Assembly: GCA_948442365.1 (NCBI GenBank)
Contig: CAOJRU010000004.1
Span: forward strand, 4,304 to 68,303
Source of the DNA: an uncultured Clostridium sp.
GTDB taxonomy: Bacteria > Bacillota > Clostridia > TANB77 > CAG-508
Length of the DNA: 64,000 nucleotides
Direction of reading: 5' to 3'
Part shown: in pieces, positions 1 to 64,000 of the stretch
Numbering within the stretch: the first letter of the stretch is position 1
How the letters are laid out: the number at the start of each line of letters is the position of its first letter
Made by a program: the position numbers and the translations under genes
The notes under the pieces: model-generated
The model's database searches: none
What the model saw: the letters and a program-made list of their open reading frames with translations, nothing else
Told to the model about the DNA's origin: nothing

Positions 1-2243
1 ATACAAACGGTTGGTACTCCATTTAATTTTATGGTATTGTCTCCAAATTCTTCCAAACTAAATCCTGCTTGTTCAAACATTTCCATATTTTCTCTTGCTA
101 TATCCATTTCTTTATGGGATAATGTCATAACATCTGGCAATAATAACATTTGAGAGTCTTTGTTTTTCTCACTGTAATAATTTTTCTTTACTTTTTCGTA
201 CATAATTCTTTCATGGGCAGCATGTTGATCTAATATGTACATTTCTTTGTCTATTTCTAATATAATGTAAGTTTTAAATACAATTCCAACAAATTTATAA
301 GTTGGTTTTTGGAATTCTTCCGTTTCTTCAAATACTGATATATTATCTTTTATAATATCTACTGCACTGGTCCTTTTCTGTTCTTCTCTCTCTTTTTCTT
401 CTATTTCTCTTTCTTTCTCAATTGGCAATCTTCCAAACATTTTAGCATACATTTCATTGAAGTCTTTGGAAACTACTTCTGGATTATCATTTAAGTCTTG
501 CATCTTTTGTTTGATTTCTTCAAATTCTTTTTGAATTTCTGGATCTTCTATATTTTCTATGATTTCTTCTGCTTTTTCTTCCGTTGGTTCTTTCGTATTT
601 TCCTGTTTGCACACTTCTTCATTTTCTGGCTGTTTTTCTTGTTTGTCTGTAACTTTTTCCTCTTCATTTCCGTTCTCTACTTGTTCTTCCTGTTCTTTTT
701 CTTCTGTTACTTGTTCTGCTACTACAACCTCATAATTTTTTTCATTTATGGTTTCTTCTGGTTGATTTTCGTTTTCTTGCTCTTCTTGTTTTTCTTCTGC
801 TATTTCTTTTATTATCTCTTCTTCCTTTTGTTTTTCATCTATGCTGTGATTTGCTATTTTTGCTTCTTCTTTTTCTTCTAACTTATATTCTGTTTTTGTA
901 TCTTCCAAACTGACTACTGGCGTTATATTTTTCTTTTCTAAATCTTTTACAATTTTTTCTTTCATTTCTCTTAATTGTTTTAAAACATCGGATGTATCAA
1001 TTGGTGCTCCAATCTCTTTTAGTTTTGGTGTTTCTGTTTCTTCTTTTTGACTTTGAAAAATTTCCTCCACATGATTGGTTTTTAAGCTACTTTCTTCTTC
1101 TGTATACTTTTCAATCTTCTTTTCATTTTGCTTTCTAAATCCAAATAAACCACTACTATTATTTGAGTTTTCTTTTTTGGCTTCTCTAATACTTTTTAAT
1201 CTTTCTTCGAAACTTACTTCTCTAGGCGTTGTTGCCGTATTTACTACCAATTCACTTTTTAGCAAAGTATCTTTTATGGCATGATAAATAGATTGGAATA
1301 TTTTGTTTTCTTCTTCAAAACGTACCTCCAATTTTGCTGGATGAACATTAACATCTACTTTGGCTGGATTCATTTCGATGTTTAAAATAACAAATCCAAA
1401 TTTTCCAATTGGTATCAACCCTTTATAAGCTTGCTCTGTGGCAGCTGTTAAAGTTTTGTCTTTGATGTATCTTTTATTCACAAAAAATAATTGATTGGAA
1501 CGATTGGATCTGGCTATTTCTGGCTTTCCAATAACGCCTGAAATCGTAATATCTTCATATTGATAATTTAGTTCCATAATACCATTGGCTACATCTTTTC
1601 CGTAAATACTGTAGATAACACTTTTTAAGTCTCCATTCCCATTGGTTTGAATGACTGTTTTTCCTGTATTAATTAGCTTTATACTAATTGCTGGATTCAC
1701 TAACGCTATTCTTGTGATGACATCTTCTATATATCCTGATTCTGTATAATCTTTTTTTAAGAATTTATATCTAACTGGTGTATTGAAAAATAAATTTCTA
1801 ACGGTAATAGAAGTTCCTGTCTGACATCCTACTTCTTCTTGCTCTAATATGTCTCCCCCTTCTACTACAATTCGATAACCTGTTTCTTGTTCTTGTGTTT
1901 TGGATATCATTTCTACATTACTAATGGCTGCAATACTTGCTAAGGCTTCTCCTCGAAATCCCATAGTGGTTACTAAGTCCAAGTCATCAGCTGTTCTAAT
2001 TTTACTGGTAGCATGTCTTTCAAAGGCAATTTCTAGGTCATCTTGCGCGATTCCTTTTCCATTGTCTATTACTTTTATGTAAGATATTCCTCCATTTTTG
2101 ATCTCTACTGTTATATTGGTTGCTCCTGCATCAATTGAGTTTTCTACCATTTCTTTTATGACAGATGCTGGTCGTTCTATTACTTCTCCTGCTGCTATCT
2201 TGTTAATTGTTAATTCGTCTAATAATACTATGTTTCCCATTTT
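1..2243 (-). CDS. mutL: DNA mismatch repair protein MutL, truncated by the left window edge (C-terminus runs off)
   Basis: Minus-strand ATG at 2243 gives MGNIVLLDELTINKIAAGEVIERPASVIKEMVENSIDAGA, a GHKL ATPase N-terminus. Minus-strand translation of about 180-300 gives YKFVGIVFKTYIILEIDKEMYILDQHAAHERIMYEKV, containing the MutL C-terminal QHAAHER motif. An E/K-rich low-complexity linker is encoded at about 330-1000. No stop occurs before the edge, so it is absent from the ORF track. Confidence 0.9.
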
Positions 2244-2495
2244 TTCTTTTCATTCCTTCCTATACATGCTAGGTTTCTTTTTTCTTTCTTTGGTTTTTAT
2301 TATATCATTACTCTTTTTATTTTGTATAGGCTTTTATGAAATTTTTTTGTTTATTAACTTACTATTTCATTACTATTCACAGTTAAAATAAATACTAACA
2401 AAAATTATGATAAGACAGACAGGACCTTTCAGCCCTGCCTGTCTTTGATACATTCATATCTTCGTTGTTTCTCTGCCTTTTCTAGTTACAATTGC

Positions 2496-3053
2496 TTATT
2501 TATCTTTTACCTTAAACTCAAACAATGGTTCATCCCATTCATAGTCGTCCTTTAACACTTCATATGCTATGAAAAAAGCAATGATTGCTATAATGGACCA
2601 AGCTCCCCACCAAAAGAATGGTTTATTATAGGGATAAATACTTATTCCCTCTGGGTGCTGAACGGAATCATGTCCTCCTGTTAAGCCTTTTCTTTGCCTT
2701 TCCAAGCCAAACAGCTGATTAGTAAGGTTCTCTTTTGAGAGGGTTTGTAATTCCTCTCTACTTCTCAATAAATTTTTGTACCAGATTCCGATATCGTTAC
2801 TAGGATCCTTCCAAAAAATAGAGATTTGTCCTTCTGTTAATTGCTTCTTTTCCAGTACTATAATTGCAGCAGTTAATTCTTCTTCTGCTGTTTCAATCGT
2901 GCCTGCCTCGACATAGTTCTGAAGATGTCCTTTTACTTTTACAGTAAAGTCATTTGCAGCTACCAACCGGATAAGTGCCCAAACACAAAATGATGCAACT
3001 GAAAAAATTAATAACGTGGTGATAAGTTTTCCTTTTGTTATTTTTGTAATCAT
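2496..3053 (-). CDS. hypothetical membrane protein (N-terminal and C-terminal hydrophobic segments)
   Basis: 185-aa ORF from the track. TM-like stretches LITTLLIFSVASFCVWALI and FFWWGAWSIIAIIAFFIAY. No recognisable family. Confidence 0.5.
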   Translation of the reverse strand: MITKITKGKLITTLLIFSVASFCVWALIRLVAANDFTVKVKGHLQNYVEAGTIETAEEELTAAIIVLEKKQLTEGQISIFWKDPSNDIGIWYKNLLRSREELQTLSKENLTNQLFGLERQRKGLTGGHDSVQHPEGISIYPYNKPFFWWGAWSIIAIIAFFIAYEVLKDDYEWDEPLFEFKVKDK

Positions 3054-3326
3054 AAAATACCTCCTATTTTAAGACATTCGGCAGAGAGATACTCGATACA
3101 TACTCTTATTATATCATACATTCACATAATTTTCAATTTTTCCTTCTATCTATAAAATCTTTTTTACATAATATCTTAACACTCAACATTTTATTATTAA
3201 GTATCTCAATATAAAACTAAATACTATTATCCCAAAAGAAGGACACATCTTTTACAACGTGTCCTTCTTCCCCCTCCCTAAAAAAGCAGAGGGGAAAAAC
3301 GCATCATTCTACTTTTATCTCAACAA

Positions 3327-3503
3327 TTACCTTGTATTCCCTATGGACTGTTCACTATTTGTTCCATAAAATATTTTTATGTTGGGACAGACCTCTTTGG
3401 GACAGACCTCTTTTAGTACGCAAGGCTTTTTTTCTCTTGCCTCTTTTATAGCTGCTACTCCGTTTTTCAATGTTTCTCCTGTGTAAATGCGTTCTTGTTT
3501 CAT
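3327..3503 (-). CDS. small hypothetical protein (58 aa) with a duplicated KEVCP motif; absent from the ORF track because it is under 60 aa
   Basis: ATG at 3503 has GGAGG 8 nt upstream. Translation is MKQERIYTGETLKNGVAAIKEAREKKPCVLKEVCPKEVCPNIKIFYGTNSEQSIGNTR. A tandem 15-bp DNA repeat (gggacagacctcttt x2) encodes KEVCP twice. Confidence 0.4.
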   Translation of the reverse strand: MKQERIYTGETLKNGVAAIKEAREKKPCVLKEVCPKEVCPNIKIFYGTNSEQSIGNTR

Positions 3504-3719
3504 ATTTATTCCTCCTTGAAACTTCTTTACTGACTATTTAGTATCTATATTCATTGTACCAAATTCCTACTAAAAAATCAACTTATGTAGATTGTTTGCT
3601 ATTTTTTACTAAGCAAAAAATATTTGAAGTAATTCCAAAATAAATATACTTTTTCCAAAACATAAACGGAACCAACTTTAAGTTTGATTCCGTTGTTCTT
3701 TATCTTAAAACTTACGTTT

Positions 3720-4376
3720 TTATTCCTCTTCTTTTTTCTTCTCTGCTAACTTTTTCTCAAAACAAGAAGTAATTGCAATTAGGGACAATACGTACACTGC
3801 CAATACCAATGGAATCGTTATTCTTCCAATTGGTATTCTTGCAATTGCCATAATACTTAATAAAGTAGCTTGTGCTGCTATTAGTAAAGCAACTGTTTCT
3901 AACAAAGTTTTCATCATACCTAATTTATAATAGCGAATTGTCATATATACTAATATAATAATCGTTGCGATAGCAAAAGGCATAATATAGGGTCTTACAA
4001 TATCTCTTCCTCTTGTATGAGGAATATTGGTTATTTGTATACTATCTGTTGTTAGTTCTAATCCATATTTTTCATTCACTTTATGAATCAAATTACCTTT
4101 TTGTTCTTCTGTCATTTCTTTTGCCAAAATACTAACGGTATCTTCAAACACTTCTACTTTTTGAATCACCACCGCTTGGTTTGGTAACACTTCATCTGTT
4201 ATTTGTTTGATATCTGCTATTTGAAAATCTTTTTCTAAATATAATTGTATACTTTTTGCTTCTTGATATCTTAAATCAAAATTCAAACCGATTGTAAAGG
4301 TAACAATCATTCCTGCTATAATTATCATTACTATCAAAATTGCTAATATTTTTGTTTTTTTGTTTATTTCTTTCAT
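3720..4376 (-). CDS. secF: protein-export membrane protein SecF-like
   Basis: 218 aa with an N-terminal TM, a periplasmic-type domain, then multiple C-terminal TMs. It lies immediately downstream of the SecD-like gene with a 3-bp gap. Similarity is divergent. Confidence 0.55.
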   Translation of the reverse strand: MKEINKKTKILAILIVMIIIAGMIVTFTIGLNFDLRYQEAKSIQLYLEKDFQIADIKQITDEVLPNQAVVIQKVEVFEDTVSILAKEMTEEQKGNLIHKVNEKYGLELTTDSIQITNIPHTRGRDIVRPYIMPFAIATIIILVYMTIRYYKLGMMKTLLETVALLIAAQATLLSIMAIARIPIGRITIPLVLAVYVLSLIAITSCFEKKLAEKKKEEE

Positions 4377-4378
4377 CT

Positions 4379-5770
4379 TTACTTTTCCTTTCTTGTTTCT
4401 ATTTTTAATAAACTATTGGTTACGGCTATGTTATAAAAAACCATTAAAACAATTCCCCAGAACATTGCCATACCAAAGCTACTAATTGGTGTCCATCTAA
4501 TAAAGCAGAAAGTAATTACCATGATGACGATTGGTATTATTTTGATAAAAAAATTTTTATACACTTCTTTTCTATCTTCCTTTTGTGCTAATAATTTATT
4601 TACTAAAATATAATTTAATACGAAAACCACTACCATTCCGAAGAAACCTTCTAGTGCTATCACAACATTTGTATAACGAACTATTATCATATATAGAGAC
4701 ACGAAACCGATATAACCAATAGCACCTAATGCACCGAATGCTTTATATCTTACTATCCATACCATTAATCCTATCACTACAACCGCTAATACAATATAAA
4801 TAGCTAATTCCATTTCATTTTCTGTTATATCAGATAATATATATTGATTACTATTGACATCATATTTTACAGGTATGTTTCCTGTACCTAAAACAGTTGC
4901 CATACTAGAAGCTTGGTCAATATAGCCTTGCAAAGTATCTTTATCGTTTGAAGCAGAACCAATGGATAATTGTAATTTTCCTGTTCTTACTGGTTCTTCA
5001 AAGCTTGTTGACATGATTTCTTCATCATCAATATTCATGGTTACCTTTTTTTCATTTGTTGCTTCTGTATTGCTTTCAGTGGTATTTTCTTCTGAACTTG
5101 TATTTTCTGTTTTTCTATATTGATTACTAATTTCTTCTAATTTTTTACTACCATCTTTATTAAATTCGATATCTAAATATACCGTCGTTCCGTTATTGGC
5201 ACTTGTACTATTATTTCCTGAACCATACATAACTTTTGCTTGTTTAATATCTTGATTATTTAATAAAATCTCTTTTGTTTCACTATCAATAATTTCAAAT
5301 TTACCTACTGTACTTAAATTACTAACTACATGGTCTGTTTCTTCATTTTCTGGCAATTCTATTACGATATCGCCTGTTTCTTCTTCTAATTTTATAATGT
5401 AGTTACTAACACCCAATTTTTGTAATCTTTTCTCAATTACTCTTTGAGAAGCTTTATAATTTTCAATATTTTTCACTTCTTCGCTATTTTTTGCTTTTTC
5501 TTCTTTTATATATCCTTTTTCAGCAATCTCTTCATCTGTTAAGTTAGCACTATCTTCTACCTTATTTCCTTCTGCATCCTTTATGGTTGTTTCTGTTTCT
5601 GTATTTACTTTTAATCGAATATTTCTACTTCCTTTTAAATCCATAGCCAAATCATATTGTTTTACTTGGTTTTCCATTCTATTTTGTACTGGTATATAAA
5701 CCCCCAAAAATGCAATCATGGTAACTGCTATGATAGCTAATGTAATAGTTAATATTTTAATTTTTTTCAT
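4379..5770 (-). CDS. secD: protein-export membrane protein SecD-like
   Basis: 463 aa with an N-terminal TM and a large extracytoplasmic domain (AMDLKGSRNIRLKV resembles the SecD LDLKGG region). A C-terminal 6-TM bundle is typical of SecD. Confidence 0.6.
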   Translation of the reverse strand: MKKIKILTITLAIIAVTMIAFLGVYIPVQNRMENQVKQYDLAMDLKGSRNIRLKVNTETETTIKDAEGNKVEDSANLTDEEIAEKGYIKEEKAKNSEEVKNIENYKASQRVIEKRLQKLGVSNYIIKLEEETGDIVIELPENEETDHVVSNLSTVGKFEIIDSETKEILLNNQDIKQAKVMYGSGNNSTSANNGTTVYLDIEFNKDGSKKLEEISNQYRKTENTSSEENTTESNTEATNEKKVTMNIDDEEIMSTSFEEPVRTGKLQLSIGSASNDKDTLQGYIDQASSMATVLGTGNIPVKYDVNSNQYILSDITENEMELAIYIVLAVVVIGLMVWIVRYKAFGALGAIGYIGFVSLYMIIVRYTNVVIALEGFFGMVVVFVLNYILVNKLLAQKEDRKEVYKNFFIKIIPIVIMVITFCFIRWTPISSFGMAMFWGIVLMVFYNIAVTNSLLKIETRKEK

Positions 5771-5788
5771 TTTTTCCTACTCCTCCAT

Positions 5789-6376
5789 TTATAATAATTT
5801 GGTATCATTGATTACTAATTCAAACCATATTTTTAAATACTTTGCTGCATATTTACTCATCATCGTTCGATCCATAAAAATCTCAAAATAGTCTAATACA
5901 GGACATATTTGGGTATCAATAGTTAAATTTAGTATTACTTTTCTGTCTTTACTATCAATTTTCAATTCCGCATTAGATACGGCATAATTTACTCTATCAT
6001 GAATATCAAAAGTAGATAAATTCATATTGGAAACTCTGTTTCTATGCACATCTGATTTATCGGCTAAAATGAGAGCTGCTGAAATATCACTTACTGCTGT
6101 TCCTGTCTGTTCATCATGATTTCCAATCGCCATCATAATTTCTGTTCTTTCTTCTACTGGCATACCCATATCTTTTAAAATATGATAGGCTAGTATGGCT
6201 CCACTATGGGCATGGTCTGTACGATTGACACAATTCCCAATGTCATGTAAATACCCTGCAATTCTAGCAAGTTCAATGGTTCTTTCTGGATAGCCTAATG
6301 TGTCTAAAATTTCTCCTGCCCTTTGTGAAACAATAGAAATATGTCTATGACTATGTTCTGTGTAGCCGAAGACCAT
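5789..6376 (-). CDS. HD-domain phosphohydrolase; the 5' end is probably disrupted by a frameshift, with a possible true start at 6445
   Basis: HD motif residues in GYTEHSHRHISIV...YLHDIGN. An upstream out-of-frame ORF (start 6445) encodes MITLQDVIENKEVEALIQGAQKQLDGL and overlaps the annotated ATG at 6376. Confidence 0.6.
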   Translation of the reverse strand: MVFGYTEHSHRHISIVSQRAGEILDTLGYPERTIELARIAGYLHDIGNCVNRTDHAHSGAILAYHILKDMGMPVEERTEIMMAIGNHDEQTGTAVSDISAALILADKSDVHRNRVSNMNLSTFDIHDRVNYAVSNAELKIDSKDRKVILNLTIDTQICPVLDYFEIFMDRTMMSKYAAKYLKIWFELVINDTKLL

Positions 6377-6704
6377 CTAATTGTTTTTGTGCTCCTTGAA
6401 TTAAGGCTTCTACCTCTTTATTTTCTATTACGTCTTGTAAGGTTATCATTTTATTTTGCCTCCTATTTTTTGTCTTTCTCAATTTTATCTTAAAATATAA
6501 AAAATATCAACTATTTTTATAATAAATTTGTGTAAATTAATACTATTTTTATTAATTTGCACAAATTTATTCGTATTCATACATAAGAACAAAAAGGGCA
6601 TCCTAAATTTTTTGACTTTTTAGCTAACTTACATGCCCCATTTTTGTTCGCTCGCGAAAATTTTTTAAATTTCTTCTGTTCCATGTATCTTTTTGTATTT
6701 TAAT

Positions 6705-7313
6705 TTATTCTCCTATTGCAGAAATGGTAAAATTGTATTGTTTGATTTTTTGTCCATCTTTCGTATCTTGTATATCTTCTATTTTGTTTGTTTGGTATTC
6801 CCACCTCCAATGTATGATAATTCTTTTATTGTTGGTCATTTCTCCTTTTAATTCTTCTTCCATATCTTCCAACTTAGTATATTTTCTATCTTTTCCTTCT
6901 ATTTGAAAGTTTAAATTTTGTGGTTTGTCATTTTGACTTTTAAATTTGATTTGATAATTAATTTTCTGATTCGTTTGTAAAACTATTTCAAAGGTTCCTT
7001 CTGTTCCTGGTGCTATTTTCTCGCGAACCTGTGTATTTTGATTAATCGTATCGACTAAATAAATATCTTTAAAGTCAATATTTTTATACGATACCTCAAA
7101 TCGATAGGATGGATACGGTTGATGGTTTTGATTTTTTTGATTTTTTGATAGAAGTGTATTTTTCTTTTCTCTTCTTCCAGAAGAAAACCATTTGAAAAAA
7201 ATAAGTTCTTCTTGAAATTTATCATTTGGATATTTTTGGTTTAGAAATAAAAAAATGACTATCATTATGATTAGAATCACTAATAAAAATGTTTTTCTTT
7301 TTCGTTTTTTCAT
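6705..7313 (-). CDS. secreted or membrane-anchored protein, paralog of 8109..8696 (possibly TasA/camelysin-like, tentative)
   Basis: 202 aa with an N-terminal hydrophobic anchor. AAGGAGG lies 10 nt upstream of the ATG. Motifs KIAPGTEGTFEIV and IIIHWRWEYQ are shared with the 8109..8696 product (KIAPGTRGSFNIMV, TIHWKWDYE). Confidence 0.6.
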   Translation of the reverse strand: MKKRKRKTFLLVILIIMIVIFLFLNQKYPNDKFQEELIFFKWFSSGRREKKNTLLSKNQKNQNHQPYPSYRFEVSYKNIDFKDIYLVDTINQNTQVREKIAPGTEGTFEIVLQTNQKINYQIKFKSQNDKPQNLNFQIEGKDRKYTKLEDMEEELKGEMTNNKRIIIHWRWEYQTNKIEDIQDTKDGQKIKQYNFTISAIGE

Positions 7314-7328
7314 ATTGCTTGTGCCTCC

Positions 7329-7841
7329 TTACCTTTTTAATTGTTCAGAATGCACTTTTATTTGAACTTCTTGTAAAATGTCTTTTGTTGGTATACCTTT
7401 GGTTTTATCATAAATAATTTGTAATTGATAGCAGTCCTCTTGTATCTTTTCTTTCTCTAATTTCATATTACCTGTTTGGTTATTTTCTATCGGAATTTCT
7501 TGATTGTCTTTATATAATTTAAAAGAAATGGCTTCTTCCGTTTGTGCTATAATTTCAATATTGTATTGTAAATCAATTTGGGTGACTTCTCCATTTTCTC
7601 TATAATTTTTTACTTTAAAATCATAATATTCCTTCTGTTTCTTGCCATTTATTTCAACTACTGGATTGTTTTCTACGGTTAATATAGGTTCTGCTATTTT
7701 ACTACTTGCTTCTATATTGGTATTACTGTATTCTTTTCCCATACTGTATCCCGAAAAGAATAATACTAATACCATGATACTTACTAAAATAAGTGTTATT
7801 TCTCTTCTTTTTATTTTTAGTGGGATTTTTACTTTTCTCAT
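7329..7841 (-). CDS. hypothetical membrane-anchored or secreted protein
   Basis: 170 aa. GGGAGG RBS. N-terminal TM. Flanked by the two paralogous secreted-protein genes. Confidence 0.5.
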   Translation of the reverse strand: MRKVKIPLKIKRREITLILVSIMVLVLFFSGYSMGKEYSNTNIEASSKIAEPILTVENNPVVEINGKKQKEYYDFKVKNYRENGEVTQIDLQYNIEIIAQTEEAISFKLYKDNQEIPIENNQTGNMKLEKEKIQEDCYQLQIIYDKTKGIPTKDILQEVQIKVHSEQLKR

Positions 7842-7902
7842 TTATGCCTCCCTTTTGCTATTATTGTTACGTTTTAATTTACATGGCAAGGACAAGTAAT
7901 TT

Positions 7903-7985
7903 TCAAGTTTCGACTTTTGCAAGTAAAGATTATAAAATAGAAAAATTATATATTATAACCTCCACTTGCAAAAGCCGAAACCTGA
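7903..7985. repeat. intergenic hairpin repeat, family A copy 1 (22-bp arms, ~39-nt loop)
   Basis: tcaagtttcgacttttgcaagt ... acttgcaaaagccgaaacctga, 20 of 22 complementary. The loop contains aaattatatattataacctcc. A second copy lies at 13257..13329. Confidence 0.6.
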
Positions 7986-8108
7986 ATGTCCTTACTTTTC
8001 ATTGACAAATAAAATAAAAATATAATATAGAATAAAGGTGTACTTTTACCATATAAATCAATACTATTTCTTTACATTTTCAATCTTCTATTCTTCCTAA
8101 TGATTTTC

Positions 8109-8696
8109 CTATGTTTGTGGTACTACTTGTGTACCTGAAACAATTACCTTGAAAGTATAAGTAGCAATATCTTTTGCATTTTGTGTATCAATTTTGTCAT
8201 TTTCTGCTATTTCTGTTTCATTGTTTCCTGTTTCGTAATCCCATTTCCAATGAATTGTTAAAGTTTTGATTTTGTTTTCATCATTGGCATGAATCGTTCC
8301 TGATAAATTATTTTGTAACTCATTTACCGAACTGTATTCTTGCCCGTCATAGACAAATTTTAAGTTGGTTGGTTTGGTACTTTCTTCTGTAAATTCAATA
8401 CAATAATTAATCCCTACATCCGATCCTGTTCCGTCTACCATAATGTTAAAACTTCCCCTTGTGCCTGGTGCTATTTTATTATTTACTAATGTTTCATTAT
8501 TACAAGTAGAAGCTAATTGAATGGTTTGCACTTGTTCTTGTTGTCCATTAACTTTAAAACTCCATGTTGCTACTTCCGCTATTCCATCTCCTCTTACTTC
8601 TGATACATATTTAGAATAACTTTGACCTCCTATAAAGGATACAATAACACAAGATAAAATAGCTATTATGGCTATTATTTTTTTCTTTTTGCTCAA
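8109..8696 (-). CDS. secreted protein, paralog of 6705..7313 (TasA/camelysin-like, tentative)
   Basis: The track ORF extends to 8831, but AGGAGG lies 8 nt before the in-frame TTG at 8696. The product starts (M)SKKKKIIAIIAILSCVIVSFIGGQSYSKYVSEV, a signal peptide with a GGxSY motif reminiscent of SipW-cognate signals. It shares KIAPGT and IHWKWDYE motifs with 6705..7313. Confidence 0.5.
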   Translation of the reverse strand: MSKKKKIIAIIAILSCVIVSFIGGQSYSKYVSEVRGDGIAEVATWSFKVNGQQEQVQTIQLASTCNNETLVNNKIAPGTRGSFNIMVDGTGSDVGINYCIEFTEESTKPTNLKFVYDGQEYSSVNELQNNLSGTIHANDENKIKTLTIHWKWDYETGNNETEIAENDKIDTQNAKDIATYTFKVIVSGTQVVPQT

Positions 8697-8993
8697 TAAG
8701 CATGCCTCCTTTCTTTTTAAATTTTTCGTTTGGATTTTTTTCGATAAAATTTTCGAATTAAAATTTCTTTGAATGAATATAGAAATTTGAAAATGTATCC
8801 ACATTATAATCCCATTTTTTGGAATTGTCAATTATTTTTCATCGCAAGTTTCGACATTTTTTGAGATTTGTAAAAATAAAAATTTAACTCTTGACTTTTC
8901 CAATTTTTTACAATATAATGTTTAATATTTTCTATCTTTTATTTCTTATATTTCCCCTTAAAATTATATATAAACTGAAAGGAGGCATGTTTA

Positions 8994-9443
8994 TTGCACA
9001 AAAAAACAAAAATTTTTATCGCTTTATTTTTTATCTTTATTTTTAGTATCTTTTCTCAAACTGCTTCAGCTAAATATGTAATAGAAGATATCCAACTGGT
9101 AGCCAAAATAGATATTGACCGCTGCCAACCTAATATTCAACTTATGGATATTACTTCTTCGAATACTAATTATTCAACCTATGCCAATCAAAATCATTTA
9201 ATCACTGGACATCTCAAAATAATAGAAAAAAATATTACTCGAAATGATTTATCCATAGATAATATAAAAGTTATCGTTAATAATGATTTGGTTACTCCTG
9301 AATTTAAAAGCTTTTTTCTAGTTTCTGAAAATGCTATTGAAAAATTATACGAATTTTCTTTTACACATACAACCAGTAATGGTTCTTTAACTCTGATGAT
9401 TCCTGAAGGGGTTGTAGAGGATAAATCACGGTTTAATCAATGA
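8994..9443 (+). CDS. secreted protein, N-terminal part (signal peptide); probably the 5' piece of a frameshifted gene that continues in 9418..10347
   Basis: Signal peptide MHKKTKIFIALFFIFIFSIFSQTASA. It ends at a TGA at 9441. The +1 frame is open from 9418 to 10347 with no RBS or credible start. Confidence 0.5.
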   Translation: MHKKTKIFIALFFIFIFSIFSQTASAKYVIEDIQLVAKIDIDRCQPNIQLMDITSSNTNYSTYANQNHLITGHLKIIEKNITRNDLSIDNIKVIVNNDLVTPEFKSFFLVSENAIEKLYEFSFTHTTSNGSLTLMIPEGVVEDKSRFNQ

Positions 9444-10347
9444 GAAAAAAACTTTTACAACCAATCTAATCATTGATAATATTCCTCCAAATGGCTCATG
9501 GAAAGAAACTTCTATTGCTGATGGTAAATCCAAAGCAGAAATAACTTGTAACGAAGCTATACGACCTATTGTTGGTTGGAATATCTCTAACAATCATCAA
9601 TTGCTATCAAAAGAATTTCCTAATTCCGTATCTTATCCTTTACCAATTATGGATTTTGCTGAAAATTCTTCAGAAGTCATGGTTAACATTCAAAATGCAA
9701 CTTATGTTTCTCTTTACTATGGTGCTTATGACGAATACACCAATAAAACAACCATTGTTTCTGGCGGGAAAATATCAGATTTTAATACTGTTTCCTCTAA
9801 TACCATTTGCAAAACAGAAGCTATTTACATCAGAACCGTTGGTCTTTCTTTAGCCAATTGTCTACAAGCAAGAGCTTATCTTCATACTTATTGGGGAGAA
9901 GGCGCTCGTTCTTTTTGTCTATATTCAGAACTTCCCTATTATCATGGTTACAATCCTACTAATACTTCTAATTGGTGGAATGTTAATTATGAAAATGGTC
10001 TTAACTATTTAAAGAATTTTTATACACAATTAGGAGGAATTGGCGTAAATAGACCAAATAAGACTTCTTCTATTTATAAACCTATTCCCCCTGATATTGC
10101 CAAACAATACTTGTATGGCATCTCTGGTATTCAATTTAAATTAAAAAATTCTCCTGATTTATCTGTTGTTTATCAATCTTATGTAAAAGATGTTGGTTGG
10201 TTACCTGTTTCTTCTGACGGGGAAGAAAACTTGTATCAACATGATAAGCCTATTTCTTCCCTTCGTATTAATTTTGTTCCTAAGACAGAAAAACAATATT
10301 TAATAGATTTCTGGAATCGTGATATTGGAACCAATCATCTTGATTAA
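9418..10347 (+). pseudogene. 3' continuation of the secreted-protein gene in the +1 frame (frameshifted or pseudogenised)
   Basis: The frame is open from 9418. No Shine-Dalgarno precedes the TTG at 9601 or the ATG at 9649. It overlaps the end of 8994..9443 by 26 nt. Confidence 0.4.
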
Positions 10348-10348
10348 T

Positions 10349-10714
10349 CTATTTTTTGTTTACACCAATAATTCCACCCAAAATTCCAAATATCATTCCA
10401 ACAACTATCATAACGATACTTTGTATTTCTAATCCAAATTCCCAATTTAAAATACTAGAAATTAGATAGATTGTAAAAATATATAGTCCCCCTATTAATG
10501 CTCCATTTACTAAACCATTCTTTTTAATTTTTAGGTTTCCAATAGAACTTCCTATTAGGATACTAATAGCGGTTATGACTATAATGACAGGATTTATGAT
10601 GGTTTCACTTATTTCTGTGTAAGTAAGCATAGTTGCAAATATTAGTAATAAGATAAAGGTTGTAAGTAAAGATATTCCTACTCCTTTGGCAATATTGTTG
10701 ATGGTTTTTTCCAT
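10349..10714 (-). CDS. small integral membrane protein (3-4 TM)
   Basis: 121 aa, hydrophobic throughout, with Gly-rich TM segments. Confidence 0.5.
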   Translation of the reverse strand: MEKTINNIAKGVGISLLTTFILLLIFATMLTYTEISETIINPVIIVITAISILIGSSIGNLKIKKNGLVNGALIGGLYIFTIYLISSILNWEFGLEIQSIVMIVVGMIFGILGGIIGVNKK

Positions 10715-10895
10715 TTTTTCTCTCCTTTTTGCTTTTTGTTTAATTTATATGTGATATAAAAAAAAATAGAACTTTTCGATTAAGTTCTATTTTTAGTTTT
10801 TCCTAAATTATTAATATTTTTCTAATCCTTATTCTATGTTGTTTTATCATTTCTTCCAAAAATAAAAACGATAGCTCCGCTATCGTCCTTATTTT

Positions 10896-10970
10896 TGGCT
10901 GGGCTGGCTAGATTCGAACTAGCGCATGGTAGAGTCAAAGTCTACTGCCTTACCGCTTGGCTACAGCCCA
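10896..10970 (-). tRNA. tRNA-Gln (anticodon TTG)
   Basis: The reverse complement folds as a cloverleaf: GGGCTGT acceptor, anticodon loop CTTTGAC, T-arm GTTCGAATC, 3' CCA encoded. Confidence 0.8.
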
Positions 10971-10988
10971 ATATTAGCTTATATAAAA

Positions 10989-11066
10989 TGGGGTGGAAGA
11001 TGGGACTCGAACCCACGATCTCCAGTGCCACAAACTGGCGCGTTAACCAGCTACGCCACATCCACC
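10989..11066 (-). tRNA. tRNA-His (anticodon GTG) with an extra 5' G(-1)
   Basis: The reverse complement is GGTGGATGTGGCGTAGCTGGTTAACGCGCCAGTTTGTGGCACTGG...GGTTCGAGTCCCATCTTCCACCCCA. Anticodon loop TTGTGGC. G-1 pairs with the discriminator C, which is typical of tRNA-His. Confidence 0.8.
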
Positions 11067-11280
11067 ATTAATGTGTCTTTTCTTATTCATAATAAACACA
11101 TTAATTATTTTACCCTATCTCTACCCCATTTGTCAACTACTTTCTAAAAATATTTACTTCTTTTTAAATTATTTCTCCTTATTATTCATCCTACGTTTTT
11201 TCTTAACTAATAATTTAAAACCATAAACTTTAACTCTATGTTCAAAAAGAACTGTCCATCATGTACAATCAAAATAGCTC

Positions 11281-12069
11281 TTATTGTCCCATTGTACTTG
11301 GATCTATTCCATATTGTTTATACATCCAGGTCATATAATCAAAAGGTTCTAATGTTTCTGGTAATCCACAATCTGCTCCAAATGTTTCTACTTTAAGAGA
11401 TGTGATTTTAGGAGGATTAACTGGTGTACTAACTTCTGTATTTCCACTTTCTTCTGCATTATCTGCTGCTTTTACTTCTACTTCTTCTATTTTATGCACA
11501 ATGTCTAAACCTTCAATTACTTTACCAAATGCTGTATAATATCCATTTAATGACGTATTCGCTTTTGTCATAATAAAGAATTGTGAGCTTCCAGAATTAT
11601 ATGATTCTTTTGCCAATGTTGGAGAATATGAGGTATAATCACTTCTTGCCATTCCTAAAATTCCTTCTTCGAATTTTAATTTGTTCTTCGTTACACCATT
11701 CGCTATAAATTCACCTTTTATGGTATATTCTGTTTCGTCTCCATCGTCTTTTAAATCTGCTGTTGTAGCTGAACCTTGTCCTGTTCCCTCTTTATCTCCA
11801 CCTTGAATCATAAAGTCTTTTACAATTCTATGGAAAGTTAGTCCATCATAAAATCCTCTGTTAGCAAGTGTAGTAAAGTTTGCTACTGTTTGTGGTGCTA
11901 ATTCTGGATATAACTCTATTTTTATGGTTCCAAAATTTTCTACCTCCATTGTGGCTACTGGATTTTTTACCTCCATCGTCTCTTTTTTATAATATCCATA
12001 TCCTAATCCTGCTATTAATACTATTACCAAAATTAACGCAATTATCCATATTATATTTTTTGTTTTCAT
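11281..12069 (-). CDS. ppiB: peptidyl-prolyl cis-trans isomerase, cyclophilin type, with an N-terminal membrane anchor
   Basis: Cyclophilin signature HRIVKDFMIQGGD ... ILGMAR ... SQFFI. N-terminal TM IIWIIALILVIVLIAGL. Confidence 0.85.
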   Translation of the reverse strand: MKTKNIIWIIALILVIVLIAGLGYGYYKKETMEVKNPVATMEVENFGTIKIELYPELAPQTVANFTTLANRGFYDGLTFHRIVKDFMIQGGDKEGTGQGSATTADLKDDGDETEYTIKGEFIANGVTKNKLKFEEGILGMARSDYTSYSPTLAKESYNSGSSQFFIMTKANTSLNGYYTAFGKVIEGLDIVHKIEEVEVKAADNAEESGNTEVSTPVNPPKITSLKVETFGADCGLPETLEPFDYMTWMYKQYGIDPSTMGQ

Positions 12070-12135
12070 TTTCTCATTTCTCCTTTTCTTTTTATGGTAT
12101 CTACAACTTTTGGTTGGCTACCTATATTATCTAAT

Positions 12136-13203
12136 TTAGAATACAAATTGGTCTTGCATTCTTTTTAACGATTGTTTAATGGTTCTTGCCCTTACTTCTC
12201 CAATTCCGTCTACATCATCTAGACTTTCTATATCAGCATCCAATATGTGCTGGAAAGATTTAAAGGAATCAATTAAATTTTCTACAATGTTAGATGGCAT
12301 TCTTGGTATCTTATTTAAAATACGATACCCCTTTGTATAAACCCCCACTTCATCATAATTATCAAAATTTTCATAACCTAGTAATTTTGCAATTATATTT
12401 TCATTGGATAACTCTTCATATTCTAATACTCTTAATTTTTCTAGTATCTTTTCTGGCATTTGCTTTCTTCTCGTTGCTACTATATAATCTTTTATGATGT
12501 ATAATTCCTCTTTTTCCAGTCCTCCAATTAATTCTTCTAATTGCATTTCTACCAATCTTCCATCACTACCTAATTCATAGATTTGTCGCTGGATTTCTTC
12601 TACAATTCGCATTACCATTTCTGCTCTTTGAATGGCTACTAACACATTTTCCAATGTTACAATATCATTAAATTCGTATTCATTTAGTAAGCTTAGTTTA
12701 TTATCAAATACTTTTTTATATTTTTCTAATGTTTGTATCGCTTGATTTGCCTTATTCAATACAACATCGGTATCTTCTAATATATATCTATCATTCCCTT
12801 TAAATACCGTTATGATACTTCTTCTTTGTGAAATACTAATAACTAATTCTCCTGTTTGTTTGGCTGTCCTTTCTGCTGTTCTATGTCTTGTCCCTGTTTC
12901 TAAGGTTAGTATTTCTCTTGCTGGAATTAATTGTGCATTGGCATATAAAATTTTCTTTAAGTCTCCACTTAGTACAATCGCTCCATCCATTTTGGCTAAT
13001 TCATATAACTTAGCTGATGTATAATCTTCATTTATCGTAAATCCGCCATCTACAATCTCTTTTAATATTTGACTATTGTCTGTTATTAATAACAAAGCAC
13101 CTGTCTTTGCTCTTAATATGTTTTCTAGCCCATCTCTAATTGGTGTTCCTGGAGCAATTAATTTTAGAATTTCTGTAATATTGTCTTCTTTTCCTTTTAT
13201 CAA
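12136..13203 (-). CDS. disA: DNA integrity scanning protein DisA (diadenylate cyclase)
   Basis: N-terminal DAC domain (DGAIVLSGD ... TGTRHRTAERTAKQTG), a linker, and a C-terminal HhH region (DGIGEVRARTIKQSL). Confidence 0.9.
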   Translation of the reverse strand: MIKGKEDNITEILKLIAPGTPIRDGLENILRAKTGALLLITDNSQILKEIVDGGFTINEDYTSAKLYELAKMDGAIVLSGDLKKILYANAQLIPAREILTLETGTRHRTAERTAKQTGELVISISQRRSIITVFKGNDRYILEDTDVVLNKANQAIQTLEKYKKVFDNKLSLLNEYEFNDIVTLENVLVAIQRAEMVMRIVEEIQRQIYELGSDGRLVEMQLEELIGGLEKEELYIIKDYIVATRRKQMPEKILEKLRVLEYEELSNENIIAKLLGYENFDNYDEVGVYTKGYRILNKIPRMPSNIVENLIDSFKSFQHILDADIESLDDVDGIGEVRARTIKQSLKRMQDQFVF

Positions 13204-13256
13204 AATTACTCTCTCCTTCTTTTTCCCTCTCTTCTAAATTATTACCTTATTTATTT

Positions 13257-13329
13257 TCAAGTTTCGACTTTTTGTAAGTGTAAAAAAATTATATATTACA
13301 ACCTACACTTACAAAAAGCCGAAATTTGA
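13257..13329. repeat. intergenic hairpin repeat, family A copy 2, in the radA-disA spacer
   Basis: tcaagtttcgactttttgtaagtgt ... acacttacaaaaagccgaaatttga, 23 of 25 complementary. The loop aaaaaaattatatattacaacct resembles the copy 1 loop. Confidence 0.6.
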
Positions 13330-13335
13330 ATTTTT

Positions 13336-14704
13336 TTATCCTATTGCTTTTTTGATTGCTTCCTTTACATTTCCAACGCCTATTATATCTAATTTATATT
13401 TATCTTTCAAGTCTTTTTTGTTACTTTCTGGAATAATACAAGATTTAAAGCCTAAACGTTCCGCTTCTTTTAGTCTTTTTTCGATTAAATTAATTCTTCT
13501 AACTTCCCCTGTCAAGCCAACTTCTCCCATAATTACCATATCTTTTGGAATAGGACTATTTTTAAAGCTAGAAGTTGTTGCCATAATAATTCCTAAATCA
13601 ATAGAAGGCTCATTAATTTTTAATCCACCAGCTACATTTAAGTAAACATCTTGTGTTCCTAACATAAGTCCTGCCTTTTTTTCCAAGACAGCAATTAGTA
13701 AAGATAATCTATTAAAATCAATTCCATTGGCTGTTCTTTTCGCATAACCAAAAGCAGTTTGTGCCGTCAAAGCCTGCAATTCCACTAAAATTGGTCTTGT
13801 CCCTTCCATACTAGAAACAATGCAAGAACCGGATGGATTATCTTCTCGTTCTGAAATCAAAACATCAGATGGATTTGTAATTTCGCACATTCCCTCTTCT
13901 CTCATCTCAAACATGCCAATTTCATTTGTAGAACCAAATCTATTTTTTACACCTCTTAAAATTCGATAAGAAAAATATCTTTCTCCTTCTAGATACAGAA
14001 CCGTATCTACCATATGTTCTAACACTCGTGGACCTGCAATATTGCCTTCTTTGGTAACATGTCCAATAATAATGGTAGTAATGGCCCTAGATTTGCAAAC
14101 TCTCATAACTTGAGAAGTAATTTCTCTTACTTGACTCACACTTCCAGCTGCTGCTGATAATTCTTCTGAATACATTGTTTGAATGGAATCAATAATAACT
14201 AATTTAGGGTTATTATCTATAATTGCTTGATTTACAATATCAATATCGGTTTCCCCTAAAAATAAAATATCCTCATTATTGATATGCAATCGATCTGCTC
14301 TCATTTTTATCTGTTCGGCTGATTCTTCTCCTGAAACATATAAGACTTTTCCTTCTCCTTTTACTTTATCACAAATTTGAAGAATTAAGGTAGACTTTCC
14401 AATTCCTGGTTCTCCTCCGCAACAAAACAAGTGAACCTTTTACTAATCCGCCACCTAACACATTATCCAATTCTCCAAATCCAGTGGAAGTTCTTATGGT
14501 TTCCTTTGCCTCATAAGAATTTAACTTTTGTGGTATATTGCTTCTAACATCTTTTGACTTTAAACTGCTATTTTTGCTTTCTACTATTTTTTGTTCAAAA
14601 AAACTGTTCCAATTATTACAAGCTGGACACTTACCTAGCCATTTACTTGACTCATTTCCACATTCATTACATACAAAAATTGTTTTACTTTTTGCCATGT
14701 CCAT
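13336..14704 (-). CDS. radA: DNA repair protein RadA/Sms, split by a single-base frameshift near 14433
   Basis: ORF 14369..14704 encodes the zinc-ribbon N-terminus (FVCNECGNESSKWLGKCPACNNWNSF ... ELDNVLGGGLVKGSLVL). ORF 13336..14430 resumes one frame over with CCGGEPGIGKSTL (Walker A) and the Lon-like C-terminal domain. Removing one T from the T-run restores GSLV-CGGEPGIGKST. Confidence 0.85.
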
Positions 14705-15059
14705 TGGGGATGGTTCTTTATGGACATTGTATTCCTTGTTAGAACCACGTTCGTTACAGGTGTTACCTGTAATGCAATATGTTTTTCCTTTTCAATCCCA
14801 TATTTTGGAACGTTTCCCCTCCTCCTTTCGTTACTTTTTTGTTTAATTACTCTTTCTACTTAAACCTATCTTTCTTGGTTATTCTATTTACCTCTACTCT
14901 ATTAAAACAAAAAAAGTATAGCATAATTTGGTTTAATTTGCTATACTTTTTAATTAATTCACTGAAAAATTACAATCTCTTGATTTTTTTATCCTATTTT
15001 TTCGTGTTATCTATTTAAAATGCTACAGCTAGCAATCCCAGCTGGACATCAAACAGATA

Positions 15060-15386
15060 TTATTTGCTTCTAAAAGAAACTTCTTGGAATAAGAAATCAT
15101 GTACTTTTTCCCAAGTAATTTCTTGGTGTAAAAATTCGTTGATTTCATCTTCTACTTTTTGTTGATATGGCGTTAATTCAACTTTTATTTCTCTGTTCCA
15201 ATCTATATCTTGTAACCAAAATGCTTTGAATTTGTTCCATAATCCTACTTTAGCTGGCAAGTTTCCTCCTGCTTGTCTAATGGTTCCTGCATTTTCTTGT
15301 ACTGGCTCAGCATTTCCTTCTAATCCGTTTAATTCTACTCCTCCAAATACTCCTGATACTTTGTTTACTTCTCCTAAATCTGCCAT
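15060..15386 (-). CDS. hypothetical protein with a Gly-rich N-terminal region and a charged C-terminal region
   Basis: 108-aa ORF MADLGEVNKVSGVFGGVELNGLEGNAEPVQENAGTIRQAGGNLPAKVGLW... No family recognised. Confidence 0.4.
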   Translation of the reverse strand: MADLGEVNKVSGVFGGVELNGLEGNAEPVQENAGTIRQAGGNLPAKVGLWNKFKAFWLQDIDWNREIKVELTPYQQKVEDEINEFLHQEITWEKVHDFLFQEVSFRSK

Positions 15387-15583
15387 TTTCTATTTCCTCC
15401 TTCGTGATTTATACCTATTATTGTTTTAGTTATACTATATATCTTTAGAATTAGCAAGTGATTTAGCAGATTTTAATATTAAATGTTTGTTACACATTTA
15501 TTACACTTTTATTACATTTTTATATTTAATCTCATTCCTTCTAAATGAAATCTGATATTACCAAAATTCTAATTATATTTTTT

Positions 15584-16876
15584 TCAATCTTCTACTACTA
15601 TATGTTCTACATCATAGCTAATACATTTGCTGCTTATGATTTGATTTTCTAAGTTCTCCTTACTTTTTACACATGCCAAAATATAATTTTTTGTGTGTCC
15701 TTGATAAAATCCATTTTTTTCTTCTTCCCACAATATTTCAACTTCTTTTCCTACATATTTTTTATGATAGACTTCTTGATTGTTGTTCGATAATTCAATA
15801 AGTCTTTGACTTCTTTCTTCTTTTACTTTTCCGTCGATTTGTCCTTTCATTTGTGCTGCTTTGGTTCCTTTTCTTGGAGAATATTTAAATACATGCATTT
15901 TATAAAATTTGATTTCTTCCAAAAATTTATAAGTTTTTTCAAATTCTTCCTTACTTTCTTGCGGAAATCCAACAATGATGTCAGTTGTTAATATAACGTC
16001 TTTATAGACCTGTCTTAGTCTTTCTACTATTTCTTTAAACTCTTTTATGGTATATCTTCGGTTCATTCTTCTTAAGGTTTCATCACATCCACTTTGTAGG
16101 GATAAATGAAAATGATGGCATATTTTTTCTAACTTTGATAATCTTTCTACAAATTCTTTTGTTATCAATAATGGCTCAATGGAACCTAATCGAATTCTTT
16201 GTATTCCCTCTACTTGGTTGATTTCTTCTAATAAATCGATTAATTGATATTCTTCTTTGAAATCTTTTCCATAGGAAGCAATATGAATTCCTGTAATGAC
16301 TACTTCTTTGATTCCTTTTTGTGCTATTTTTTCGATTTCTCCTATTATTTTCTCTGGTTCTCTACTTCTTACCCTCCCTCTCGCATAGGGAATGATACAA
16401 TAAGAACAAAATCGATCACAACCATCTTGTACCTTGATAACCGCTCTTGTTTTTTCTGTATAAGTAGTTTCTCCTAATTCTACATATTCTTTTTGCATCA
16501 TAACATCTTCTATTTCGTGACATTTTTTCTTTTCTTTTAAGTATCTTTCTACTACTTCTACTATTTCTTTTTTTTCATTATTTCCTAATATTAGATCCAG
16601 TTCTTTTACCTTTTGTATTTCCTCTTTGGCTACTTGTACATAACATCCACATGCTACTACAATAGCTTCCTGATTTTGCTCTTTGACTCTTCTTAACATT
16701 TGCCTGGATTTTCGATCTGACATATTGGTTACTGTACAAGTATTTACAATATAAATATCAGCTTTTTGGGTAGATTCTACTATTTCATATTCCTTTTGTA
16801 TAAATTGCTGTATCATGGCATTTGTCTCATATTGGTTCACTTTACAACCTAGTGTAATAAATGCTACTTTTTTCAC
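15584..16876 (-). CDS. mtaB: radical-SAM methylthiotransferase, MtaB/MiaB-like (tRNA t6A37 methylthiotransferase family)
   Basis: N-terminal MTTase domain (FITLGCKVNQYE ... CTVT), radical SAM CxxxCxxC (CDRFCSYC) and a TRAM-like C-terminus. 430 aa. Confidence 0.8.
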   Translation of the reverse strand: MKKVAFITLGCKVNQYETNAMIQQFIQKEYEIVESTQKADIYIVNTCTVTNMSDRKSRQMLRRVKEQNQEAIVVACGCYVQVAKEEIQKVKELDLILGNNEKKEIVEVVERYLKEKKKCHEIEDVMMQKEYVELGETTYTEKTRAVIKVQDGCDRFCSYCIIPYARGRVRSREPEKIIGEIEKIAQKGIKEVVITGIHIASYGKDFKEEYQLIDLLEEINQVEGIQRIRLGSIEPLLITKEFVERLSKLEKICHHFHLSLQSGCDETLRRMNRRYTIKEFKEIVERLRQVYKDVILTTDIIVGFPQESKEEFEKTYKFLEEIKFYKMHVFKYSPRKGTKAAQMKGQIDGKVKEERSQRLIELSNNNQEVYHKKYVGKEVEILWEEEKNGFYQGHTKNYILACVKSKENLENQIISSKCISYDVEHIVVED

Positions 16877-16984
16877 TTTATTATCCTTCCTTTCTTAAGA
16901 TACAAATCTGGTTGAAAAAGAGCATCTTGAAAGATGCCCCTTTACTATCTTCATTCTATTGGTTATTACTAATTTAAGATGTAT

Positions 16985-17992
16985 TTATTTTCCTTTTCCT
17001 TCTAGTGCATCTAAGTTGTCTAATGCTTTTCCAGTTCCTAATGCTACACAAGATACGGTATCTTGTGCGATCATGACATTAATTCCCATTCTTTCTTGTA
17101 ATAGCTTGTCTAATCCATCTACTAAACAACCTCCACCTGTCATATAAATTCCTTTGTCACTGATATCTGCTGCTAATTCTGGTGGCGTTTTTTCTAGTAC
17201 AGAATGGACGGCATCTACTATCATCATGGCTGGCTCCATTAAAGCTTCTAACATCTCGCTTGAACGAATATTGATTGTCTTTGGAAGTCCTGTTATTAAA
17301 TCTCTTCCTCTAATATCCATGTCGATGTCTTGTATTTTAGGGAATACACATCCTATATTTACTTTCAAGTCTTCTGCTGTTCTTTCTCCTATCATAATAT
17401 TGTGCTTTCTTTTGATATATTTTACAATCGCTTCATCAAATTTATCTCCTGCTACTTTAAGAGAAGTGTTGACAACAGATCCTCCCAAAGATATTACCGC
17501 AATGTCTGTTGTTCCCCCTCCAATATCAACTACCATATTTCCACATGGTTTTGAAATATCGATTCCAGCTCCAATGGCTGCTGCAATTGGTTCTTCAATT
17601 AAATATACTTTTCTAGCACCTGCTTGAGAAGCCGCATCAATAACTGCTTTTTTCTCTACTTCTGTTACTTGTGAAGGAATACATATCATAATTCTAGGAG
17701 CAAAAAGAAATTTTCCGCAAACTTTATTAATAAAATGTTTTAACATTTTTTCTGTTACGGTATAGTCAGATATTACACCATCTCTCAATGGTCTGGTTGC
17801 TACAATATTTCCGGGTGTTCTTCCAAGCATTCTTCTTGCTTCTTGTCCTACAGCTAATACTTCTCCTGTATTATTATCAACTGCTACAACAGATGGCTCT
17901 CTTAATACAATTCCTTTTCCTTTTACATAAGCAATTACTGTTGCTGTTCCTAAATCGATTCCTATATCTTGTCCAAACCCCAATTTAAACAT
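16985..17992 (-). CDS. mreB: rod shape-determining protein MreB/Mbl (actin homologue)
   Basis: GIDLGTATVIAYV ... VVDIGGGTTDIAVISLGG ... MTGGG actin-fold motifs. 335 aa. Confidence 0.9.
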   Translation of the reverse strand: MFKLGFGQDIGIDLGTATVIAYVKGKGIVLREPSVVAVDNNTGEVLAVGQEARRMLGRTPGNIVATRPLRDGVISDYTVTEKMLKHFINKVCGKFLFAPRIMICIPSQVTEVEKKAVIDAASQAGARKVYLIEEPIAAAIGAGIDISKPCGNMVVDIGGGTTDIAVISLGGSVVNTSLKVAGDKFDEAIVKYIKRKHNIMIGERTAEDLKVNIGCVFPKIQDIDMDIRGRDLITGLPKTINIRSSEMLEALMEPAMMIVDAVHSVLEKTPPELAADISDKGIYMTGGGCLVDGLDKLLQERMGINVMIAQDTVSCVALGTGKALDNLDALEGKGK

Positions 17993-18312
17993 TGCTTCTC
18001 TTCCCTTCTTGTTTACATTTCTTTTTTATTACAAATTTGTTACAATTATATTACAAGCTTTTTAATTTATCAAGACTTTTCATTGAATTTTTTTATTTTT
18101 TATATTATAATATTTAAAAATAGTACGTTTTGGTTGTTTCAAAGTTCACTTTCACCTCTTGGGATAGGACAATTTGCCTTTTCTTATGACTTCTTGATTG
18201 GAACGAGAAAGAGAAATGGTTAGTAAGAAAATGAAGAATGTTCAAGGCAAAAGCAATGTTTTATCTATGAAAGAATCAAAACTTAATTTAAACGTATGGA
18301 CAGGAGGTAATT

Positions 18313-18780
18313 ATGAGTCATTTTCAAATCATTTCTAAAAACGAAAGTGATACCAAAAATTTTGCAAAATCGCTAGCTTCGCATTTAACAAAACAAGATA
18401 TTCTTGTTCTTACTGGTGATTTAGGTTCTGGAAAAACAAAATTCACAGAAGGTATTTTAAGTTATTTTGGTTTAGAAAATGAAATTTCCAGCCCAACATT
18501 TACCATCGTAAATGAATATAAAAAAGATGCTATTACAATTTATCATTTTGATGTATACCGTCTAGAAGATTCTTCTGAATTCTATGAAATTGGTGGAGAA
18601 GAATATTTGGGAAATGGCATTTGCTTAATTGAATGGGGAGAATTAATTGAAGATGCGCTACCAAAACAATATGTTCATATTACTTTTGAAAAAGATGATT
18701 TCGATGAAAATGTTAGAATTCTAAACATAGATACTACTATACAAAAATGGGAGGATTATTTTGAAAATATTAAGTATTGA
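18313..18780 (+). CDS. tsaE: tRNA threonylcarbamoyladenosine biosynthesis protein TsaE (YjeE ATPase)
   Basis: P-loop LTGDLGSGKTKFTEGI and SPTFTIVNEY, 155 aa. It overlaps the downstream tsaB start by 20 nt. Confidence 0.85.
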   Translation: MSHFQIISKNESDTKNFAKSLASHLTKQDILVLTGDLGSGKTKFTEGILSYFGLENEISSPTFTIVNEYKKDAITIYHFDVYRLEDSSEFYEIGGEEYLGNGICLIEWGELIEDALPKQYVHITFEKDDFDENVRILNIDTTIQKWEDYFENIKY

Positions 18781-19885
18781 TACAGCAAGTCAAATTTGTG
18801 GCGTTTCCCTTCTAGAAAATTCCAATTTAATTGGTAATTTCGATCAAGATACAGGAAGAACACACTCTGAGAACTTAATGCCTATGATTGAACAAGCTCT
18901 TAAACAATGTGATTTAACTTTAAAAGATATAGATTTATTAGTTTGTGACAAGGGACCTGGATCTTTTACTGGTATTCGTATTGGAATAGCAACTGTAAAA
19001 GCTTTTCATGATAGCTTATCCATTCCTTGTGTTGGTGTTAGTTCTTTAGAAGCCTTAGCCTATGCTATTAAAAAAGAAGGATTTATTGTAACTCTTTTAG
19101 ATTGTAAAAATAATAATTGTTATTTTGCCTTATATGAATTTAAAAATTCTCAGTACACTGAAATTATTATGCCTTCTACTGATACCATTGAAAATTCTCT
19201 AAAAATCTGTCTACAAAATATATCCCATGATTCTTCTATTACCTTTGTTGGCGATGGTTCTATCATTTACAAAGAATTTATTGCTAGTCAATGTAAAAAC
19301 TGCTATTTTGCTACTTCTGAAAATAATGTATTGAATTCTTATTATTTGGGATTAGCTGGTTTGGATAAATTTAGAAAAAAGGAAGGCAAAGAGGTCTTGC
19401 CTTTATATTTAAAAAAACCGCAGGCCCAGAGGCAATTGGAAGAAAAATTTAAAAATATTACGATTGCTACCATGACACAAGAAGACTTAAATCAAATCTC
19501 TAATACTTTACTTTCTCATTTCGATGAATTTTGGAGCTACGATCTACTAAAAGAGGAATTAAATGCTAAGAATTCTAATTATCTAGTTGCTAAATTCAAT
19601 AACGAAGTGGTTGGATTTGCTGGTATTAAAATCATGGTTGAGGAAGCTGATATTATGAATATTGTCGTTCGAAAAGATTTTAGAAATCAGGGAATTGGTG
19701 GCTTATTACTAAAAAACTTGATTGACTTATCAAAAAAACAAAATTTAACTTCTGTTACTTTAGAAGTTATGGAAGAAAATTATCCTGCTATTCATTTATA
19801 TAAAAACTTCGGTTTTGAACAAATTGGGCTTCGAAAAAACTATTATAAAGATAAAAATGGACTTATTATGAAAAAAGTTATCTAA
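18761..19885 (+). CDS. tsaB: TsaB (YeaZ)-RimI fusion: t6A tRNA modification protein fused to a ribosomal-protein-alanine N-acetyltransferase (GNAT)
   Basis: N-terminus ILSIDTASQICGVSLLEN ... GPGSFTGIRIGIATVKAF (TsaB). C-terminus VGFAGIKIMVEEADIMNIVVRKDFRNQGIGGLLL ... YKNFGF (GNAT/RimI). One continuous 374-aa ORF. Confidence 0.8.
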   Translation: MKILSIDTASQICGVSLLENSNLIGNFDQDTGRTHSENLMPMIEQALKQCDLTLKDIDLLVCDKGPGSFTGIRIGIATVKAFHDSLSIPCVGVSSLEALAYAIKKEGFIVTLLDCKNNNCYFALYEFKNSQYTEIIMPSTDTIENSLKICLQNISHDSSITFVGDGSIIYKEFIASQCKNCYFATSENNVLNSYYLGLAGLDKFRKKEGKEVLPLYLKKPQAQRQLEEKFKNITIATMTQEDLNQISNTLLSHFDEFWSYDLLKEELNAKNSNYLVAKFNNEVVGFAGIKIMVEEADIMNIVVRKDFRNQGIGGLLLKNLIDLSKKQNLTSVTLEVMEENYPAIHLYKNFGFEQIGLRKNYYKDKNGLIMKKVI

Positions 19886-19927
19886 CATTTAAACTTGGAC
19901 CCATTGGCAACCATTAAGGAGGATTCA

Positions 19928-20092
19928 ATGAAAAAATTGGTAAGATATGATAATTACTCAAGAAAAGAAATCCATGATATTTTCTCTCCAGATACCACCT
20001 TTACACCTGGTTCTGGATACTGGGGGATTTCTGGGATTATAAAGGTTCCTAATATGTTCCATGACTATATATTTTTAGTAACTTATATCTGA
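19928..20092 (+). CDS. small hypothetical protein (54 aa)
   Basis: ATG at 19928 is preceded by AAGGAGG. The ORF track starts 33 nt earlier at a weaker site. A terminator follows. Confidence 0.4.
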   Translation: MKKLVRYDNYSRKEIHDIFSPDTTFTPGSGYWGISGIIKVPNMFHDYIFLVTYI

Positions 20093-20120
20093 AAATGAAA
20101 TATAAAATAAAAAAGTTTTG

Positions 20121-20156
20121 CTGGAGCAAAAACTTTTTTATTTTTACTATTTTATT
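20121..20156. terminator. bidirectional intrinsic terminator between 19928..20092 (+) and obg (-)
   Basis: aaaaagttttgctggagcaaaaactttttt: GC-containing stem with a 2-nt loop, flanked by an A-run and a T-run. Confidence 0.6.
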
Positions 20157-20251
20157 ACGAATCACAAGGAATTGTCAAAAGCTCCATTTGCAATGGTAGA
20201 CGCTTGACAACTGCTAGCAATGTCCAAAAAGAACCATCCTCAATGGACACG

Positions 20252-21527
<1,276 letters not shown>

Positions 21528-21634
21528 TTCTACTCCTTTTTACCAAATATCATTTTCTTTTCCTTCGTACCTAAAGGTATTATTTATCTGTAAGCTCGCT
21601 AATGCTCTTACCGCTGACGGCATCTCCAAAATCA

Positions 21635-22645
21635 TTATTCAAAATAATCTAATTTCATAGCTTGTTTTACTTTTTTCATGGTTTGTTTGGCTATTTCTTG
21701 TGCTTTTTGGGTTCCTTCTATTAAAATTCTATCTACTTCTTCTGGATGTGCTTCATAGTAGGCCCTTTTTTCTCTGATTGGTCGTAATTCTTCTATTATA
21801 TTGTGTGCTAATTGCTTCTTGCATGCTACACATCCACGCTTCCCTGCCTTACATTCTTCACATACTGTTTTTATTTCTTCTTGATTACTAAATAAATTGT
21901 GATAATACGCTACCATACATATATCAGGATTTCCTAAATCATCTTTTTTTATACGGTTTGGATCGGTTACTGCACTCATTACTTTTTTTGTAATTTCTTC
22001 TTCCGTATCTGATAAATATATAGCATTTCCCAAAGATTTCCCCATTTTTTCGTTTCCATCTAATCCCTTTATTCTTTTTCCATCTGATAATACTGCTTCT
22101 GGCTCAATTAGTACTTCTCCATAAATACTATTAAATTTTCTTACAATTTCTCTACATTGCTCAATTAATGGTAATTGATCCTCTCCTACTGGTATTAATT
22201 TTCCTTCAAATGCTGTTATGTCTGCTGCTTGACTTACTGGATATCCTAAAAATCCATAGGTTACACTTTCTCCAAATATTTCTCTTTTTTGTGCTATTTC
22301 TGTTTTTACCGTTGGATTTCTTTCTAATCGTGCTATTGTTACCAAATTAGAATAAAATACTGTTAATTCCGCTACTTCTGGTATCATGGATTGTATATAA
22401 ATGGTCGTTTTTTTAGGATCAATTCCTACTGATAGATAATCCATTGCTACTTCTTTTACATTTTTTCTTACTTTTTCTGGATTGTTAAAGTTGTCTGTTA
22501 GTGCTTGCACGTCTGCAATTAATATATATGGATCATATTCTCCACTTTCTTGTAATTCTAATCTCTTTTTTAAAGAACCAAAATAGTGACCTATATGTAA
22601 TCTTCCTGTTGGTCTATCGCCTGTCAATATTCTCTTTTTCTCCAT
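21635..22645 (-). CDS. trpS: tryptophan--tRNA ligase
   Basis: ILTGDRPTGRLHIGHY (HIGH) and KMGKS (KMSKS). 336 aa. Confidence 0.9.
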   Translation of the reverse strand: MEKKRILTGDRPTGRLHIGHYFGSLKKRLELQESGEYDPYILIADVQALTDNFNNPEKVRKNVKEVAMDYLSVGIDPKKTTIYIQSMIPEVAELTVFYSNLVTIARLERNPTVKTEIAQKREIFGESVTYGFLGYPVSQAADITAFEGKLIPVGEDQLPLIEQCREIVRKFNSIYGEVLIEPEAVLSDGKRIKGLDGNEKMGKSLGNAIYLSDTEEEITKKVMSAVTDPNRIKKDDLGNPDICMVAYYHNLFSNQEEIKTVCEECKAGKRGCVACKKQLAHNIIEELRPIREKRAYYEAHPEEVDRILIEGTQKAQEIAKQTMKKVKQAMKLDYFE

Positions 22646-22834
22646 GCTTGTTTTCTCTCCTTTATTTAGAAGTTTTCTATGTTTCTTATTTTACCATATT
22701 TTTTTAGTTTTGTATACTATTATAAATTTTAAGCTTCACTTAATTGCAAAGCCATTTTCTGTGGAACGCTTCCTATTATAGAAAGTTCTGAGAACTTTCC
22801 TATAATAGAATAAAAGCTGATATACAAAAGTATA

Positions 22835-23287
22835 TCAACTAATTTTCAATAATTTTTCTTCCATATATTGTTGCCCTAATTCAAGTCTATGTATTCTGGC
22901 ATTAAATATTTTATGTTCTTCTCTATTTATTTCTAACTCTTTTAATATTTCCTTTTGAATTTTTATGCTTTGATCCAATGTTGCTTGTATTTTGTTATCT
23001 CTTTTCTCCAAAAATATAACAATTTCATTTAATTCTTGTGCTATTTCTTTACTTTGTTTTCCTATCTTATTATCTACTTCTACTAATATTTTCTTGCTTT
23101 GTTGTTCCATCTTCTGATCTACTTCTTCTAATATCTTTTTACTTTGTTGTTCCATCTTCTGATCTACTTCTTCTAATATCTTTTTACTTTGTTGTTCCAT
23201 CTTTTGGTCTATTTCTACTCTTATCTCTCGTACTTCTTCTTTTACACCTTTAACTTCTGTAAGAATTGTTTCTAATATTTTTTCCAT
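22835..23287 (-). CDS. coiled-coil protein with three tandem 15-aa repeats (EVDQKMEQQSKKILE)
   Basis: Start chosen at MEKILETIL, with GGAGGTGAGAGA before the ATG. A 45-bp DNA repeat x3 lies at about 23093..23232. Confidence 0.5.
   Translation of the reverse strand: MEKILETILTEVKGVKEEVREIRVEIDQKMEQQSKKILEEVDQKMEQQSKKILEEVDQKMEQQSKKILVEVDNKIGKQSKEIAQELNEIVIFLEKRDNKIQATLDQSIKIQKEILKELEINREEHKIFNARIHRLELGQQYMEEKLLKIS
23093..23232. repeat. 45-bp tandem repeat x3 within the coiled-coil protein gene
   Basis: actttgttgttccatcttctgatctacttcttctaatatcttttt repeated with 1-2 substitutions. Confidence 0.8.
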
Positions 23288-23382
23288 TCTCTCACCTCCA
23301 TTGAAAGAATTATATAACAACAAATTTAGCTTGTCAACCCTATAAGTAAAATTTTATTATAAAATCAATTTATTATCGTATT

Positions 23383-24318
23383 CTATTCTACATTTATTTT
23401 TTTATCAATAATATATTGTGGTCGATTTCTCGTTTCATCATAAATTCTTGCTATATATTCTGAAATAATCCAGATAGACAACAATTGTACTCCACTAAAT
23501 AAGGTTATGGCAACCATAATAGAAGTCCAACCTGCGGTCAAATTATTTAAGTCGAAAGCATAGGAAACCAGCGAATAAATTAAAATTAAAATGGACAAAA
23601 TAATGGTCAAAATCCCTAATCCTCCCACAATTTTTAATGGTTTTGTGGAAAAACTGATAATACCATCTGATGCTAATTTCCACATCTTTCGAAAAGGATA
23701 TTTGGTTTTTCCTGCTTGTCTTTCTTGCCTTTCATATAAATAGGCTTTTTGCTTAAAACCAACCCAACTAAATAACCCTCTTAAAAATTTATTGTGTTCT
23801 GGTAAACTATTAATCACATCAACTACTTTTCGATCGACTAATCTAAAATCACCTGTATCTTTAGGTATTTCTACATCTGATAAAGCATTTAATATGTTGT
23901 AAAACATTTTAGCCGTTAATAACTTGAAGGCGGATTCTCCTTTTCTTATCTTTCTTTGACCATAAATTACTTCATTCCCTTGTTCCCACAATTGTAACAT
24001 TTCTGGCAACAATTCAGGTGGATCTTGTAAATCTGCATCGATAATAATAATCGCCTCTCCTGTTACATAACGAAGTCCTGCTGTTACTGCTGCTTGATGC
24101 CCAAAATTTCTAGTAAAAGATAGGATTTTTACTTTTTCATTCTCTTTTGCTGCTTTTTGTAATATTTCTAATGTTTTATCGTTTGAACCATCATCCACCA
24201 ATATCATTTCATAATCATATTGTTTTAGTTCTTCTATTACTTTCCTAATTCTTAAATAAGAGGTCATTACGACCTCTTCTTCATTGTACATTGGTATAAC
24301 AATTGATATTTTTTTCAT
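23383..24318 (-). CDS. GT2 polyprenyl-phosphate glycosyltransferase (GtrB/CsbB/ArnC-like) with C-terminal TM helices
   Basis: ISIVIPMYNEEE ... ILVDDGSNDKT ... DADLQDPPE. Two C-terminal TMs. Confidence 0.8.
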   Translation of the reverse strand: MKKISIVIPMYNEEEVVMTSYLRIRKVIEELKQYDYEMILVDDGSNDKTLEILQKAAKENEKVKILSFTRNFGHQAAVTAGLRYVTGEAIIIIDADLQDPPELLPEMLQLWEQGNEVIYGQRKIRKGESAFKLLTAKMFYNILNALSDVEIPKDTGDFRLVDRKVVDVINSLPEHNKFLRGLFSWVGFKQKAYLYERQERQAGKTKYPFRKMWKLASDGIISFSTKPLKIVGGLGILTIILSILILIYSLVSYAFDLNNLTAGWTSIMVAITLFSGVQLLSIWIISEYIARIYDETRNRPQYIIDKKINVE

Positions 24319-24330
24319 GCTAACACTTCC

Positions 24331-24825
24331 TTATTCTGTGTCTTTTTTCTTTCTAAAAATAATTAACTTGCTAAATAAGTAGTTTACAATTACTACCATG
24401 ACTTGTGTTACTACTTTTGAGAAAATGTCATTGATATGGAATACTTTTACCATTAAGGCAAATGTACCTACATCACATAAAGCTCCTGATATAATTCTTG
24501 CTAAAAAGAAGGAAGTCATTTCTATCAAAAAAGCTTTTAAGGTATCTGTTTTGCTTTCAAATACAAATAGTTTGTTGGTAATATAGGCAAACAAAACGGA
24601 ACAGAACCAAGACAAACCACTACTAATTACTTCATCTAAATTTAACATTTTAGCAAAAATATAATAGGATACAAAGTTAACAATCATGGCTAATACACCA
24701 AATACTAAATAGTTAATTACTTCTTTATAGCCAAAGTATAATCCTTGTATTGTTTTCCAATTTATCTTTTTTAGATCGATTTGGTTTAATTTTATTTTTT
24801 CTATCTCTTGTCTTTCTTTTTTCAT
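24331..24825 (-). CDS. GtrA-family small membrane protein (candidate flippase for the lipid-linked sugar)
   Basis: 164 aa, 4 TM. GVLAMIVNFVSYYIF ... FAYITNKLFVFES is typical of GtrA. Confidence 0.7.
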   Translation of the reverse strand: MKKERQEIEKIKLNQIDLKKINWKTIQGLYFGYKEVINYLVFGVLAMIVNFVSYYIFAKMLNLDEVISSGLSWFCSVLFAYITNKLFVFESKTDTLKAFLIEMTSFFLARIISGALCDVGTFALMVKVFHINDIFSKVVTQVMVVIVNYLFSKLIIFRKKKDTE

Positions 24826-24930
24826 TTAAAATTCCTTTTCTCTTATCAATTCATATATCGCTCTTAATACCCTATCAGTTTTAAAAAATAGAGAGAAATA
24901 AAATGCTGGCTTATGCATGTACACAAAACA

Positions 24931-25872
24931 TTACATATCAAACAATTCGCCTAATGGTCGTTCTTCATTGATACGTTTAATGGTTTCTGCAAATAAAGGA
25001 GCAATCGATAATACGGTTAAATTATCTATTCTTTTTTCTTCTGGCACTGGAACGGTATTGGTTACTACCATTTCTTTAATCCCTGAATTTTTAATTCTTT
25101 CAATGGCTGGTCCTGATAAAATTCCATGTGTACCTCCAGCATAAATATTTTTGGCTCCAAATTTTTGCAATACTTTTACGGTTTCCATCATAGAACCTGC
25201 TGTTGCTATTTCATCATCAAAGATAATAGCATTTTTGTCTTTTACATCTCCTATGATTGTTCCTGCAATCGCTCTATCATCATTGGCATCTCTTCTTTTA
25301 TCTACTAAAGCAATTGGACAATTAAAGTATTCTGAATATTTATAGGCTTTTTTTGAACTACCTGCATCGGTCGCTACAATTACCATGTCTTCTAATTTTT
25401 TTTCTTTGAAATATTCTTCTAATAAATATTCTGCTGTTAAACGATCACAATTAATATTAAAATAAGCTTGTATTGCTGGATTGTGCAAATCACATGTGAT
25501 GACTCTTGTTGCTCCAGCGGCTTCTAATAGTTGTGCCATTAACTTGGCTGTGATTGGAATACGAGGTTGGTCTTTTTTGTCTGACCTAGAGTATGGATAA
25601 TAGGGTATTACTACATTAACATTTTTGGCAGATGCTCTTTTTACAGCATCTATGGTGATTAATAATTCCATAATTCTTTCATTGACTGGTGGTTGACAAG
25701 TTTGTACAATATAGACGTCTTTTTGTCTTACGGTTTCTAGTATTTGTACAAAGTTGTTGTCATTGGAAAATTTTTGGTGTTTGATTTTCCCCATTTCTAT
25801 TCCTAAACAATCACATATTTCTTTGGTAAATTCTTCAGCAGTTGGACAAGCAAATATTTTAATATTATTCAT
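24931..25872 (-). CDS. prs: ribose-phosphate pyrophosphokinase (PRPP synthetase)
   Basis: 313 aa. PRPP-binding-loop-like DDEIATAGSMMETV. Typical Prs length and architecture. Confidence 0.8.
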   Translation of the reverse strand: MNNIKIFACPTAEEFTKEICDCLGIEMGKIKHQKFSNDNNFVQILETVRQKDVYIVQTCQPPVNERIMELLITIDAVKRASAKNVNVVIPYYPYSRSDKKDQPRIPITAKLMAQLLEAAGATRVITCDLHNPAIQAYFNINCDRLTAEYLLEEYFKEKKLEDMVIVATDAGSSKKAYKYSEYFNCPIALVDKRRDANDDRAIAGTIIGDVKDKNAIIFDDEIATAGSMMETVKVLQKFGAKNIYAGGTHGILSGPAIERIKNSGIKEMVVTNTVPVPEEKRIDNLTVLSIAPLFAETIKRINEERPLGELFDM

Positions 25873-25903
25873 TTTTTTCTACTCCTTTTTTTACATTTTA
25901 TTT

Positions 25904-26683
25904 TTATAATTGTTCTGCAAATCCTTTTTGTAGTTTTTTAAAGATAAAATACCCTATTATTGTTAGTACTACTGAAATTCCTAGTAGAATTCCTAGTACC
26001 TTCATGTCTGGCATTTGTTGATTATAAAAAATATCACGATAACCATTAATAATATGAGTCATAGGATTTAATTGTATAATGGTTTTTAAGGTATCTGGTA
26101 ATTGTTCCAATTTATAGACAATTGGCGTTCCATAAAAAGCTGCTAATAAAACGATTCCTATAATGTGTTCTAAGTCTCTAAAATATACTGTTATCGAAGA
26201 TACCATAAAAGAGATTCCTAATAACAATACATATTGTACCAGTAATACGAATGGGTATAATAACAGATACCAAGATAATCCCATTCCAGAAAAAATAACA
26301 AAGGCTAGAATGATAATTGTTGATATAATAAAATTAACAGCTCCACTGGTTACGACTGAGATTGGTAAAATTTCTCTTGGAAAATATACCTTCTTAATAA
26401 TATCTCCATTTCCAATAATGGTAAATGAGGACTGTGTAATAGCCGTTGTAAAATAGGTCCACGGAATTAATGCTACACATATATAAATAGGATAGGTAGC
26501 ATCTCCGCCTGCTAATAATGCTCCAAAAATAACAGAATAAACAGCTAGCTGTAATAATGGATTTAAGAATGACCACATAACTCCTAAAATGGAATTCTTA
26601 TACCTTCCTCTAATCTCTTTTTTTACATTTGTCTTTAATAATTCTCTGTACTGATAAATTTTTTGAAATATATTCATACTCAT
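25904..26683 (-). CDS. ABC-2 type polysaccharide/teichoic-acid export permease (TagG/Wzm-like)
   Basis: 259 aa, 6 TM, ABC-2 family features. Confidence 0.75.
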   Translation of the reverse strand: MSMNIFQKIYQYRELLKTNVKKEIRGRYKNSILGVMWSFLNPLLQLAVYSVIFGALLAGGDATYPIYICVALIPWTYFTTAITQSSFTIIGNGDIIKKVYFPREILPISVVTSGAVNFIISTIIILAFVIFSGMGLSWYLLLYPFVLLVQYVLLLGISFMVSSITVYFRDLEHIIGIVLLAAFYGTPIVYKLEQLPDTLKTIIQLNPMTHIINGYRDIFYNQQMPDMKVLGILLGISVVLTIIGYFIFKKLQKGFAEQL

Positions 26684-26707
26684 TCTCCTTGTCTAATATT
26701 TCAATCT

Positions 26708-27454
26708 TTATGTTGTTACTTTTAAATATTCGTTTACAACTTCATCTGTATTTCCATCCATTCTTACTTTTCCATCATATAGCCATACTGCTCTATCACA
26801 TAAATTTCTAACAGAATCCATACTATGTGTAACAAAGACCATAGTCTTGCCTTCCTTTTTTAGTTCACGCATTTTGTTAAAACATTTTTCTTGAAAATGC
26901 TGATCTCCTACAGATAGAATCTCATCAATTAATAAAATGTCTGCATCTACATTGATAGCAACAGAAAAGGCTAAACGCATATACATTCCAGAAGAGTAGG
27001 TTCGTACTGGATTATCAATAAAGTCTTTCAATTCTGAAAATTCTATAATTTGTTCTAATCTTTCGTCAATTTCTTTTCTTGTTAATCCAAAAATAGAAGA
27101 ATTGAAATAAATATTCTCTCTGCCAGAAAAGTCTGGATGAAATCCAGCTCCTAATTCTAGCAGTGATGTTAGTTTTCCTTTGGTTTCTATCGTTCCTTGA
27201 TTAGGAAAGATAATTTGTGTCATTAATTTTAAAAGGGTTGACTTTCCACTTCCATTAACACCTATTAAAGCTACGGTTTCTCCCTTTTTTATGTCTAAAT
27301 TAATATCGTTTAAAACTTCTCTTTTTTCTCTTCTTTTATTTCTCGCAAAAAATAACATTCTTTCTTTTAAGGTATTGGCTCTATCGTAATAAATGTTAAA
27401 ACTTTTATAGACATGGTCTACTTTGATAGCAATATGATTATCTGTTTCTTTCAT
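26708..27454 (-). CDS. ABC transporter ATP-binding protein (TagH/Wzt-like)
   Basis: Walker A GVNGSGKST, signature LSGGM, Walker B ILLIDE. Confidence 0.85.
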   Translation of the reverse strand: MKETDNHIAIKVDHVYKSFNIYYDRANTLKERMLFFARNKRREKREVLNDINLDIKKGETVALIGVNGSGKSTLLKLMTQIIFPNQGTIETKGKLTSLLELGAGFHPDFSGRENIYFNSSIFGLTRKEIDERLEQIIEFSELKDFIDNPVRTYSSGMYMRLAFSVAINVDADILLIDEILSVGDQHFQEKCFNKMRELKKEGKTMVFVTHSMDSVRNLCDRAVWLYDGKVRMDGNTDEVVNEYLKVTT

Positions 27455-27531
27455 TTTTTGTCTCCTTTTGCGTTTTTTATTTCATTGTCATTATATCATA
27501 AAATTAATGGTTGTCAAATAATATTATACTT

Positions 27532-28953
27532 TTACTTTTCCATTTTTTTATACTGCCTTATCTCATTCATTAGTAGTGTATTTAAAGCTATTATCATTAT
27601 CATATTAGAAGAATTAAAAAATGTATAACCTACGAAAAAGGATAATAGAAATGAAAAACCAATTCCTAATAAATACATTACATATTGTGACTCTATTTGT
27701 TTTCTATATTTTATCATACTATAGGAACCATACAAGAATATACTAGCAAATGGTATAAAGTACAAAACAAATCCAATGATACCAAAATTAAATAAAAAAG
27801 CTGGTATTTCCATTTCCAATACTAATTCATAAAAATTAGTTATATACCCATTCCCTAACAATATATAAACTAAATTATGTTGGTTTTTTACTAAAACTGC
27901 ATTATAGATAAATTGTTGCATCCTATAATCATTGTTTTTAATTTTCCAGTTATTAGCGATATGATATAATTCTAAAATGGACTTTTTTCTTGCCTCACCC
28001 ATATAGCCTTCTTCTAATATATTATTTTCTATTTTTTCTTTTATGGCTAAGATATCTCCCGTAATATGTGCTTCTTGATTGCTTGCTGTATCAACTATAT
28101 TCTTTTCCATATCTTGTAACTGTTGTCTTCTTTGTAAGGTAGTCGAACCAATGGTAATAATCACTAACAAAATAGTTGCAATTCCAGCAATACCTCCTAC
28201 TACCATTTTAAGATTAATTTTCCCCTTTTTTCTTAATGTAATAATGATTTCAACTATCATATAAGTTACCACAACGATGATAAATCCTAATAAGCCCACT
28301 CTTGTTCCTAACAATACACTTAAGAAAAATCCTTCTAATAATATAATAGGAATTACTATCTTCCTATATTTTTTATCTTTAACATAGTTCATGATAATAA
28401 ATAATGATAATAGTAATATAGAACCTAAACTGTTTCCCGATTCAAACCATCCTTTATATCCCATGCCTTCTATATACGTGCTAGAAGATGTTTTGGTTAC
28501 AATTGCTAGATAGATTGAAATAATATATAGGATATTAGCTATTAATACACTTTTCGCTAAGTTCTCTGTGTTATTACTGTCTCTAAAAATATATAAATAC
28601 AGGCATAAATTTAAAATCATAAAAGAATAGTTTATAATGTATTGTGCTTCATGCCATACGGTACTATAACTACTTCCTGTTAATTCTTGTCTGATTACAT
28701 ATAAATGTAATATACCATATAGAAAATAAATCCCTCCTGTAATTAAGGCTGTTATCTTAAAACTCCTATCTTTTTTAAAAAATAAATATATCATCATGAC
28801 TGCAGGTATGAAAGGTCGTAAAAAGGTAGAAGGTGAAAAGTTGGTATGAAAAGTATTTCTAAAGATAAAACTTACTATGTCTAATATGGGACATAATACA
28901 ATAAATAAGCAAAGTATATTTTCTGTATTTACTGTTTCTTTTATTTTTATCAT
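27532..28953 (-). CDS. polytopic membrane protein, O-antigen ligase/polymerase (Wzy)-like
   Basis: 473 aa, at least 10 TM, with a large loop near the C-terminal third. Confidence 0.45.
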   Translation of the reverse strand: MIKIKETVNTENILCLFIVLCPILDIVSFIFRNTFHTNFSPSTFLRPFIPAVMMIYLFFKKDRSFKITALITGGIYFLYGILHLYVIRQELTGSSYSTVWHEAQYIINYSFMILNLCLYLYIFRDSNNTENLAKSVLIANILYIISIYLAIVTKTSSSTYIEGMGYKGWFESGNSLGSILLLSLFIIMNYVKDKKYRKIVIPIILLEGFFLSVLLGTRVGLLGFIIVVVTYMIVEIIITLRKKGKINLKMVVGGIAGIATILLVIITIGSTTLQRRQQLQDMEKNIVDTASNQEAHITGDILAIKEKIENNILEEGYMGEARKKSILELYHIANNWKIKNNDYRMQQFIYNAVLVKNQHNLVYILLGNGYITNFYELVLEMEIPAFLFNFGIIGFVLYFIPFASIFLYGSYSMIKYRKQIESQYVMYLLGIGFSFLLSFFVGYTFFNSSNMIMIIALNTLLMNEIRQYKKMEK

Positions 28954-28968
28954 GAAAAATCTCCTAAA

Positions 28969-30753
28969 TTATTCTTTTTCTCTAAAATGAATACCTATTA
29001 ATATTGGTAAACACGTAAACATACTATAAATATATCTAAATTCTCCAAATACTGGCGATGCAATGGTAGTCAACCATAAAATAGCCAATGGTACGTATAT
29101 AATTATTAAGTTATATTGCTTTCTATAAATAGCATACATTACCATCATCAATACTATCCAAAAAGTAAATCCTATACTATATAACATAGAATTTAATGGT
29201 AAATCTCTTCTATCTAGTAAGCTATCAAATTTCTCCAAATTTGGTAAGTCTACAATTGGTGTATCTTTTAATTGCAAAGTTGCCTCTTTTTCTTGTGTGG
29301 TTTCAAATACTTCTCTTCCCACTACCCAATGAATGGCTTCTGGATACCAATAACCATAATTGTTACATAAAAAAGACTCTATCGTTGCTCTTGGATATTT
29401 TAAAGCTAACTTTGCATATAATTTTACAAGTCCTATTTTATCCTCTGCAAATGCTTCATTACTAAAGTTATTTTTTACAGGATCGGATATTTTAGGAGTG
29501 TATACTTCTGCTAAATTATCAGTTGGCAAATATTTATAAATTCTCCATTTTTCTTCTTCTGTTAAGGTATCTCCATGTATTTTGGTAATTCTAGCAAATT
29601 GTTGTAATGGTATAGACAAGGCTTCTTTTGATGAACCTGGTTTTATGTGAAATAAAGAAAATACAGGGCCTTTCCAAATCATATAAGTGGCTAACACAAT
29701 ACAAGTGACAACAATTAATTTTTTATAATGTTGTCTTGCTAATACAAATAGACATGGAATGGTTAAAATTACAACATAAAGTCCATTATTTCTAAATAAA
29801 ATGGCTAATATCATACTAATGATTAATAAAATAATATTTCTTTTAGATTTCATAAAGCTTTCTTGATGAATTGCTATTTCTGTCATCATAATCGTGAAAA
29901 TTAGCATAACCGTAGCAAACGGAATATCTTTCCACATCGTAATACTATATAAACCATTAATGGGATAAAAAGCACAAAATAGTAGCGTTAATATTCTAAA
30001 TCTACTATCTACTTCTCTTTTTGCCATATAATAAATAGTAAAAGAAAAAATAGCAGATACCACCATCATTTGTACAATACTATAAATGGCTACTCCCAAA
30101 TTATAATTTCCTAATAACTTTCCTATATTCATGGCTATACTGATAAAAAAGGTATGAAAAACAGGATGATGATTTGTTAAATCATAAATTCCTAGTCCTT
30201 GACACATTTGTTGCATAGAATCTGGTGTGATAACACCTGGATAGTAATTAAGAAAATATGGTACCCATGCTACCAAAATAAGTCCCCATACCCAGAAAAA
30301 GGTTCTTTTGTTATTCGTAAACCACTTATGATTTCCCTTTAAAAATTCTTTTTCTTCTATTTTTACAAATATATTAGCTATCACAGCATATAATAGAATA
30401 ATATAGCCACATTCTTTCAGGATAGATTTCATAAGGGTTATTTGACTCTCTACAATGCCACTTAGATTTAAATAGGTATCTATTGAACTTCCTATTACTT
30501 CAAAAGTAGCTAATAGTATGGCTAATAAAATAGAACAAGCTTTTAATCTCCTATTTTCTATTTTGGCTATTTTATTTAGTAACCAATAAGTTAAAACAAA
30601 AAAGATAACCCAAAAAATAGAATTTCCTGTAAACGAATATCGAATGGCTGTGTTTTTATCCATATTCATGTTCATTGCAAAAGTTACTAAAATAGATAAT
30701 AATATTATTATAATTGGTTTTGTCTTAATCCATAAACACTTCACTTTTTCCAT
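28969..30753 (-). CDS. polytopic membrane protein, paralog of 48795..50585; candidate GT-C glycosyltransferase
   Basis: 594 aa. Shares YKDIPFATVMLIFTIMMTEIA ... FRNNGLYVVILT ... SPVFGEFRYIYSMFTCLP with 48795..50585. Confidence 0.4.
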   Translation of the reverse strand: MEKVKCLWIKTKPIIIILLSILVTFAMNMNMDKNTAIRYSFTGNSIFWVIFFVLTYWLLNKIAKIENRRLKACSILLAILLATFEVIGSSIDTYLNLSGIVESQITLMKSILKECGYIILLYAVIANIFVKIEEKEFLKGNHKWFTNNKRTFFWVWGLILVAWVPYFLNYYPGVITPDSMQQMCQGLGIYDLTNHHPVFHTFFISIAMNIGKLLGNYNLGVAIYSIVQMMVVSAIFSFTIYYMAKREVDSRFRILTLLFCAFYPINGLYSITMWKDIPFATVMLIFTIMMTEIAIHQESFMKSKRNIILLIISMILAILFRNNGLYVVILTIPCLFVLARQHYKKLIVVTCIVLATYMIWKGPVFSLFHIKPGSSKEALSIPLQQFARITKIHGDTLTEEEKWRIYKYLPTDNLAEVYTPKISDPVKNNFSNEAFAEDKIGLVKLYAKLALKYPRATIESFLCNNYGYWYPEAIHWVVGREVFETTQEKEATLQLKDTPIVDLPNLEKFDSLLDRRDLPLNSMLYSIGFTFWIVLMMVMYAIYRKQYNLIIIYVPLAILWLTTIASPVFGEFRYIYSMFTCLPILIGIHFREKE

Positions 30754-30772
30754 GTTTACTACACGCTCCCTC

Positions 30773-31927
30773 TTATTTTAAGTTTTCTTCAAAAAAATTC
30801 TTAAATTGTTCACATTTCTTTTCCCATGTCCATTCTTTTATTTGTTCTAAATTTTCTTTTGATAATTCTTCTATCTGTGCTTTATTCGCTAACAACATAA
30901 TTAATTTATTTTTCAATTCTTCCTTCGTACGTTCTTTTAAAATAAATTCTTTTTGCTTCTCTCCAAAAGCGTCTCTTACAATTCCTACATCGGTAGAAAT
31001 AATGGGAACACCAGAGGCCATAGATTCTAGTACAGGATTTGGCGTTCCTTCATTTTTAGAAGCACAAATATAAACATCTATCGAATTATAATAATCTGGC
31101 ATTTTTTCATGTGGGATATACCCTTCTTTTCTATCTGCAAATTTTAATTCAATTGGATACCCCTCTTGTATTAATTCTTCTAAAGCTGGTTTGATAATTT
31201 TTCTGACTCCTTTTAAATCAGAATCTCCTTCTGAATCTGTAAACTCGCTATTTCCTACCCAGCCAATTTTAAGTTTTCGATTTTGTAAATTTTCTAATTG
31301 AAATCTCTCTAAATTTTTAGGTTTAAATTTTTCTGTATCAACACCATCACTAATCACTACCATCGGTTTTTTTTCTACCTCTAACGCATTATAAATATCT
31401 TTTAAAATCGTAGAAGATACGGTATAATTTTTAGCATATCTAGTAAAAGATTTCGTCGTTTCAAAATTTTCTTCATCTAAGAATTTATGATCGTAGACAG
31501 AAGTTGTAAAAGTCGCTTTGCTATAAAATTTGTCCATAAATTCTTCAAAGGTTAATCCCATATTATGAATATAGCCTCTTGCAAATTCATAGTCTAAACA
31601 GGATAATAGCCCTCTCCATAAGCAATGTACTAAATCATATCTTTCTGCTAATAAAACTAATTTTACTGTATTATCATCAAAAACAGATACTGGAAAAATG
31701 TCAATTTCAAAATCTTTGGCTAAATAAGTTTGAATTTGTTTTGCTATATTGCTAAAAGCCCAACCATCTATATCATAAACTATTGCTATTTTCTTTTTAC
31801 CTGTTTTCTTTTCTGGTATTTCATTGGTATAGGGGAACTTTTCTTCCATATCAAATAATAGTTTCATTTCTTCTTCAAAAGTTACATTTGTCATTTTATA
31901 GGTTAATGGATCTATTTGTTTCTTCAT
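30773..31927 (-). CDS. GT-B fold glycosyltransferase (GT1/GT4 family)
   Basis: C-terminal EGTPNPVLESMASGVPIISTDVG is a GT4-type motif. Confidence 0.7.
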   Translation of the reverse strand: MKKQIDPLTYKMTNVTFEEEMKLLFDMEEKFPYTNEIPEKKTGKKKIAIVYDIDGWAFSNIAKQIQTYLAKDFEIDIFPVSVFDDNTVKLVLLAERYDLVHCLWRGLLSCLDYEFARGYIHNMGLTFEEFMDKFYSKATFTTSVYDHKFLDEENFETTKSFTRYAKNYTVSSTILKDIYNALEVEKKPMVVISDGVDTEKFKPKNLERFQLENLQNRKLKIGWVGNSEFTDSEGDSDLKGVRKIIKPALEELIQEGYPIELKFADRKEGYIPHEKMPDYYNSIDVYICASKNEGTPNPVLESMASGVPIISTDVGIVRDAFGEKQKEFILKERTKEELKNKLIMLLANKAQIEELSKENLEQIKEWTWEKKCEQFKNFFEENLK

Positions 31928-32140
31928 TTACTTCTCCTTATTATCTTTTCTTTTTATTATCTTCCTAATTCTTCCTTTTAGTCTATACATAATGGTTCTT
32001 CTATATTTTTCTACTTCTTTTTTCATTTGTGCCTTTTCTCTACATACCATTCCAATGGTTCCTAATAAAATCTCGTTTTCCTTTTGTAAAATGTAATTTT
32101 TTAATTTTGCTCGTTCTAATTCTAGTTTTATATCTTCCAT
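31928..32140 (-). CDS. small coiled-coil hypothetical protein (70 aa), abutting the downstream GT gene
   Basis: ORF from the track, K/R/E-rich. Its stop abuts the GT1 start. Confidence 0.3.
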   Translation of the reverse strand: MEDIKLELERAKLKNYILQKENEILLGTIGMVCREKAQMKKEVEKYRRTIMYRLKGRIRKIIKRKDNKEK

Positions 32141-32214
32141 TTTTTTCTACTCTCCTATTTCTTTTTGTTTTGTATTATATCATACTTTTACCTCATGTCA
32201 ACCTTTCCCTTTTC

Positions 32215-32482
32215 TTTAAGTTTCAAGTTTTTTTGGTAAGATTAGCTCCCACCTCTTGGCATATAATATGGTTATTTTTCATAAATTCTTCGGTTCCCTT
32301 CATAATTCAAGGAATTCTAATATAATTTTACGGGTCCTTTCCAAGACAAGCTTGAACTCTTACCGTAAAATGATTAAGAATTCCTAATCTTACTCCAGTC
32401 ACATTCATCTTTTATTCAAAATAACCATATTATATGCCAAGAAGTAGAAGCTAATCTTGTGAGAAAAAAACCGAAACTTAAA
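32215..32482. repeat. structured intergenic element, family B copy 1 (about 268 bp; ~64-bp terminal inverted repeats; conserved ~110-nt core hairpin)
   Basis: Outer arms tttaagtttcaagtttttttggtaagattagctcccacctcttggcatataatatggttatttt (left arm) and aaaataaccatattatatgccaagaagtagaagctaatcttgtgagaaaaaaaccgaaacttaaa (right arm). The core aggaattctaatataattttacgg...ccgtaaaatgattaagaattcct is homologous to 47625..47829. Confidence 0.7.
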
Positions 32483-32484
32483 TT

Positions 32485-33969
32485 TTATTTTGCTAAGTAC
32501 TGGTAAAAAATAGAATTGGTATCTGCAATAAAATTATCGTAACATTCATTTCCTTCTTTTACAAATACAGAAGGAAGGCTATCACTTCTGGCTGAAAATT
32601 CCCTTTGTAATACTTTTGCTTCATGTTTAACAGTTCGAACCATTTCTGTAATTGGTGTAACAGCTCCTAGAGATAGTACAATAATAAGTGCTATTGATAT
32701 CTTTTTATTTGCCTTTTCGTTCTGTAATTCTTTCATAATTAATAACATAATATAAAAGGCTAATGGTATACAGGTTCGGTAAGCAAAATCATAACTATTT
32801 CCTAATAAAATAAATGGCATTATAAAAGTAATTCCAATCAATATATTTAAGATTACATCTTTACGATTCTGTTTATAAATAAAAATTAAATATAAGATAA
32901 ACTCAAAAAACAAATAACAAATATATTTTAAAATATTTTCACCATTTACTTCTAATATACTTATTTTTCCCACAGCAGTATTACTTTTCATAAACAGTCC
33001 TATAATTACAATTAGCAATAATGATACTATATTTTCAAACGTACATGCTTTTTTTATCCTATTCATCCATTTCCTTATGAGATTACTTTGTTCTTCTGTT
33101 TTTGGTTTTTTGCATACTAAATATACCATAACTGGTGCTAATGCTACCAATGGAAATGGCGAATATAACAATAACATAGCATAGATTAATCCAATCGACT
33201 TACTATTCTTTTGTTGTAACAATAACATCATTCCTACCCAAAAAGGTATAATTTGATTATATAACCAAAATAATAAGGTAGTATTAGAAGAAGAATTAAA
33301 ATAAGTTGTAGCTAGTTCAATATGTCTTCCTCCTATTATTTGAAGTAAGGATTCTTTGATTGGCAACTTTGAAAAAAGTAAAAATAAAAATATATCTAAT
33401 CCACTATAAAATATTAATATAATGATATTTGTTATCCTTATTTTTTTTAAATATTGACAAATCATTCCAAATGCAATGGTAATTCCTATAACAGCCCATA
33501 AAATTTGAAATAAGTAGCCAATTTGTAATCCTGCTATTTTCCCTACTATCGCAGATGGTAACCAAAATCCCAAATAATAACATAGAGCTTTTCCGTCTTG
33601 TATAACTGGCCAGTTTTTTCCCACTAGATCCATAAAAATAGCATTTCTAAATTTGTGATCCCATGTATTCTGCCAAACAAATCCTCCTATTCCTGCCAAA
33701 ATTACCCAAGCCGTTATCATTCCTAAAATGATGATGACTTTTTTATGATTTTCTAATAAATTTATTGTCATTTTGGGTGCATTTAAACTTGCCTTCCAAA
33801 CAGCTATTGCTAATAATATGGTTACTGGTATACTAATACTATATTTTACATTTCCTAATAAAAACATGGCAATTGAAATAAACAAATAAAAATAAGCTGC
33901 TAAATAAATCCATTTTTCTTTTATTAATTGTCTCAAATTTATATTTTTAAACTTCATAACTTCCTCCAC
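32485..33969 (-). CDS. polytopic membrane protein (494 aa), polysaccharide-locus associated
   Basis: At least 12 TM. Flanked by a 28-bp near-identical direct repeat (32462..32490 and 34022..34050). Confidence 0.5.
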   Translation of the reverse strand: MEEVMKFKNINLRQLIKEKWIYLAAYFYLFISIAMFLLGNVKYSISIPVTILLAIAVWKASLNAPKMTINLLENHKKVIIILGMITAWVILAGIGGFVWQNTWDHKFRNAIFMDLVGKNWPVIQDGKALCYYLGFWLPSAIVGKIAGLQIGYLFQILWAVIGITIAFGMICQYLKKIRITNIIILIFYSGLDIFLFLLFSKLPIKESLLQIIGGRHIELATTYFNSSSNTTLLFWLYNQIIPFWVGMMLLLQQKNSKSIGLIYAMLLLYSPFPLVALAPVMVYLVCKKPKTEEQSNLIRKWMNRIKKACTFENIVSLLLIVIIGLFMKSNTAVGKISILEVNGENILKYICYLFFEFILYLIFIYKQNRKDVILNILIGITFIMPFILLGNSYDFAYRTCIPLAFYIMLLIMKELQNEKANKKISIALIIVLSLGAVTPITEMVRTVKHEAKVLQREFSARSDSLPSVFVKEGNECYDNFIADTNSIFYQYLAK

Positions 33970-34112
33970 TTTTGTATTCTAACATTTATTTTTTTCGTTT
34001 TCAATACCATTTTTACTTTACAAGAAAAAAATCGAAACTTAAATTTTCATTTATTCTTGAAACTAATTTGCTGTTATGTTATCATAATAGCAAATTAGTA
34101 AGGAGATTATCT

Positions 34113-35768
34113 ATGGAATCACAAAAAACAAAGAAAAATTTAATGGTATGTAATCTATTTAAAAATTTATTATTCATTATTTCTGTTACGACTATGACCT
34201 TTTTATTAATCCATATTGAATCAGTTGAACAAAGAATTATTAGTGTTTCTTTGTCCTTTTTCGTAACTTGTTTTCTTACCTTCAAATTTCAAATACGAAA
34301 AAAGATATTTCAGAACTTCACTATAAAATATGCTATTATGGCTCTATTTTTAGCCTTAGCTACTAGCCTTGCTTTTGCCCAAATATTTTATACTTATCAT
34401 ATAGTAGTAGAACCTATGCGAACTTTCTTTTTAAATTCACCTATTCCCAATAATTTAATTATGTTTGGATTAGTTTTACTTTCTTTGTATGCTATTTATA
34501 GCTTTTACTACTATTTTATTAGTAGATTTTTACCAAAAGCCATTTTATTTAGTAAAACATTAGAAAAGCAAGAAAAATATCATTTAATTATTACTACCAT
34601 TGTTTTAGGATTGCTAATTCTTGTTATTTATTCCTATACTTCTGTATTTTATTTGCCAAAAATAAATGGAGAAGTACAAGCTTTTGATGTTATCTATTCT
34701 ACTGACACAGGCGGTCATGGCTTACTAAATGATTACATTGATATTACAGCTATTGAAAATGACATTAGGCAACCTCTTTTTGGAGTATTTTCTTTACCAT
34801 TTGCTATCCTGGCTTATGCTTTTGGTAACTTATTGAATCATTTTGATAATACTTATTTTATTTTAATTGCTATTATCCAAGTATTTTTGATGAATATTAT
34901 TAGCATCTTGTTAAGTCGATTATTGCAATTAGAAAAAAAAGAAAAAACGCTCTTTCTACTATTTTATACCATAACCTATCCTTTTCTTCTATTTGCTTTT
35001 AATTTAGAACAATATGTATTTGGTATGTTTTGGCTATTTTGCTTTTTATATTCCTGTTGGGATCATAAAAAAGGAGATAAATTTTGTTTTATTGCTGCCA
35101 CTGGCTCTTTATTAACCAATGGTATTCTCTTTCCTTTTCTAACAACAGGGAAAAAATTAAAACAATGGATAACAGATTTTGTTACTACTGGATTTGCTTT
35201 TCTAAGTGGATTGGTTATTTCTGGTCAAACTCCAGTTCTATTAAACCTTTTTTCTAGTGGTATCACACATGTGACTAAATATATGATAAGAGATGTTTCC
35301 TTTTTTCATGTGATTTGTCAATATAGTCATTTTGTAAAAAATTGTTTTATAGCACCTTTTCAAACGATAACAGAAGAAAGGCTAGGACACATTTCTTTTC
35401 AGTTAGCACCTGCTACTTCTTTAAGTGTAATTGGTACGATACTTTTCATTTTAGTAATTGTTGGTTTTATCTTAAATAGAAAAAATAAATTTGCTAAATT
35501 ATGCTTCTCTTGGATTGTGTTTTCTATGATTCTTCTTATTGGAATGAGATATGGAACAAGAGAAAATGGACTTATTTTATACTCTTTTTATTTTGGCTGG
35601 GCTTTTGTCAGTTTATTGTTTTTATTATTAAAGAAAGTATTAGATAAAAGACCAAAACTTTTACTTGTTATAGTAACCCTACTAATTGTATTCTTATTAA
35701 TTAGTAATCTAAAAGGATTGCAGGATTTAGTACAATTTGGATTACAACATTATGACCATATTATATAA
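34113..35768 (+). CDS. polytopic membrane protein (551 aa), candidate GT-C-type transferase
   Basis: Start chosen at the ATG at 34113 with AAGGAGA 8 nt upstream, where the track ORF starts at 33972. Many TMs. Loop DYIDITAIENDIRQP is acidic. It sits immediately upstream of the UbiA-like gene on the same strand. Confidence 0.45.
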   Translation: MESQKTKKNLMVCNLFKNLLFIISVTTMTFLLIHIESVEQRIISVSLSFFVTCFLTFKFQIRKKIFQNFTIKYAIMALFLALATSLAFAQIFYTYHIVVEPMRTFFLNSPIPNNLIMFGLVLLSLYAIYSFYYYFISRFLPKAILFSKTLEKQEKYHLIITTIVLGLLILVIYSYTSVFYLPKINGEVQAFDVIYSTDTGGHGLLNDYIDITAIENDIRQPLFGVFSLPFAILAYAFGNLLNHFDNTYFILIAIIQVFLMNIISILLSRLLQLEKKEKTLFLLFYTITYPFLLFAFNLEQYVFGMFWLFCFLYSCWDHKKGDKFCFIAATGSLLTNGILFPFLTTGKKLKQWITDFVTTGFAFLSGLVISGQTPVLLNLFSSGITHVTKYMIRDVSFFHVICQYSHFVKNCFIAPFQTITEERLGHISFQLAPATSLSVIGTILFILVIVGFILNRKNKFAKLCFSWIVFSMILLIGMRYGTRENGLILYSFYFGWAFVSLLFLLLKKVLDKRPKLLLVIVTLLIVFLLISNLKGLQDLVQFGLQHYDHII

Positions 35769-35781
35769 TTAGGAGATTAAA

Positions 35782-36669
35782 ATGGAAAAATTGAAGAACT
35801 ATTTAAAATTAATTAGAATAAAACACTATTTGAAGAACTTTTTAGTATTTGCCCCTTTGTTATTTAGTGGTAACTTTTTTAAAGTAGACTATTTATTAAA
35901 TACGCTATTAGCCTTTATTGCTTTTAGCTTTATTGCTTCTGTTGTTTATATTATTAATGATATTCGAGATGTTGAAAAAGATAAATTACATCCCATTAAA
36001 AAAAATCGCCCTATTGCCTCTGGTAAAGTATCAACAATTGAGGGAATTGTGCTAGCCATTATTTTATTGGTAATCGCTATCAGTATTAACTTATGGATAC
36101 ATGCCTCTTTTTTTGCTTTTATGCTATTATTGGCTTATCTATTTATGAATATTGCTTATAGTTTTGGACTTAAAAATATTCCTATCATTGATATTTTAAT
36201 ATTAAGTATTGGCTTTTTATTAAGGGTATTTTATGGCGCCACGACTTTAGAACTAAATGTTTCTAATTGGCTATATTTAACCATATTATCTATTTCTTTT
36301 TATTTAGGGCTAGGAAAAAGAAGAAATGAAATTGATAAAAGTAAGGATTCCAGAAAAGTATTAGCACAATATAATCGTAATTTTCTTGACAAAAATATGT
36401 ATATGTGTTTAGGCTTAACGATCATGTTTTATTCCCTTTGGTGCGTGGATCCTATTAATAGTTCCCGTTTTAGTGGCATTAATTATTTATTACTTACTGT
36501 ACCTATTGTTATGATAATTTGTATGAAATATAGTTTAGATATTGAAGGCGATTCTTTTGGGGACCCTGTTGATGTTGTATTTTCAGATAAGACTATTCTT
36601 GTTTTAGTTGCTATTTATGCTCTTTTTATCTTTTTACTGTTATATATATTCCCTATTTTTATTCATTAG
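35782..36669 (+). CDS. UbiA-family prenyltransferase, resembling polyprenyl-phosphate 5-phosphoribosyltransferase (DPPR-synthase-like)
   Basis: YIINDIRDVEKDKLHPIKKNRPIASGKVS has the NDxxDxxxD Asp-rich motif followed by HPxK...RPIASG. 8-9 TM. 295 aa. Confidence 0.6.
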   Translation: MEKLKNYLKLIRIKHYLKNFLVFAPLLFSGNFFKVDYLLNTLLAFIAFSFIASVVYIINDIRDVEKDKLHPIKKNRPIASGKVSTIEGIVLAIILLVIAISINLWIHASFFAFMLLLAYLFMNIAYSFGLKNIPIIDILILSIGFLLRVFYGATTLELNVSNWLYLTILSISFYLGLGKRRNEIDKSKDSRKVLAQYNRNFLDKNMYMCLGLTIMFYSLWCVDPINSSRFSGINYLLLTVPIVMIICMKYSLDIEGDSFGDPVDVVFSDKTILVLVAIYALFIFLLLYIFPIFIH

Positions 36670-36687
36670 ATGAAAGGATGATAAAAG

Positions 36688-37257
36688 ATGAATGTTTATG
36701 ATTTTGATAATACCATCTATTTAGGAGATAGTACCTTAGATTTTTACTTTTTCTGCCTCAAAAAGCAACCTTCTATTCTCCTTGCGATACCTATTCAATT
36801 TTATGGATTGATTGGTTATCGATTGCATACATTTTCTAAAACCGAAGGTAAAGAAAAATTTTATAGTTTTCTTCGTAAATTAAAAAATATAGACACTTTA
36901 TTAGAAGATTTTTGGAAGAAAAAAGAAAAAAATATAAAAAATTTTTATTTAACACAAAAACAAAAAAATGATGTTATTATTTCAGCTTCTCCTTATTTTC
37001 TATTAGAGCCTATTTGTAGAAAGTTAGAAATCCAGCATTTAATCGCTTCAAATGTAGATAAGGCTTCTGGAAAATATTTTGGATTAAATTGTTATGGAGA
37101 AGAAAAAGTCAAGCGTTTTCAACAAGAATTTTCTCTTTCTGCTATTGAAAATTTTTATTCAGATTCTTTGTCGGATGCTCCTCTTGCTCGTTATGCTAAA
37201 AAAGCCTTTTTAGTTCATAATAACACCATTATAGATTGGAAAGAAGATACCTTATAA
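36688..37257 (+). CDS. HAD-superfamily phosphatase
   Basis: N-terminal VYDFDNTIY (DxDxT motif I). 189 aa. 18 nt downstream of the UbiA-like gene. Confidence 0.6.
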   Translation: MNVYDFDNTIYLGDSTLDFYFFCLKKQPSILLAIPIQFYGLIGYRLHTFSKTEGKEKFYSFLRKLKNIDTLLEDFWKKKEKNIKNFYLTQKQKNDVIISASPYFLLEPICRKLEIQHLIASNVDKASGKYFGLNCYGEEKVKRFQQEFSLSAIENFYSDSLSDAPLARYAKKAFLVHNNTIIDWKEDTL

Positions 37258-37277
37258 TTTGGTATCTTCTTTCTCAT

Positions 37278-40200
37278 TTAATTATTTTTTTCTATCTGCT
37301 TTTCTTCTAGTTCCTCTTCTTCTATCTCCTCTTTTTCTTCTGGTTCTTCTTTTACTTCATCTTTTGGTTTTTCTATCAATTCTCCTTCTGTTTCTTCTTC
37401 CATCGTATCTGGTAATGAGTCTACTATTGGTAATTCTTCTTGCATTTCTGTTTCTTGTTTTACTTCATTTTTTTCTTCTGGCACTTCCATCATAAATGTT
37501 CTAGTAGTTACTGTTTCAAAAAGCATTTTGTTATTTCTTAATACTATTTTACTGTTTCCTTTGAACATTCCTACCATTTCATTTGGTTGCATATTTGCTT
37601 GTTGTGTCTTATTGGTCGAAGTATTATTATTGTTTGTTAATTTTACTTCAATGTAATATTCTTTGCTTGTATCTAAATCATATACTACTCTATCATAGTA
37701 GTAATTTAATCCACCTTCATGTACTACATGCATTCCCATACTATAACTTCCATCCGTTGCTTTTAATGTCATTTCTGGCAATCCATTTGGAATATTGGCT
37801 ACTCCATCTACCCATTCTGCTATTAAAATATTCCCATGTATATATTCTCTTCCTATTTCATTGAAATCAATATGCATTGTCTTTAAGTCTGTATTAATGT
37901 CTCCTTTGTATTTGCTTCCATCTTTCATCTTAATCTTATTGTCTTCTGCTACTAATTTAATGGCATTGTATTTTCCTATTTGTTTGTTTGGTAATTTAGC
38001 AATTTGTACCGTATTGGTTGAAATATTATTTCCATTTGTTAATTTTACTTCTATCACATATTCTTTGCTACTGTCTAAATTGTCCATTACTCTGTCATAG
38101 GTATAGCTTAATCCTCCATTATGTGCTAGATGCATTCCTGTCCAGAAACTTCCATCGGTTGCTTTAATAATCATTTCTGGTAATTTATTTGGTACATTCG
38201 CTACACCATTAATCCATTCTGCTATTAAAATTTCTCCATAAATGTAATTTCTTCCTACCTCATTTTGAGCTAAATCAATTGTTTTTAAATCTGTATTAAT
38301 ATCGCCTCTATATTCATTTCCTTTGAATACTATCTTATTGTTTTCTATGGTTAAGTTTTTGTCTTTGAACATACCTACATTTCTTGAAGCATTTAAGTTT
38401 GCTCTTTGTTGTTTGTTGGTTCCTATATTTTTATTTCCCGTCAATTTTACTTCTATATAGTATTCTTTTTTGATATCTAAATTATCAATTACTCTGTCAT
38501 AATAATAATTTAATCCGCCTACATGTGCTACATACATTCCCATACTATAACTTCCATCCGTTGCTTTTAATGTCATTTCTGGTAAGCCATTTGGTGTATT
38601 AGCCATTCCATCAACCCATTCTGCTATTAAAATATTTCCATGTAGATATTCTTTTCCTACTTCATTGATTCCTATATACATCGTTTGTAAATCAGTATTA
38701 ATATCCCCTTTATATAAGCTTCCGTCTATCATTTTTATTTTATTATTTTCTGCTATTAATTTTACTTGATCATATTTGCCAATTTCTTTATTTGGCAATT
38801 TAGCTATTTGTGCTTTGCTGTTTCCTTTATTATTGATACCTGCTAATTTTACTTCAATTTCATATTCTTTTGTTACATCTAAATTATCTACAACTCTGTC
38901 ATACGTATAACTTAGTCCTCCATTATGCACTAAATGAATTCCTGTCCAGAAGCTTCCATCCGTTGCTTTGATAATCATTTCTGGTAATCCTTCTGGAACA
39001 TTAGCTACTCCATTTATCCATTCTGCTATTAAAATTTCTCCATAAATATAATGTCTTCCTACTTCATTTTGAGCTAGATTAATTGTCTTTAAGTCTGTGT
39101 TAATGTTTCCTACATATACTGGTTTTATTTTATTATCTTCTAGTAATAGTGTTCTTCCTTTAAAAGTTCCAATTTCTTTATTTGGTAGTAATACGGTTTG
39201 TGTCTTTCTGTTTCCTATATTATCCTCTCCTGTTAAAGTTGCCTCTATATAATATTGTTTTGATAAATCGATTTCATCAATAAACACATCATAATAATAA
39301 TTTAATCCTTGTAAATGGCTAATATACATTGGAATATTTCTTGAGCCATCGGTTGCTTTTAGCACTAATTCTGGTAATGAATTTGGTACATAAGCAACAT
39401 TGTTTTTCCATTCTGCTACTAACATATTTCCACTAATATAATATCTTCCTTGTGCATTTTGGTTCAATTTTATTTCTTTTAAGTCAGTATTAATATCTCC
39501 TATATACCCTCCAGTAGAGAAATAAATTTTATTGTTTTTGGTTTTTATGGTAGTTCCTTTATATTCTCCTACTGTCATATTTGGCATATTTACGTTCTGT
39601 GTCTTATTGGTTGATATATTTTTATCTGTTGTCAATTTGGCTTCTAAATAATATTCTTTATTTGTATCTAAGGTATCTAATATTCTATAATAAGAATAAC
39701 TTAATCCTCCATTATGAGTTACATTGATTCCTTGCACAATACTTCTGTCCGTTGATTTAATTGTCATTTCTGGTATCGTTTTTGGTACACATGCTACCCC
39801 ATTCACCCATTCTGCTATTAAAACTTCTCCTGTTATATAACTTCTTCCATCTGCTTCTTTTCCGATTTGCATCGTTTTTAAATCTGTATTGATGTTTCCG
39901 TAATATTCAGGATTTGGCTCTTGTGAAAGTGTTGCTGGCATATTTTCATAAATTGGAATTACAAATTCAAAATCTCTATTTAATAATAATTTTGCTCTAT
40001 TATAGGCATCATACATTAAACTAGCCTCATTTTTAGCAGCCAATAAGTTTTGCATATATTGATGCCAATATAAACCACTATAACTATCATCCACATCAAA
40101 TTTTTGTAAATATAAGGTATTTTGTCCTACATTAAGATATTTGTCCTTAATAAAAGTTCCTCCGCCTGCAATGGATAATGATCTAGATGTCCAATTTTCT

Positions 40201-40922
40201 CGTAGTGCTCTGGCTAATCCATTCGTTTTTACCTCTGCTGGACTGTTTCCTGTTGCTCCTATACTAAATAGATTATATAACCCTTTATAAACTACGCCAT
40301 TGGTTCCTAAATATTCTTCTCCTGAACTTAAGGTAGAAGTTCCTGAGCTTCCTTGTTCTTGGATCGTTCTAGTTACCAAGTGAAAGGCATTTATATTATT
40401 GTCACGTGCTGCATTGTAAAGAGCAACTATGTTATCCCAATCTTCTGTTAAAAAAGAATTTTGTGCCGCTATATGAATGGCTTTTGTATCTAACGTACCT
40501 GCAGAAGTATCTAATTTTTGAAATTGAAATATATTTTTGGCATCCAAATATAAGCGTGGATCCATTAAGTATTTTATCGCTTCTTCTGACGCACAATACC
40601 ATCCTGTATCATATAATTTAGAACCACAATCTGGGCATCTCCACTCTTCTGAATAATTATTTGGTACTAGGTTTCTTCCATGAACTCTTTCATTTCTAAT
40701 AACCGTTTCCCAATCTAATTTTGTATATAAAACTTTTATCTTTGGATAAATGGTTTGTAATTGTTTTATTTTATCCTTATAACCAGGATATTTTGCCTCA
40801 TCAATCCCATTGATATCTGAGCTAATAGTAGCAGCTTGTACTTTACCTGTGTATAATAAAATAGCCACTAATACAGCCAATAAAAATATTCCGATTTTCA
40901 TAATCTTATGTACAAATTTCAT
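37278..40922 (-). CDS. secreted peptidoglycan hydrolase: N-terminal GH73-like N-acetylglucosaminidase domain, 7 repeats of a ~125-aa module, and an E/K-rich tail
   Basis: Signal peptide MKFVHKIMKIGIFLLAVLVAILLYTGKVQA. Catalytic region with GQNTLYLQKFDV...GLYWHQY (glucosaminidase-like). The repeats share GDINTDLKT...ILIAEW.NGVAN.P...PEM.IKATDGS...H.GGL.Y.YDRV.D.LD..KEY.IEVKLT. The last ~330 aa are identical to 41207..44530. Confidence 0.65.
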   Translation of the reverse strand: MKFVHKIMKIGIFLLAVLVAILLYTGKVQAATISSDINGIDEAKYPGYKDKIKQLQTIYPKIKVLYTKLDWETVIRNERVHGRNLVPNNYSEEWRCPDCGSKLYDTGWYCASEEAIKYLMDPRLYLDAKNIFQFQKLDTSAGTLDTKAIHIAAQNSFLTEDWDNIVALYNAARDNNINAFHLVTRTIQEQGSSGTSTLSSGEEYLGTNGVVYKGLYNLFSIGATGNSPAEVKTNGLARALRENWTSRSLSIAGGGTFIKDKYLNVGQNTLYLQKFDVDDSYSGLYWHQYMQNLLAAKNEASLMYDAYNRAKLLLNRDFEFVIPIYENMPATLSQEPNPEYYGNINTDLKTMQIGKEADGRSYITGEVLIAEWVNGVACVPKTIPEMTIKSTDRSIVQGINVTHNGGLSYSYYRILDTLDTNKEYYLEAKLTTDKNISTNKTQNVNMPNMTVGEYKGTTIKTKNNKIYFSTGGYIGDINTDLKEIKLNQNAQGRYYISGNMLVAEWKNNVAYVPNSLPELVLKATDGSRNIPMYISHLQGLNYYYDVFIDEIDLSKQYYIEATLTGEDNIGNRKTQTVLLPNKEIGTFKGRTLLLEDNKIKPVYVGNINTDLKTINLAQNEVGRHYIYGEILIAEWINGVANVPEGLPEMIIKATDGSFWTGIHLVHNGGLSYTYDRVVDNLDVTKEYEIEVKLAGINNKGNSKAQIAKLPNKEIGKYDQVKLIAENNKIKMIDGSLYKGDINTDLQTMYIGINEVGKEYLHGNILIAEWVDGMANTPNGLPEMTLKATDGSYSMGMYVAHVGGLNYYYDRVIDNLDIKKEYYIEVKLTGNKNIGTNKQQRANLNASRNVGMFKDKNLTIENNKIVFKGNEYRGDINTDLKTIDLAQNEVGRNYIYGEILIAEWINGVANVPNKLPEMIIKATDGSFWTGMHLAHNGGLSYTYDRVMDNLDSSKEYVIEVKLTNGNNISTNTVQIAKLPNKQIGKYNAIKLVAEDNKIKMKDGSKYKGDINTDLKTMHIDFNEIGREYIHGNILIAEWVDGVANIPNGLPEMTLKATDGSYSMGMHVVHEGGLNYYYDRVVYDLDTSKEYYIEVKLTNNNNTSTNKTQQANMQPNEMVGMFKGNSKIVLRNNKMLFETVTTRTFMMEVPEEKNEVKQETEMQEELPIVDSLPDTMEEETEGELIEKPKDEVKEEPEEKEEIEEEELEEKQIEKNN

Positions 40923-41206
40923 CCTTTTTCACTCCTTTTTATTTCTGAGTTAAGTATATCGTATTTTTCTTTTTTTTTCAACAAATTTCTTTGTATTTTT
41001 CCTGTTAATTTTTGGCATGATTTTCTTACCTTGATTTACTTATTTGGCTATAAAAAGGCCCTTCTAAAATTTTCAAATCTATACAAATTTGGGGAAAATC
41101 TAAGTTCTTACCTAGTTAACGATAAAAAGAGAACCCTTCTCATAAAACCCAAAACTTTTTTGGTTTCATAATTAGAATTCTCTTTCTGTTTATGCCTTTT
41201 TCTAGC

Positions 41207-44200
41207 TTATTTACTCTCTTTCATTTTGTCTTTTTCTTCTTGTGTATCGTTTTTTTCTAACTCTTCTATTTCTTCGCTTTCTTTATCTTCTGCTTTTTCT
41301 TCTTTCTCTTCTTTTTTCTCTTCTTCTATTCTTGTATTTTCTATCGAATCTGTTGTTGGTAACTCTTCTAATATTTCAGTTTCTTGCTTTATTTCTTCTT
41401 TTTCTTCTGGTTTTTCTATCATAAATGTTCTAGTAGTTACTGTTTCAAAAAGCATTTTATTATTTCTTAATACTATTTTACTATTTCCTTTAAACATTCC
41501 TACCATTTCATTTGGTTGCATATTTGCTTGTTGTGTCTTATTGGTCGAAGTATTATTATTGTTTGTTAATTTTACTTCAATGTAATATTCTTTGCTTGTA
41601 TCTAAATCATATACTACTCTATCATAGTAGTAATTTAATCCACCTTCATGTACTACATGCATTCCCATACTATAACTTCCATCCGTTGCTTTTAATGTCA
41701 TTTCTGGCAATCCATTTGGAATATTGGCTACTCCATCTACCCATTCTGCTATTAAAATATTCCCATGTATATATTCTCTTCCTATTTCATTGAAATCAAT
41801 ATGCATTGTCTTTAAGTCTGTATTAATGTCTCCTTTGTATTTGCTTCCATCTTTCATCTTAATCTTATTGTCTTCTGCTACTAATTTAATGGCATTGTAT
41901 TTTCCTATTTGTTTGTTTGGTAATTTAGCAATTTGTACCGTATTGGTTGAAATATTATTTCCATTTGTTAATTTTACTTCTATCACATATTCTTTGCTAC
42001 TGTCTAAATTGTCCATTACTCTGTCATAGGTATAGCTTAATCCTCCATTATGTGCTAGATGCATTCCTGTCCAGAAACTTCCATCGGTTGCTTTAATAAT
42101 CATTTCTGGTAATTTATTTGGTACATTCGCTACACCATTAATCCATTCTGCTATTAAAATTTCTCCATAAATGTAATTTCTTCCTACCTCATTTTGAGCT
42201 AAATCAATTGTTTTTAAATCTGTATTAATATCGCCTCTATATTCATTTCCTTTGAATACTATCTTATTGTTTTCTATGGTTAAGTTTTTGTCTTTGAACA
42301 TACCTACATTTCTTGAAGCATTTAAGTTTGCTCTTTGTTCTTTATTGGTTCCTATATTTTTATTTCCTGTTAATTTTACTTCTATATAATATTCTTTTTT
42401 CGTATCTAAATCATAGATTACTCTGTCATAATAATATTTTAGACCTCCTAAATGTGCTACATGCATTCCCATACTGTAACTTCCATCGGTTGCTTTTAAT
42501 GTCATTTCTGGTAAACCACTTGGAATATTGGCTACCCCATCTATCCATTCTGCTATCAAGATATTTCCATGTATATATTCTCTTCCTACTTCATTTACTC
42601 CAATATACATCGTTTGTAAATCGGTATTGATATCTCCCCTATAAATACTTCCATCTATCATTTTTATTTTATTATTTTCTACTACTAATCTTACTTGATC
42701 ATATCTTCCAATTTCCTTATTTGGCAATTTTGCTATTTGTGCTTTGCTGTTTCCTTTATTATTGATACCTGTTAGTTTTACTTCAATTTCATATTCTTTC
42801 GTTGGATCTAAATTATCCATTACTCGATCGTACGTATAACTTAATCCTCCATTGTGTACTACATGCATACCTGTCCAAAAACTTCCATCCGTTGCTTTGA
42901 TAATCATTTCTGGTAATCCTTCTGGGATATTAGCCACTCCATCCATCCATTCTGCTATTAAAATTTCTCCATAGATATAATGTCTTCCCACTTCATTTCT
43001 GGCTAGGTTAATTGTCTTTAAGTCAGTATTAATAGCTCCTATATATGTTGGTTTTATTTTGTTATCTTCTAGTAATAGTGTTCTTCCTTTAAAAGTTCCA
43101 ATTTCCTTATTTGGTAATACTATAGTTTGTGTCTTTTGCTTTCCTATATTATCTTCTCCTACTAACGTTGCTTCTAAATAATATTGTTTTGCTAAATCTA
43201 ATGTATCTATTGCTACATTGTATTGATAATTAATTCCACTATCATACGTAATATTGACTGGTCTATCGATACTGTTATCTGTTGCTTTTAATCTTACCAC
43301 TGGCATTTTCTTTGGTATATTGGCTACTCCATTCACCCATTCTGCAATATATAGATTGCCTGAAATAGTATTTCCTTTTAGTTCTATTTGTTTTAAATCG
43401 GTATTAATATCTCCTACATATTCACCTGTTGAGAAATAAACTTTATTGTTTTTCGTTTTTATCGTAGTTCCCTTATATTCTCCTACTGTCATATTTGGCA
43501 TATTTATTGTCTGTATTTTATTATTTGATACATTATTAGCTGAAGTTAACTTAGCCTCTAAATAATATTCCCTATTAATATCTAAGGTATCTAATATTCT
43601 ATAATAAGAATAACTCAATCCTCCATTAGGAATCACATTCAATCCTTGTATAACTGCTCCATCGGTTGATTTGATTGTCATTTCTGGTGTACCATTTGGA
43701 ATATTGGCTACTCCATTCACCCATTCTGCTATTAGTACCTCTCCTGTTATATAGCTTCTTCCATCTGCTTCTTTTCCTGTTTGCATCGTTTTTAAATCCG
43801 TATTGATATCTCCTACATAGTCTCTTCTAAATAAATCTTTATTGGCAATAATCGCTTTTGCATCTGCTTCTGCCATTTTGTTTAACATAGCATCATTTAA
43901 ATAATGTTCTCTATCATAAGCGTTATTAATAAAAGCATGTTCTACTAATACAGCTGGAATATCCATATGCATTGGCCAACTTATAATACCATAATAATCA
44001 GCAACCGTTCCATCTGGATAGATGTCATTTGGTGTTCCTACTCTTACTTTTGGCTTAAAAGCAAAAGAACTAACTCCCACATTTCTTAAATTTTGTAATA
44101 TATCTTCTCCTAATTTATTAGAATATTCAAAATATCTTCTTTGTTTGGTATTATGTGTCACATATACTTCTGCTCCTGATAACCTACTAGAAGAATCGTT

Positions 44201-44530
44201 TGAATTAATATGAAAACTTACTAATAAATCGGCATTATTTTCTTTGGCTCTTTGTGCTCTTGGATATCTATCTAGTGTTTCCCAATCTTCCTTTGTTAAA
44301 ATCCCCTTAATTCCTGGTGTGGCATCTAATATTTCCTTTACTCTTACTGCTATTTTCCATGTTAAATCTTTTTCCACTAATGTTCCACCTTGTGCTCCTG
44401 GTTCACTTCCCCCATGTCCTGGATCCAGTGCTACTATAATATCATTTGCTGCATAACTGCATGTAGTAACAAGTAAGCATAACCCCATAAAAATCAATGC
44501 TGTCATTATTTTTATTCTTTTTTCTTTCAT
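41207..44530 (-). CDS. secreted N-acetylmuramoyl-L-alanine amidase (Amidase_3) with 7 repeats of the same ~125-aa module and an E/K-rich tail
   Basis: Signal peptide, then IIVALDPGHGGSEPGA...NADLLVSFHINS (Amidase_3 zinc ligand region). The C-terminal ~1 kb of DNA is near-identical to 37440..38400 (offset 3929; identical embedded track ORFs 37583..37864 and 41512..41793). Confidence 0.75.
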   Translation of the reverse strand: MKEKRIKIMTALIFMGLCLLVTTCSYAANDIIVALDPGHGGSEPGAQGGTLVEKDLTWKIAVRVKEILDATPGIKGILTKEDWETLDRYPRAQRAKENNADLLVSFHINSNDSSSRLSGAEVYVTHNTKQRRYFEYSNKLGEDILQNLRNVGVSSFAFKPKVRVGTPNDIYPDGTVADYYGIISWPMHMDIPAVLVEHAFINNAYDREHYLNDAMLNKMAEADAKAIIANKDLFRRDYVGDINTDLKTMQTGKEADGRSYITGEVLIAEWVNGVANIPNGTPEMTIKSTDGAVIQGLNVIPNGGLSYSYYRILDTLDINREYYLEAKLTSANNVSNNKIQTINMPNMTVGEYKGTTIKTKNNKVYFSTGEYVGDINTDLKQIELKGNTISGNLYIAEWVNGVANIPKKMPVVRLKATDNSIDRPVNITYDSGINYQYNVAIDTLDLAKQYYLEATLVGEDNIGKQKTQTIVLPNKEIGTFKGRTLLLEDNKIKPTYIGAINTDLKTINLARNEVGRHYIYGEILIAEWMDGVANIPEGLPEMIIKATDGSFWTGMHVVHNGGLSYTYDRVMDNLDPTKEYEIEVKLTGINNKGNSKAQIAKLPNKEIGRYDQVRLVVENNKIKMIDGSIYRGDINTDLQTMYIGVNEVGREYIHGNILIAEWIDGVANIPSGLPEMTLKATDGSYSMGMHVAHLGGLKYYYDRVIYDLDTKKEYYIEVKLTGNKNIGTNKEQRANLNASRNVGMFKDKNLTIENNKIVFKGNEYRGDINTDLKTIDLAQNEVGRNYIYGEILIAEWINGVANVPNKLPEMIIKATDGSFWTGMHLAHNGGLSYTYDRVMDNLDSSKEYVIEVKLTNGNNISTNTVQIAKLPNKQIGKYNAIKLVAEDNKIKMKDGSKYKGDINTDLKTMHIDFNEIGREYIHGNILIAEWVDGVANIPNGLPEMTLKATDGSYSMGMHVVHEGGLNYYYDRVVYDLDTSKEYYIEVKLTNNNNTSTNKTQQANMQPNEMVGMFKGNSKIVLRNNKMLFETVTTRTFMIEKPEEKEEIKQETEILEELPTTDSIENTRIEEEKKEEKEEKAEDKESEEIEELEKNDTQEEKDKMKESK

Positions 44531-44588
44531 TTTTTACCTTCCTCTCCTCCTTAATTTTACTATAACGATTTTAAAATAACAATACCAA

Positions 44589-45512
44589 TTAATAACATAT
44601 TTTACTTTTAATGGTTCCTGGTATCCATAATCCTATATATAATAATTTATTAAAAAATCCCTTTACATTTTTAAAAGAATGTTTCGTTTTAGTAAGATAG
44701 GTGAATAAAATAAAATGTTTCATTACATATAATCTTTTTGCAAAAGGAACCCCCCTCATATCATGTTCAAAAATCTCTTTAAAATATTCATAATAACCAT
44801 AAGGGTTTTCCTGTAACTGCTTTTTTATATTTTTCGTATAGCCATCTTCTTGATATTCACAAACCATGATTGGCTCATTACTACATACTATCTTATTTTG
44901 CAAATCCATTTTATGATGCATTCTAGCTTCTGTTACAAATTTTTCTTGTCTTTCTAATTCATATTTATATTTTTTTCTTATATCTGCATAAAAAACTAAG
45001 CATTTTTCGCCATCCTCTCCTTCTTTAAAATACAAATTAAACATGGTTGTTATTCTATTCTTAAAATCATTCCCCATGTTTTGTCCTTTGGTATTGTATT
45101 TTAAAAAACAAATGGCATAAATATTTTTTTCTTGGTTGTTTTCATATTCTTTTTTGATTTTCTCAAATGCCTCTGGCATAAAATAATCATCGGAATCACA
45201 TTCTATGATTAAGTCTCCTTCTGCCTTATCCATCACCTCATTAAGTGCCTTCATTTTTCCCTGATTTTCTTGAAAATAATAGTCAATTTTTATTTTCTTC
45301 TCTTGTTGCCATTTTTTTACTAATGCTAAAGTTTGATCGGTAGAACCATCATCTATTATGAGCCATTGAATTTCTACATCTTTTTTTTGGTTTCTTACGA
45401 TACTTTCATATAAATTTGGCAATAATTTAGCTCTGTTATAGGTTGCTGTTACAATGGAAAGGTTTAACATTTTTAAAATTTTCCTCCTTGTATAAAAATT
45501 TCTATTTTTCAA
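44589..45512 (-). CDS. GT2 family glycosyltransferase
   Basis: LSIVTATYNRAKLL ... WLIIDDGSTDQT ... CDSDDY. Confidence 0.75.
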   Translation of the reverse strand: MKNRNFYTRRKILKMLNLSIVTATYNRAKLLPNLYESIVRNQKKDVEIQWLIIDDGSTDQTLALVKKWQQEKKIKIDYYFQENQGKMKALNEVMDKAEGDLIIECDSDDYFMPEAFEKIKKEYENNQEKNIYAICFLKYNTKGQNMGNDFKNRITTMFNLYFKEGEDGEKCLVFYADIRKKYKYELERQEKFVTEARMHHKMDLQNKIVCSNEPIMVCEYQEDGYTKNIKKQLQENPYGYYEYFKEIFEHDMRGVPFAKRLYVMKHFILFTYLTKTKHSFKNVKGFFNKLLYIGLWIPGTIKSKICY

Positions 45513-46623
45513 TGATTTCTACTATTTTTTCTATGAGCTTTTGATTATCATATGGTACTGTTTTATCTTGTTCCTTATTTTTTTCTTTTTTGCTATCTGT
45601 TACTTGTTTCTTCAAAATTTCTTCTAATCCCTTATAAATACCTTCCTCTGTGTTAGGAAAGATTTGTGCTTTTTCATAATTTTCCACTGTTTCCCTTGCT
45701 GCTGTATCGGTTATTAAAATGGATTGATTTAATATTTTTGCTTCTTCTAGTACCATTGGATATCCTTCAAAATAGGTTAACAAACAAAAATAATCACCTT
45801 GTTTCATATAGGGATATGGATTCTCTTTTTTCCCTAATAACTTAAATGTATTTTCCACTTTTTTCTCTTTTATTAACTTTTCTAATCTTGCTTTTTGAGG
45901 ACCTTCTCCAATGATATAAAAGTTATGTTGAAATCCTTTTTGTATTAATTCACTATGTATTCCTATTAGTCTATCTATTGCCTTTTGTTCTACTAATCTT
46001 GCAACTGTTACAAAATTGACCACGTCTTTTGGAAATATAAAATCTATTTTTTGATTTGACTTTTCTATTACTGTATCTTTTTCTATATAGTTATAAATAA
46101 CTTCTAGTTGATGATTGGTTTTATATTTTTGCTGAAATTTTGCTAAATTATCTTTACTTACAAATACCAATTGTGCAAACTTCTGATAAGCTTTCTTATC
46201 TAACTTATTCTTAATTTTTGCCTTCCAACTTTCTCCAAATACTTTTGTAATGTCATTGTGAATCCAAGCTATTTTCTTATTCTTTTCTCCATAAGCTCCT
46301 ATTATTCTAGTCATTGGTCCTTCTAAAAAAGCAATTTCTTTTTCAAATTTTCCGTTTATATATTTTTTATAAATCTTTTTTTGCGTAAGCAATACTTTTA
46401 TCGCCATGCTCCATTTTTTTCTTTGCGATAATTCGTCAAATCTTTTCTCACAAAAATGCACGATCTTAATTTTATGGGATAATTCTTTTTCTAACTCTCC
46501 TTTTGCATAGAGAGTAAATATGGTAATCTCATATCTATTACACAATTGATTGGCGATATCGACTAAGGTTCTTTCTGCCCCTCCTAATGTTAAACTTGTA
46601 ATTCCAAATAAAATTTTTTTCAT
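45502..46623 (-). CDS. GT-B fold glycosyltransferase (GT1/GT4)
   Basis: N-terminal ILFGITSLTLGGAERTLVDIANQL. 373 aa. Confidence 0.65.
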   Translation of the reverse strand: MKKILFGITSLTLGGAERTLVDIANQLCNRYEITIFTLYAKGELEKELSHKIKIVHFCEKRFDELSQRKKWSMAIKVLLTQKKIYKKYINGKFEKEIAFLEGPMTRIIGAYGEKNKKIAWIHNDITKVFGESWKAKIKNKLDKKAYQKFAQLVFVSKDNLAKFQQKYKTNHQLEVIYNYIEKDTVIEKSNQKIDFIFPKDVVNFVTVARLVEQKAIDRLIGIHSELIQKGFQHNFYIIGEGPQKARLEKLIKEKKVENTFKLLGKKENPYPYMKQGDYFCLLTYFEGYPMVLEEAKILNQSILITDTAARETVENYEKAQIFPNTEEGIYKGLEEILKKQVTDSKKEKNKEQDKTVPYDNQKLIEKIVEIIEK

Positions 46624-46638
46624 TCTTCTTAGTCTCCT

Positions 46639-47595
46639 TTATATGATACTAAATATTTTACAATAAATTGGATAGGTAAAAGCATTAACCGTTCTCATAT
46701 AAAAATTTTTTCCACCTTTTCCTTGTTTCAATATTAAATTTTTCTTCCAGTTTGGAAATTTGGTATTTAAGTTTGTCCAATTTTCTTGTAATACTTTCTT
46801 TCTTACTTTTTTGTTTTGTATTTTTACCATTCGAAGTAAAGAACTACAAAGTAAATATCTGCTATAGATATATTCTAGTTGTAATTGATATTCTTCCCAA
46901 ATTCCTTTTTGTTGATAGTATGTAATCACATGCTCTAGCACATCAAAAATTTCTTTGGTTCGTTCATTTTGTACGTTAGCAATGGATCCTTCTCTTTGTA
47001 CATAATGAATACATGGTTTTTTTAAAAAAGAAATTTTAGTAAGATAAGGAATGAGCCTATAGGTAAACTCTACATCTTCATAATAATACCCTTTTGGAAA
47101 TTGAACTTGCGATGTTTCCAAAATTTCTCTCTTAATTAATTTATTCCATGCCACCACTCTTACTTTTTCTATCATTTCTTTTTTATTATGATAGATTTCT
47201 CCTCTGTCTTCTTTTCTTTTATCTGGATATTCCCAATAAAAATCGCATTCTACCATATCACTTTGTTCTTGTTTAGCTAATTGATACATTTCTTCATAAG
47301 TCGTTAATTCCACATAATCATCAGAATCTAAGAATGCAACATATTCTCCTGTAGCATAAGGTATTCCATAGTTTCTAGCGTCAGATAAACCTCCGTTTTC
47401 TTTTTCCAAATACATTATTTTATTGGGATATCTATTTTGGTATTCTTTGGCTATTTCTCCAGAACCATCTTTTGATCCATCATTTACTAAAATAATTGCA
47501 ATCTCTTTTAAAGACTGATTTATTAAACTTTCTAAGCATTTTTCCAAATGATTTTCTACATTATAAATAGGAACAATAATACTTACTTTTGGCAT
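46639..47595 (-). CDS. GT2 family glycosyltransferase
   Basis: VSIIVPIYNVENHLEKCLESLINQ ... ILVNDGSKDGS ... LDSDDY. Confidence 0.8.
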   Translation of the reverse strand: MPKVSIIVPIYNVENHLEKCLESLINQSLKEIAIILVNDGSKDGSGEIAKEYQNRYPNKIMYLEKENGGLSDARNYGIPYATGEYVAFLDSDDYVELTTYEEMYQLAKQEQSDMVECDFYWEYPDKRKEDRGEIYHNKKEMIEKVRVVAWNKLIKREILETSQVQFPKGYYYEDVEFTYRLIPYLTKISFLKKPCIHYVQREGSIANVQNERTKEIFDVLEHVITYYQQKGIWEEYQLQLEYIYSRYLLCSSLLRMVKIQNKKVRKKVLQENWTNLNTKFPNWKKNLILKQGKGGKNFYMRTVNAFTYPIYCKIFSII

Positions 47596-47624
47596 AATCT
47601 CTCCTTTAATTAGTACTTTTCAGT

Positions 47625-47829
47625 TAATACTGTCAACCTAAAATATTATCCTAAAAAGGAAGACAGTTCGTTCAAGCTAATTTTCGTAGAAATTCTAAAT
47701 CCATTTTATGGCACCCTTCCACGTACAAGACGTGAACTCTTTCCATAAAATGAATTAAGAATTTCTATCTCAATTACTTTCAATTCACTGTCTTCCTTTT
47801 TAGGATAATATTTTAGGTTGACAGTATTA
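47625..47829. repeat. structured intergenic element, family B copy 2 (perfect 43-bp terminal inverted repeats; conserved core hairpin)
   Basis: taatactgtcaacctaaaatattatcctaaaaaggaagacagt and its exact reverse complement 120 nt downstream. The core tagaaattctaaatccattttatgg...ccataaaatgaattaagaatttcta is homologous to 32215..32482. Confidence 0.75.
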
Positions 47830-47848
47830 GTTGAATCGTAACATTAAT

Positions 47849-48802
47849 TTATTTCATTTTTAAATATAATTTGACATTAAATCTTAAAAGGAATCTTTTA
47901 ATTCGTTGCTTCCCATTATATGGCTGTATATTTCGATATAATTTTCTTTCTTTTATCTCTTTGATATATTCTTCAAAATCATTTCCTTTTAAGTTTTTTG
48001 CTTTTATAATAACCGTATTGGTATAATATCTTTTAATTCGTTCTTTTGATTGTTTACTAATATCCATCTTATCAATCTTTTTTACTGCGTTATCATAATG
48101 TAATAAAACATCTTTTACCTTTTTTTTATCTTTTTGATAATCTGAATTTCTCACAATACTATTATTCGTTTGTGAATAATAGTATCCATATTCATTGGTA
48201 GAAACCACACTTTGGGCTTGTATTAGTATTAACGGCGTTAAACCAAAATCCTCGTGATAAGTTCCTACTGTATAGCTAAAATGATAATCCATAAAAAATT
48301 CTCTGCGATATAAATAAATACATGCTACCTCTAAAAAAGTATCTTTGGGACACAATTTTTCAAAAGCTTCTTCTCCTGTACATTTTTCAAATATAGGACC
48401 ATCTAATTTTTGAATTTTATTTTCCTTCTCATCGATTGTTTGCATTTTAAATTTTATTAAATCTATGTTCTGTTCCTCATACTTTTCTAAATTTTTGTAT
48501 AAGTTCTTGTCAATATAATCATCTGAATCAATAAAGGATAAATATTTTCCTGTTGCATGCTGAACGCCATAATTTCTAGCATCGGATAATCCTCCATTTT
48601 CTTTCTTCCAGTATTGTATATTGACATTGTTTTGATTGTTTTCTATCCATTGTTTAATAACGGCTTCTGAATGATCGGTTGAGCCATCATTAATAATTAT
48701 GATTTCTAAATCTTTCATTGTCTGATTTTTAATGGATTCTAGACATCTTTCTACATATTTTTCTGTATTATATACTGGCACAATAACACTTATTTTAGGC
48801 AT
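47849..48802 (-). CDS. GT2 family glycosyltransferase
   Basis: ISVIVPVYNTEKYVERCLESIKNQ ... IIINDGSTDHS ... IDSDDY. Confidence 0.8.
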   Translation of the reverse strand: MPKISVIVPVYNTEKYVERCLESIKNQTMKDLEIIIINDGSTDHSEAVIKQWIENNQNNVNIQYWKKENGGLSDARNYGVQHATGKYLSFIDSDDYIDKNLYKNLEKYEEQNIDLIKFKMQTIDEKENKIQKLDGPIFEKCTGEEAFEKLCPKDTFLEVACIYLYRREFFMDYHFSYTVGTYHEDFGLTPLILIQAQSVVSTNEYGYYYSQTNNSIVRNSDYQKDKKKVKDVLLHYDNAVKKIDKMDISKQSKERIKRYYTNTVIIKAKNLKGNDFEEYIKEIKERKLYRNIQPYNGKQRIKRFLLRFNVKLYLKMK

Positions 48803-50585
48803 GTATTTCTCCTTTTTCTTCTTTTAAACTGATTCCTAATAATAATGGTAAACAAGTAAACAAACTATACACATATCTTGGCTCTCCAAATACTGGAGAT
48901 GCTAAAATAGTAATCCACATACATAATACTGGCATATAAATTAAAAGTAAATTATATTTTTTAGTATAAATGCAATATGTCATTCCAAATACCATTATCC
49001 AAAATAAAAATCCTATACTCAAAAACATACTAATAATTGGAATTTTTCTTGTATTTACAAATTCATTTATACGATCTAAAAAACTAAAGTCAACTAATGA
49101 TTGTTGTTGAATTCCGTAATCTTTCCCATTATTATGGAAGTCTTCTTCATTAACGCCTGTATATATTCCCCATCCTAAAGTATTTGGATAGTAATAACCA
49201 AAAGAATTACAAATCCAAGAGGCTATGGTTTGCATTGGATATTTTACTGCTAATTGTAAATAAGTTTTTAGTAAGGTTCTCTTATCTTGTTTAAAAACAT
49301 CATCTGGTGCTTGGTTTTTAATAGGATCGGCAAATACTGGATTGTATAATTCCTCTATATGTTCCATTGGCAAATAGTGAGCAATAGCTTCTTTTTCTTG
49401 TATTGTTAATTCATTTCCTTTATATTTTGTTATTCTTGCAAACTGTTGTAAAACAATCGAAAACGCTTCCTTAGAAGATCCTTTCTCTATCTTACATAAG
49501 TTATAAATAGGACCTACTACAATAAGGCAACTTACAATTCCTGTTAAAAAAATAAGTCCTATTTTTATTTTATATTTTTTAACCATCAGCATAATAATTG
49601 GAAGGGTTAGTATCATAACATACAATCCATTGTTTCTAAAGATAGCTACTAAAAAGCAAGCTAATATGGTTAATAGTATTCTTATTTTATGTTTCATAAA
49701 GTTTTCTATATTAGTTGCTATCTCTGTCATACAGATTGTCAGGGCCAACATGGCTAAAGCAAAAGGGATGTCTTTATACATAGTAATCGTTAAAAAAGAA
49801 ATAGTAGGACATAGTGCATAAAATAAAACACTACCAGCTCTTATTGGCAAAGCTACTTTCTTTTTAGCCATATAATAAATACTATAAGAAAATAGAAAAC
49901 ACGTTGTTAATGTTTGGATTAAAGTGTAAATAAAAGCTCCAAAATTATAACTTCCTGTTACCCAATGTCCAAATTTAATACACAATGTAATAATTGCTGT
50001 ATGAATTGGTGGATGGTGTGTAGTAAACTCCCAATCTCCCATTCCTTGCATAATTTGTACTGTAGAATCAATTAACACATTACCTGGATAATAATATAAT
50101 AGATATGGCAAATATGCCATTAAAAAGATAATGGCTACAACAAAAATTGACTTTTTATTTCCCGTAAAAAATGGATATTCTTTTTTTGATTTCAGTTTTA
50201 ACATCACATTTGGCAAGCTTCTCATCATAATAATGGTAATAGATGTTATTACGACAAAGCACACTTCTGCTTTGCACAAAAGCATTAGTATTTCTTTTTT
50301 CGCAATTCCTATATTTCCAACCAAATATCTTTCTGCTGTATAGCCTGTTATAGCAAAAATAGATGTTATGAATCCAAAAAACATAGAGCAAATAAACAAT
50401 CTCTTACTTCCACTTTCAAATGCTCTCCCTAATAAAATATCAATTACCACCAATAGAATGATCCATTTGAAGTGATTTCCGTCTAGTTCAAAAGATCCTT
50501 GTACTACTTCTACACTCATACACAAAGTTGTGATAATTGCTAGGATAAATCTTACCATTCTTTTGTGCTTTTTTAATTTCCCCAT
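48795..50585 (-). CDS. polytopic membrane protein, paralog of 28969..30753; candidate GT-C glycosyltransferase
   Basis: 596 aa. Conserved blocks with 28969..30753: YKDIPFALAML, FRNNGLYVMILT, ASPVFGEPRYVYSLFTCLP. Confidence 0.4.
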   Translation of the reverse strand: MGKLKKHKRMVRFILAIITTLCMSVEVVQGSFELDGNHFKWIILLVVIDILLGRAFESGSKRLFICSMFFGFITSIFAITGYTAERYLVGNIGIAKKEILMLLCKAEVCFVVITSITIIMMRSLPNVMLKLKSKKEYPFFTGNKKSIFVVAIIFLMAYLPYLLYYYPGNVLIDSTVQIMQGMGDWEFTTHHPPIHTAIITLCIKFGHWVTGSYNFGAFIYTLIQTLTTCFLFSYSIYYMAKKKVALPIRAGSVLFYALCPTISFLTITMYKDIPFALAMLALTICMTEIATNIENFMKHKIRILLTILACFLVAIFRNNGLYVMILTLPIIMLMVKKYKIKIGLIFLTGIVSCLIVVGPIYNLCKIEKGSSKEAFSIVLQQFARITKYKGNELTIQEKEAIAHYLPMEHIEELYNPVFADPIKNQAPDDVFKQDKRTLLKTYLQLAVKYPMQTIASWICNSFGYYYPNTLGWGIYTGVNEEDFHNNGKDYGIQQQSLVDFSFLDRINEFVNTRKIPIISMFLSIGFLFWIMVFGMTYCIYTKKYNLLLIYMPVLCMWITILASPVFGEPRYVYSLFTCLPLLLGISLKEEKGEIHA

Positions 50586-50598
50586 TTTTAATCACCTA

Positions 50599-51537
50599 TT
50601 ATTTTTTTAATTCTTTCAATTTATCCGCATATTCGTTCAGTTTGATTTCAAAATCTTGCTTACTCCTTTTTACCATTGTTTGTAAAATTAAACCTCCAAA
50701 GAAAGATTGAATACTACAAATATAGAAAAATACACTTGCTACAAAAGATGGCATTTTGGGTACTAGACCTGTTTTGGCATAATCAATTAAGACTGGTATC
50801 AAAAATCCTGTTCCAATCACAGTTAATAAAATGGTAATCCAAGTAAAAAATGATAATGGTCTATAATTCTTATATAAAGTTCCAATTGTTTTTAATACTT
50901 TAAATCCATCTGAATACGTATTTAATTTAGACTCGCTACCTTCTGGTCTATCTCTATATTCAATAATTACATTTTCGACTCCCATATTTTTATCTAAGGT
51001 ATGAATTGTCATCTCTGTTTCAATTTCAAATCCTTTGGATAGCACTGGAAAAGTTTTTACGAATTCATAACTAAAAGCACGATACCCTGTCATAACATCT
51101 CTAATATCACTTTTATATATCATATTAATAAGTCTTCTGACTAATACATTTCCTATATTGTGAAAAGGTCTTTTATTTTCTGTAAAATACGTAGAAGATA
51201 ATCGATCTCCAATTACCATATCAGCATCTCTTTCTAATACAGCTGCACACATTTCTTTTGCATATTCTGCTGGATAAGTATCATCTCCATCTGTCATGAT
51301 ATAACACTCAGCATCAATATCACGAAACATGCTCCTGATAACATTTCCTTTTCCTTGTTTTCTTTCATAACGAACAACCGCTCCTGCTTTTTTAGCAATT
51401 TCATCGGTTCCGTCTTTTGAATTATTGTCATATACATAAATGGTTGCTTCTGGCAATTCTCTTTTAAAATCTTCAATTACTTTTTGAACTGTTTTACTTT
51501 CGTTATAACATGGTATTAATACAGCTATTTTATCCAT
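50599..51537 (-). CDS. GT2 polyprenyl-phosphate glycosyltransferase (GtrB/DPM-like), second copy
   Basis: IAVLIPCYNESKTV ... YVYDNNSKDGT ... DGDDTY. Two C-terminal TMs (FFTWITILLTVIGTGFLIPVL ... VFFYICSIQSFFGGLIL). Confidence 0.75.
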   Translation of the reverse strand: MDKIAVLIPCYNESKTVQKVIEDFKRELPEATIYVYDNNSKDGTDEIAKKAGAVVRYERKQGKGNVIRSMFRDIDAECYIMTDGDDTYPAEYAKEMCAAVLERDADMVIGDRLSSTYFTENKRPFHNIGNVLVRRLINMIYKSDIRDVMTGYRAFSYEFVKTFPVLSKGFEIETEMTIHTLDKNMGVENVIIEYRDRPEGSESKLNTYSDGFKVLKTIGTLYKNYRPLSFFTWITILLTVIGTGFLIPVLIDYAKTGLVPKMPSFVASVFFYICSIQSFFGGLILQTMVKRSKQDFEIKLNEYADKLKELKK

Positions 51538-51548
51538 TTTGATTCCTC

Positions 51549-52724
51549 CTATAATTTCACAAATTCTTTTACTAATTTTTCACATTTTTTATCAAACTCT
51601 TTTTTCCAAGCTTGATACAAATTCATAATCTCTTCTTTATTCTTTAGTACTTCTATTATCTTATCTTTTATATATTCCGCATCATCTTCTTTTTCTAAAA
51701 TAACATATTCTCCTAATTTGGTTCCCACAAAATAATCATTGTTATTGCCCAATAAGCAAGGTACTCCCATTTCAAAACTCTCTAAAGGAAACATTGGTGC
51801 ATTTTCCGTAAAAGTTGGATAAATGTTAATATCATTTTGTTGAATTCTTTTCATTAATTCTTCATTGGGAATATAATCATCTATACTTGTTGTTTCTAAG
51901 TTCAAAATCTCTGTAAATTGTTTGGCTCCTGCATTAATAGGAACCACATCTGCTATACTATTTGGTACTAATTTCATAGCACTTAGTGCTGTATAAATAT
52001 TTTTTAATTCTCTTGAATCGGCATTATAAATTCCAATTTTCGTTTTTTTATTTTGATGGTTTGCCATTTTGCCTGCGTTTTCTTTGTGTACATTATTTTG
52101 TAAGTAAAACGATTGAAACCCTACCTTTTTATAAAATTCATACATTGTGCTTCTTACAAAAGCAAAACAATTAATTTTTCCGTGTTTATACAATTGCATT
52201 ACTTCTTTATTCAGATTCCAAGTAAAGTCAGAAAAATATTCATAACAATTTCCATGCCAAATTACTTTGGTTTGTATTTCCGGATTTTTCTTTTTAATCT
52301 CTTCTATTATCGTTGTCCAGCCATCACAAATTTGACTAAAAATAACAGATTTAATAGAATAATCCACTATTGTTTGTCCTATTGCTTGTATTTGTTTTTT
52401 GCCATAAACATGTTCTAATGGTACAATATTTTCAAATAATCCCATAGTAGAAGCTGCTACCCCCAACCAAGTTGGATTATAAAATACAATATAGTCTTTT
52501 TCTTGATACTGTTTTATTTTTTCGATTGCTTCTTCTGCCCTTTTGTTATATTTGCTATTTTGTTCTTTTACTTCCTTACTATGCGTTATTTTATATTTCA
52601 TAGTACTTAACAAGTGATATAGTTTGCGTAATACTTTATATACGAAACTATCTTTTTTGATAAAACTTTTGAAAAAACTTTTAATTTTTTGCAATCTTCT
52701 TTTTCCTTTCTTATTTTTATCCAT
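51549..52724 (-). CDS. GT-B fold glycosyltransferase, divergent GT4-like, paralog of 52717..53700
   Basis: C-terminal YPTFTENAPMFPLESFEMGVPCLLGNNND parallels the GT4 E-x7-E/EAMA-G-P motif. It shares its C-terminal third with 52717..53700. Confidence 0.5.
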   Translation of the reverse strand: MDKNKKGKRRLQKIKSFFKSFIKKDSFVYKVLRKLYHLLSTMKYKITHSKEVKEQNSKYNKRAEEAIEKIKQYQEKDYIVFYNPTWLGVAASTMGLFENIVPLEHVYGKKQIQAIGQTIVDYSIKSVIFSQICDGWTTIIEEIKKKNPEIQTKVIWHGNCYEYFSDFTWNLNKEVMQLYKHGKINCFAFVRSTMYEFYKKVGFQSFYLQNNVHKENAGKMANHQNKKTKIGIYNADSRELKNIYTALSAMKLVPNSIADVVPINAGAKQFTEILNLETTSIDDYIPNEELMKRIQQNDINIYPTFTENAPMFPLESFEMGVPCLLGNNNDYFVGTKLGEYVILEKEDDAEYIKDKIIEVLKNKEEIMNLYQAWKKEFDKKCEKLVKEFVKL

Positions 52725-53700
52725 TGATAAAATCTTCTATTGTTTTTTGTGCTTGTCTATTATATTCTTGTTTCCAATTTTGATATAGTTTTTGTATTTC
52801 TTCTTTATGAGTTAGCATGTTTTTTACCATTTCGGAATTAATAATAGGATTATCTTCTGCTGTAGTTACGACATATCTTTTTAATTCTTCCTTTTCTTCG
52901 AAAAAGTCCATATTATTTCCTATCAAGCAAGGAATTCCTAATTCCATACTAATAAAAAATACTGGATGCACATATTCTGTAAAAGACGTAGCTACCATGA
53001 CATCATTTTTACTTAGTTTTTGTATGAGTTCTTTTTCTTCTATTTTGTCTACTTTATCTGGAGAATTCTCAATTTGCATGGTATTTAAAAAATCCCCCAT
53101 TCTCTCATCTAAGTCATTATAATTAAGATGACAATTATCGATAAACTTAGCCATACATAATTGATTAAAAATGTTTTTGTCCCAAGTATAGTTTAAGGGA
53201 TAAACTCCTAGTTCTATTTTTTCCCTTTGTGAGTCTATTTTGATTTTTTTATTTTCTTCCAACCTATAATTTTCTTTCAAATAGGAACAAGTATAACCTA
53301 ATTTTCTATAAGTTTCATATTGCCCTTTTCTTAAAAAAGCAATATTTTGTATCATTCCCTCTTTTGCTAATTTCAATAATTTGAAAAAATTCTCTCGTTC
53401 ATATTCATAATATAAAAGGCTATCTTGTGTATTGCAAATTACTTTAATTTTTAAATTAGGATATTTTTCTTTACTATCTTTTATTAACTTGTCCCAACCT
53501 ATTTCTAGTCCAGAAAAAATAACTTGTTCGATTCCTTCTTTTGCATATTGTTCTATTATTTTCATGTTGTTATGATGATCAAACTCTGTCCATCCTAAGC
53601 TAATTGCTTGTGAATTCTTAAACATATTCGTAATTATGATATTGTCTTCTGGTTTTTTGTCCCCAAATAATAAGATATATTTTTCTTTTTTGGTATCCAT
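52717..53700 (-). CDS. GT-B fold glycosyltransferase, divergent GT4-like, paralog of 51549..52724
   Basis: SFTEYVHPVFFISMELGIPCLIGNNMDFF ... LYQNWKQEYN, matched to the paralog's LYQAWKKEFD. Confidence 0.5.
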   Translation of the reverse strand: MDTKKEKYILLFGDKKPEDNIIITNMFKNSQAISLGWTEFDHHNNMKIIEQYAKEGIEQVIFSGLEIGWDKLIKDSKEKYPNLKIKVICNTQDSLLYYEYERENFFKLLKLAKEGMIQNIAFLRKGQYETYRKLGYTCSYLKENYRLEENKKIKIDSQREKIELGVYPLNYTWDKNIFNQLCMAKFIDNCHLNYNDLDERMGDFLNTMQIENSPDKVDKIEEKELIQKLSKNDVMVATSFTEYVHPVFFISMELGIPCLIGNNMDFFEEKEELKRYVVTTAEDNPIINSEMVKNMLTHKEEIQKLYQNWKQEYNRQAQKTIEDFING

Positions 53701-53711
53701 TTATTTTCAAA

Positions 53712-55613
53712 TTATCCCTTTCTTAAGATTTTTCTTATTGTGGATTTTACATTTAATAAAGCTTTCATGTATCCTATATTATGATACACAATAAATGCTT
53801 CTTTCCATGTTTCCTCTCTTAATTTATTTCGGCACTTCAAAATATTTAATTTTTCTATGGTAGATAATTTTTTCTCTTTTTCTACATACTCTGCACTCCC
53901 AAAAGTATCATTAAATACCATACTATAATAGGCTTCAATCAATTCTTTACTTGGATTGTTTTTTATGCTTTTTATTAAATCATAGACACATTGTTTGGCT
54001 TCTTCTGCTTGATACGGATGGTATTTCATAGATTCATTAATGATTTTTGCTCCTTCTATCATTCCTTGTTGCAATGGTTTAATATATTGTTTTACAATAG
54101 CCATCTCTTCTGTTTTTGCTTTCCTAATTGCTTCTCCTTGTTGATATTCAATGACACTAGCTGTTCCCGGATTATAAATCCATTCTAGTAAAGTAATCAT
54201 ATCTGATACTTCATTATCTCGTATGTCTTTATCATCAATAAAACTTATTTTATGTGTATTTTCTGGTTGTAAATTGTAAAAATCATATAGTGTCAAATAA
54301 TAGCCATCTATTTTTTTGTTCGTAAATATATGAGCTAAATTATCTTGTATGGTTCCTCTCCATCCGATATCTACTACAAACATTGGCTGTTCGTTATTGG
54401 TAATTCCTTTCCTCTTTTCGAAATATGCTAATAATTCTTGTCGTTTTCTTTTTAAGTCTTGGTTTATTTTTTCTACAAATTCTTGATCTGCACATAATTT
54501 TTGTATTCTAATATCAAACCATGGCTCAATAATATCTTCTTTTGCATTAATTTCATATTTTTCTAAAAAAACTTCATATGGTTTTCTATCAATAGCTAAT
54601 GTTTTAAATAAAGCTTGTACGCTTTGTTTCCTATATTGTGACCACAATCGTAATAATTCTAAGATGGAAAATTCTTTCATAGAAGCTGAAAATGTTGCCA
54701 TTCTACTGACTTCTAAGGTATCACATTCTGGTATTGGTACACCAAATGGATTGTTTTCTTGGATTAATTCGTGTATTTTAATGAATGTTTCTCCTTCTCG
54801 TGTAAAATAATATACTTTTGGTATGTTATTTTTAATCGCATATTCTACAATACTATAGCCAAAAAAATATAATAAAGGTGCTAAATCTACTCCCGTATTA
54901 AATAACTTGTCCTCTTTTTTGATGGATGACAAATCAAATTCAAATTTTCTTCCTTTTTCTGGAATAAAATTAAATTCTGTTTTAGTCATTTTAATGGTTT
55001 CAATTCCTAAGCTTTTCGCCATTTCAATGTCTGAAAATTGATTATCTCCTACATGGATGTGTTCTTTTGGTTTTATTCCTATTTCTTCTTCTGCTTTTTT
55101 GAATAAATTTCCTGTTCTCTTATTTAATAAATAATCGGCTGAACTATATATCTTTTCAAATTTTACTGGTAAGTCTAAAGAATCTAATAATTCTTTTAAT
55201 GCCTCTGCTCCCATATAAAAATCTGATATACAATATTTCTTTAAGTCTTTATATTTTTCAAAGATGGGTAAAATTTCTGGATTGATAAATATTACTTTTT
55301 TTTCTTGTTTTATTTCTTCTCTTAATAATTCTTCTGAAATGTCTTGTATTTCTCCTTTAAAAATTTCCTTTTGTAATTTTTGAAATACTTCTAAAATTCT
55401 ACATTCCTCATCTTTTCCCATTTCTTTATTTTTCTTACATTCTTCTACTTCTATAGCATTTCTTAATTTTAATATTTCATATATATTTTTATAATTTTCT
55501 TTTAATTGATTCTCATATTTTAGTACTATGTATTTTGCTGTATATAGTTTTGTTTCTTCTGGATGACATTTTCTTTTTATGATAGTATCCCATATGTCAA
55601 AACTTATAATCAT
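53712..55613 (-). CDS. large protein with an N-terminal HAD-like domain and a ~400-aa C-terminal domain of unknown function
   Basis: ISFDIWDTII (DxDxT) ... HVGDNQFSDI (motif IV-like). 633 aa. It is the first gene of the minus-strand glycosyltransferase run. Confidence 0.5.
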   Translation of the reverse strand: MIISFDIWDTIIKRKCHPEETKLYTAKYIVLKYENQLKENYKNIYEILKLRNAIEVEECKKNKEMGKDEECRILEVFQKLQKEIFKGEIQDISEELLREEIKQEKKVIFINPEILPIFEKYKDLKKYCISDFYMGAEALKELLDSLDLPVKFEKIYSSADYLLNKRTGNLFKKAEEEIGIKPKEHIHVGDNQFSDIEMAKSLGIETIKMTKTEFNFIPEKGRKFEFDLSSIKKEDKLFNTGVDLAPLLYFFGYSIVEYAIKNNIPKVYYFTREGETFIKIHELIQENNPFGVPIPECDTLEVSRMATFSASMKEFSILELLRLWSQYRKQSVQALFKTLAIDRKPYEVFLEKYEINAKEDIIEPWFDIRIQKLCADQEFVEKINQDLKRKRQELLAYFEKRKGITNNEQPMFVVDIGWRGTIQDNLAHIFTNKKIDGYYLTLYDFYNLQPENTHKISFIDDKDIRDNEVSDMITLLEWIYNPGTASVIEYQQGEAIRKAKTEEMAIVKQYIKPLQQGMIEGAKIINESMKYHPYQAEEAKQCVYDLIKSIKNNPSKELIEAYYSMVFNDTFGSAEYVEKEKKLSTIEKLNILKCRNKLREETWKEAFIVYHNIGYMKALLNVKSTIRKILRKG

Positions 55614-55797
55614 TCTTCTACATCCTCTCTTTTGCCTTTATTCTTTCCCATTCTATCATTTATTTATAATAGAATCAAGTTATATTATAAAAATAAATTA
55701 ATGTTCAGTCTATATTACATCAATAATTATTTAATAGTTGACTTAATAATATATTAATGATATAACATTACTATATTAAAAGAAAGGAGCTAGAAAG

Positions 55798-56394
55798 ATG
55801 GAAGAAAAAAAAGTTACTAAAATAAACTTATCAACATTCTTTTTAATTTTAGCAATCATTTTAATTATTGTAATGGGTATCTTTATATTTAAACTTTATA
55901 CCGAAAAAACTGAACTTACTGAAAACTCCATAAAACAGGAAGAAAAAATGTCTGGCCTTCAAAATAATGTTGATCGTTTAACATCTGAATTAAATGAAAT
56001 ATCTTCTTCAATTAATACAAATAATACAACCAATAATATAAGTAGTACTACAACAAAAACTGAAGAAAAACACTCAAATATCGAACATGATTTATCCTCT
56101 TATATAGGATTATGGGGAAAGTCGTCATCTAATGATTATTTATATGTATATAGTATAAACAATAATGAAATTACGTTTGATTTTGTTTACAATGGAAAAA
56201 ATATTGGTGATCATAATAAAGCAACACTTAATGGAAATACAGCATCCTTTGTTATAAAGGATGGAAATAATTCTTTAAATGGTAAAATAACGTTAGAAAA
56301 CAATCGCATAAATCTTAATATTATGGATTCAACATTTGACAATATAGCCAAAGGCACTATTACATTTTCAGATTATTTAGGACTTCAAAACTAG
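55798..56394 (+). CDS. membrane-anchored hypothetical protein (N-terminal TM; Asn/Thr-rich linker)
   Basis: AGGAGC RBS. TM FFLILAIILIIVMGIFIF. Confidence 0.5.
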   Translation: MEEKKVTKINLSTFFLILAIILIIVMGIFIFKLYTEKTELTENSIKQEEKMSGLQNNVDRLTSELNEISSSINTNNTTNNISSTTTKTEEKHSNIEHDLSSYIGLWGKSSSNDYLYVYSINNNEITFDFVYNGKNIGDHNKATLNGNTASFVIKDGNNSLNGKITLENNRINLNIMDSTFDNIAKGTITFSDYLGLQN

Positions 56395-56485
56395 CGTTAA
56401 AACTATAAAATGACTTTAAAATAATAATAATAATATATCAATTGAATTAGAGAGAATGTATAACATTCTCTCTGTTTTTTAATTA

Positions 56486-57253
56486 CTAATTGATATATTC
56501 CAATACATCATAATAATTATTATCCTTATCAATAGCTATCGCTGAACTATCTGCCCAACCTGAATTTGATAATTCTACTTTTTGCAATCTTATGATATCT
56601 TTCAATTCTTTGATGGCTCCTTGTGTACTTACCTTATCAAGCATATTTTGTAACTTAGAATATTCTACTGTCCCATCTTCCATTAAAAATATAAATGTAA
56701 GTCCCATAAATTGGTGTTCATCAGAAATTGTACAAGCATCCACTACTTTTTTAGTAAAACCATTTATTTTCTGTTTCGTTCCATTTATTTTTGTTTTACT
56801 AATATCTAATCCATATCCTTCGAATACGCTTGTTGCATTTAAAGCTGTCGTTATAGTAGGTACCCCATTTTCAATATGGATTAGAAAGCTTTTACTATCA
56901 TCTGATATGTTTAGACTATAATTTACTGAAGTATTTGTATTTTTAGCACTTGAAGTAAATAATGATGGCATTACCAATTGAGTTGTTTCACTATTTTTAT
57001 TTTCTACGGTTTCATTTGCTTTCATTGATGTGTTATTTGTCTGAGCTTTTTCCATTAAGTTGGTTGTTTCTGGATTTCCTTCCATTACATTTTTATCACT
57101 TATTTTTTGTTTTGCAATAGTGTCTTCTAATTCAGCTATTTTTGTATTATTCTTGTATAATAAAAATCCTCCTATTAACAATATGATTAAAATAATTATT
57201 ATACTAATAACAATCCCTAAACTTACTTTTATTGCCTTTTTTTCTTCTTTCAT
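56486..57253 (-). CDS. membrane-anchored hypothetical protein
   Basis: Start set at MKEEKKAIKV, with GGAGAGGAG before the ATG at 57253. TM GIVISIIIILIILLIGGFLLY. The track ORF extends to 57313. Confidence 0.45.
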   Translation of the reverse strand: MKEEKKAIKVSLGIVISIIIILIILLIGGFLLYKNNTKIAELEDTIAKQKISDKNVMEGNPETTNLMEKAQTNNTSMKANETVENKNSETTQLVMPSLFTSSAKNTNTSVNYSLNISDDSKSFLIHIENGVPTITTALNATSVFEGYGLDISKTKINGTKQKINGFTKKVVDACTISDEHQFMGLTFIFLMEDGTVEYSKLQNMLDKVSTQGAIKELKDIIRLQKVELSNSGWADSSAIAIDKDNNYYDVLEYIN

Positions 57254-57464
57254 ACTCTTTCTCCTCTCCTTTTTATTTGTAAAAATCATATCATAATATA
57301 CCATCTTATTCAATCACTTTGTCAAAATTATGTCATTTTGTTTCCATTTTTTTAAAAAACGGATTAACAAATTTTCATAAATATCTTGTACAGAACCTCC
57401 TACTACTAGGAGAACTTTCGTAAAATATAAAAAACTCACAACTTTTCTTGTGAGTCTTTTATTT

Positions 57465-58970
57465 TTATTTATATTGATTATCAATTTCTTTCAAAATAAC
57501 ATCATGTGCTCCACCTTCTGTAATACTGATATCAGAAACTAAAGTTAATCTTGCTTTTTCGTGGAATTCTGGGATGGTAATACATCCACAGTTACACATG
57601 GTTGATTTAATTTTAGCAACCGTAATTGCTAAATTATCTTTTAAGCTACCAGCATAAGGAATGTAAGAATCTACACCTTCTTCAAAAGAAAGTTTTTTAG
57701 CGCCTCCCATATCGTATCTTTGCCAGTTTCTAGCTCTATTGGAACCTTCTCCCCAATATTCTTTTACAAAAGCATTTCCTTTTTTGATTACTCTTGTTGG
57801 GCTTTCATCAAATCTTGCAAAATATCTTCCCATCATAACAAAATCTGCTCCTAAGGCTAATGCAATGGTAATATGGTAATCATGTACAATTCCACCATCA
57901 ATACATAATGGGATATAAATTCCTGTTTCTTCAAAATATTCATCACGAGCTGCTGCTACGTCAATTAGGGCAGAGGCATTTCCACGTCCAATTCCTTTGG
58001 TTTCACGAGTGATACAAATAGAACCTCCTCCTACTCCAATTTTTATGAAGTCTGCTCCTGCTTTTGCTAAATACATAAATCCTTCTCTATCGACTACGTT
58101 TCCTGCTCCTATTTTGACGTTATCTCCATATCTTTCTCTTACAAAGTCTATCGTATTTTTTTGCCAGATAGAGTAACCATCTGAAGAATCCATACAAATT
58201 AAGTCTACTCCTGCTTCTACTAGGGCTGGTATTCTTTCTTCATAATCTCTTGTATTAATACCTGCTCCTACAATGTATCTTTTATTTTCATCTAGTAAAG
58301 AATTTGGATTATTTTTTCTTTCTTCATAATCTCTTCTAAATACTAAATATTTCAATCTTTCTTCATCGTCTAAGATTGGTAAACAAGCAATTTTATTTTC
58401 CCAAATTAAATCATTAGCTTCTGATAAACTGATTCCTTCATGAGCCCATACTACTTTTTCTTTTGGTGTCATAAATTTGTCAATTGGTTCTTCAAAATTG
58501 TCTCTTGATACTCTATAATCTTTGTCGGTTACTAATCCAATGAATTTTCCTCTAGCCGTTCCATCATCTGTAATAATTACTGTTGAATGCCCTGTTTCTT
58601 CTACTAAATCAATGACTTGTTTTAAGGATGTTCCTGATTTTACATTGGAATCACTTACTACAAATCCTGCTTTGTGTTTTTTTACATGTCTAACCATTCT
58701 CGCCTGTGATTCAATGGATTGTGATCCATAAATGAAGGCAACGCCTCCTTCTCTTGCCAATGCAATTCCCATTTCTTCTCCTGATACTGCTTGCATAATA
58801 GCTGATACCATTGGTACATTAGCATAATATTTTGCCTCTTCCCCTTTTTTGTATTTTACTAATGGTGTTCTTAATGATACATTGGTTGGTATACATCTTT
58901 CATCTGTTAAATTTGGTAATAATAAATATTCATTGAATGTTCTTGAAATATCTCCTACAACTTTTGCCAT
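57465..58970 (-). CDS. guaB: inosine-5'-monophosphate dehydrogenase (IMPDH family, with a CBS pair)
   Basis: Catalytic loop [17 protein letters not shown] and GADFVMMG motifs. 501 aa with a CBS insert. Confidence 0.8.
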
Positions 58971-59162
58971 TTTTTACTCCTTCCTCATTTTTAGTTTTAA
59001 AAAATAAGATGTATGATACATCTCTCTCCTTTTTCTTATTTATCTATTATACTATATGATTTTCATTTTGTAAATAGGTAAACGCAAAAAGAATGCCATT
59101 TTCGACATTCTTTCTCCTATACTTTTATTTTTAATTATTTATGTAGAAATTTCTTAAACATT

Positions 59163-59423
59163 TTATTGTTCTACTGGATAAACGCTTACTTGTTTTTTAT
59201 CTCTACCTTTTCTTTCAAATTTTACAGTTCCATCCACTAATGCATATAGTGTGTCATCACTACCTTTTCCTACATTTGTTCCTGGATGCATTTTGGTTCC
59301 TCTTTGTCTTACTAGGATATTTCCTGCTAAAACAAATTGACCGTCAGCTCTTTTCACACCAAGACGTTTAGATTCACTCTCTCTACCGTTATGGCTGCTA
59401 CCTTGACCTTTTTTATGAGCCAT
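59163..59423 (-). CDS. rpmA: 50S ribosomal protein L27
   Basis: [24 protein letters not shown]... Confidence 0.95.
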
Positions 59424-59479
59424 GCTTTCTCACTCCCTTCGGTTTCTTTGACGTTTATATCATTCGATCTTATTTCTAA

Positions 59480-59851
59480 TTAAGCTTCCGCTTTTTCAGC
59501 AACTTCTTCTTTTTTTGCTGTTGTTTCTGCTTTTTTAGCTGCTGTTTTTATAGCTGTAATTTCCACTTTCGTGTATGGTTGTCTATGTCCTTGTTTTCTT
59601 CTATAATTCTTTTTAGGTTTCATTTTGAAAACAATGATTTTTTTAGCTTTACCATGTGAAACTACGGTTCCTTCTACTTTTACTCCTTTTACATAAGGAT
59701 TTCCAATTTGTACTTTTCCTTCATCCGATACAAAAACTACGTTATCAAATGTGATTTTTTTACCTTCCTCTGCATCTAATTTTTCAAAAAATACAACATC
59801 TCCTTCTGCTACTTTGTATTGTTTTCCACAGCTTTCAATGATTGCGTACAT
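59480..59851 (-). CDS. rplU: 50S ribosomal protein L21 (with an A/K/E-rich C-terminal extension)
   Basis: [25 protein letters not shown] ... [13 protein letters not shown]. Confidence 0.9.
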
Positions 59852-59970
59852 TTAAAATGCACCTCCCTTATTTGTATACTCGCTAATCCTTATTTTTCAG
59901 GCAATTAACTCTTGGTTAATATTTAGGTACCTTGACTAAGCGGATTACAGTTATCAATTCTAACATATTT

Positions 59971-60549
59971 CTACTTATTTGTCAATTGTTTTTCTAAATT
60001 TTCTAATGCCATTTTTCGGTGACTGATAGTATTTTTTTCTTCTTTGCTTATTTCCGCATAGGTTTTTCCATTTTCTAGTTCAAAAATGGGATCAAATCCA
60101 AAACCTGTTTTTCCTCTTGGTTCTTCCGCTATTCTTCCTTCTACTTCTCCTTTACCTATGGTGAATTCTCCTTTTTCATAATAAGCTACGACACACTTTA
60201 CGGTTGCTTTTCTTTCTTCCCTTTTTACATTTTTCATTTTTTCTAAAATAATGTCATTTTTTTGTATATCTGTTGCTTTTTCTCCTAAGAATCTTGCCGT
60301 ATTTACTCCTGGCCAACCATCAAAGGCTTTTATACATAAACCACTGTCATCTGCTATGCATGGCATATTAGTTTTTTGGGCTATCTCTTTTGCTTTTTTC
60401 TTGGCATTTCCTTCAAATGTTTCTTGGTCTTCTTCTACTTCTATTTCACAATTTATGTCTTTTAAACTTAGTAACTCGTAATTTTTTAATATTTGTTTGA
60501 TTTCTTCTAGTTTTCCTTGATTTCTGGTTGCAATGACTATTTTTTTCAT
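59971..60549 (-). CDS. rdgB: non-canonical purine NTP pyrophosphatase (RdgB/HAM1 family)
   Basis: KIVIATRNQGKLEE ... FDGWPGVNTARF ... TGFGFDPIF. Confidence 0.85.
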   Translation of the reverse strand: MKKIVIATRNQGKLEEIKQILKNYELLSLKDINCEIEVEEDQETFEGNAKKKAKEIAQKTNMPCIADDSGLCIKAFDGWPGVNTARFLGEKATDIQKNDIILEKMKNVKREERKATVKCVVAYYEKGEFTIGKGEVEGRIAEEPRGKTGFGFDPIFELENGKTYAEISKEEKNTISHRKMALENLEKQLTNK

Positions 60550-60603
60550 TTTCTTTTATTTCTCCTTTTAAATATAAAAAAGAATAGCTTGATTGCTATT
60601 CTT

Positions 60604-60691
60604 TGGTGCAGATGGCCGGAATCGAACCGGCACGGTTTATTCAACCGCAGGATTTTAAGTCCTGTGCGTCTACCAGTTCCGCCACATCTGC
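60604..60691 (-). tRNA. tRNA-Leu (anticodon TAA), long variable arm
   Basis: The reverse complement is GCAGATGTGGCGGAACTGGTAGACGCACAGGACTTAAAATCCTGCGGTTGAATAAACCGTGCCGGTTCGATTCCGGCCATCTGCACCA. Confidence 0.85.
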
Positions 60692-60841
60692 ATAAAAATT
60701 AAACTGGTAATGTGAAATACAAATGATATTATAATATGTTGATTTTTTTTTGTCAATACATTTTCTTTAAATTTTTAAAATAATTTAAAATCCAGTCGGA
60801 ATATATACATTTACTATATTATTTCCAACTGAATCTTCTTA

Positions 60842-61405
60842 TTAATCATTCGTTCCTGTACCATCAAATGGTATAAATTTATTAACCACACTCTCTGGTT
60901 GAATTTCCTCAGCGCGGAACATCATAAATGACGTATTTATTTTGGTTTCCACTAATTGTTCTACTTCTTCTTGTGTAGCATGTTCTGCTAAAACTAATTC
61001 ACTAACTAAAATTTGTTTTGCATTGTTTAGCATTTTCTTTTCTCCAGTTGATAATCCTTTTTCTTTTTGTTTAAAGCTTAGATTTCTTACCACATCAGCT
61101 ACTTCATAGATGTCTCCGCTTTTCATTTTATCCATATTATCTCTATATCTTTTGTTCCAGTTTTTATCCATTTCTGTTTCATCTTTTTCTAGTATTCCAA
61201 TTACTTTATCGGCTGAACTTTTATCTATTATATTTCTTACTCCTACTGTTTCTGCCTTTGCTGTTGGTATCATTACTTTTACTTCACCTGGCATTTTTAA
61301 TATATAATAAGATTGTTTCTCTCCTAAAATATCTTTTTCTTCTATTGAATCGATTACCCCTGCTCCATGCATTGGGTACACTATTTTGTCTCCTACATTA
61401 AACAT
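60842..61405 (-). CDS. carD: CarD/CdnL-family transcriptional regulator
   Basis: MFNVGDKIVYPMHGAGVIDSIEEKDILGEKQSYYIL (CarD_TRCF RNAP-interaction domain). The ATG at 61405 has AAGGAG 9 nt upstream. Confidence 0.75.
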   Translation of the reverse strand: MFNVGDKIVYPMHGAGVIDSIEEKDILGEKQSYYILKMPGEVKVMIPTAKAETVGVRNIIDKSSADKVIGILEKDETEMDKNWNKRYRDNMDKMKSGDIYEVADVVRNLSFKQKEKGLSTGEKKMLNNAKQILVSELVLAEHATQEEVEQLVETKINTSFMMFRAEEIQPESVVNKFIPFDGTGTND

Positions 61406-61666
61406 GTAAGTCAACTCCTTTCAGCACTTTTGGCAAAAAAAGATAATAAAGTTATATAAAGCATACTAACATTTAATAACTTTACTGGATTTTTTAACCA
61501 TTTCTATTATACAACAAAAAATGATAAAAGTCAAAGCCTTTATCCTTGTTTTTCTCCTTCTATTTTGTGTCTATCCCGCTATTCTCTAAGTATAAATTTT
61601 TTTTATTTTTTTTTATATTCTAGGAAAGTTCGACTAAAAGGAGAAACTTTCCGTAGAAGATAGTTA

Positions 61667-61717
61667 TGCAGATTAACAAATTCTTAAAAACTTTGTTTTT
61701 TAGAATTTGTTAATCCG
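61667..61717. terminator. perfect 14-bp inverted repeat hairpin adjacent to the dut stop, with a T-run on the plus strand
   Basis: gattaacaaattct-(17 nt)-agaatttgttaatc followed by cgcttttttatt. Confidence 0.4.
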
Positions 61718-61722
61718 CTTTT

Positions 61723-62184
61723 TTATTGATTGGTAGAACCAAATCCACCTATCCTTTCTCCTTGTGCCTCATCATCATCTACTATTAGATACTTTTGGAA
61801 AATAGCTTGTCCAATTGCCTCTCCTTTTTTTATGGTTATATCTTCTTCCTTAATATTATAAAAAGCAAACATAAAATGGCCATCATTATCTGGATTCCCA
61901 TAATAGTCTTTGTCTATCACACCTACACTATTTGCCATGATTAATCCTTTTTTCTTTGGATTCGAACTTCTATTATACAACATCATAACTTCGTCTTCTT
62001 GCATATAAGCTTTTAATCCTGTTTTTACTAAAGTAGGATTCATTCCCTTTTTAAAACTTGGTATTACTACGTCTTCTGCTGCTTCTATATCATATCCAGC
62101 TGAATATTTTGTTTTTCTTACTGGTAAATTGATTTGACTTTGTTCAAATCCTTTTGCTATTTCAAAACCTCTTAACTTTTCCAT
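61723..62184 (-). CDS. dut: dUTP diphosphatase
   Basis: AGYDIEAAED ... SVGVIDKDYYGNPDNDGHFMF dUTPase motifs. Start set at MEKLRGF (GGAGG before the ATG at 62184). The track ORF begins 60 nt upstream. Confidence 0.8.
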   Translation of the reverse strand: MEKLRGFEIAKGFEQSQINLPVRKTKYSAGYDIEAAEDVVIPSFKKGMNPTLVKTGLKAYMQEDEVMMLYNRSSNPKKKGLIMANSVGVIDKDYYGNPDNDGHFMFAFYNIKEEDITIKKGEAIGQAIFQKYLIVDDDEAQGERIGGFGSTNQ

Positions 62185-62467
62185 TTTTTCCTCCTTGTTG
62201 TAAGAAAAATATCTTTGCCTTAGCTTCTTAATCTCTCTTACCATATCATTTTCCTTATTTTTTCATAAAACCATTTAATTGTCAATACCTAGAATTTTTA
62301 ATTTAGCTATCTTCCTTGCCTTTGTGTAATTATTTCTAACAACATAATTATACCACCATAAAATAAAGTATGGAATCGCAAAAGGATTAAAACATCATTT
62401 ATTGTTTTAATCCCTTCCGTTTTCATTGACAATCCACATTTAAGTTTTAAGGTATTCTCTCTAAACT

Positions 62468-62908
62468 TTATAAATACAAATTCTGCATATCTTCCAACAA
62501 TTTCTCCTTTATTTCAGATGGCAACAACAAGATATTTCTGACATCCTCTCTCTTTATAATCTCTGGAAGATATTTACCACTATCAGCATATTTAGGATCA
62601 TTGGAAAACTCTGGTCCTTCTCCTGTTCCAAATTTTCCACTTACATACTCGCACAAATAAAAAATTTCTTTTTGTTGGAATTTATCAGAATAAGTTTCAT
62701 ATAACTTTTTGACAATTTTTACATCAATTCCAAATTCTTCTTTTATCTCCCTTATTGTTCCTTCCTCTGGCGTCTCCCCATCTTCTAATCCACCGCCTGG
62801 AAAAGTATAATATTCTTGATAGTCTTTCCTTTTTATAACATCTTTTCGATGCATAAAAGCAAATCCATTTTCCATAGGAATAATTCCTGCTACTCTAGTT
62901 CTATCCAT
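62468..62908 (-). CDS. NUDIX hydrolase
   Basis: Nudix box GGGLEDGETPEEGTIREIKEEFGI. Confidence 0.8.
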   Translation of the reverse strand: MDRTRVAGIIPMENGFAFMHRKDVIKRKDYQEYYTFPGGGLEDGETPEEGTIREIKEEFGIDVKIVKKLYETYSDKFQQKEIFYLCEYVSGKFGTGEGPEFSNDPKYADSGKYLPEIIKREDVRNILLLPSEIKEKLLEDMQNLYL

Positions 62909-62923
62909 ATTATAATCACACTC

Positions 62924-63455
62924 CTATCTCCATATTTCTCCATTGATATATTTAGTTAAAGCCATCATAAAAGCATTTCTTGTTAAATCTATTCTTGTTA
63001 TCTGATTATGCGTTAAAATACTGATACCACCTTTTCCTTTGTTCAATTCTTCCCCATCAAAGATTCTATCCATTACCTTTCCGAAGCTCTGTTTTCTTTA
63101 TTTCTTCCATATATTTTTCTGGTATGGGAAATCCCTGACTGATTCCTATACTTTGAAAACTGATTGAATTTTCTACGATGGCAGCATTGATATCAATATA
63201 GTCACCATAAAAATTTATGATGCCAGCTTCACTTGCAATAAAAAAATCCACTGCCATATCATGCTCTTTAGCATATTGTTTTAAATTCTTAACTCTATTT
63301 TTTGCTCCCAAAAAAATTTCTTTATTAAAAGGCTGAGCTCCAACTTCTGAATCTACCTCTACTCCTTCTATTTCAAATTCCTTAAAATACTTAGCAAAAG
63401 CTTGTCTTGCTCCTTCTATTTTTCCAGGATTCTTGGTTCCTATTAAAATTTTCAT
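62924..63455 (-). CDS. inosine/xanthosine triphosphatase, YjjX-like (Ham1/Maf superfamily), split by a single-base frameshift near 63068
   Basis: ORF 63066..63455 gives MKILIGTKNPGKIEGARQAF ... ELRKGNG then stop. The +1 frame continues VMDRIFDGEELNKGKGGISILTHNQITRIDLTRNAFMMALTKYINGEIWR to a stop at 62924. Confidence 0.7.
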
Positions 63456-63680
63456 TTTTATTCCATTCCTTTCTTAATTACAAATTTGGTCGGAAAAGAA
63501 TTAACTATTGTCAATCCTATCATATACTATTAAAATCTAGTAGTCAAGCCTTTCCTTTTTCGTTTTAATCATTACCCTTCATCCTCATCATTTTTATAAA
63601 AAGTTTATTTTATTTTTTGTTTTATTTTTCTCAATTAGTGGTATAATCTTAATAATGTATAAAAATAGGAGATGATAAAA

Positions 63681-64000
63681 TTTGTCAAATAATACCATAA
63701 AAGAAGAAGTCAATGTTAGTAAATTGTATGGTTTAGAAGCCACCTTATCAAAAGAAGAATTTATCCAAAAATATCAAGTACAAGAAAATGGACTTTCTTC
63801 TAATGAAGCTGAAGAAAGATTACGTAATTTAGGATTAAATGAATTAAAGCAGGCTAAACCCAAAAAATGGTATCACTATTTTTTCGAAAGCTTATTTACT
63901 CCTTTTAACTGTATTTTACTTGGTATTGTTGCTATTTTAATTTATACCGACATCTATTTAGCACCAACACCTAGTTATGCCAATATTATAGTTATTGCCA
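63681..64000 (+). CDS. P-type cation-transporting ATPase, N-terminal fragment (continues beyond the window)
   Basis: TTG start after AGGAGA. (M)SNNTIKEEVNVSKLYGLEATLSKEEFIQKYQVQENGLSSNEAEERLRNLGLNELKQAKPKKWYHYFFESLFTPFNCILL is typical of a MgtA/Ca-ATPase N-terminus. No stop in the window. Confidence 0.7.

Follow-up and report, generated by a model that had tools for sequence, protein, structure and literature searches.

Two short spacers in the genome of an uncultured Clostridium sp. hold long hairpins of closely similar sequence, and the question raised by this locus is whether these are signals for the genes around them or pieces of something that once moved. The stretch of 64,000 nucleotides that was analysed here, hereafter the window, has a G+C content of ~29% and carries nearly all its genes on the minus strand, which is the leading strand by GC skew (the plus-strand skew is negative throughout). 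An earlier note had placed the two hairpins in one family and proposed for them a shared mobile or regulatory origin. The two features are the following, with the type of element given as we read it.

7902 to 7986, minus strand: family A copy 1, the left terminal inverted repeat (46 nt) fused to a shortened right repeat; a core-deleted ~189-nt MITE.
13256 to 13330, minus strand: family A copy 2, the left repeat and the first core bases (…TTTACACTTA) abutting the outer 19-27 nt of the right repeat.

Both hairpins were found where they had been reported, with inverted repeats that are one base longer on each side (7902-7986 and 13256-13330). Copy 1 is located within a 267-nt spacer, and its neighbours are two small genes on the same strand, of unassigned family, while copy 2 occupies the 132-nt spacer between radA and disA. 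The identities of radA and disA agreed with their domain content, but the naming of the copy 1 neighbours as TasA-like had to be rejected, because they gave no TasA match and none above the Pfam or NCBIfam curated cut-offs. The arms of copy 1 are 41 nt long with 83% complementarity, and those of copy 2 are 27 nt long, 93% complementary, and separated by 21 nt. On the minus strand, copy 1 folds at -51.2 kcal/mol (z -12.8), compared with -35.1 on the plus strand. Its pairing on the minus strand extends over ~40 bp through five G.U pairs; each of the five positions where its arms differ is a G.U pair in the gene strand, and an A.C mismatch in the opposite one. Copy 2 folds at -33.5 kcal/mol (z -8.5) on the gene (minus) strand and has one G.U pair on each strand. 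The two-armed pattern AAGTTTCGRCTTTT...AAAAGYCGAAA was found twice in the window against 0.00 expected from 100 shuffles, and the outer 19 nt (TTCAAGTTTCGACTTTT...) and an AT-rich inner stretch are common to both copies, which indeed represent one family. The description as a stem enclosing a loop of ~40 nt, however, suited only in part: the hairpins are there, but the stem of copy 2 measures 27 bp and its loop 21 nt. In addition, the 18-nt motif assigned to the loop is not distinctive when taken alone (3 matches in the window against 1.65 expected), and is real only as part of the element. The sole open reading frame over copy 1 is a mechanically listed 70-aa frame on the plus strand. Both hairpins are fixed within the species, their sequences being identical or nearly so in 10-11 of its assemblies, with copy 1 identical in 10. 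The DisA protein is unchanged in the MAG GCA_948709255.1 and in several metagenome assemblies.

Searches for known RNAs and transcription signals gave little at these positions. With Rfam 15 at gathering scores, only tRNAs were detected in the window, and nothing credible was found up to an E value of 5; the best match on copy 2 was a plant microRNA model with 27.7 bits against a threshold of 117, and the full-length family A and B copies of the sister locus described below gave no Rfam match. The terminator scan called no terminator-like site at copy 1 or copy 2, and on the gene strand no U-tract lies 3' of either hairpin, where the minus-strand sequence reads AAAAUUAC and AAAAUAAA, respectively. 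A T-run does follow copy 2 on the plus strand, but this strand has no upstream gene there. The AT-rich interior contains TATAAT, and copy 1 holds one promoter-like match on the minus strand (TTTGCA-16-TATAAT); nevertheless, the promoter-like sites in the two hairpin regions numbered 11 and 3 against shuffle expectations of 11.0 and 3.0, and copy 2 has none, so the suggestion that the loop resembles a -10 or UP-like tract was not supported. The identity of 19-47 nt between unlinked loci and the insertion polymorphism presented below are, moreover, unlike independent signals, and we regard as hardly credible that the hairpins are ordinary intrinsic terminators or promoter/UP elements that are alike by coincidence.

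A longer element was found in a sister lineage, represented by contigs L149-L151, whose DisA is 98% identical to that of the window (P0002). The copies at L149:4052-4236 and L150:4205-4389 are 185 nt long, with perfect terminal inverted repeats of 47/47 bp and a 91-nt core, and those at L149:16630-16818 (189 nt) and L150:17802-17991 (190 nt) are likewise full length; in the three full-length copies other than L149:4052-4236, the repeats measure 44-53 bp. Each of these copies folds at about -84 to -87 kcal/mol. The repeat is made of a conserved terminal ~19 bp (TTYAAGTTTCGRY TTTT...), a variable zone of ~16 bp, and a conserved AT-rich inner 12 bp (TATATAATTTTT). The intact family A element, 185-190 nt long with a non-coding core of ~91-100 nt, cannot accommodate a gene.

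Comparison with these elements indicated how the window hairpins arose. Copy 1 stands at the exact position of the 189/190-nt elements of L149 and L150, with spacer flanks that are 97-99% identical, and is the orthologue of that element minus the whole core and part of the right repeat; thus, the same site is full length in the sister lineage and core-deleted in the window. Copy 2 keeps the left repeat and the start of the core (...TTTTTTTACACTTA), and then jumps to CAAAAAGTCGAAACTTGAA, in the outer right repeat. The join is at TACACTTA, which occurs as a direct repeat at the core start and, in the copy 2 variant, within the right repeat, suggesting that deletion between direct repeats was a likely route. 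At the radA-disA site, the sister lineage has the right half of the element only (L149:9873-9948), which cannot form the hairpin; since the two lineages retain different parts there, their ancestor had a full element at this place. A third copy of the window lineage (L205:513-559), ~6 kb outside the window on its right side, consists of the left repeat alone, and all three family A copies sampled in this lineage are without the core, one arm, or both. The earlier note had interpreted the hairpin as a unit with a conserved, functional loop. This did not hold: what had been taken for a loop is a conserved inner stretch belonging to one of the terminal inverted repeats, which after internal deletions is unpaired in copy 2 and re-paired in copy 1.

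The ends of family A are not confined to these copies. A 16-nt end motif, allowing up to 3 mismatches, was found 8 times in the window against 1.5 expected, and the matches include 8844, both ends of 32216-32481, and 34027-34042. The relationship proposed earlier between the family A ends, the termini of family B, and the solo motif at 34027-34042 was thus confirmed. The other elements recognised in the window are listed here.

8844 to 8875, plus strand: remnant, one terminus (GCAAGTTTCGACATTT…) of a mini-hairpin derivative; motif match with 2 mismatches.
18193 to 18265, minus strand: part of a family B core, located between tsaE and mreB, with 82% identity over 74 nt to the B element of L149.
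32215 to 32482, no strand assigned: family B element of 268 nt, with 58-nt inverted repeats and a core unlike that of family A.
34012 to 34043, minus strand: mini remnant of a B-type element (the solo motif); end-motif match.
47614 to 47840, no strand assigned: hairpin element of 227 nt, with 111-nt arms that are 80% complementary, a family B core, and different termini.

Families A and B share termini of ~17 nt (TTTAAGTTTCRRBTTTTTTT), and the family B copy and the solo motifs are other elements, or remnants of them, with these same ends. At the place orthologous to the 8844 remnant, L150:16890-16945 keeps both termini, one of which was lost in the window; similarly, L155 and L156 read TTTAAGTTTGAATTTTTTCTTGTAACTTAAA at the place of the solo motif, with both termini recognisable. 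The family B copy at 32215-32482 is also an insertion, as it is absent from the orthologous spacers of L160, L161, and L162, which are 48-62 nt long. Three assemblies of the same species break within this copy, as expected for a multi-copy repeat, and in these the opposite family B end adjoins the gene (L155:5275-5341, L156:5223-5280, and L157:4420-4452), indicating an inversion. In further assemblies of this species, among them the MAG with the DisA protein of the window, the 490-aa membrane protein encoded beside it was only 90% identical, and this points to strain-level variation together with inversion of family B in a polysaccharide locus. The near-perfect hairpin at 47614-47840 sits between two glycosyltransferase genes; over 80 nt, its centre is 91% identical to the core of the 440-nt B element of L149, and it is a related non-coding element, not a member of family A.

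The comparison of filled and empty sites provided evidence for insertion. The family A copy in the tsaE-mreB spacer is present in the sister lineage only, and the window, L009, L152, and L011 are without it; in the window, the empty site is 24 nt upstream of mreB, at ~18020. The sister lineage has AAAAAAGAA, element, AAACAAGAA at the filled site, compared with a single AAACAAGAA in the window. The uninterrupted site of the window reads GAAATGTAAACAAGAAGGG, and the filled one GAAATGTAAAAAAGAA, element, AAACAAGAAGGG. The target duplication of family A at this spacer is AAA[A/C]AAGAA, 9 bp with 1 mismatch. A 440-nt family B copy at L149:15282-15720, with the same termini, is flanked by (T/A)AAATTTTT and has no counterpart in L150 or in the window. 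Duplications of 8-9 bp were found at two clean insertions, one from each family, and a single mismatch separates the two members of either pair. No target duplication could be recognised at copy 1, and copy 2 has an approximate one only (GATAAAWAA). In four more distant relatives, DisA being 88-95% identical in those other than L158, which was reached through its RAYT homologue, a hairpin was looked for at the orthologous radA-disA site and not found. The spacer is 15-36 nt long there, compared with 132 nt, element included, in the window species and the sister lineage.

Family A has a narrow distribution. A profile built from four full-length copies matched the window lineage and the sister lineage only, with no match in ~150 kb of other relatives or in 1.08 Mb of unrelated loci, and five family A loci were counted in the ~90 kb sampled from the two lineages. 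The exact two-armed pattern gave two chance matches inside genes of unrelated organisms among 185,579 reference genomes, and the window species was unmatched there. When the looser pattern TTCARRTTTCG...CGAAAYYTGAA was searched in metagenome contigs, no family member was present among the matches listed, at least 120, which were hairpins and high-GC repeats from soil (heptamers of the GTTTCGAG type, in tandem) without relation to it. Two patterns searched in viral contigs gave chance matches only, the full-length element had no BLAST match in plasmid and phage collections, and a full-text search of papers for the terminal 11-mers retrieved unrelated primer sequences only.

The filled and empty sites, the target duplication, and the restriction to two lineages together indicate a mobile origin; the mobile half of the proposed shared origin was thus sustained by the orthologous spacers, and the regulatory or promoter half was left unsupported. 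We consider it very probable that the two hairpins are what internal deletions have left of a non-autonomous DNA transposon (MITE), and that they no longer move. Family A has the structure by which bacterial MITEs are defined (PMC3184786), and is a new family of a kind already known, which is decaying in the window genome. According to this proposal, family A and its terminus-sharing sister family B would have been active in a recent ancestor of the two lineages; later, activity would have been kept in the sister lineage, with decay in the window genome. The element inserts into AT-rich intergenic 9-mers, with duplication of 8-9 bp of the target. This mode of insertion implies a DDE-type transposase acting in trans, by a cut-and-paste or copy-in mechanism, and the terminal ~17 bp, the only part that A and B share, may be what it recognises, presumably one same enzyme for both families. 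No cognate transposase or autonomous element was found in the ten window ORFs tested, which encode glycosyltransferases and housekeeping functions, beside any copy, or in the loci compared, and the elements themselves, with 185-190 nt for A and 268-440 nt for B, are below transposase length.

The sister lineage does carry a gene for a RAYT-like protein (L149:7586-8362; Pfam Y1_Tnp, 3.6e-14; NCBIfam REP_Tyr_transpos, 66.9 bits), which is a single-copy gene near radA, syntenic in L149, L150, and L158. In the window, the syntenic gene is deleted at 14850-14930 on the minus strand, between a 108-aa ORF (15060-15386) and the zinc-ribbon/radA start, and its remains are the sequence just before the start and the 3' end (...aataaccaagaaagataggtttaagtagaaaga...). 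A REPIN-like origin would thus have the hairpins moved in single-stranded form by the RAYT encoded beside radA, with decay in the window lineage following from RAYT loss; consistent with this, the sister lineage has the gene together with intact, perfect-arm elements and lineage-specific insertions, and the window, where the gene is deleted, has truncated elements only. REPINs are also inverted-repeat doublets with long hairpins, in which compensatory changes across the arms are common, and their singlets are regarded as decayed remnants, like the solo termini found here (PMC3116915). However, REPINs have no target duplications and are tied to a flanking RAYT, and the repeat that flanks the RAYT-like gene of L149, L150, and L158 is another one, TGTCCATTGGGGACGGTTCTTTTTGGACA. 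This is the expected RAYT/REP pairing, and the family A and B motifs are not adjacent to the gene. Moreover, L158 has the syntenic gene but no family A or B element in 17 kb. The insertions of both families carry 8-9-bp flanking duplications, and to our knowledge IS200/IS605-type Y1 enzymes make no such target duplications. Because the RAYT gene is flanked by another repeat and the duplications were found at the two clean insertions, REP/REPIN membership was rejected, and mobilisation by this RAYT is in our judgement highly improbable. The RAYT-linked repeat was located at the following positions.

Window, 14698 to 14726, plus strand: RAYT-linked repeat.
Window, 20221 to 20249, minus strand: RAYT-linked repeat.
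Window, 11239 to 11267, minus strand: RAYT-linked repeat, weaker match.
L149, 7351 to 7379 and 8479 to 8507: inverted copies flanking the RAYT-like gene.
L149, 2239 to 2344: REPIN-like doublets of this repeat.

These copies make up a second, unrelated repeat family, TGTCCATTGGGGAYGGTTCTTTWTGGACA, with a 6-bp stem and a 17-nt loop, and the syntenic RAYT gene of L158 has its own repeat variant. L009:3528-3613 and L010:3546-3613, from relatives without families A and B, contain a GC-richer perfect hairpin downstream of obg, with 41-nt arms that are 100% complementary and a 4-nt loop; it seems that each lineage has its own palindromic elements.

Among known elements, family A is closest to AT-rich MITEs that make 9-bp duplications, such as Chunjie, and to hairpin MITEs transcribed together with their neighbours, such as Correia elements and bcr1. 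Correia elements (CREE) of Neisseria are 100-155 bp long, with 26-bp repeats and a TA duplication. Family A is similar to them in combining an inverted repeat with a core, in the probable co-transcription with neighbours, in the existence of full-length and internally deleted classes, and in giving a hairpin RNA that is a plausible substrate for a double-strand RNase (PMC2649163). It differs in the duplication, which is 8-9 bp here, and promoter, IHF, and RNase III functions are demonstrated for Correia elements only. The Chunjie elements of Geobacter uraniireducens are AT-rich, 178-235 bp long, and have 21-bp inverted repeats and 9-bp direct repeats (PMC3184786). Like such bacterial MITEs, the elements reported here are small, non-coding, intergenic, bounded by inverted repeats, and associated with a 9-bp duplication; their predicted RNA hairpins are very stable, and their presence or absence differs among close relatives. 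Unlike Chunjie, with which they have no sequence similarity, their repeats are much longer, at 44-47 bp and reaching 80 bp in family B, family A is without a known parent insertion sequence, and the host belongs to an uncultured, low-GC lineage of Clostridia. Within the Firmicutes, bcr1 of the Bacillus cereus group is also a mobile repeat whose distribution is not conserved between close strains; it is ~155 bp long and transcribed, and its RNA structure is kept by compensatory base changes (PMC3184786). However, bcr1 has a 5-bp duplication and a cruciform-like fold, not a single long hairpin, and no sequence similarity to family A.

One property of the elements speaks against the MITE reading: arms that remain perfectly complementary while they diverge fast between strains would not be predicted from simple neutral decay of a DDE-type MITE. 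In the alignment of seven distinct copies, 98% of the stem cells were paired and 9 of the 47 pairs were doubly changed, values that none of 500 shuffles reached, and when the partners were slid by 1-3 columns the pairing went down to 32-53%. At the copy 1 locus, the elements of L149 and L150, whose DisA proteins are identical, have 10-11 differences per arm; the arms are 76-78% identical, the core 87%, and the elements 82% overall, compared with 97-99% for the adjacent spacers, and despite this divergence the arm complementarity within each element is near-perfect. The tsaE-mreB copies of the same two contigs show two differences in 185 nt, a G-to-A change and a C-to-T change at its partner, with four differences in the 2-kb flanks; by our estimate, two random substitutions would match up in this way with a probability of ~0.001. 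Copy 2, in which the partner is deleted, is however also polymorphic at this G/A position, so a hot spot or inter-copy conversion could explain that pair, and it was set aside as proof of structural selection.

These observations lead to the tentative reading, rather unlikely in our opinion, that the arms are not independent, with complementarity being kept at a fixed site while the middle ~16 bp changes at ~5-10 times the rate of the spacer alongside, and that family A is a bacterial foldback-type transposon that makes a 9-bp duplication. We know of no description of this combination. If true, one arm would be repeatedly copied from the other, or the hairpin would be under strong selection. 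Copying might occur through a hairpin/foldback intermediate in transposition or replication, or by mismatch correction in an extruded hairpin; another possible cause of the concerted change is conversion or replacement of the whole element by other family members. The compensatory arm changes of REPINs (PMC3116915) and bcr1 (PMC3184786) mean that this unusual feature has precedent.

Copy 1 has genes of the same strand on either side, and copy 2 is situated in the radA-disA spacer, so both are probably transcribed within longer minus-strand mRNAs, where they would form RNA helices of 27-40 bp; the ribosome-binding sites of the downstream genes are outside these helices. The hairpins might then be primarily host elements for RNA processing or stability, e.g., double-strand RNase sites uncoupling radA from disA, selected for their structure and with mobility as their origin only. 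The stronger fold of copy 1 on the gene strand (-51.2 vs -35.1 kcal/mol), where all its arm differences are G.U, the pairing across the seven copies, and the near-identity of the window copies in all 10-11 species assemblies are in line with this possibility, and there are precedents in the Correia elements, which are bound and cut by RNase III (PMC2649163), and in the RNA structure of bcr1 maintained through compensatory changes (PMC3184786). The five G.U pairs of copy 1, however, fit an RNA structure and a C-to-T bias of the leading (minus) strand equally, as this bias would yield the same asymmetry, and copy 2, with one G.U per strand, has no strand preference; the asymmetry was, for these reasons, set aside as proof of an RNA function. 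The core is oriented as the downstream gene at the three independent family A insertion loci, but the same orientation at 3/3 loci is not significant. Furthermore, none of the more distant relatives has the element in these spacers, indicating that neither operon needs it, and the two lineages differ in the half that they retain between radA and disA, the one of the sister lineage being incapable of forming the hairpin. A primary role in host RNA processing is thus improbable, and for the remnants of a MITE that we favour, any present effect, such as cleavage by a double-strand RNase or a block to 3' exonucleases, would be a by-product.

For annotation purposes, the hairpins should be masked as MITE remnants and not listed as regulatory RNAs, terminators, or promoters. 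The elements likewise account for the places where contigs of this uncultured Clostridia lineage break off. Their presence in two sister lineages and absence at 88-95% DisA identity marks a very recent split, and strains or lineages could be told apart by this family. With the concerted change of its arms, it offers a small, tractable case for the study of inverted-repeat homogenisation in bacteria. The intact copy at L149:4052-4236, with a fold of -84 kcal/mol, is 24 nt upstream of the mreB start codon and downstream of the only obvious promoter-like sequence, and is therefore apparently inside the mreB 5' leader, where it represents a natural test of how much structure is tolerated in such a leader.

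Two further arrangements were observed in the window. At 8677-8722 and 8968-9013, a 46-nt inverted repeat (83%) covers the start of each gene in a divergent pair, both strands having the same ribosome-binding site and start region (AAAGGAGGCATG...), which suggests divergently duplicated 5' ends of paralogous small secreted proteins. On the minus strand, 37278-40922 and 41207-44530 are adjacent, very large ORFs of 1214 and 1107 aa, both built of ~402-nt (134-aa) tandem repeats that are 62-100% identical within and between the two genes, and their products are probably repetitive surface proteins.

Follow-up and report, generated by a model that had tools for sequence, protein, structure and literature searches.

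A Palindromic MITE Family of Uncultured Gut Clostridia That Probably Includes Two Hairpin-Forming Elements of a Polysaccharide Locus

A New Family of Palindromic Elements

Two homologous hairpin-forming elements, copy 1 at positions 32215-32482 and copy 2 at about 47622-47831, are present in the window (the whole 64-kb stretch of DNA from an uncultured Clostridium sp. that we analyzed). We consider it quite probable that they belong to a new palindromic MITE family and are not a regulatory RNA dedicated to the polysaccharide genes among which they lie. A sequence-only reading of this DNA had described them as a candidate non-coding RNA or MITE; the second half of that description stood, while the regulatory-RNA half did not. 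The family is widespread in uncultured gut Clostridia with small genomes (roughly 29% G+C) and is defined here by its termini, a 9-bp target-site duplication and a candidate partner insertion sequence (IS) of the IS4 superfamily. True copies number more than 110 and are distributed over about 55 species-level genomes, with several copies per genome and up to seven per MAG when counted among the loci fetched.

This MITE family is previously undescribed. A full-text literature search with the core and tip sequences found no paper. When the whole window was searched against Rfam at the gathering score, tRNAs were the only matches and neither element was assigned to a family, in keeping with the initial impression that nothing known resembles them. 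At E-values up to 10, copy 1 retrieved only long-hairpin matches to plant miRNA precursors that scored far below the cut-offs. Plasmid and phage collections contained no match to copy 2, and among viral contigs L045 carries a truncated copy, all other matches to the core and tip patterns there being due to chance.

Anatomy of the Two Window Copies

Copies 1 and 2 are long imperfect palindromes with a common center of 85-125 nt. Copy 1 (268 bp, 32215-32482, without assigned strand) has the limits first proposed for it; these are set independently by an element from another genome (L061) that is 90.7% identical, aligns to exactly this interval and has unrelated flanks. Copy 1 is bounded by terminal inverted repeats (TIRs) of the type that we refer to as tip A (TTTAAGTTTC..../....GAAACTTAAA), with the left tip (TTTAAGTTTCAAGTTTTTTT) at 32215-32234 and the right tip (AAAAAAACCGAAACTTAAA) at 32464-32482, both given for the + strand. 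Inward of the tips follow the left arm (32235-32285) and its inverted-repeat partner, the right arm (32411-32463), both without assigned strand; tips included, the arms occupy 32215-32285 and 32411-32482 and consist of a 58-nt repeat at 84% plus the 19-nt tips. Three positions held by the right arm give C·A mismatches on the + strand and G·U pairs on the - strand. The sequence-only reading had noted these three correctly, and had taken them for the only mismatches of the outer stem, which has further irregularities near its tips.

Two non-complementary segments connect the arms of copy 1 to its core. The left one (32286-32309, + strand; ..ATAAATTCTTCGGTTCCCTTCATAATTCA) contains a TCGG motif, is semi-conserved in the family as judged from the conservation profile and the consensus, and is unpaired in the folds; the right one (32386-32410, + strand; ..TAATCTTACTCCAGTCACATTCATC..) carries a conserved CACATTC motif. 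Between them lies the conserved core hairpin (32310-32385, + strand), which matches the covariance model with 116 bits and for which base pairs were counted on 103 sequences. It consists of stem A (32310-32318/32377-32385), stem B (32325-32333/32363-32371), an asymmetric internal loop (GTCCTTTC / AACTCTTA) and an inner hairpin (32342-32345/32351-32354) with the loop ACAAG (32346-32350). The folding energy of copy 1 amounts to -88.4 kcal/mol on the + strand and -109.6 kcal/mol on the - strand (z = -11.7 and -14.3 on the two strands relative to shuffled sequences).

Copy 2 (about 210 bp, 47622-47831, without assigned strand) was found at the place originally indicated and is slightly larger than had been stated. 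Over positions 47622-47828 it matches L158 at 91% and L107 at 84%, and the flanks are unrelated. Its tips (..TAATACTGTCAACC / GGTTGACAGTATTA..) are unlike those of copy 1. The 44-nt left arm (47624-47667) and the right arm (47787-47830) are partners without assigned strand, and their complementarity is near-perfect over these 44 nt and 80% overall over 111 nt. The conserved core hairpin (47688-47766, + strand; 107 bits in the covariance-model match) has the same layout, with stem A at 47688-47696/47758-47766, stem B at 47703-47711/47743-47751, the loops CACCCTTC / AACTCTTT, and an inner hairpin (47720-47724/47730-47734) again closed by an ACAAG loop. Folding energies are -99.0 kcal/mol (+) and -107.8 kcal/mol (-), with z = -18.4 relative to shuffles on each strand. 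Copy 2 consists of the same center as that of copy 1 set between different ends. A covariance-model search of the 64-kb window revealed no family copies beyond these two.

All of the compensatory changes that had been quoted for the two copies are present: ttttaCGG/CCGtaaaa versus ttttaTGG/CCAtaaaa, aggaattc/gaattcct versus agaaattc/gaatttct, and, in the inner hairpin, caag-acaag-cttg versus cacgt-acaag-acgtg.

Covariation Across the Family and Strand Neutrality of Pairing

Across the family, element length varies between 180 and 560 bp around a general anatomy of TIRs at the tips, complementary arms of 20-200 nt, two non-complementary segments and an asymmetric central hairpin of about 85 nt. 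Arm sequence and tips differ among subfamilies, and 93 of the 108 distinct copies examined have arms that are 25 nt or longer and at least 80% complementary. In 103 distinct homologues from about 55 species, 93.1% of the cells were paired as opposed to 81.7% in shuffles and 36-51% in controls with slid partners; 262 cells were changed on both sides as opposed to 70.5 in shuffles, and none of 500 shuffles reached the observed value. The compensatory changes thus proved genuine, and lie far above both controls, when more copies were aligned.

Compensatory changes alone are no proof of an RNA structure because palindromic mobile DNA yields the same signal; covariation is equally expected for a DNA hairpin or a palindrome. 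A strand test that sets G·U against A·C tells the two apart. Across 93 elements both kinds of mismatch were similarly rare, with 132 G·T and 115 A·C. The near balance persisted when transcription was considered, with 73 G·T and 71 A·C where genes run with the element, and 63 G·T and 54 A·C where they run against it; in the core, G·U cells (six) were no less uncommon than A·C cells (11). Pairing is strictly Watson-Crick and strand-neutral, and an RNA-strand signal is absent. These counts lend no support to the view that the covariation reflects selection at the level of RNA structure and not simple duplication. The supporting argument built on G·U pairs in the minus strand of copy 1 does not carry either: it depends on a single copy with three transitions, the corresponding positions of L061 are all perfectly Watson-Crick paired, and a strain variant (L175) has the other allele there, in the promoter-proximal arm.

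Gene Neighborhood

All 115 of 115 copies are intergenic, and they occur in any orientation. Relative to their neighbors, 38 copies are arranged ++, 23 --, 14 +- and 14 -+, so that, of the 89 copies for which a gene was called to the left and to the right, 28 have convergent or divergent neighbors. The 205 flanking proteins fall into 171 unrelated clusters, and neither a recombinase nor any other recurrent neighbor gene was found among them.

These data, taken together with the strand test, bear directly on the possibility that the elements are cis-acting structured non-coding RNAs, co-transcribed with the glycosyltransferase genes and exerting a control of the polysaccharide operon akin to that of eps-associated RNA (EAR) or of another antitermination system. 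We regard this as very improbable. In its favor are the significant covariation of the stems, the conservation of the asymmetric internal loop, the placement of both window copies between genes of the same strand and a somewhat better fold of the minus (gene) strand. However, the asymmetry between G·U and A·C is absent overall as well as relative to the transcribed strand, orientation to genes is not fixed and is even flipped at one orthologous locus, the neighbors are unrelated housekeeping genes, and a terminator-like feature is lacking; moreover, target duplications and IS-type termini show that the elements transpose (see below). The association with a glycopolymer operon that had been proposed from the two window copies finds no support in the family as a whole. 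The same is true for the analogy with EAR: the polysaccharide-cluster location of the two window copies is the only likeness, no Rfam family, EAR included, matches at threshold, and the family has neither an association with polysaccharide loci nor a fixed orientation. The reading as a gene-specific regulator is largely refuted already, which disposes of an attractive but misleading idea, that of a "new riboswitch-like RNA" of capsule genes.

In the palindromic MITE reading that we favor instead, the elements tend to lie close behind the upstream gene. In 49 of 62 co-directional cases the upstream stop codon is nearer than the downstream start codon (p = 4e-6). Since the elements settle just 3' of stop codons, they would be transcribed together with genes and form very stable hairpins. 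Copy 2 is inside a GT2-GT2 message; copy 1 follows a stop codon and precedes the next promoter. Any effect on the host, for instance RNase III processing, protection of 3'-ends or partial termination, would then be a generic by-product and not a dedicated control of polysaccharide genes. Scans detected no conserved promoter or terminator inside the elements, and promoter-type spacing is not fixed, as it varies with the inner hairpin.

The center might also be thought to encode a small protein, because copy 1 has a minus-strand ORF of 26 codons (MNVTGVRLGILNHFTVRVQACLGKDP) and a subset of copies has open 26-codon frames with the same terminal TAA. Among 109 copies, however, three different frames are used, 51 are devoid of an ATG-initiated ORF and the other ORFs mostly extend over just 12-13 codons; a ribosome-binding site is absent. 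With neither frame nor start conserved, we rejected this interpretation, which has virtually no chance of being correct.

Mobility and a Candidate Partner IS

Young copies have 9-bp target-site duplications. Direct repeats of this length surround L061 (AAGAACGCT), L121 (AAATACTTA), L114 (TTTTAATTT), L082 (ATTAAATCT) and L142 (ATTAAAAT+). For copy 1 itself the duplication is a degenerate match (7/9), and none is visible for copy 2. Dispersal is further documented by near-identical copies at unrelated sites, as in the pairs L061/copy 1 and L158/copy 2 described above, and by presence/absence differences between related genomes (L100 and L157 versus L122). At the strain level, both window copies are present in all contigs except L175, a rearranged variant from the window species in which a 45-nt arm remnant is all that is left. 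The search for empty sites gave none that was precise to the base, inter-species pairs being too diverged in their intergenic DNA; the window and its syntenic loci had one flank only in common, and a shared insertion site could not be demonstrated for L057/L160 and L096/L137, apparently orthologous copies beside the same gene.

Seven elements of about 1.56 kb carry the TIR TTTAAGTTTCGGTnTTTTT together with a 418-amino-acid ORF, and three of the seven (L259/L310, L271, L282) are bordered by clear 9-bp duplications. The left tip of copy 1 matches this TIR as well as the tips of sister MITEs, and the reverse complement of the right tip (TTTAAGTTTCGGTTTTTTT) equals the left end of the IS over 18-19 nt. 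The 19-nt terminal repeat of copy 1 is identical to the IS TIR; the right ends of the IS differ at TIR position 14. The 418-amino-acid ORF matches the DDE transposase domain model PF01609 (DDE_Tnp_1; E = 4e-12, 46.7 bits versus a cut-off of 23), whereas the NCBIfam models for IS4 and IS701 gave 29-48 bits versus cut-offs of 115-250. The 9-bp duplications fit IS4-type elements. This partner IS belongs to the IS4 superfamily, its placement in the IS4 family proper being not secure. The flanks in the IS contigs are 68-78% identical to MAG loci; hence the IS resides in the same bacterial lineage. Neither the window nor any of the 118 genome loci was seen to carry a copy of it.

Because copy 1 carries the terminal repeats of this IS, the IS transposase, acting in trans, most probably inserted it and could mobilize it anew. 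The core is absent from the IS, and a partner IS with the ends of copy 2 was not found. In 0.9 Mb of loci there was no autonomous element split at the core (half-sites around a gene), repeats of more than 500 bp common to several loci were not detected, and the extra DNA adjoining the element in L165 contains no transposase-like gene.

Arm Evolution, Inversion and the Conserved Center

Copies from the same genome mirror arm indels exactly in the opposite arm, and between copy 1 and L061 four double substitutions are fully compensated (32257/32439, 32260/32436, 32261/32435 and 32264/32432). Recombination between the arms, or selection on a DNA or RNA hairpin, is the probable reason that the arms stay complementary. 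We infer that in the arms such recombination or gene conversion, or else template switching, would be the main contributor, and that selection may keep the short core stems for a hairpin that DNA, or the transcript of either strand, is able to adopt.

The same arm-maintaining process could flip the asymmetric center, as one orthologous locus suggests. L134 and L140 have 92-95% identity in both flanks and arms of 27 bp that can be aligned, and their central ~140 nt are reverse-complemented; this inversion is one between species and not within a population. Among pairs with only one common flank, seven have the same orientation and 10 are inverted. The sampled strain contigs of the window species revealed no orientation differences (three span copy 1, and six of six spanning copy 2 agree).

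Invertons are segments flanked by inverted repeats and flipped by site-specific recombinases, such as the cwpV and flgB switches of Clostridioides difficile. The elements described here resemble them in that an asymmetric segment of about 140 nt lies within inverted repeats and occurs in both orientations at one orthologous locus. In contrast to invertons, they have no nearby recombinase gene, no conserved internal promoter or terminator and no heterogeneity in orientation among the sampled strains; their arms differ between copies, and the unit is transposable.

Cross-species conservation is highest in the asymmetric center and not at the termini. A conserved center with variable tips and arms is the opposite of what a classical MITE shows and hints that the center may have a function. 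Part of the invariance of center and loop was imposed by our search pattern; five pattern-independent copies carry 1-3 changes. The same center was found with at least three kinds of ends, and tip-A ends were also found with a different interior; the direct-repeat-like motifs ACATTC and CTTYCCA flank the palindrome on both sides. One may ask whether the center is a functional module carried between transposon ends: a protein-binding DNA hairpin or cruciform, an inverton-like segment or an RNA motif with its own promoter. This is unlikely in our assessment. Its conservation in about 55 species while arms and tips vary, its covarying stems, its occurrence with several end types, its flanking motifs, its absence from the IS and its in situ inversion between inverted-repeat arms would all fit. 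Against this, there is no conserved promoter at a fixed spacing and no recombinase or other recurrent neighbor, all sampled strains of the window species have one orientation, the search pattern accounts for part of the loop invariance through ascertainment, and inverted repeats can undergo inversion passively, as a by-product. We give a small chance to the specific proposal that the ~85-140 nt center (from GGCACCCTTCCA through a variable hairpin to TGAACTCTTTCC, together with stems A and B and the ACATTC motifs on its flanks) is a selected module, either a protein-recognized hairpin or cruciform or a structured RNA, which was repeatedly captured between different transposon ends and whose orientation is switchable by arm recombination. 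If this were true, transposons would have spread a regulatory or structural DNA or RNA device through a whole lineage of gut Clostridia.

Relation to Known Repeats

Several known repeats resemble the palindromic MITE family delineated here. Chunjie, a MITE of Geobacter uraniireducens, is 178-235 bp long and A+T-rich, with 21-bp TIRs, 9-bp direct repeats and folding energies of about -98 to -130 kcal/mol (PMC3184786). The new family is comparable in size (180-560 bp), A+T richness, intergenic location and multiple copies per genome, as well as in its TIRs of about 19-20 nt, its 9-bp target duplications and its folding energies of -88 to -110 kcal/mol. It differs from Chunjie by the absence of sequence similarity, by residing in another phylum, by a center that is its most conserved part and by its several end types. 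MIC231 cassettes have the ends of IS231 (IS4 family, Bacillus cereus group) and are moved in trans by the IS231 transposase (PMC6199540). Like them, elements of the copy 1 type are non-autonomous, reside in Firmicutes and are bounded by ends of a DDE transposon of the IS4 superfamily that occurs autonomously in their lineage; unlike these gene-carrying cassettes of 0.7-3 kb, they are non-coding and palindromic, and their trans-mobilization is a candidate process.

The bcr1 repeat of the B. cereus group is about 155 bp long and transcribed, and compensatory changes keep its structure (PMC3184786, PMC6199540). Both bcr1 and the new family are interspersed intergenic repeats of Firmicutes with features of mobile elements and a hairpin preserved by compensatory changes. 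However, the duplications of bcr1 are 5 bp long (TTTAT), no IS partner is known for it, and discussions of its structure concern RNA, whereas pairing in the new family has no strand preference. ERIC and Correia/NEMIS are imperfect palindromes of 104-157 bp that are co-transcribed and affect mRNA processing or stability (PMC3184786). Like the new family, they are intergenic, occur in either orientation, often lie 3' of genes and are co-transcribed, and by analogy they offer a plausible model for any host effect; effects involving RNase E or RNase III are documented for ERIC and Correia/NEMIS and would be expected only by inference for the elements studied here. ERIC and Correia/NEMIS differ in occurring in Proteobacteria, in their TA duplications, in their shorter length and by the lack of sequence similarity.

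Repeats of this kind break assemblies and could mislead screens for non-coding RNAs and invertons in small-genome gut Clostridia. The reversed conservation and the mirrored arm indels merit attention from specialists and may represent a natural system in which short bacterial palindromes undergo conversion between their arms as well as inversion. Apart from the two complete copies, the window contains a solo tip-A terminal repeat (AAAAAAATCGAAACTTAAA) at 34025-34043 (+ strand), without a partner or core, that is likely the remnant of a related element.

Two palindromes with a common centre

Copy 1 (32215-32482) and copy 2 (about 47622-47831), the two intergenic elements of the glycopolymer locus, are long imperfect palindromes which share, in a pairwise alignment, a centre of about 85-125 nt. 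The outermost stem of this centre (stem A) reads aggaattc/gaattcct in copy 1 and agaaattc/gaatttct in copy 2; inward of it lie stem B (ttttaYgg/ccRtaaaa), an asymmetric, pyrimidine-rich internal loop (5' side ..CCYTTCCA, 3' side TGAACTCTT..) and a short inner hairpin with the loop ACAAG. All compensatory changes quoted in the sequence-only reading are found in the two sequences. Two segments of about 25 nt each, non-complementary to one another, flank stem A on the outside; next come long complementary arms, those of copy 1 being unrelated in sequence to those of copy 2. Either strand of both copies folds into a single long hairpin with a stability far above that of shuffled sequences (copy 1: -88.4 kcal/mol, z -11.7, for the plus strand and -109.6 kcal/mol, z -14.3, for the minus strand; copy 2: -99.0 and -107.8 kcal/mol, respectively, z -18.4 for each). 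When the window was searched with a covariance model of 103 distinct family copies, only copies 1 and 2 were detected (116 and 107 bits). On both strands of an intergenic gap (61646-61740), the model has a weak palindromic match (24.7 and 19 bits, E-values around 0.07-0.9), probably to a hairpin outside the family.

A dispersed family in uncultured gut Clostridia

A search with a degenerate core pattern, conducted with one genome per species, yielded at least 118 matching loci, with about 110 true copies among the matches listed. About 55 assemblies carry these copies, and among the loci fetched a single MAG has as many as seven. Nearly all copies lie in MAGs of uncultured Clostridia from the gut of humans, rabbits, chickens, sheep or mice; carriers include Clostridium sp. 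CAG:780, CAG:575 and 26_21, and one complete chromosome of 1.55 Mb. Five more, more divergent copies recovered by a profile search are altered in the "invariant" loops (CCCTTTCA, TGAACATTT, CGAACCCTTT), so that the search pattern itself accounts for part of the loop invariance in the main set. One contig (L158; JAAWGB010000005.1) carries three family copies inside 5 kb (3060-3256, 7126-7231 and 7883-7986), two of which possess the variant loops CCCTTTCA / TGAACATTT that remove the bulged C beside the inner hairpin.

No sequence match to the family was found in Rfam, plasmids, phages, or the literature. No Rfam family reached its gathering score, in keeping with the earlier statement that nothing known matches the element; this includes the EAR, drawn on there as a functional analogy. 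At E-values up to 10, the generic long hairpin drew matches from plant miRNA-precursor models only, and these scored well under the cut-offs.

Termini, target duplications and a partner insertion sequence

Alignments between copies of the same MAG extend for about 420 bp and break off suddenly; the termini so revealed (TTTAAGTTTCGGTTTTTT ... AAAAAACCGAAACTTAAA) are identical to the tips of copy 1. Likewise, the L061 element, a sister of copy 1, is 90.7% identical to it over exactly 32215-32482 while the flanks are unrelated, and copy 2 has counterparts with unrelated flanks in L158 (91%) and L107 (84%). Direct repeats of 9 bp border the elements at L061 (AAGAACGCT), L121 (AAATACTTA), L114 (TTTTAATTT) and L082 (ATTAAATCT). 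In the window, the flanks of copy 1 show only a degenerate 7/9 repeat, and no direct repeat is visible around copy 2. A 190-bp MITE (L142, 4970-5160; 9-bp repeat ATTAAAAT+), present in the MAG that is the closest relative for copy 1 of the window, combines the tips of copy 1 (tip A, a terminal inverted repeat of about 19 nt) with a different interior lacking the central hairpin; the cargo moved by tip-A ends is therefore not of a single kind.

A metagenome scan with the 18-nt tip gave 120 loci; in seven of them, TTTAAGTTTCGGTnTTTTT stands at either end of a roughly 1.56-kb element with one 418-aa ORF. Clear 9-bp duplications surround it at L259/L310 (AAATAATAA), L282 (AATAACTAA) and L271 (ATATTTGA+). 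The ORF matches PF01609 (DDE_Tnp_1) with 46.7 bits (cut-off 23) and the NCBIfam IS4 and IS701 models below threshold; it is therefore assigned, at the superfamily level only, as an IS4-superfamily DDE transposase. Since the flanks of the IS contigs share 68-78% identity with Clostridia MAG loci, the IS is resident in the same lineage. It has only the tips in common with the MITE, the family centre being absent from it. Having the ends of the 1.56-kb IS, copy 1 is therefore a non-autonomous element that would be mobilised in trans by the transposase of this IS, for which IS231/MIC231 provides a precedent (PMC6199540). No partner IS was found for the ends of copy 2 or for the 190-bp "L057-type" subfamily. 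At L326 (10237-12871), a 2.6-kb element between tip-A repeats encodes a different transposase (394 aa; DDE_Tnp_1 + DDE_Tnp_1_assoc) and may be nested or chimeric. The window itself has a solo tip-A repeat (34025-34043; AAAAAAATCGAAACTTAAA), with neither partner tip nor core, in the intergenic DNA from which the 494-aa gene next to copy 1 and a DUF6080 gene diverge; it is probably a relic of another element from the same transposon group.

Related genomes differ in the presence or absence of elements (L100 and L157 versus L122), although base-precise empty sites were not recovered there, the intergenic DNA being too diverged. Within the window species, every contig spanning the site of copy 1 (three) or copy 2 (six, including one derived from GCA_948709255.1) carries the copy, always in the same orientation. 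A variant of this species (L175) has kept only about 45 nt of one arm, which adjoins a different upstream gene. Logan short-read contigs of the species often begin or end within elements, close to either the arm boundary or the middle of the core (L177, L178, L182, L183, L190-L193); the palindromic repeats therefore fragment assemblies of this lineage.

Collectively, sequence comparison indicates that the family is mobile DNA. Those defining features of MITEs (PMC10969869; PMC3184786) that can be tested here are found in it, as one option of the sequence-only reading had it: the elements are small, non-coding and dispersed, and have terminal inverted repeats, 9-bp duplications and a partner IS. 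Chunjie-type MITEs are similar in size, 9-bp repeats and folding energy, and bcr1, like the present family, shows compensatory changes. The sequence of the family thus far appears new, its element type already known. Across species, and across subfamilies with different ends, the conserved unit is the asymmetric centre and not the ends; that the centre itself is a functional module spread by transposons strikes us as improbable.

Covariation without a preferred strand

The covariation noted between the two copies withstood the test that had been proposed for it. In an alignment of 103 distinct cores, RNAalifold predicted 19 pairs, 12 of them with double changes. A 26-pair structure had standard pairs in 93.1% of cells (81.7% in column shuffles) and changes on both sides in 262 cells versus 70.5 in shuffles, a value reached in none of 500; when partners were slid by 1-3 columns, pairing fell to 36-51%. 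Examples are the column pairs 41-130 (AU 73, UA 14, CG 8), 53-117 (AU 72, GC 18, UA 7) and 72-98 (CG 60, UA 19, AU 17).

The further claim, selection specifically on RNA structure, was not supported. Were the folding of read-through transcripts under selection, G·U should prevail on the transcribed strand, and the counts show no such excess. In the cores, G·U (6 cells) and A·C (11 cells) are equally rare, as are other mismatches; the arms of 93 elements contain 132 G·T and 115 A·C mismatches. Elements between genes running with the element have 73 G·T versus 71 A·C, and those between genes running against it 63 versus 54. The three C·A mismatches of copy 1, which are G·U on the minus strand, do exist as described. 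However, L061 has perfect Watson-Crick pairs at these positions and the strain variant L175 has the alternative allele in its promoter-proximal arm; the three mismatches therefore represent either simple transitions or two arm alleles combined in a mosaic, and not a sign of wobble tolerance.

Inversion of the centre and concerted change of the arms

At one orthologous locus (L134, OV788638.1, and L140, CAKPHD01), flanks of 92-95% identity and 27-bp arms align while the central 140 nt or so are reverse-complemented; between its inverted-repeat arms, the asymmetric centre has flipped in place. Between-species pairs sharing one flank only comprise seven in the same and ten in inverted orientation. 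Between copy 1 and L061, both sides of four arm positions have changed to another Watson-Crick pair. In same-genome copies of the 190-bp subfamily, a segment of 3-7 nt varies in sequence and length and is mirrored exactly in the opposite arm; such mirrored indels are hard to obtain through independent compensatory mutation. We suggest that arm-to-arm recombination, gene conversion or template switching within the palindrome would keep the arms complementary, inversion of the centre being the crossover product of the same process. For the short core stems (8-12 bp), selection for a hairpin, in DNA or in either transcript, is the likelier explanation.

Placement and possible effects on the host

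All 115 copies inspected for location are intergenic, and those with a called gene on both sides (89) fall into the gene-orientation classes ++ (38), -- (23), +- (14) and -+ (14); the difference between ++ and -- has p = 0.07. Their 205 nearest genes fall into 171 unrelated clusters (ABC transporter, rubrerythrin, PBP and peptidase among them), with no transposase and no enrichment for polysaccharide synthesis. In 49 of 62 cases between co-directional genes (p = 4e-6), the upstream stop is nearer to the core than the downstream start is (median distances 65.5 and 130 nt), and the elements hence settle just 3' of genes, like many bacterial intergenic repeats. Copy 1 and some other copies have an open 26-codon frame on the minus strand; a small protein was rejected, as over 109 copies three frames are used and about half lack a start. 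The family is neither coding nor linked to any gene.

The window has a G+C content of about 29%, and its minus strand carries nearly all genes. The flanking genes agree with their earlier description: copy 1 has on one side the 494-aa gene, which lacks a Pfam match, and on the other a 70-aa ORF with a GT1 gene behind it; a GT2 gene adjoins copy 2 on either side. Copy 1 and the stop codon of the 494-aa gene are 2 nt apart, and 14 nt beyond the left end of the element lies the -35 box of a perfect sigma-70-type promoter on the minus strand (32201..32174; TTGACA, 16 nt, TG-n-TATAAT; 12/12 consensus matches), pointing at the 70-aa ORF and the GT1 gene. Copy 1 is therefore situated in a terminator-promoter gap and not within one transcript. 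Copy 2 occupies the GT2-GT2 gap, 18 nt past the stop codon and about 27 nt ahead of the next ATG, which has its own ribosome-binding site; it must be transcribed inside the GT2-GT2 message, as a predicted hairpin of about -108 kcal/mol. The hairpins of the window copies could form an RNase III site, shield a 3' end, or give some polarity, effects for which the Correia, ERIC and REP elements serve as models (PMC3184786). Nothing points to a regulated, operon-specific function.

Other repeats in the window

Within the glycopolymer region, two paralogous modules (28969-30753 and 48795-50585) are spaced by about 19.8 kb, each with a DUF6020 membrane protein and glycosyltransferases; they share short conserved stretches (30009-30048 / 49853-49892). 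Two adjacent paralogous giant genes on the minus strand (37278-40922 and 41207-44530; 1214 and 1107 aa) consist of tandem repeats of about 402 nt (134 aa; 11-12 units in all), share a 300-nt stretch of 100% identity (37594-37893 = 41523-41822) and have a weak match to NOV_C as their sole Pfam match; they likely encode repetitive surface proteins undergoing recombination. A 162-aa ORF (minus strand, 22835-23323) includes four or five tandem 45-nt (15-aa) repeats (23027-23251). Finally, a 46-nt inverted repeat (8677-8722 / 8968-9013; 83%) covers the starts of two divergent genes (8109-8831, minus strand; 8994-9443, plus strand); each arm contains AAAGGAGGCATG, so that the two gene starts mirror each other.

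Follow-up and report, generated by a model that had tools for sequence, protein, structure and literature searches.

Described systems for lipid-linked pentofuranose donors

A pathway consisting of a synthase, a phosphatase, a flippase, and a GT-C transferase has been established by Kelly et al. (PNAS 2024, PMC11127046). In Citrobacter youngae O1/O2, it comprises the PPPRS-PRP protein ORF15, the MATE flippase ORF14, and the GT136 GT-C protein ORF12, and biochemical characterization has been reported for ORF15 and ORF12 (PMC11127046). ORF12 is the founding member of GT136, with the conserved residues D31, E34, H106, and R349. The supplementary information of this study also covers separate PRP genes, transporters of the SMR and GtrA types, and a Bacillus candidate, and the GtrA/GtrB/GtrC-type (Gtr) three-component paradigm is described in the same paper (PMC11127046). 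In C. difficile Ox247 (SLCT-11), knockout of orf4 leaves the S-layer glycan without its terminal alpha-Ribf side branch (Richards et al., J Biol Chem 2018, PMC6254364). This gene, assigned to PRK12324/PT_UbiA_2, adjoins orf5, which encodes a GT-C protein of the YfhO type, and Orf4 was taken for the ribosyltransferase itself by Richards et al. (PMC6254364).

The locus described here lies in a 64-kb stretch of DNA (the window) from an uncultured gut Clostridium sp., a host known from metagenome assemblies only. Its operon at 34113..37257 is probably a Gram-positive version of an extracytoplasmic pentofuranose side-chain system. According to this proposal, the UbiA-fold protein 35782..36669 would transfer 5-phosphoribose from PRPP to undecaprenyl phosphate at the cytoplasmic membrane face, and the phosphatase 36688..37257 would strip off the 5'-phosphate, leaving C55-P-ribofuranose. 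A GtrA-type protein, for which 24331..24825 is the sole candidate in the window, would flip the lipid-linked sugar, and the GT-C protein 34113..35768 would add ribofuranose to a glycan that has been assembled in the cytoplasm and moved outwards by the ABC transporter encoded in the locus. In silico support comes from the enzyme subfamily, the GT-C fold, gene linkage, and gene fusions. We infer the substrates, the C55 carrier, the identity of the flippase, the anomeric linkage, the acceptor, and the retention of ribose.

The predicted route resembles that of C. youngae in its use of PRPP and polyprenyl phosphate by a UbiA-fold synthase, dephosphorylation by a HAD-family enzyme, flipping, and GT-C transfer to an ABC-exported glycan; the logic that a system lacking an epimerase yields Ribf is also the same. 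In contrast to the PPPRS-PRP protein of C. youngae, a separate HAD-IB phosphatase without detectable match to NF006088 is encoded here. The candidate flippase is a non-adjacent GtrA-type protein instead of a MATE protein, and 34113..35768 lacks a C-terminal carbohydrate-binding module. Because the host is Gram-positive, the acceptor would be a wall or protein glycan and not an O antigen as in C. youngae.

Organization of the operon

The genes 34113..35768, 35782..36669, and 36688..37257 form a tight operon on the plus strand, and all open reading frames named in the preliminary description are present at their coordinates. They are separated by 13 nt and 18 nt, respectively, without overlap, and 35782..36669 and 36688..37257 are each preceded by their own Shine-Dalgarno sequence. 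Thus, the close operonic spacing of the UbiA and HAD genes stands, but their designation as translationally coupled is too strong, because the genes of the operon are close without overlapping. For the first gene, the mechanically called reading frame opens at TTG 33972, whereas the ATG at 34113 is preceded by the ribosome-binding site AAGGAGA; metagenome gene callers also use this ATG, resulting in a protein of 551 aa. The divergent intergenic region (33958..34112) towards the gene of the membrane protein M490 (see below) contains extended -10 promoter-like sites in both directions (34057-34085 on the plus and 34004-33976 on the minus strand). Since such matches are no more frequent in this region than in shuffled sequences, these sites are compatible with promoters but are not evidence for them.

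The UbiA-fold synthase

The second gene of the operon (35782..36669, plus strand) is predicted to encode a polyprenyl-phosphate 5-phosphoribosyltransferase of the PPPRS/DPPR-synthase subfamily of UbiA, as indicated by NF008978, PDB 8J8J, and the PRPP-contact residues. Its product has 295 aa, with NDIRDVEKDKLHPIKKNRPIASG at residues 59-81, and carries the membrane fold of the UbiA superfamily (PF01040, E=1.7e-21, 77 bits versus a cut-off of 34). This general Pfam fold would also be found in an ordinary aromatic or lipid prenyltransferase outside glycan synthesis (MenA, UbiA, heme O synthase, or GGGP-type), but such a function is hardly credible. The best standalone UbiA model other than the DPPR-synthase models reaches 55.9 bits, so that NCBIfam models of ordinary prenyltransferases do not exceed 56 bits, compared to 218 and 215 bits for the DPPR-synthase models. 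Among the latter, NF008978 scores above its cut-off (214.7 versus 207 bits), while NF008977 (218.3 bits, cut-off 234) and NF008976 (157 bits, cut-off 474) stay below theirs. PDB 8J8J (Rv3806c) aligns to residues 7-277 with E=2.6e-39, whereas the next PDB match with a UbiA fold has E=1.3e-10.

In Rv3806c, N73 and D77 form the Mg site, and R22, K87, R90, and K143 form a cluster of lysine and arginine residues (PMC10994848). The 5'-phosphate and the ribose are contacted by K28, Y70, Q135, and Y157, and Y138 and K208 are further contacts; in ordinary UbiA enzymes, the phosphoribose-binding residues are not conserved (PMC10994848). When the Rv3806c alignment was mapped onto the residues named in PMC10994848, 10 of the 12 PRPP contacts were identical and the other two were conservatively substituted. 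R22, K28, Y70, N73, and D77 correspond to R12, K18, Y56, N59, and D63, and K87, R90, Y138, K143, and K208 correspond to K73, R76, Y126, K131, and K192. The two substitutions are Q135 to N123 and Y157 to F145, the latter of which also occurs in mycobacteria. Apart from K192, all of these positions (11 of 12) are invariant in an alignment of 15 homologues (A1). The retention of PRPP-specific residues also argues against an ordinary prenyltransferase, as does the gene context in 80 loci, in which the UbiA gene is surrounded by glycan genes and not by quinone or heme genes.

Judged by its sequence, the protein is a UbiA-fold member of the Rv3806c/PRK12324 polyprenyl-phosphate phosphoribosyltransferase subfamily, and it would catalyze the conversion of PRPP and C55-P into C55-P-ribose-5-P. 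The NCBIfam profiles and Rv3806c as the best PDB match agree with the earlier assignment to the DPPR synthases rather than to the MenA, UbiA, or chlorophyll-synthase groups, and the context in the 80 loci agrees with it as well.

Besides the homologous synthase with its conserved PRPP site, the locus shares with the mycobacterial decaprenyl-phospho-arabinose pathway a GtrA-like candidate flippase (cf. Rv3789) and a transferase fold resembling AftA, AftB, and AftD. In contrast to the mycobacterial pathway, DprE1/DprE2 and the PAP2 phosphatase are absent from the window, the carrier is presumably C55 and not C50, and a side-chain decoration is predicted instead of arabinan polymerization.

The HAD phosphatase and conserved gene linkage

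The third gene of the operon (36688..37257, plus strand) encodes a HAD-IB phosphatase of 189 aa (PF12710, E=7.8e-18; TIGR01488, 47.4 bits versus a cut-off of 45) with intact catalytic motifs DxDxT (as YDFDNT) and SDxxxD. It is a candidate for the 5'-phosphatase that would convert polyprenyl-P-ribose-5-phosphate into C55-P-Ribf. As no similarity to NF006088, the model of HAD+UbiA fusions, was detectable, this role is suggested solely by gene context and fusions.

Linkage was evaluated in 60 related loci, mostly from Bacillota, with at least 3 kb of flanking sequence on either side. In 47 of these loci, a GT-C-candidate membrane protein is encoded no more than 4 kb from the UbiA gene, a HAD of the 36688..37257 family is encoded near the UbiA gene in 33, and both occur together in 30. 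In other genomes, gene fusions join this HAD family to GtrA flippases and to five or more families of polytopic membrane proteins, of which at least four are GT-C-like; the fusions involve GtrA, GtrA plus GT-C, YfhO, DUF6080-type, PMT_2-like, TM584, and M490 proteins. Fusions of HAD and GtrA are encoded directly downstream of UbiA in relatives. Conserved adjacency and fusions thus tie the HAD protein next to UbiA to lipid-linked-sugar machinery, as proposed in the preliminary description. The family is not exclusive to UbiA, however, since one fusion of HAD with a GT2 protein (P0403) exists.

GT-C transferases and the membrane protein M490

The first gene of the operon (34113..35768, plus strand) encodes a candidate polyprenyl-P-ribofuranose:glycan ribofuranosyltransferase. 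Its structure model is confidently that of a GT-C glycosyltransferase, in line with the original proposal, and its position next to the synthase gene corresponds to three-component pentofuranose systems. The match to DUF6080 is marginal (30.5 bits), and D192, D198, and D217 are invariant within a loop.

Two further GT-C-like membrane proteins of the DUF6020 family are encoded on the minus strand at 28969..30753 (PF19484, E=1e-44; PMT_2, E=4.7e-4) and 48795..50585 (PF19484, E=2.4e-40). In a profile comparison with hhalign, DUF6020 gave a match to the PMT_2-like family (93.8%). All three GT-C proteins had been assigned to the ribose donor, which is not justified, because only 34113..35768 is encoded in the UbiA operon. 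The two DUF6020 proteins could instead obtain their donor from a PgfS/ArnC-like polyprenyl-P hexose synthase of the locus together with GtrA.

Upstream of the operon, the strain-variable polytopic membrane protein M490 with about 12 hydrophobic segments is encoded on the minus strand (32485..33957), a gene that was overlooked in the first inspection of the sequence. It is located on a 1,785-bp indel (32259..34043) that is absent from the related loci L009 (94% identical), L010, and L011. M490 has no match in Pfam, PDB, or profile-profile comparison, and its single-sequence AF2 model reaches a pLDDT of only 47. The gene adjoins UbiA-HAD in 7 of 80 loci, and fusions of HAD with M490 occur (P0387, E=7e-160). 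M490 probably belongs to the same pathway as the UbiA/HAD operon and may be a second transferase.

Proposed further donor routes in the glycan locus

The operon is embedded in a locus of about 32 kb (about 23383..55613) with at least eight glycosyltransferases and an ABC exporter. CsbB/GtcA/YfhO-type three-component hexose glycosylation is known from B. subtilis and Listeria. Like these and the Gtr systems, the locus encodes a GtrB/PgfS/ArnC-like synthase, a GtrA protein, and the DUF6020 GT-C proteins, whereas the donor synthase of the operon has a UbiA fold and is predicted to depend on PRPP instead of being a nucleotide-sugar GT2 enzyme. The GtrB/PgfS/ArnC-like polyprenyl-phosphate glycosyltransferase (23383..24318, minus strand) has a GT2 domain (E=3e-36) and two C-terminal hydrophobic helices; its matches to PgfS (E=8e-101) and to ArnC (E=5e-49) do not reach the curated cut-offs, and it would provide a further lipid-linked donor, probably a hexose.

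The sole GtrA-family gene of the window (24331..24825, minus strand; PF04138, E=7e-21) encodes a small Rv3789-like membrane protein with about four hydrophobic segments, a candidate polyprenyl-P-sugar flippase. It is located 10 kb from the operon beside the hexose-donor synthase and may serve the latter instead of the ribose donor. This gene had not been listed in the preliminary description.

A PRPP synthetase, which would supply PRPP, is encoded by prs (24931..25872, minus strand), which is oriented opposite to the UbiA operon and located about 10 kb from it, within the divergent glycan operon; conservation of prs at this position is restricted to L009 and L011, the closest relatives. NF002320 (361 bits versus a cut-off of 297) identifies a genuine ribose-phosphate diphosphokinase, as had been stated. 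It had been placed in the lipid-linked donor pathway, but prs is explained at least as well by a soluble PRPP-dependent ribofuranosyltransferase encoded at 53712..55613 (minus strand), which had likewise escaped notice. This protein is predicted to be a cytoplasmic dual-domain enzyme with an N-terminal HAD phosphoribosyl-phosphatase and a glycan phosphoribosyltransferase domain; the HAD nucleophile motif FDIWDT is intact and zero transmembrane segments are predicted. According to the account in PMC11127046, PRP-gPRT of Thermobacillus composti (PDB 7SHG; Kelly et al. 2022) is a cytoplasmic ribofuranosyltransferase. The product of 53712..55613 is a full-length homologue of this "Ribofuranosyl transferase" (residues 3-579 versus 38-636, E=4.9e-33) with the same order of an N-terminal HAD and a C-terminal transferase domain. 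The 7SHG-type route is a separate, soluble one, in which beta-Ribf is derived straight from PRPP; it is encoded outside the UbiA operon but within the same locus. As this transferase and prs share the locus, a ribose-containing glycan is independently indicated.

Identity of the transferred sugar

Pfam scans covered 46 of the 64 window ORFs of at least 100 aa, the remainder being short or inside larger genes. Neither an FAD oxidase nor a short-chain dehydrogenase was found among the 46 scanned ORFs, and neither the DprE1/DprE2 2'-epimerase pair nor an ORF13-type epimerase was found in the 64-kb window, which agrees with the absence of a DprE1/DprE2-like epimerase reported before. A PAP2-type phosphatase (Rv3807c) was also not detected by Pfam in the window, where the HAD-IB protein holds the adjacent position. 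Because the window lacks an epimerase, ribofuranose is the default and likeliest sugar within the scope of these 64 kb; an epimerase could be encoded elsewhere in the genome.

Such an enzyme might epimerize C55-P-ribose to arabinofuranose (DprE1/DprE2-like) or to xylofuranose (ORF13-like SDR), and the visible DNA is limited to 64 kb. One SDR suffices to switch from Ribf to Xylf (Kelly et al., PMC11127046), and an SDR epimerase gene lies beside UbiA in 3 of 60 loci, e.g., in L074 (10965-11984; PF01370). This is nevertheless unlikely, as described systems keep the epimerase in the cluster and none is present in the 32-kb locus or its flanks, alpha-Ribf is made by C. difficile Ox247 with a published locus table that lists no such epimerase (PMC6254364), and a dedicated Ribf transferase (53712..55613) is encoded in the locus. 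Retention of ribofuranose is therefore preferred.

The acceptor glycan

The locus encodes an ABC-2 permease plus ATPase (25904..27454, minus strand; PF01061, E=6.6e-23; PF00005, E=3.6e-22), a glycan exporter of the Wzm/Wzt or TagGH type, and an O-antigen-ligase-like membrane protein (27532..28953, minus strand; PF13425, E=1.4e-37), which could act on the exported glycan as its ligase or O-oligosaccharyltransferase. The locus resembles that of C. difficile Ox247 in its clostridial origin, in the PRK12324 UbiA gene (compared by annotation) with an adjacent GT-C gene, and in the Wzm/Wzt exporter and O-antigen-ligase-like gene within the locus. In contrast to the YfhO-type GT-C of strain Ox247, a DUF6080-related GT-C is encoded here. 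The locus table of Ox247 contains neither a HAD phosphatase nor GtrA, both of which are present here, whereas its rml genes and WcaJ-type initiating enzyme are missing from the present window.

The same chemistry could decorate a glycan linked to protein instead of a teichoic-acid-like polymer. That the acceptor is an O-linked glycan of a surface or S-layer protein, and not a wall polysaccharide or teichoic acid anchored to peptidoglycan, is a tentative but serious alternative. The exporter and the ligase-like protein, the elements shared with the Ox247 S-layer locus (UbiA, GT-C, Wzm/Wzt, and ligase; PMC6254364), two large secreted repeat proteins embedded in the locus, and the absence of an LCP ligase and a TagO/WcaJ-type initiating enzyme from the window in Pfam scans are consistent with it. 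Wall-polysaccharide loci, however, can hold O-antigen-ligase-like proteins too, LCP ligases are frequently encoded elsewhere in the genome, and S-layer, SLH, and CWB2 domains were not detected.

The lack of TagO/WecA-type and WcaJ-type initiating enzymes in the window would also fit a function of C55-P-ribose(-5-P) as lipid primer of the main polymer before ABC export, with the UbiA enzyme replacing the initiating phosphoglycosyltransferase. This is very improbable: initiating enzymes are frequently encoded elsewhere, fusions of HAD with GtrA and of HAD with GtrA and GT-C point to a monosaccharide donor that is flipped and then consumed by an extracellularly acting GT-C, and in the C. difficile orf4 mutant only the ribose branch is missing, with the rest of the glycan kept (PMC6254364). 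A side-chain donor thus remains the favored function.

A system of this kind had been regarded as not characterized in Firmicutes, which is contradicted by C. difficile Ox247, whose S-layer glycan carries its alpha-Ribf branch only when orf4 is intact (PMC6254364). The general pathway was likewise set out in 2024, in a study that also lists a Bacillus candidate (PMC11127046). The operon is probably a further example of a known system, for which the genetics come from C. difficile (2018) and the biochemistry from Citrobacter (2024).

Operon structure and the UbiA-fold synthase

The region 34113..37257 contains three genes on the plus strand, as stated in the preliminary description: a gene for a large membrane protein (34113..35768, 551 aa; the motif AAGGAGA precedes its ATG), a gene for a UbiA-fold protein (35782..36669, 295 aa), and a gene for a HAD-type hydrolase (36688..37257, 189 aa). 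Since they share one strand and are separated by gaps of 13 and 18 nt, these genes are regarded as an operon, which is convergent with a gene encoding a 1214-aa protein (37278..40922) and divergent from the gene of a 490-aa polytopic membrane protein (M490; 32485..33957). Both downstream genes have their own ribosome-binding sites; with such a site in front of the HAD gene and an 18-nt gap, the proposed translational coupling of the UbiA and HAD genes is not demonstrable. Scans for promoters and terminators gave matches no more frequent than in shuffled sequence. The G+C content of the window is about 29%; the public sequences most closely related to it are gut metagenome assemblies that carry the label 'uncultured Clostridium sp.'. 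A UbiA protein identical to the product of 35782..36669 is found on contigs from several samples, and one MAG contig is collinear with the window at 89-94% nucleotide identity.

The product of 35782..36669 is predicted to be a phosphoribosyltransferase and not a quinone or heme prenyltransferase. It matches the NCBIfam models for decaprenyl-phosphate phosphoribosyltransferases with 218.3 and 214.7 bits, the second score exceeding the curated cut-off of 207, while all models for MenA, UbiA, CyoE, chlorophyll synthase, and GGGP-type enzymes score at most 56 bits. Its best match among PDB sequences is Rv3806c from M. tuberculosis (8J8J, E=2.6e-39), followed by the next UbiA-fold chain at 1.3e-10. 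The residues of Rv3806c that contact PRPP have been named from a cryo-EM structure, and conservation of those binding the phosphoribose moiety does not extend to ordinary UbiA enzymes (PMC10994848). When these contacts were mapped via the PDB alignment, 10 of 12 were identical in the window protein (R22, K28, Y70, N73, D77, K87, R90, Y138, K143, and K208 of Rv3806c). The other two are replaced, Q135 by Asn and Y157 by Phe, the latter exchange being also present in some mycobacteria (PMC10994848). Among 15 aligned homologs with identities down to 56%, 11 of the 12 contact positions are invariant, the exception being K192 of the window protein (K208 of Rv3806c). Model scores, the match to Rv3806c, and the conserved PRPP contacts thus place the protein with the DPPR synthases, as had been proposed, and apart from the MenA, UbiA, and chlorophyll-synthase clades.

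The HAD-IB phosphatase and its fusions

The catalytic motifs of the HAD-IB hydrolase encoded by 36688..37257 are intact. The protein does not match NF006088, the model for HAD+UbiA fusion proteins. For an analysis of gene neighborhoods, 80 genome loci encoding UbiA relatives with 47-95% identity to the product of 35782..36669 were gathered, mostly from Clostridia, Bacilli, Christensenellaceae, Desulfosporosinus, and similar groups. Features were scored within 4 kb of the UbiA gene in the 60 loci with at least 3 kb of flanking sequence on both sides. The HAD family was present in 33 of these loci, a large membrane protein as GT-C candidate in 47, and both together in 30. Counted by family, DUF6080-type GT-Cs were present in 24 of the 60 loci, PMT_2-like GT-Cs in 14, members of a related 584-aa family termed TM584 in 13, M490 in 5, and DUF6020 in 2.

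The same HAD family forms the N-terminal part of several fusion proteins. It is fused to GtrA-type flippases, for example in Desulfosporosinus nitroreducens and Clostridium butyricum, and in two proteins (P0451 and P0430) phosphatase, flippase, and GT-C transferase are combined in one polypeptide. Further fusion partners are YfhO (P0361), DUF6080-type proteins (P0298 and P0366, the HAD part of P0298 being 50% identical to the window protein), and M490 (P0387); fusions of the HAD family are found in the loci L018 (10919-11881) and L012 (14837-15862). A fusion with a GT2 enzyme was seen once (P0403), so the linkage of this HAD family is not exclusive to UbiA. An enzyme that matures a lipid-linked sugar phosphate would be expected to show just such recurrent fusions, with a flippase for lipid-sugars and with transferases dependent on them. 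As contextual evidence, adjacency and fusions together argue strongly that the HAD protein belongs to the UbiA/GT-C pathway and is its candidate phosphatase.

In three of the 60 loci, an NAD-dependent epimerase (PF01370) is encoded directly beside the UbiA gene (L074, 10965-11984; L070; and the L042 region; Christensenellaceae). This suggests that the ribose donor is turned into a different pentofuranose in these Christensenellaceae lineages.

The GT-C transferase and the strain-variable protein M490

The upstream operon gene 34113..35768 encodes a GT-C glycosyltransferase according to its predicted structure. Its sole Pfam match is a marginal one to DUF6080 (30.5 bits). An AlphaFold2 model based on a 52-sequence alignment reached a pLDDT of 92 and a pTM of 0.93, and comparison of this model gave values of 20.5 for ALG12, 15.3 for Pmt4, 13.7 for ArnT, 13.4 for AftB, 13.3 for AftA, and 12.0 for AftD.

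The neighboring M490 gene (32485..33957, -) is carried on a 1,785-bp segment (32259..34043), which is replaced by 35 bp (8229..8263) in the nearest relative, locus L009 with 94% identity, and is also absent from the loci L010 and L011. Members of the M490 family adjoin the UbiA-HAD pair in 7 of the 80 loci. M490 has no match in Pfam or NCBIfam, its profile has none among PDB sequences, and hhalign comparisons with the DUF6080, DUF6020, PMT_2-like, and TM584 profiles gave probabilities below 10% each; a single-sequence AF2 model (pLDDT 47) was unusable for fold assignment. It is a reasonable guess that M490 is a second, antigen-diversifying transferase.

The surrounding glycan locus

The operon is embedded in a glycan locus that extends from about 23383 to 55613 and is bordered by trpS and an IMP dehydrogenase gene. 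A tightly packed string of minus-strand genes encodes, in this order, a GT1 enzyme, a DUF6020 GT-C, an O-antigen-ligase-like protein, an ABC-2 exporter, a PRPP synthetase (prs, 24931..25872), a GtrA protein, and a PgfS/ArnC-like protein. The O-antigen-ligase-like gene (27532..28953, -) adjoins the ABC exporter genes as in S-layer O-glycosylation loci. No gene in the window, whether in the locus or in its flanks, was recognized as encoding an initiating phosphoglycosyltransferase of the TagO/WecA or WcaJ type or an LCP (LytR-CpsA-Psr) ligase.

The PgfS/ArnC-like polyprenyl-phosphate glycosyltransferase (23383..24318, -), a GT2 enzyme with two C-terminal helices, is encoded next to the sole GtrA gene of the window (24331..24825, -). 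Together they form a classical Gtr-type hexose module, which could serve both DUF6020 GT-Cs (28969..30753, -, and 48795..50585, -). The locus thus also provides another lipid-linked donor, which is probably a hexose, so that ribose use by the DUF6020 proteins, as implied in the preliminary description, is unsupported and not to be assumed. The gene 47849..48802 was considered as encoding a second GtrB-like synthase and was rejected, as its product has no hydrophobic C-terminal helices.

A second, cytoplasmic PRPP-dependent route to ribofuranose, absent from the preliminary description, is encoded in the same locus. The gene 53712..55613 (-) encodes a soluble protein (633 aa) whose N-terminal domain is of the HAD type, a full-length homolog of the 'ribofuranosyl transferase' from Thermobacillus composti (PDB 7SHG; E=4.9e-33, residues 3-579 vs 38-636). 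Enzymes of this type are cytoplasmic and combine a HAD phosphatase with a glycan-phosphoribosyltransferase, adding β-Ribf directly from PRPP (PMC11127046). By homology, 53712..55613 is an independent reason to expect ribofuranose in the polymer, and its presence suffices to account for the prs gene in the locus, which is conserved at this position in the closest relatives only. The adjacent gene 52717..53700 (-) encodes a 327-aa soluble protein with no match in Pfam, NCBIfam, or the PDB. Its homologs, often duplicated and occurring also in longer forms, adjoin GT2 genes in five related loci (L017, L024, L025, L029, and L068). A role as stand-alone gPRT domain was rejected, since neither the 633-aa protein nor any chain in the PDB resembles it.

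In the middle of the locus, two paralogous secreted proteins of 1214 aa (37278..40922, -) and 1107 aa (41207..44530, -) are encoded, which share 75% identity over 1,020 aa. Common to both are an acidic tail rich in Glu and Lys and roughly seven tandem repeats of 134 aa (402 nt), the latter unmatched in Pfam. Their N-termini differ: one has an Amidase_3 domain, and the domain of the other is conserved in other loci. These proteins may be wall-glycan-binding autolysins or glycosylation targets.

Proposed pathway and comparison with known systems

In the proposed pathway, the UbiA-fold protein would transfer phosphoribose from PRPP to C55-P, and the resulting C55-P-ribose-5-P would be dephosphorylated to C55-P-Ribf by the HAD protein. 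The donor would then be flipped by a GtrA-type protein, for which 24331..24825 is a candidate, and Ribf would be added by the GT-C 34113..35768 to the glycan that the ABC transporter exports. The first step is supported, as a prediction from sequence, by the subfamily assignment and the conserved active site; linkage, fusions, and fold support the phosphatase and GT-C steps. Flipping by GtrA, carrier length, anomeric configuration, and acceptor are what we infer. The acceptor could be a wall polysaccharide, or, given an exporter-plus-ligase layout like that of S-layer glycosylation loci, an O-linked protein glycan as in Clostridioides difficile Ox247.

The S-layer glycan of strain Ox247 has an α-Rib-(1->3) branch on rhamnose, and insertional inactivation of orf4 consistently led to glycans without ribose (Richards et al. 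2018, PMC6254364). Orf4 is annotated as PRK12324/PT_UbiA_2 phosphoribose diphosphate:decaprenyl-phosphate phosphoribosyltransferase, and the adjoining orf5 encodes a YfhO-type GT-C (PMC6254364), whereas the window GT-C is related to DUF6080. By analogy with the systems described so far, the linkage of the added Ribf would be α. The pathway was established biochemically in Citrobacter youngae (Kelly et al. 2024, PMC11127046) with ORF15 (PPPRS and HAD phosphatase), ORF14 (MATE flippase), ORF12 (a GT-C founding family GT136), and an optional SDR epimerase leading to Xylf. The supplement of that study lists candidates with a separate phosphatase gene, others with SMR/GtrA-type transporters, and one in a Bacillus strain (PMC11127046). 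The view that such a system is uncharacterized in Firmicutes is therefore wrong; the mechanistic reading in the preliminary description is largely right, apart from the donor for the DUF6020 proteins. A search of the literature collection available found no Firmicute follow-up work after 2024, and a tblastn search of a phage collection for the published phage with a separate PRP gene yielded only one unannotated 6.6-kb record with 32% identity.

In contrast to the Citrobacter and Ox247 prototypes, the window encodes a stand-alone HAD-IB phosphatase, a cytoplasmic Ribf transferase together with prs, and the M490 insertion. HAD::UbiA fusions with this HAD family, which would tie it to ORF15 of C. 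youngae, were not found among the best 150 representatives. Both DprE1/DprE2 and a PAP2 phosphatase are absent from the scanned ORFs of the window, so the system is not a mycobacterial-type arabinose pathway. In agreement with the earlier reading that no DprE1/DprE2-like epimerase is visible, neither an FAD oxidase nor an SDR epimerase was found in the 46 ORFs scanned out of 64 with at least 100 aa.

A joint reading of these data is offered tentatively, with slightly less than an even chance of being correct. First, the DUF6080-related 34113..35768 would found a polyprenyl-P-ribofuranose-dependent GT-C family apart from GT136 and YfhO. Second, the HAD-IB protein would represent a third, non-orthologous class of polyprenyl-P-ribose-5-P phosphatases, whose family has joined GtrA flippases and no fewer than five polytopic membrane families in recurrent fusions, as far as single polypeptides that unite phosphatase, flippase, and transferase. 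Third, one surface glycan would receive Ribf by two mechanisms, from PRPP in the cytoplasm and from C55-P-Ribf outside it, both fed by the dedicated prs, with M490 as a strain-variable extra transferase diversifying the antigen among gut Clostridia.

Biological significance

To our knowledge, human glycans contain neither ribofuranose nor other pentofuranoses. Surface polymers bearing them are therefore strongly antigenic and can serve as phage and antibody receptors. The window system opens no new category of biology; it is well supported as a known kind with some variant features. Useful at the level of the family are the broad distribution in gut Bacillota, the fusions, and the combination with varying GT-C partners. 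The route from PRPP via a lipid carrier to a GT-C is common among gut Bacillota, with 182 confirmed hits in the genomes of representative species and with more than 6,000 protein clusters. So far it has been elucidated in Citrobacter alone, with a glimpse in a single C. difficile lineage. For annotation, a pair of PRK12324 UbiA and HAD-IB proteins, with or without GtrA, can be taken as a marker of a lipid-linked pentofuranose donor, and a large membrane protein of any family adjoining this pair is a likely transferase.

Follow-up and report, generated by a model that had tools for sequence, protein, structure and literature searches.

The window, a stretch of 64,000 nucleotides of DNA from an uncultured Clostridium sp., contains a tandem pair of ORFs on the same strand, here named ORF A and ORF B, lying between the two halves of a wall-glycopolymer locus. 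Each ORF consists of a signal peptide, a catalytic domain, six repeats and an acidic E/K-rich tail. The limits given for the pair in the preliminary description proved exact, and the signal peptides and acidic tails that it had read on both proteins were recovered, the former of Sec type and the latter 74 aa long with a pI of 4.0-4.4. The features are the following:

44589..55613, minus strand: upstream half of the wall-glycopolymer locus (Pfam, synteny).
41207..44530, minus strand: ORF B, predicted secreted N-acetylmuramoyl-L-alanine amidase, 1107 aa (Pfam PF01520, PDB amidase alignments).
44450..44530, minus strand: ORF B signal peptide, aa 1-27, MKEKRIKIMTALIFMGLCLLVTTCSYA cleaved before A (read by eye from the translation).
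43814..44449, minus strand: ORF B Amidase_3 catalytic domain, aa 28-239 (Pfam/NCBIfam scans, PDB alignment).
41432..43813, minus strand: ORF B repeat array, aa 240-1033, six units of 133, 125, 134, 134, 134 and 134 aa.
41493..42339: putative conversion tract, ORF B copy, 847 bp.
41210..41431, minus strand: ORF B acidic E/K-rich tail, 74 aa, pI 4.4, diverged from the ORF A tail.
37278..40922, minus strand: ORF A, predicted secreted GH73-like peptidoglycan glycosidase, 1214 aa (phmmer matches 6fxo, 4pi7).
40833..40922, minus strand: ORF A signal peptide, aa 1-30, ending in YTGKVQA and cleaved before A (read by eye from the translation).
39900..40832, minus strand: ORF A GH73-like catalytic domain, aa 31-341 (PDB homology, homologue alignment).
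37503..39899, minus strand: ORF A repeat array, aa 342-1140, six units of 133, 130, 134, 134, 134 and 134 aa.
37564..38410: putative conversion tract, ORF A copy, 847 bp, perfectly identical to 41493-42339.
37281..37502, minus strand: ORF A acidic E/K-rich tail, 74 aa, pI 4.05 (composition).
23383..37257: downstream half of the glycopolymer locus (Pfam, synteny).

Both catalytic domains had been named correctly beforehand, as Amidase_3 in ORF B and GH73-like in ORF A. ORF B, whose signal peptide shows, by eye, a basic n-region, a hydrophobic core and an AXA-like SYA cleavage site, matched Amidase_3 (PF01520) with an E-value of 3e-34 (119 bits against a cutoff of 27) over model positions 1-173 of 174, as well as the PDB amidases 8c0j (4e-17) and Cwp6 5j72 (3.3e-7). 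Its DPGHGG, VEKD and VSFH motifs align with those of 8c0j and 5emi, and LVEH with the LVE of 5emi. The zinc ligands His, Glu and His and the catalytic Glu are all present (the His of GHGG, the Glu of EKD, the His of SFH and the Glu of LVEH), roles that we assign from our knowledge of the Amidase_3 family. Regarding ORF A, phmmer aligned its N-terminal domain with the S. aureus Atl glucosaminidase 6fxo (E 1.6e-12, query residues 78-273) and with AtlE 4pi7 (E 5e-8). The Glu of its IQEQG, which by our knowledge of the GH73 family we take to be the catalytic residue in an E-x-G motif, aligns with the Glu of LLETG (6fxo) and LVETG (4pi7), and at least 90% of 107 aligned homologues retain it. This domain also has a conserved Cys triad (W-C-x2-C...GW-C) together with the motifs QEQG, GQNTLY and QYMQN. 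Pfam Glucosaminidase (PF01832) did not match ORF A even at E <= 1, and hence we call it ‘GH73-like’, a divergent subfamily; its homologues had no precomputed Pfam match on that domain. The two Sec-secreted peptidoglycan hydrolases would be transcribed in tandem, with the amidase gene upstream and the glycosidase gene downstream. The amidase would cut the peptide stem off the glycan, and the glycosidase, to which we assign no bond specificity, would cut the glycan strand as GH73-type enzymes do. In their catalytic domains these are otherwise ordinary autolysins, and the novelty lies in the putative wall-targeting module.

This module occurs six times in each protein, as given by six INTDL motifs and a DNA period of 402 nt, and not seven times, as had been counted before. 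The unit, previously put at ~125 aa, is 134 aa long, with the exception of one of 125, one of 130 and two of 133 aa among the twelve. Repeats are colinear between the two proteins, with identities of 80, 66, 88, 90, 100 and 100% between units of the same rank, a colinearity that the sequences place far beyond chance. Scans of both proteins against Pfam (E <= 1) and NCBIfam matched no repeat family. When Pfam was run on ten window repeats (E <= 10) and on 50 diverse family members (E <= 1), only scattered noise was obtained, and the matches to Choline_bind_1 (PF01473) in 2 of the 50 members were at noise level (best E 0.1). Profiles built from 10 and from 50 repeat sequences found no sequence match in the PDB by hmmsearch, and in the Pfam and NCBIfam scans the repeat had, beyond this noise, no profile-HMM match to LysM, SH3b/SH3_3, GW, CWB2, choline-binding, SLH, SPOR, ChW or PG_binding. 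According to these results, the repeat forms a sequence family without an entry in Pfam, NCBIfam or PDB, and the first impression that it stands outside the familiar wall-binding families holds, as no consistent match was found in any of the three. With pI values of 5.1-8.6, mostly 5-7, the repeats are near-neutral to acidic and have no net positive charge, so simple electrostatic binding to anionic teichoic acid is not indicated. The conserved positions across the 50 diverse repeats include the polar or aromatic residues E30, W31, D51, Y69, D71, D78, K81 and N94.

An AlphaFold (AF2) model of ORF A unit 5 was all-beta, with a pLDDT of 87.8 and a pTM of 0.82, and on this model we confidently predict that the repeat is an Ig-like beta-sandwich. 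A two-repeat model gave a pTM of 0.51, with undefined inter-domain geometry. The only strong structural neighbours of the single-repeat model were the N-terminal domain of TarL/TarK, the C1 domain of TarS, and RmlT, that is, accessory domains of wall-teichoic-acid enzymes; as modelled, the repeat shares fold and topology with the Ig-like domain of the TarS-C1 / TarL-NTD type. Foldseek also gave TarS as best match, with weak E-values (best 1.4e-3). Since the structural alignments show 7-8% sequence identity and neither repeat profile (10 or 50 sequences, hmmsearch of PDB, E <= 10) retrieved TarS, TarL, TarK or RmlT, the repeat and the teichoic-acid-enzyme domains may have converged on a common Ig-like topology. 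The C1 and C2 domains of TarS are CBM48/CBM68-like and have been proposed to bind poly-ribitol-phosphate; their removal raises the Km for polyRboP and lowers processivity (PMC5156392). The matching domains in TarL, TarS and RmlT have been documented mainly as oligomerisation domains, polymer binding there being only proposed (PMC10901376, PMC11697029). The parent proteins of the TarL/TarK NTD, TarS C1 and the RmlT oligomerisation subdomain act on wall glycopolymers. These domains are cytoplasmic, single-copy and oligomerising, whereas the window repeat is predicted to be extracellular and is found in tandem.

The repeat family is tiny, with 123 clusters among 1.84 billion representatives. Autolysins carry 5-6 copies and other proteins two. 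Pairs of repeats were found at the C-terminus of BspA-type LRR proteins, transglutaminase-like proteins, papain and subtilisin proteases, CAP, DUF5722, pectinesterase and pectate lyase, the latter already having its own CBM77, and pairs were seen on Big_2 proteins too. Four consecutive genes in one 40%-GC genome each end in a repeat pair, and in P0031 the order of the modules is reversed. The LPXTG motif was absent from the tail sequences examined for repeat-bearing ORFs. Outside the clade, the closest homologues of the GH73-like domain have SH3_3 plus dockerin where the repeats sit in ORF A. Their catalytic domain is 45-49% identical to that of ORF A over ~99% of its length, with the same motifs, and in both cases a presumptive C-terminal targeting region follows it: SH3_3 with type I dockerin and EF-hand (~170 aa) in the homologues, six repeats and the acidic tail in ORF A. 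Judged from these domain architectures, the distribution of the repeat is the pattern of a surface-anchoring module.

Regarding the surroundings of the pair, the upstream half of the locus encodes four GT2, two GT1/GT4, one DUF6020 GT-C-like protein, one HAD-fusion and one protein without Pfam match. The downstream half encodes GT2 and GtrA, a PRPP synthetase, an ABC-2 permease/ATPase pair and an O-antigen-ligase-like protein, followed by DUF6020, GT1, one protein without Pfam match, a DUF6080-like protein, UbiA and HAD. In genomes L003-L019 the pair always lies between a GT2-GT2-GT1-GT2 block and a GT1/DUF6020/ABC-2/PRPP-synthetase/GtrA block, with the order GT2-GT2-GT1-GT2 and then amidase maintained, and about a dozen MAGs have it at the same place in the wall-glycopolymer locus. 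This conserved linkage is an association of the gene pair with the locus, not an identification of the ligand. Between species, the repeats are ~45% identical, the catalytic domains 57-77% and the ABC transporter ~90%.

A wall- or surface-targeting role is suggested by four observations: the module is common to unrelated secreted passenger domains, it takes the position of SH3_3 plus dockerin in the GH73-like homologues, the gene pair keeps its place in the glycopolymer locus in many MAGs, and the fold is nearest to the Ig/CBM-like domains of teichoic-acid enzymes. We therefore consider it fairly probable that the repeats are wall-targeting modules on both autolysins, with the locus-encoded glycopolymer as the most probable ligand and the two arrays kept alike by conversion. 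The repeats would be non-covalent cell-surface targeting domains, with multivalent binding to a secondary cell-wall glycopolymer, most probably that which the surrounding ABC-transporter-dependent glycosyltransferase locus makes and exports; bound in this way, the two enzymes would stay in the producer's wall. It is from the above observations that we infer that the repeats bind anything, and that they bind a glycopolymer rather than peptidoglycan; any role of the acidic tails is likewise putative.

One could argue that the repeats are passive Ig-like spacers or self-association modules that recognise no wall polymer and build a stalk to carry the catalytic domains across a thick wall, or else a lattice or an oligomer. 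The closest structural relatives (TarL NTD, TarS C1 and RmlT) are, by experiment, oligomerisation domains, Ig-like beta-sandwiches are common stalk elements in Gram-positive surface proteins, and the lack of net positive charge also fits. We find this unlikely, as a spacer gives no reason for the placing of just two copies at the very C-terminal end of so many secreted enzymes of unrelated kinds. These proteins have to be retained somehow, and they have no element in common but the module. Besides, bona fide targeting modules (SH3_3, dockerin) fill the same position in the GH73-like homologues, and the conserved positions include many polar and aromatic residues and not core hydrophobics alone.

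Slightly less likely still is that the repeats bind the wall but recognise peptidoglycan itself, as LysM, SH3b and SPOR do, instead of the locus glycopolymer. Peptidoglycan is the substrate of both enzymes, SH3_3 is found on the homologous GH73-like enzymes, peptidoglycan binding is frequent among SH3b-type domains, and the near-neutral pI of the repeats would suit a neutral glycan. Against this, the repeats diverge much faster than the catalytic domains and the ABC transporter, which is expected if the ligand is a variable glycopolymer and unexpected if it is the conserved peptidoglycan. The location of the pair within a glycopolymer locus in about a dozen genomes, and fold neighbours that are teichoic-acid enzymes, also argue against peptidoglycan.

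We hold it to be very improbable that the repeats are a CBM or adhesin directed at glycans outside the cell (plant polysaccharide of the diet, mucin, other cells) and not an anchor to the own wall, an idea that could be raised by the two-copy versions on pectate lyase, pectinesterase, DUF5722, LRR/BspA and Big_2 proteins. An autolysin has to stay on the wall of its producer, the pectate lyase comes with a pectin-binding CBM77 of its own, the passengers (proteases, CAP, amidase, GH73, pectinases) have no common substrate, and linkage between the gene pair and the wall-polymer locus is tight.

The wall-targeting reading also includes that conversion keeps the two arrays alike. An identical block of ~1 kb at 37440-38400, covering the last ~330 codons of both genes, had been described. 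Its offset of 3929 bp was correct, but the perfect block comprises 847 bp (37564-38410 = 41493-42339) and stops short of the gene ends; the ~70 tail codons that follow diverge, with a DNA identity of 74% falling to about 50%. It takes in the last part of repeat 4, all of repeat 5 and the greater part of repeat 6, and gives 306 identical aa in the proteins (aa 839-1144 of the glycosidase and 732-1037 of the amidase). On its 5' side the paralogues are ~88% identical for ~800 bp more and then fall to background in the catalytic domains. Within a genome, the last repeats are 100/100% identical in the window, 97/100% in L012 and 82/94% in L014, while between the window and L012 the identity of orthologous repeats is ~45%. 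Exact tracts were found at differing positions, with 847 bp in the window, 842 bp in L012, 323 bp in L014 and 269 bp in L003, and the same 306-aa tract is present in four independent assemblies of the species, whose proteins are 99.3-99.8% identical. The gene conversion suggested in the preliminary description is thus corroborated by C-terminal repeats closer within than between genomes, by tracts that vary by species and by the agreement of the four assemblies; from sequence comparison, recurrent conversion, or concerted evolution of the two arrays, is strongly supported. That the identity is an artefact of metagenome assembly, in which two merely similar repeats were collapsed or given one consensus, is the most improbable of all these alternatives: the two proteins of the window do map to an 84.8-kb contig, close relatives are labelled MAGs, and short-read assemblers can pop bubbles and homogenise near-identical repeats, but the 306-aa tract is the same in the four assemblies, the sister lineage L003 has a different one, distant species show separate tracts (842 and 323 bp), and the 5' identity declines smoothly (100%, ~88%, background), as expected for older nested conversion events. 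Recurrent conversion, strongest at the 3' repeats, would keep both enzymes tuned to one fast-evolving ligand.

In order to contextualize this arrangement, it can be compared with known systems. The likeness to staphylococcal Atl that had been proposed was right in part: the glycosidase is truly homologous to the Atl glucosaminidase (6fxo), but the resemblance of the amidase is functional only, as that of Atl is an Amidase_2 and that of the window an Amidase_3. Atl/AtlE and the window pair both combine an amidase and a GH73 glycosidase with one common repeat type, wall-targeting in Atl and predicted to be so here. Atl/AtlE is one processed polyprotein with its repeats between the catalytic domains, whereas the window pair is encoded by two separate genes with the repeats after each catalytic domain. 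The Atl repeats, which bind teichoic acid, are GW/SH3b-like, while the window repeat is an unrelated 134-aa Ig-like sandwich without Pfam match. By analogy, the closest functional analogue of the window arrangement is the pair formed by LytA (amidase) and LytB (GH73 glucosaminidase) of S. pneumoniae, separately encoded enzymes with one repeat type in common, whose choline-binding repeats dock both on a teichoic-acid decoration. Those repeats are beta-hairpins of ~20 aa (PF01473) and not ~134-aa sandwiches, the lytA and lytB genes are neither adjacent nor inside a polymer locus, and we know of no large-tract gene conversion between them. Finally, C. difficile Cwp6, the protein of the 5j72 match, joins an Amidase_3 domain to wall-polymer-binding repeats. 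Its CWB2 module is one anchor on many unrelated surface proteins, with genes clustered beside the locus for synthesis of the polymer (PSII), and the window module resembles the Cwp family in the diversity of its passengers. CWB2 has an alpha/beta fold and is deployed in triplets, whereas the window module is all-beta, Ig-like and present in 5-6 copies on autolysins and two elsewhere; Pfam scans of both proteins, the window repeats and 50 members gave no sequence relationship to CWB2.

More tentatively, and with a probability that we place well below that of the wall-targeting role, the repeat may share ancestry with the Ig-like domains of TarS, TarL, TarK and RmlT, and may found a new family of secondary-cell-wall-polymer-binding domains that serves as a general surface-anchoring tag of these gut Clostridia. 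If so, one polymer-recognition fold would be used on both sides of the membrane, holding the nascent chain inside and anchoring autolysins and the surface proteome outside. With its two main carriers encoded inside the polymer locus, the module would evolve in step with that locus, and it would fill, in poorly known uncultured gut Clostridia, the role that CWB2 and SLH have in other Firmicutes.

The two genes occupy exactly the limits claimed in the preliminary description and lie on the same strand, with a spacer of 284 bp between them, in a window of about 29% GC:

41207-44530, minus strand: ORF B (amidase), the upstream gene, 1107 aa
37278-40922, minus strand: ORF A (glycosidase), the downstream gene, 1214 aa
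37281-37502: acidic tail of ORF A
41210-41431: acidic tail of ORF B

Both proteins begin, as read from their sequence, with a putative signal peptide of the typical Sec type, in line with the earlier reading. The proposed Amidase_3 domain of ORF B was found at full length by Pfam (PF01520, 119 bits, E 3e-34). Compared with solved amidases, ORF B matched 8c0j (4e-17) and C. difficile Cwp6 (5j72, 3e-7), as well as 5emi, AmiC and CwlV, and the GHGG His, EKD Glu, SFH His and LVEH Glu are all present in the alignment, which points to a regular Amidase_3 enzyme. Regarding ORF A, the N-terminal domain gave no match above threshold to the Pfam Glucosaminidase model. It shows homology to GH73 enzymes of known structure (S. 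aureus Atl glucosaminidase 6fxo, E 1.6e-12; AtlE 4pi7, 5e-8), and its IQEQG Glu aligns with the E-T-G glutamate of both. An alignment of 107 ORF A homologues shows at least 90% conservation of this Glu, of the Cys triad W-C-x2-C...GW-C and of the motifs MDPR, FQF, GQNTLY and QYMQN. The GH73-like label thus stands by homology and catalytic Glu, below the Pfam threshold, and the enzyme is a divergent GH73.

The catalytic domain of ORF A (39900-40832, aa 31-341) falls within a subfamily of considerable size (787 hits at E <= 1e-10). Pfam gives no hit on the catalytic part of its members, many of which combine SH3_3 with type I dockerin, a combination that is uncommon among autolysins. In its fuller form the Cys triad reads W-C-x2-C...Y..GW-C-A-S, and it may be a metal site or a disulfide. 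The two enzymes also share a local similarity of 31 aa with 39% identity, between ORF A aa 53-83 (40676-40766, ...LYTKLDWETV..., in the N-terminal part of the GH73-like enzyme) and ORF B aa 64-94 (44249-44339, ...ILTKEDWETL..., in the amidase domain). Its BLAST E-value of 3e-4 came from a database of two sequences, so it is probably a chance match.

In agreement with the original claim, the module following these domains matched no known wall-binding family in Pfam, NCBIfam or PDB sequence searches. Scanning the two proteins, 10 window repeats and 50 diverse family members with Pfam (2025 copy, permissive thresholds) gave no consistent match, only noise; NCBIfam (2026) found no repeat family in the two proteins, and hmmsearch of the PDB with two profiles returned chance matches only (e.g. 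CTP synthase and a designed protein). Known wall-binding families were rejected on the noise-only Pfam and NCBIfam scans, and since the profiles of those families do not recognize the repeat, it lies outside those of Atl, LytA/LytB and CWB2. No published description of such a repeat turned up in a literature search. The module itself is in neither Pfam nor the PDB, and the two-protein scan found no NCBIfam family for it.

Structure prediction of a single repeat had been suggested, and AlphaFold2, run on repeat 5 with the paralogous repeats as alignment, gave a confident all-beta model (pLDDT 87.8, pTM 0.82). Modeling of two repeats was confident for each domain and not for their relative orientation (pTM 0.51). 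The best Foldseek match was TarS, and the N-terminal domains of TarL and TarK were among the top matches, all with weak E-values; identity between the repeat and the neighbouring domains of TarS, TarL, TarK and RmlT is only 7-8%. These four are all enzymes of wall teichoic acid. The N-terminal domain of TarL has an Ig-like fold, plays a central part in tetramerisation and is a structural homologue of TarS C1 (PMC10901376). TarS C1 and C2 are CBM48/CBM68-like and have been proposed to bind poly-ribitol-phosphate; their deletion raises the Km for polyRboP and lowers processivity (PMC5156392). The corresponding subdomain of RmlT builds the dimer and contributes to a tunnel in which the polymer has been proposed to lie (PMC11697029). 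The repeat is therefore predicted to fold as an Ig/CBM-like sandwich. The nearest relatives of this fold deal with wall glycopolymers and have oligomerisation as their demonstrated role; it is shared with the TarS-C1/TarL-NTD group, to which sequence searches showed no homology. We also considered a phage origin, including a phage receptor-binding or endolysin binding domain, and rejected it because predicted viral proteins yielded no comparable fold (BFVD, best TM about 0.45) and because the context is one of chromosomal housekeeping genes and a glycopolymer locus.

An exhaustive HMMER scan of 1.84 billion cluster representatives identified only 123 that bear the repeat. A word-indexed homology search with it yielded six metagenome fragments only, the contigs, of 1.1 and 4.8 kb, being without useful context. 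Scanning one genome per species, we detected 18 loci. They all come from MAGs of uncultured Clostridia or Clostridium, and each repeat-bearing ORF in them is an amidase or a GH73-like enzyme. The complete ORFs have five or six repeats, with fewer on contig-end fragments, and where both genes lie on one contig the amidase always comes first and the glycosidase second. One family protein (P0031, 897 aa) presents the reversed order: its three repeats (aa 40-455) lie N-terminal to the GH73-like domain (aa 457-745).

Besides, a distinct subgroup of the 123 representatives carries just two copies, C-terminal, matching the first ~105 residues of the unit, that is, its core sandwich. These are attached to unrelated passengers: BspA-type LRR with a transglutaminase-like domain, LRR with CAP, papain-type protease with lectin-like and Big_2 domains, subtilase, M6 peptidase, beta-helix, DUF5722, pectinesterase, pectate lyase with CBM77, and a canonical PF01832 glucosaminidase. 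In one genome of 40% GC (GCA_965318035.1, CBDNMX010000028.1, 1-13108), four consecutive large genes each end in a repeat pair. This run lies directly upstream of a ribosomal-protein operon and encodes products of 864+, 735, 1860 and 1035 aa; the last is a pectate lyase with CBM77, and the other three have no Pfam match at all. Outside the clade, the nearest homologues of the GH73-like domain (45-49% identical over the full domain, 787 hits in all) have SH3_3 and type I dockerin in place of the repeats. The repeat, which stands where homologues have known targeting modules and is fused to many secreted enzymes of unrelated kinds, appears to behave like a cell-surface anchoring tag.

The gene pair sits inside a wall-glycopolymer locus of roughly 32 kb (23.4-55.6 kb), flanked by housekeeping genes (TrpRS, Obg, MreB, DisA, RadA, IMPDH). 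The locus encodes several GT2 and GT1/GT4 transferases, an O-antigen-ligase-like protein, GtrA, an ABC-2 permease/ATPase pair, HAD phosphatases including the one listed here, and the following:

24931-25872: PRPP synthetase
28969-30753 and 48795-50585: two DUF6020 GT-C-like membrane proteins
34110-35768: DUF6080-like GT-C-like membrane protein
35782-36669: UbiA-family prenyltransferase
36688-37257: HAD phosphatase

In the related loci L003-L019, wherever flanks are available, the pair occupies the same slot, after a GT2-GT2-GT1-GT2 block and with a GT1/DUF6020/ABC-2/PRPP-synthetase/GtrA block on its other side. Between species, identity is about 90% for the ABC ATPase, 70-77% for the amidase domain, 57% for the GH73-like domain, 53-74% for the transferases and 45% for the repeats, which are therefore the fastest-evolving of the parts compared. 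The set of PRPP synthetase, UbiA, HAD and GT-C proteins resembles the DPR/DPA-type polyprenyl-phosphoribose donor pathway of mycobacterial arabinan, a likeness that would suggest that the polymer is pentofuranosylated extracytoplasmically. Both the window and the sister lineage L003 have the plus-strand block 33972-37257. In the other loci, no homologues of its three genes were detected beside the autolysin genes, and GT1/DUF6020 or ABC-transporter genes follow the pair directly. Elsewhere in the window, the stretch 2496-10347 holds six ORFs of 170-248 aa without a Pfam match at E <= 1e-4, together with a 463-aa ORF with a sub-threshold SecD_1st match only (4379-5770) and a 195-aa ORF with an HD domain (5789-6376).

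Our preferred reading, which we consider probable, is that two secreted peptidoglycan hydrolases with complementary bond specificities would be retained in the producer's wall through multivalent, non-covalent binding of the six Ig-like modules of each enzyme to a secondary polymer of the wall, most probably the one that the locus around them makes, and that gene conversion would keep the two targeting arrays alike while polymer and module co-evolve. Gene architecture, catalytic assignments, the lack of a known family for the repeat, its predicted fold, distribution, synteny and concerted evolution are what the analysis shows; the binding itself, its ligand and any function of the acidic tails we infer. 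The functional logic is that of Atl and LytA/LytB, with an amidase and a GH73 enzyme sharing one repeat, here a putative binder of wall polymer. The genomic logic is that of the C. difficile CWB2 family, in which one anchoring module serves many surface proteins, including the Amidase_3 protein Cwp6, and the genes likewise adjoin a polymer locus. The repeat belongs to none of the repeat families of those systems. Electrostatic binding to teichoic acid was set aside because the repeats are not basic. A broader proposal, that the polymer-handling domain of TarS/TarL has an extracellular relative in this module, which would be the general surface anchor of this uncultured lineage, we offer only tentatively, as rather doubtful. 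The oligomerisation role of the structural neighbours and the non-basic pI of the repeats would also fit passive spacers or self-association modules, which we regard as unlikely. Slightly less probable again is peptidoglycan itself as the ligand, and binding to external glycans seems very improbable.

Each protein has six repeats (six INTDL motifs, 402-nt DNA period) instead of the seven initially counted, and the units, put at ~125 aa, range from 125 to 134 aa. The arrays are colinear: each amidase repeat is closest to the glycosidase repeat of the same rank, with identities of 80, 66, 88, 90, 100 and 100%. An identical block had been reported as ~1 kb at 37440-38400. The block is real and its offset is indeed 3929 bp; the longest perfect match covers 847 bp (37564-38410 = 41493-42339), spanning the last 35 residues of repeat 4, the whole of repeat 5 and most of repeat 6. 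The proteins are identical along 306 aa (glycosidase 839-1144 = amidase 732-1037). Upstream (5') of the block, identity between the genes is about 88% over roughly 800 bp, and then falls to background level in the catalytic domains. The acidic tails, also described previously, are there in both proteins (74 aa each, pI 4.05 and 4.38), and since they diverge past the block, it does not comprise the last ~330 codons, as had been stated. Across most orthologues the tails keep their character (rich in E/K/Q/N, pI about 4) and not their sequence; the ORFs of L011, L013, L017 and L018 stop just past the last repeat, without a tail. No LPXTG motif is present in any tail inspected among the window and orthologue ORFs.

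The two window proteins are recorded from a contig of 84.8 kb. The same 306-aa tract is found in four independent assemblies of the species, whose proteins are 99.3-99.8% identical. The sister lineage L003 (90-94% DNA identity) has a different tract, with 255 identical aa from glycosidase residue 717, perfect at the DNA level over 269 bp only, and distant species carry tracts of their own (L012, 842 bp; L014, 323 bp). An assembly artefact is hardly credible given these four concordant assemblies and the lineage-specific tracts, although '100%' may be slightly overstated because short-read assemblers can homogenise a few SNPs. In the distant species, paralogues share 82-100% identity in their last repeats, against only ~45% for orthologous repeats between species. 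Tracts that differ by lineage and paralogues closer than orthologues bear, at the sequence level, the signature of recurrent gene conversion, i.e. concerted evolution, as the conversion claim had it. Modular autolysins with targeting repeats homogenised by conversion are a well-known kind of system. Repeat 5 (37905-38306 and 41834-42235) is 79% identical to repeat 3 and is missing from five-repeat orthologues (L004, L006, L012, L014 and L015), so it is a lineage-specific extra unit; as it lies within the conversion tract, conversion may have carried the gain of this unit from one paralogue into the other.

Regarding expression, a c-di-AMP riboswitch sits upstream of some wall-hydrolase genes. 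We sought one with Rfam at the gathering threshold over the whole window, which gave no regulatory RNA and only the following:

10899-11065 and 60607-60691, minus strand: three tRNA genes

Neither between nor after the autolysin genes (40923-41206, 44531-44588 region) did we find an intrinsic terminator-like site. A promoter-like site (TTGAAA-17-TATACT, 40981-40953, minus strand) lies just upstream of the GH73-like gene; such sites are fewer than the shuffled expectation and hence uninformative. The autolysin genes may share a transcript with the glycosyltransferases upstream of them and have a further, internal promoter.

To our knowledge, the retention of surface proteins in Gram-positive bacteria has been explained for only a handful of module types (LysM, SH3b, GW, CWB2, SLH, choline-binding, sortase), most of them, as far as we know, defined in cultured pathogens. 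To this set our results add a sequence-distinct module from uncultured gut Clostridia that apparently tags core autolysins and, as a two-copy version, proteases, LRR proteins resembling adhesins and enzymes that degrade pectin. Should binding fail to be confirmed, the pair would be ordinary modular autolysins with Ig-like spacers. If it is confirmed, the module would give a handle on the wall glycopolymer of these organisms, and it could serve as a species-specific affinity reagent to label or sort uncultured cells and as the part that targets engineered lysins. Its structural link to domains of TarS and TarL offers a testable idea on what those domains recognise, and the recurrent conversion between functionally different enzymes would be a clean natural example of selection matching two targeting arrays to one ligand.
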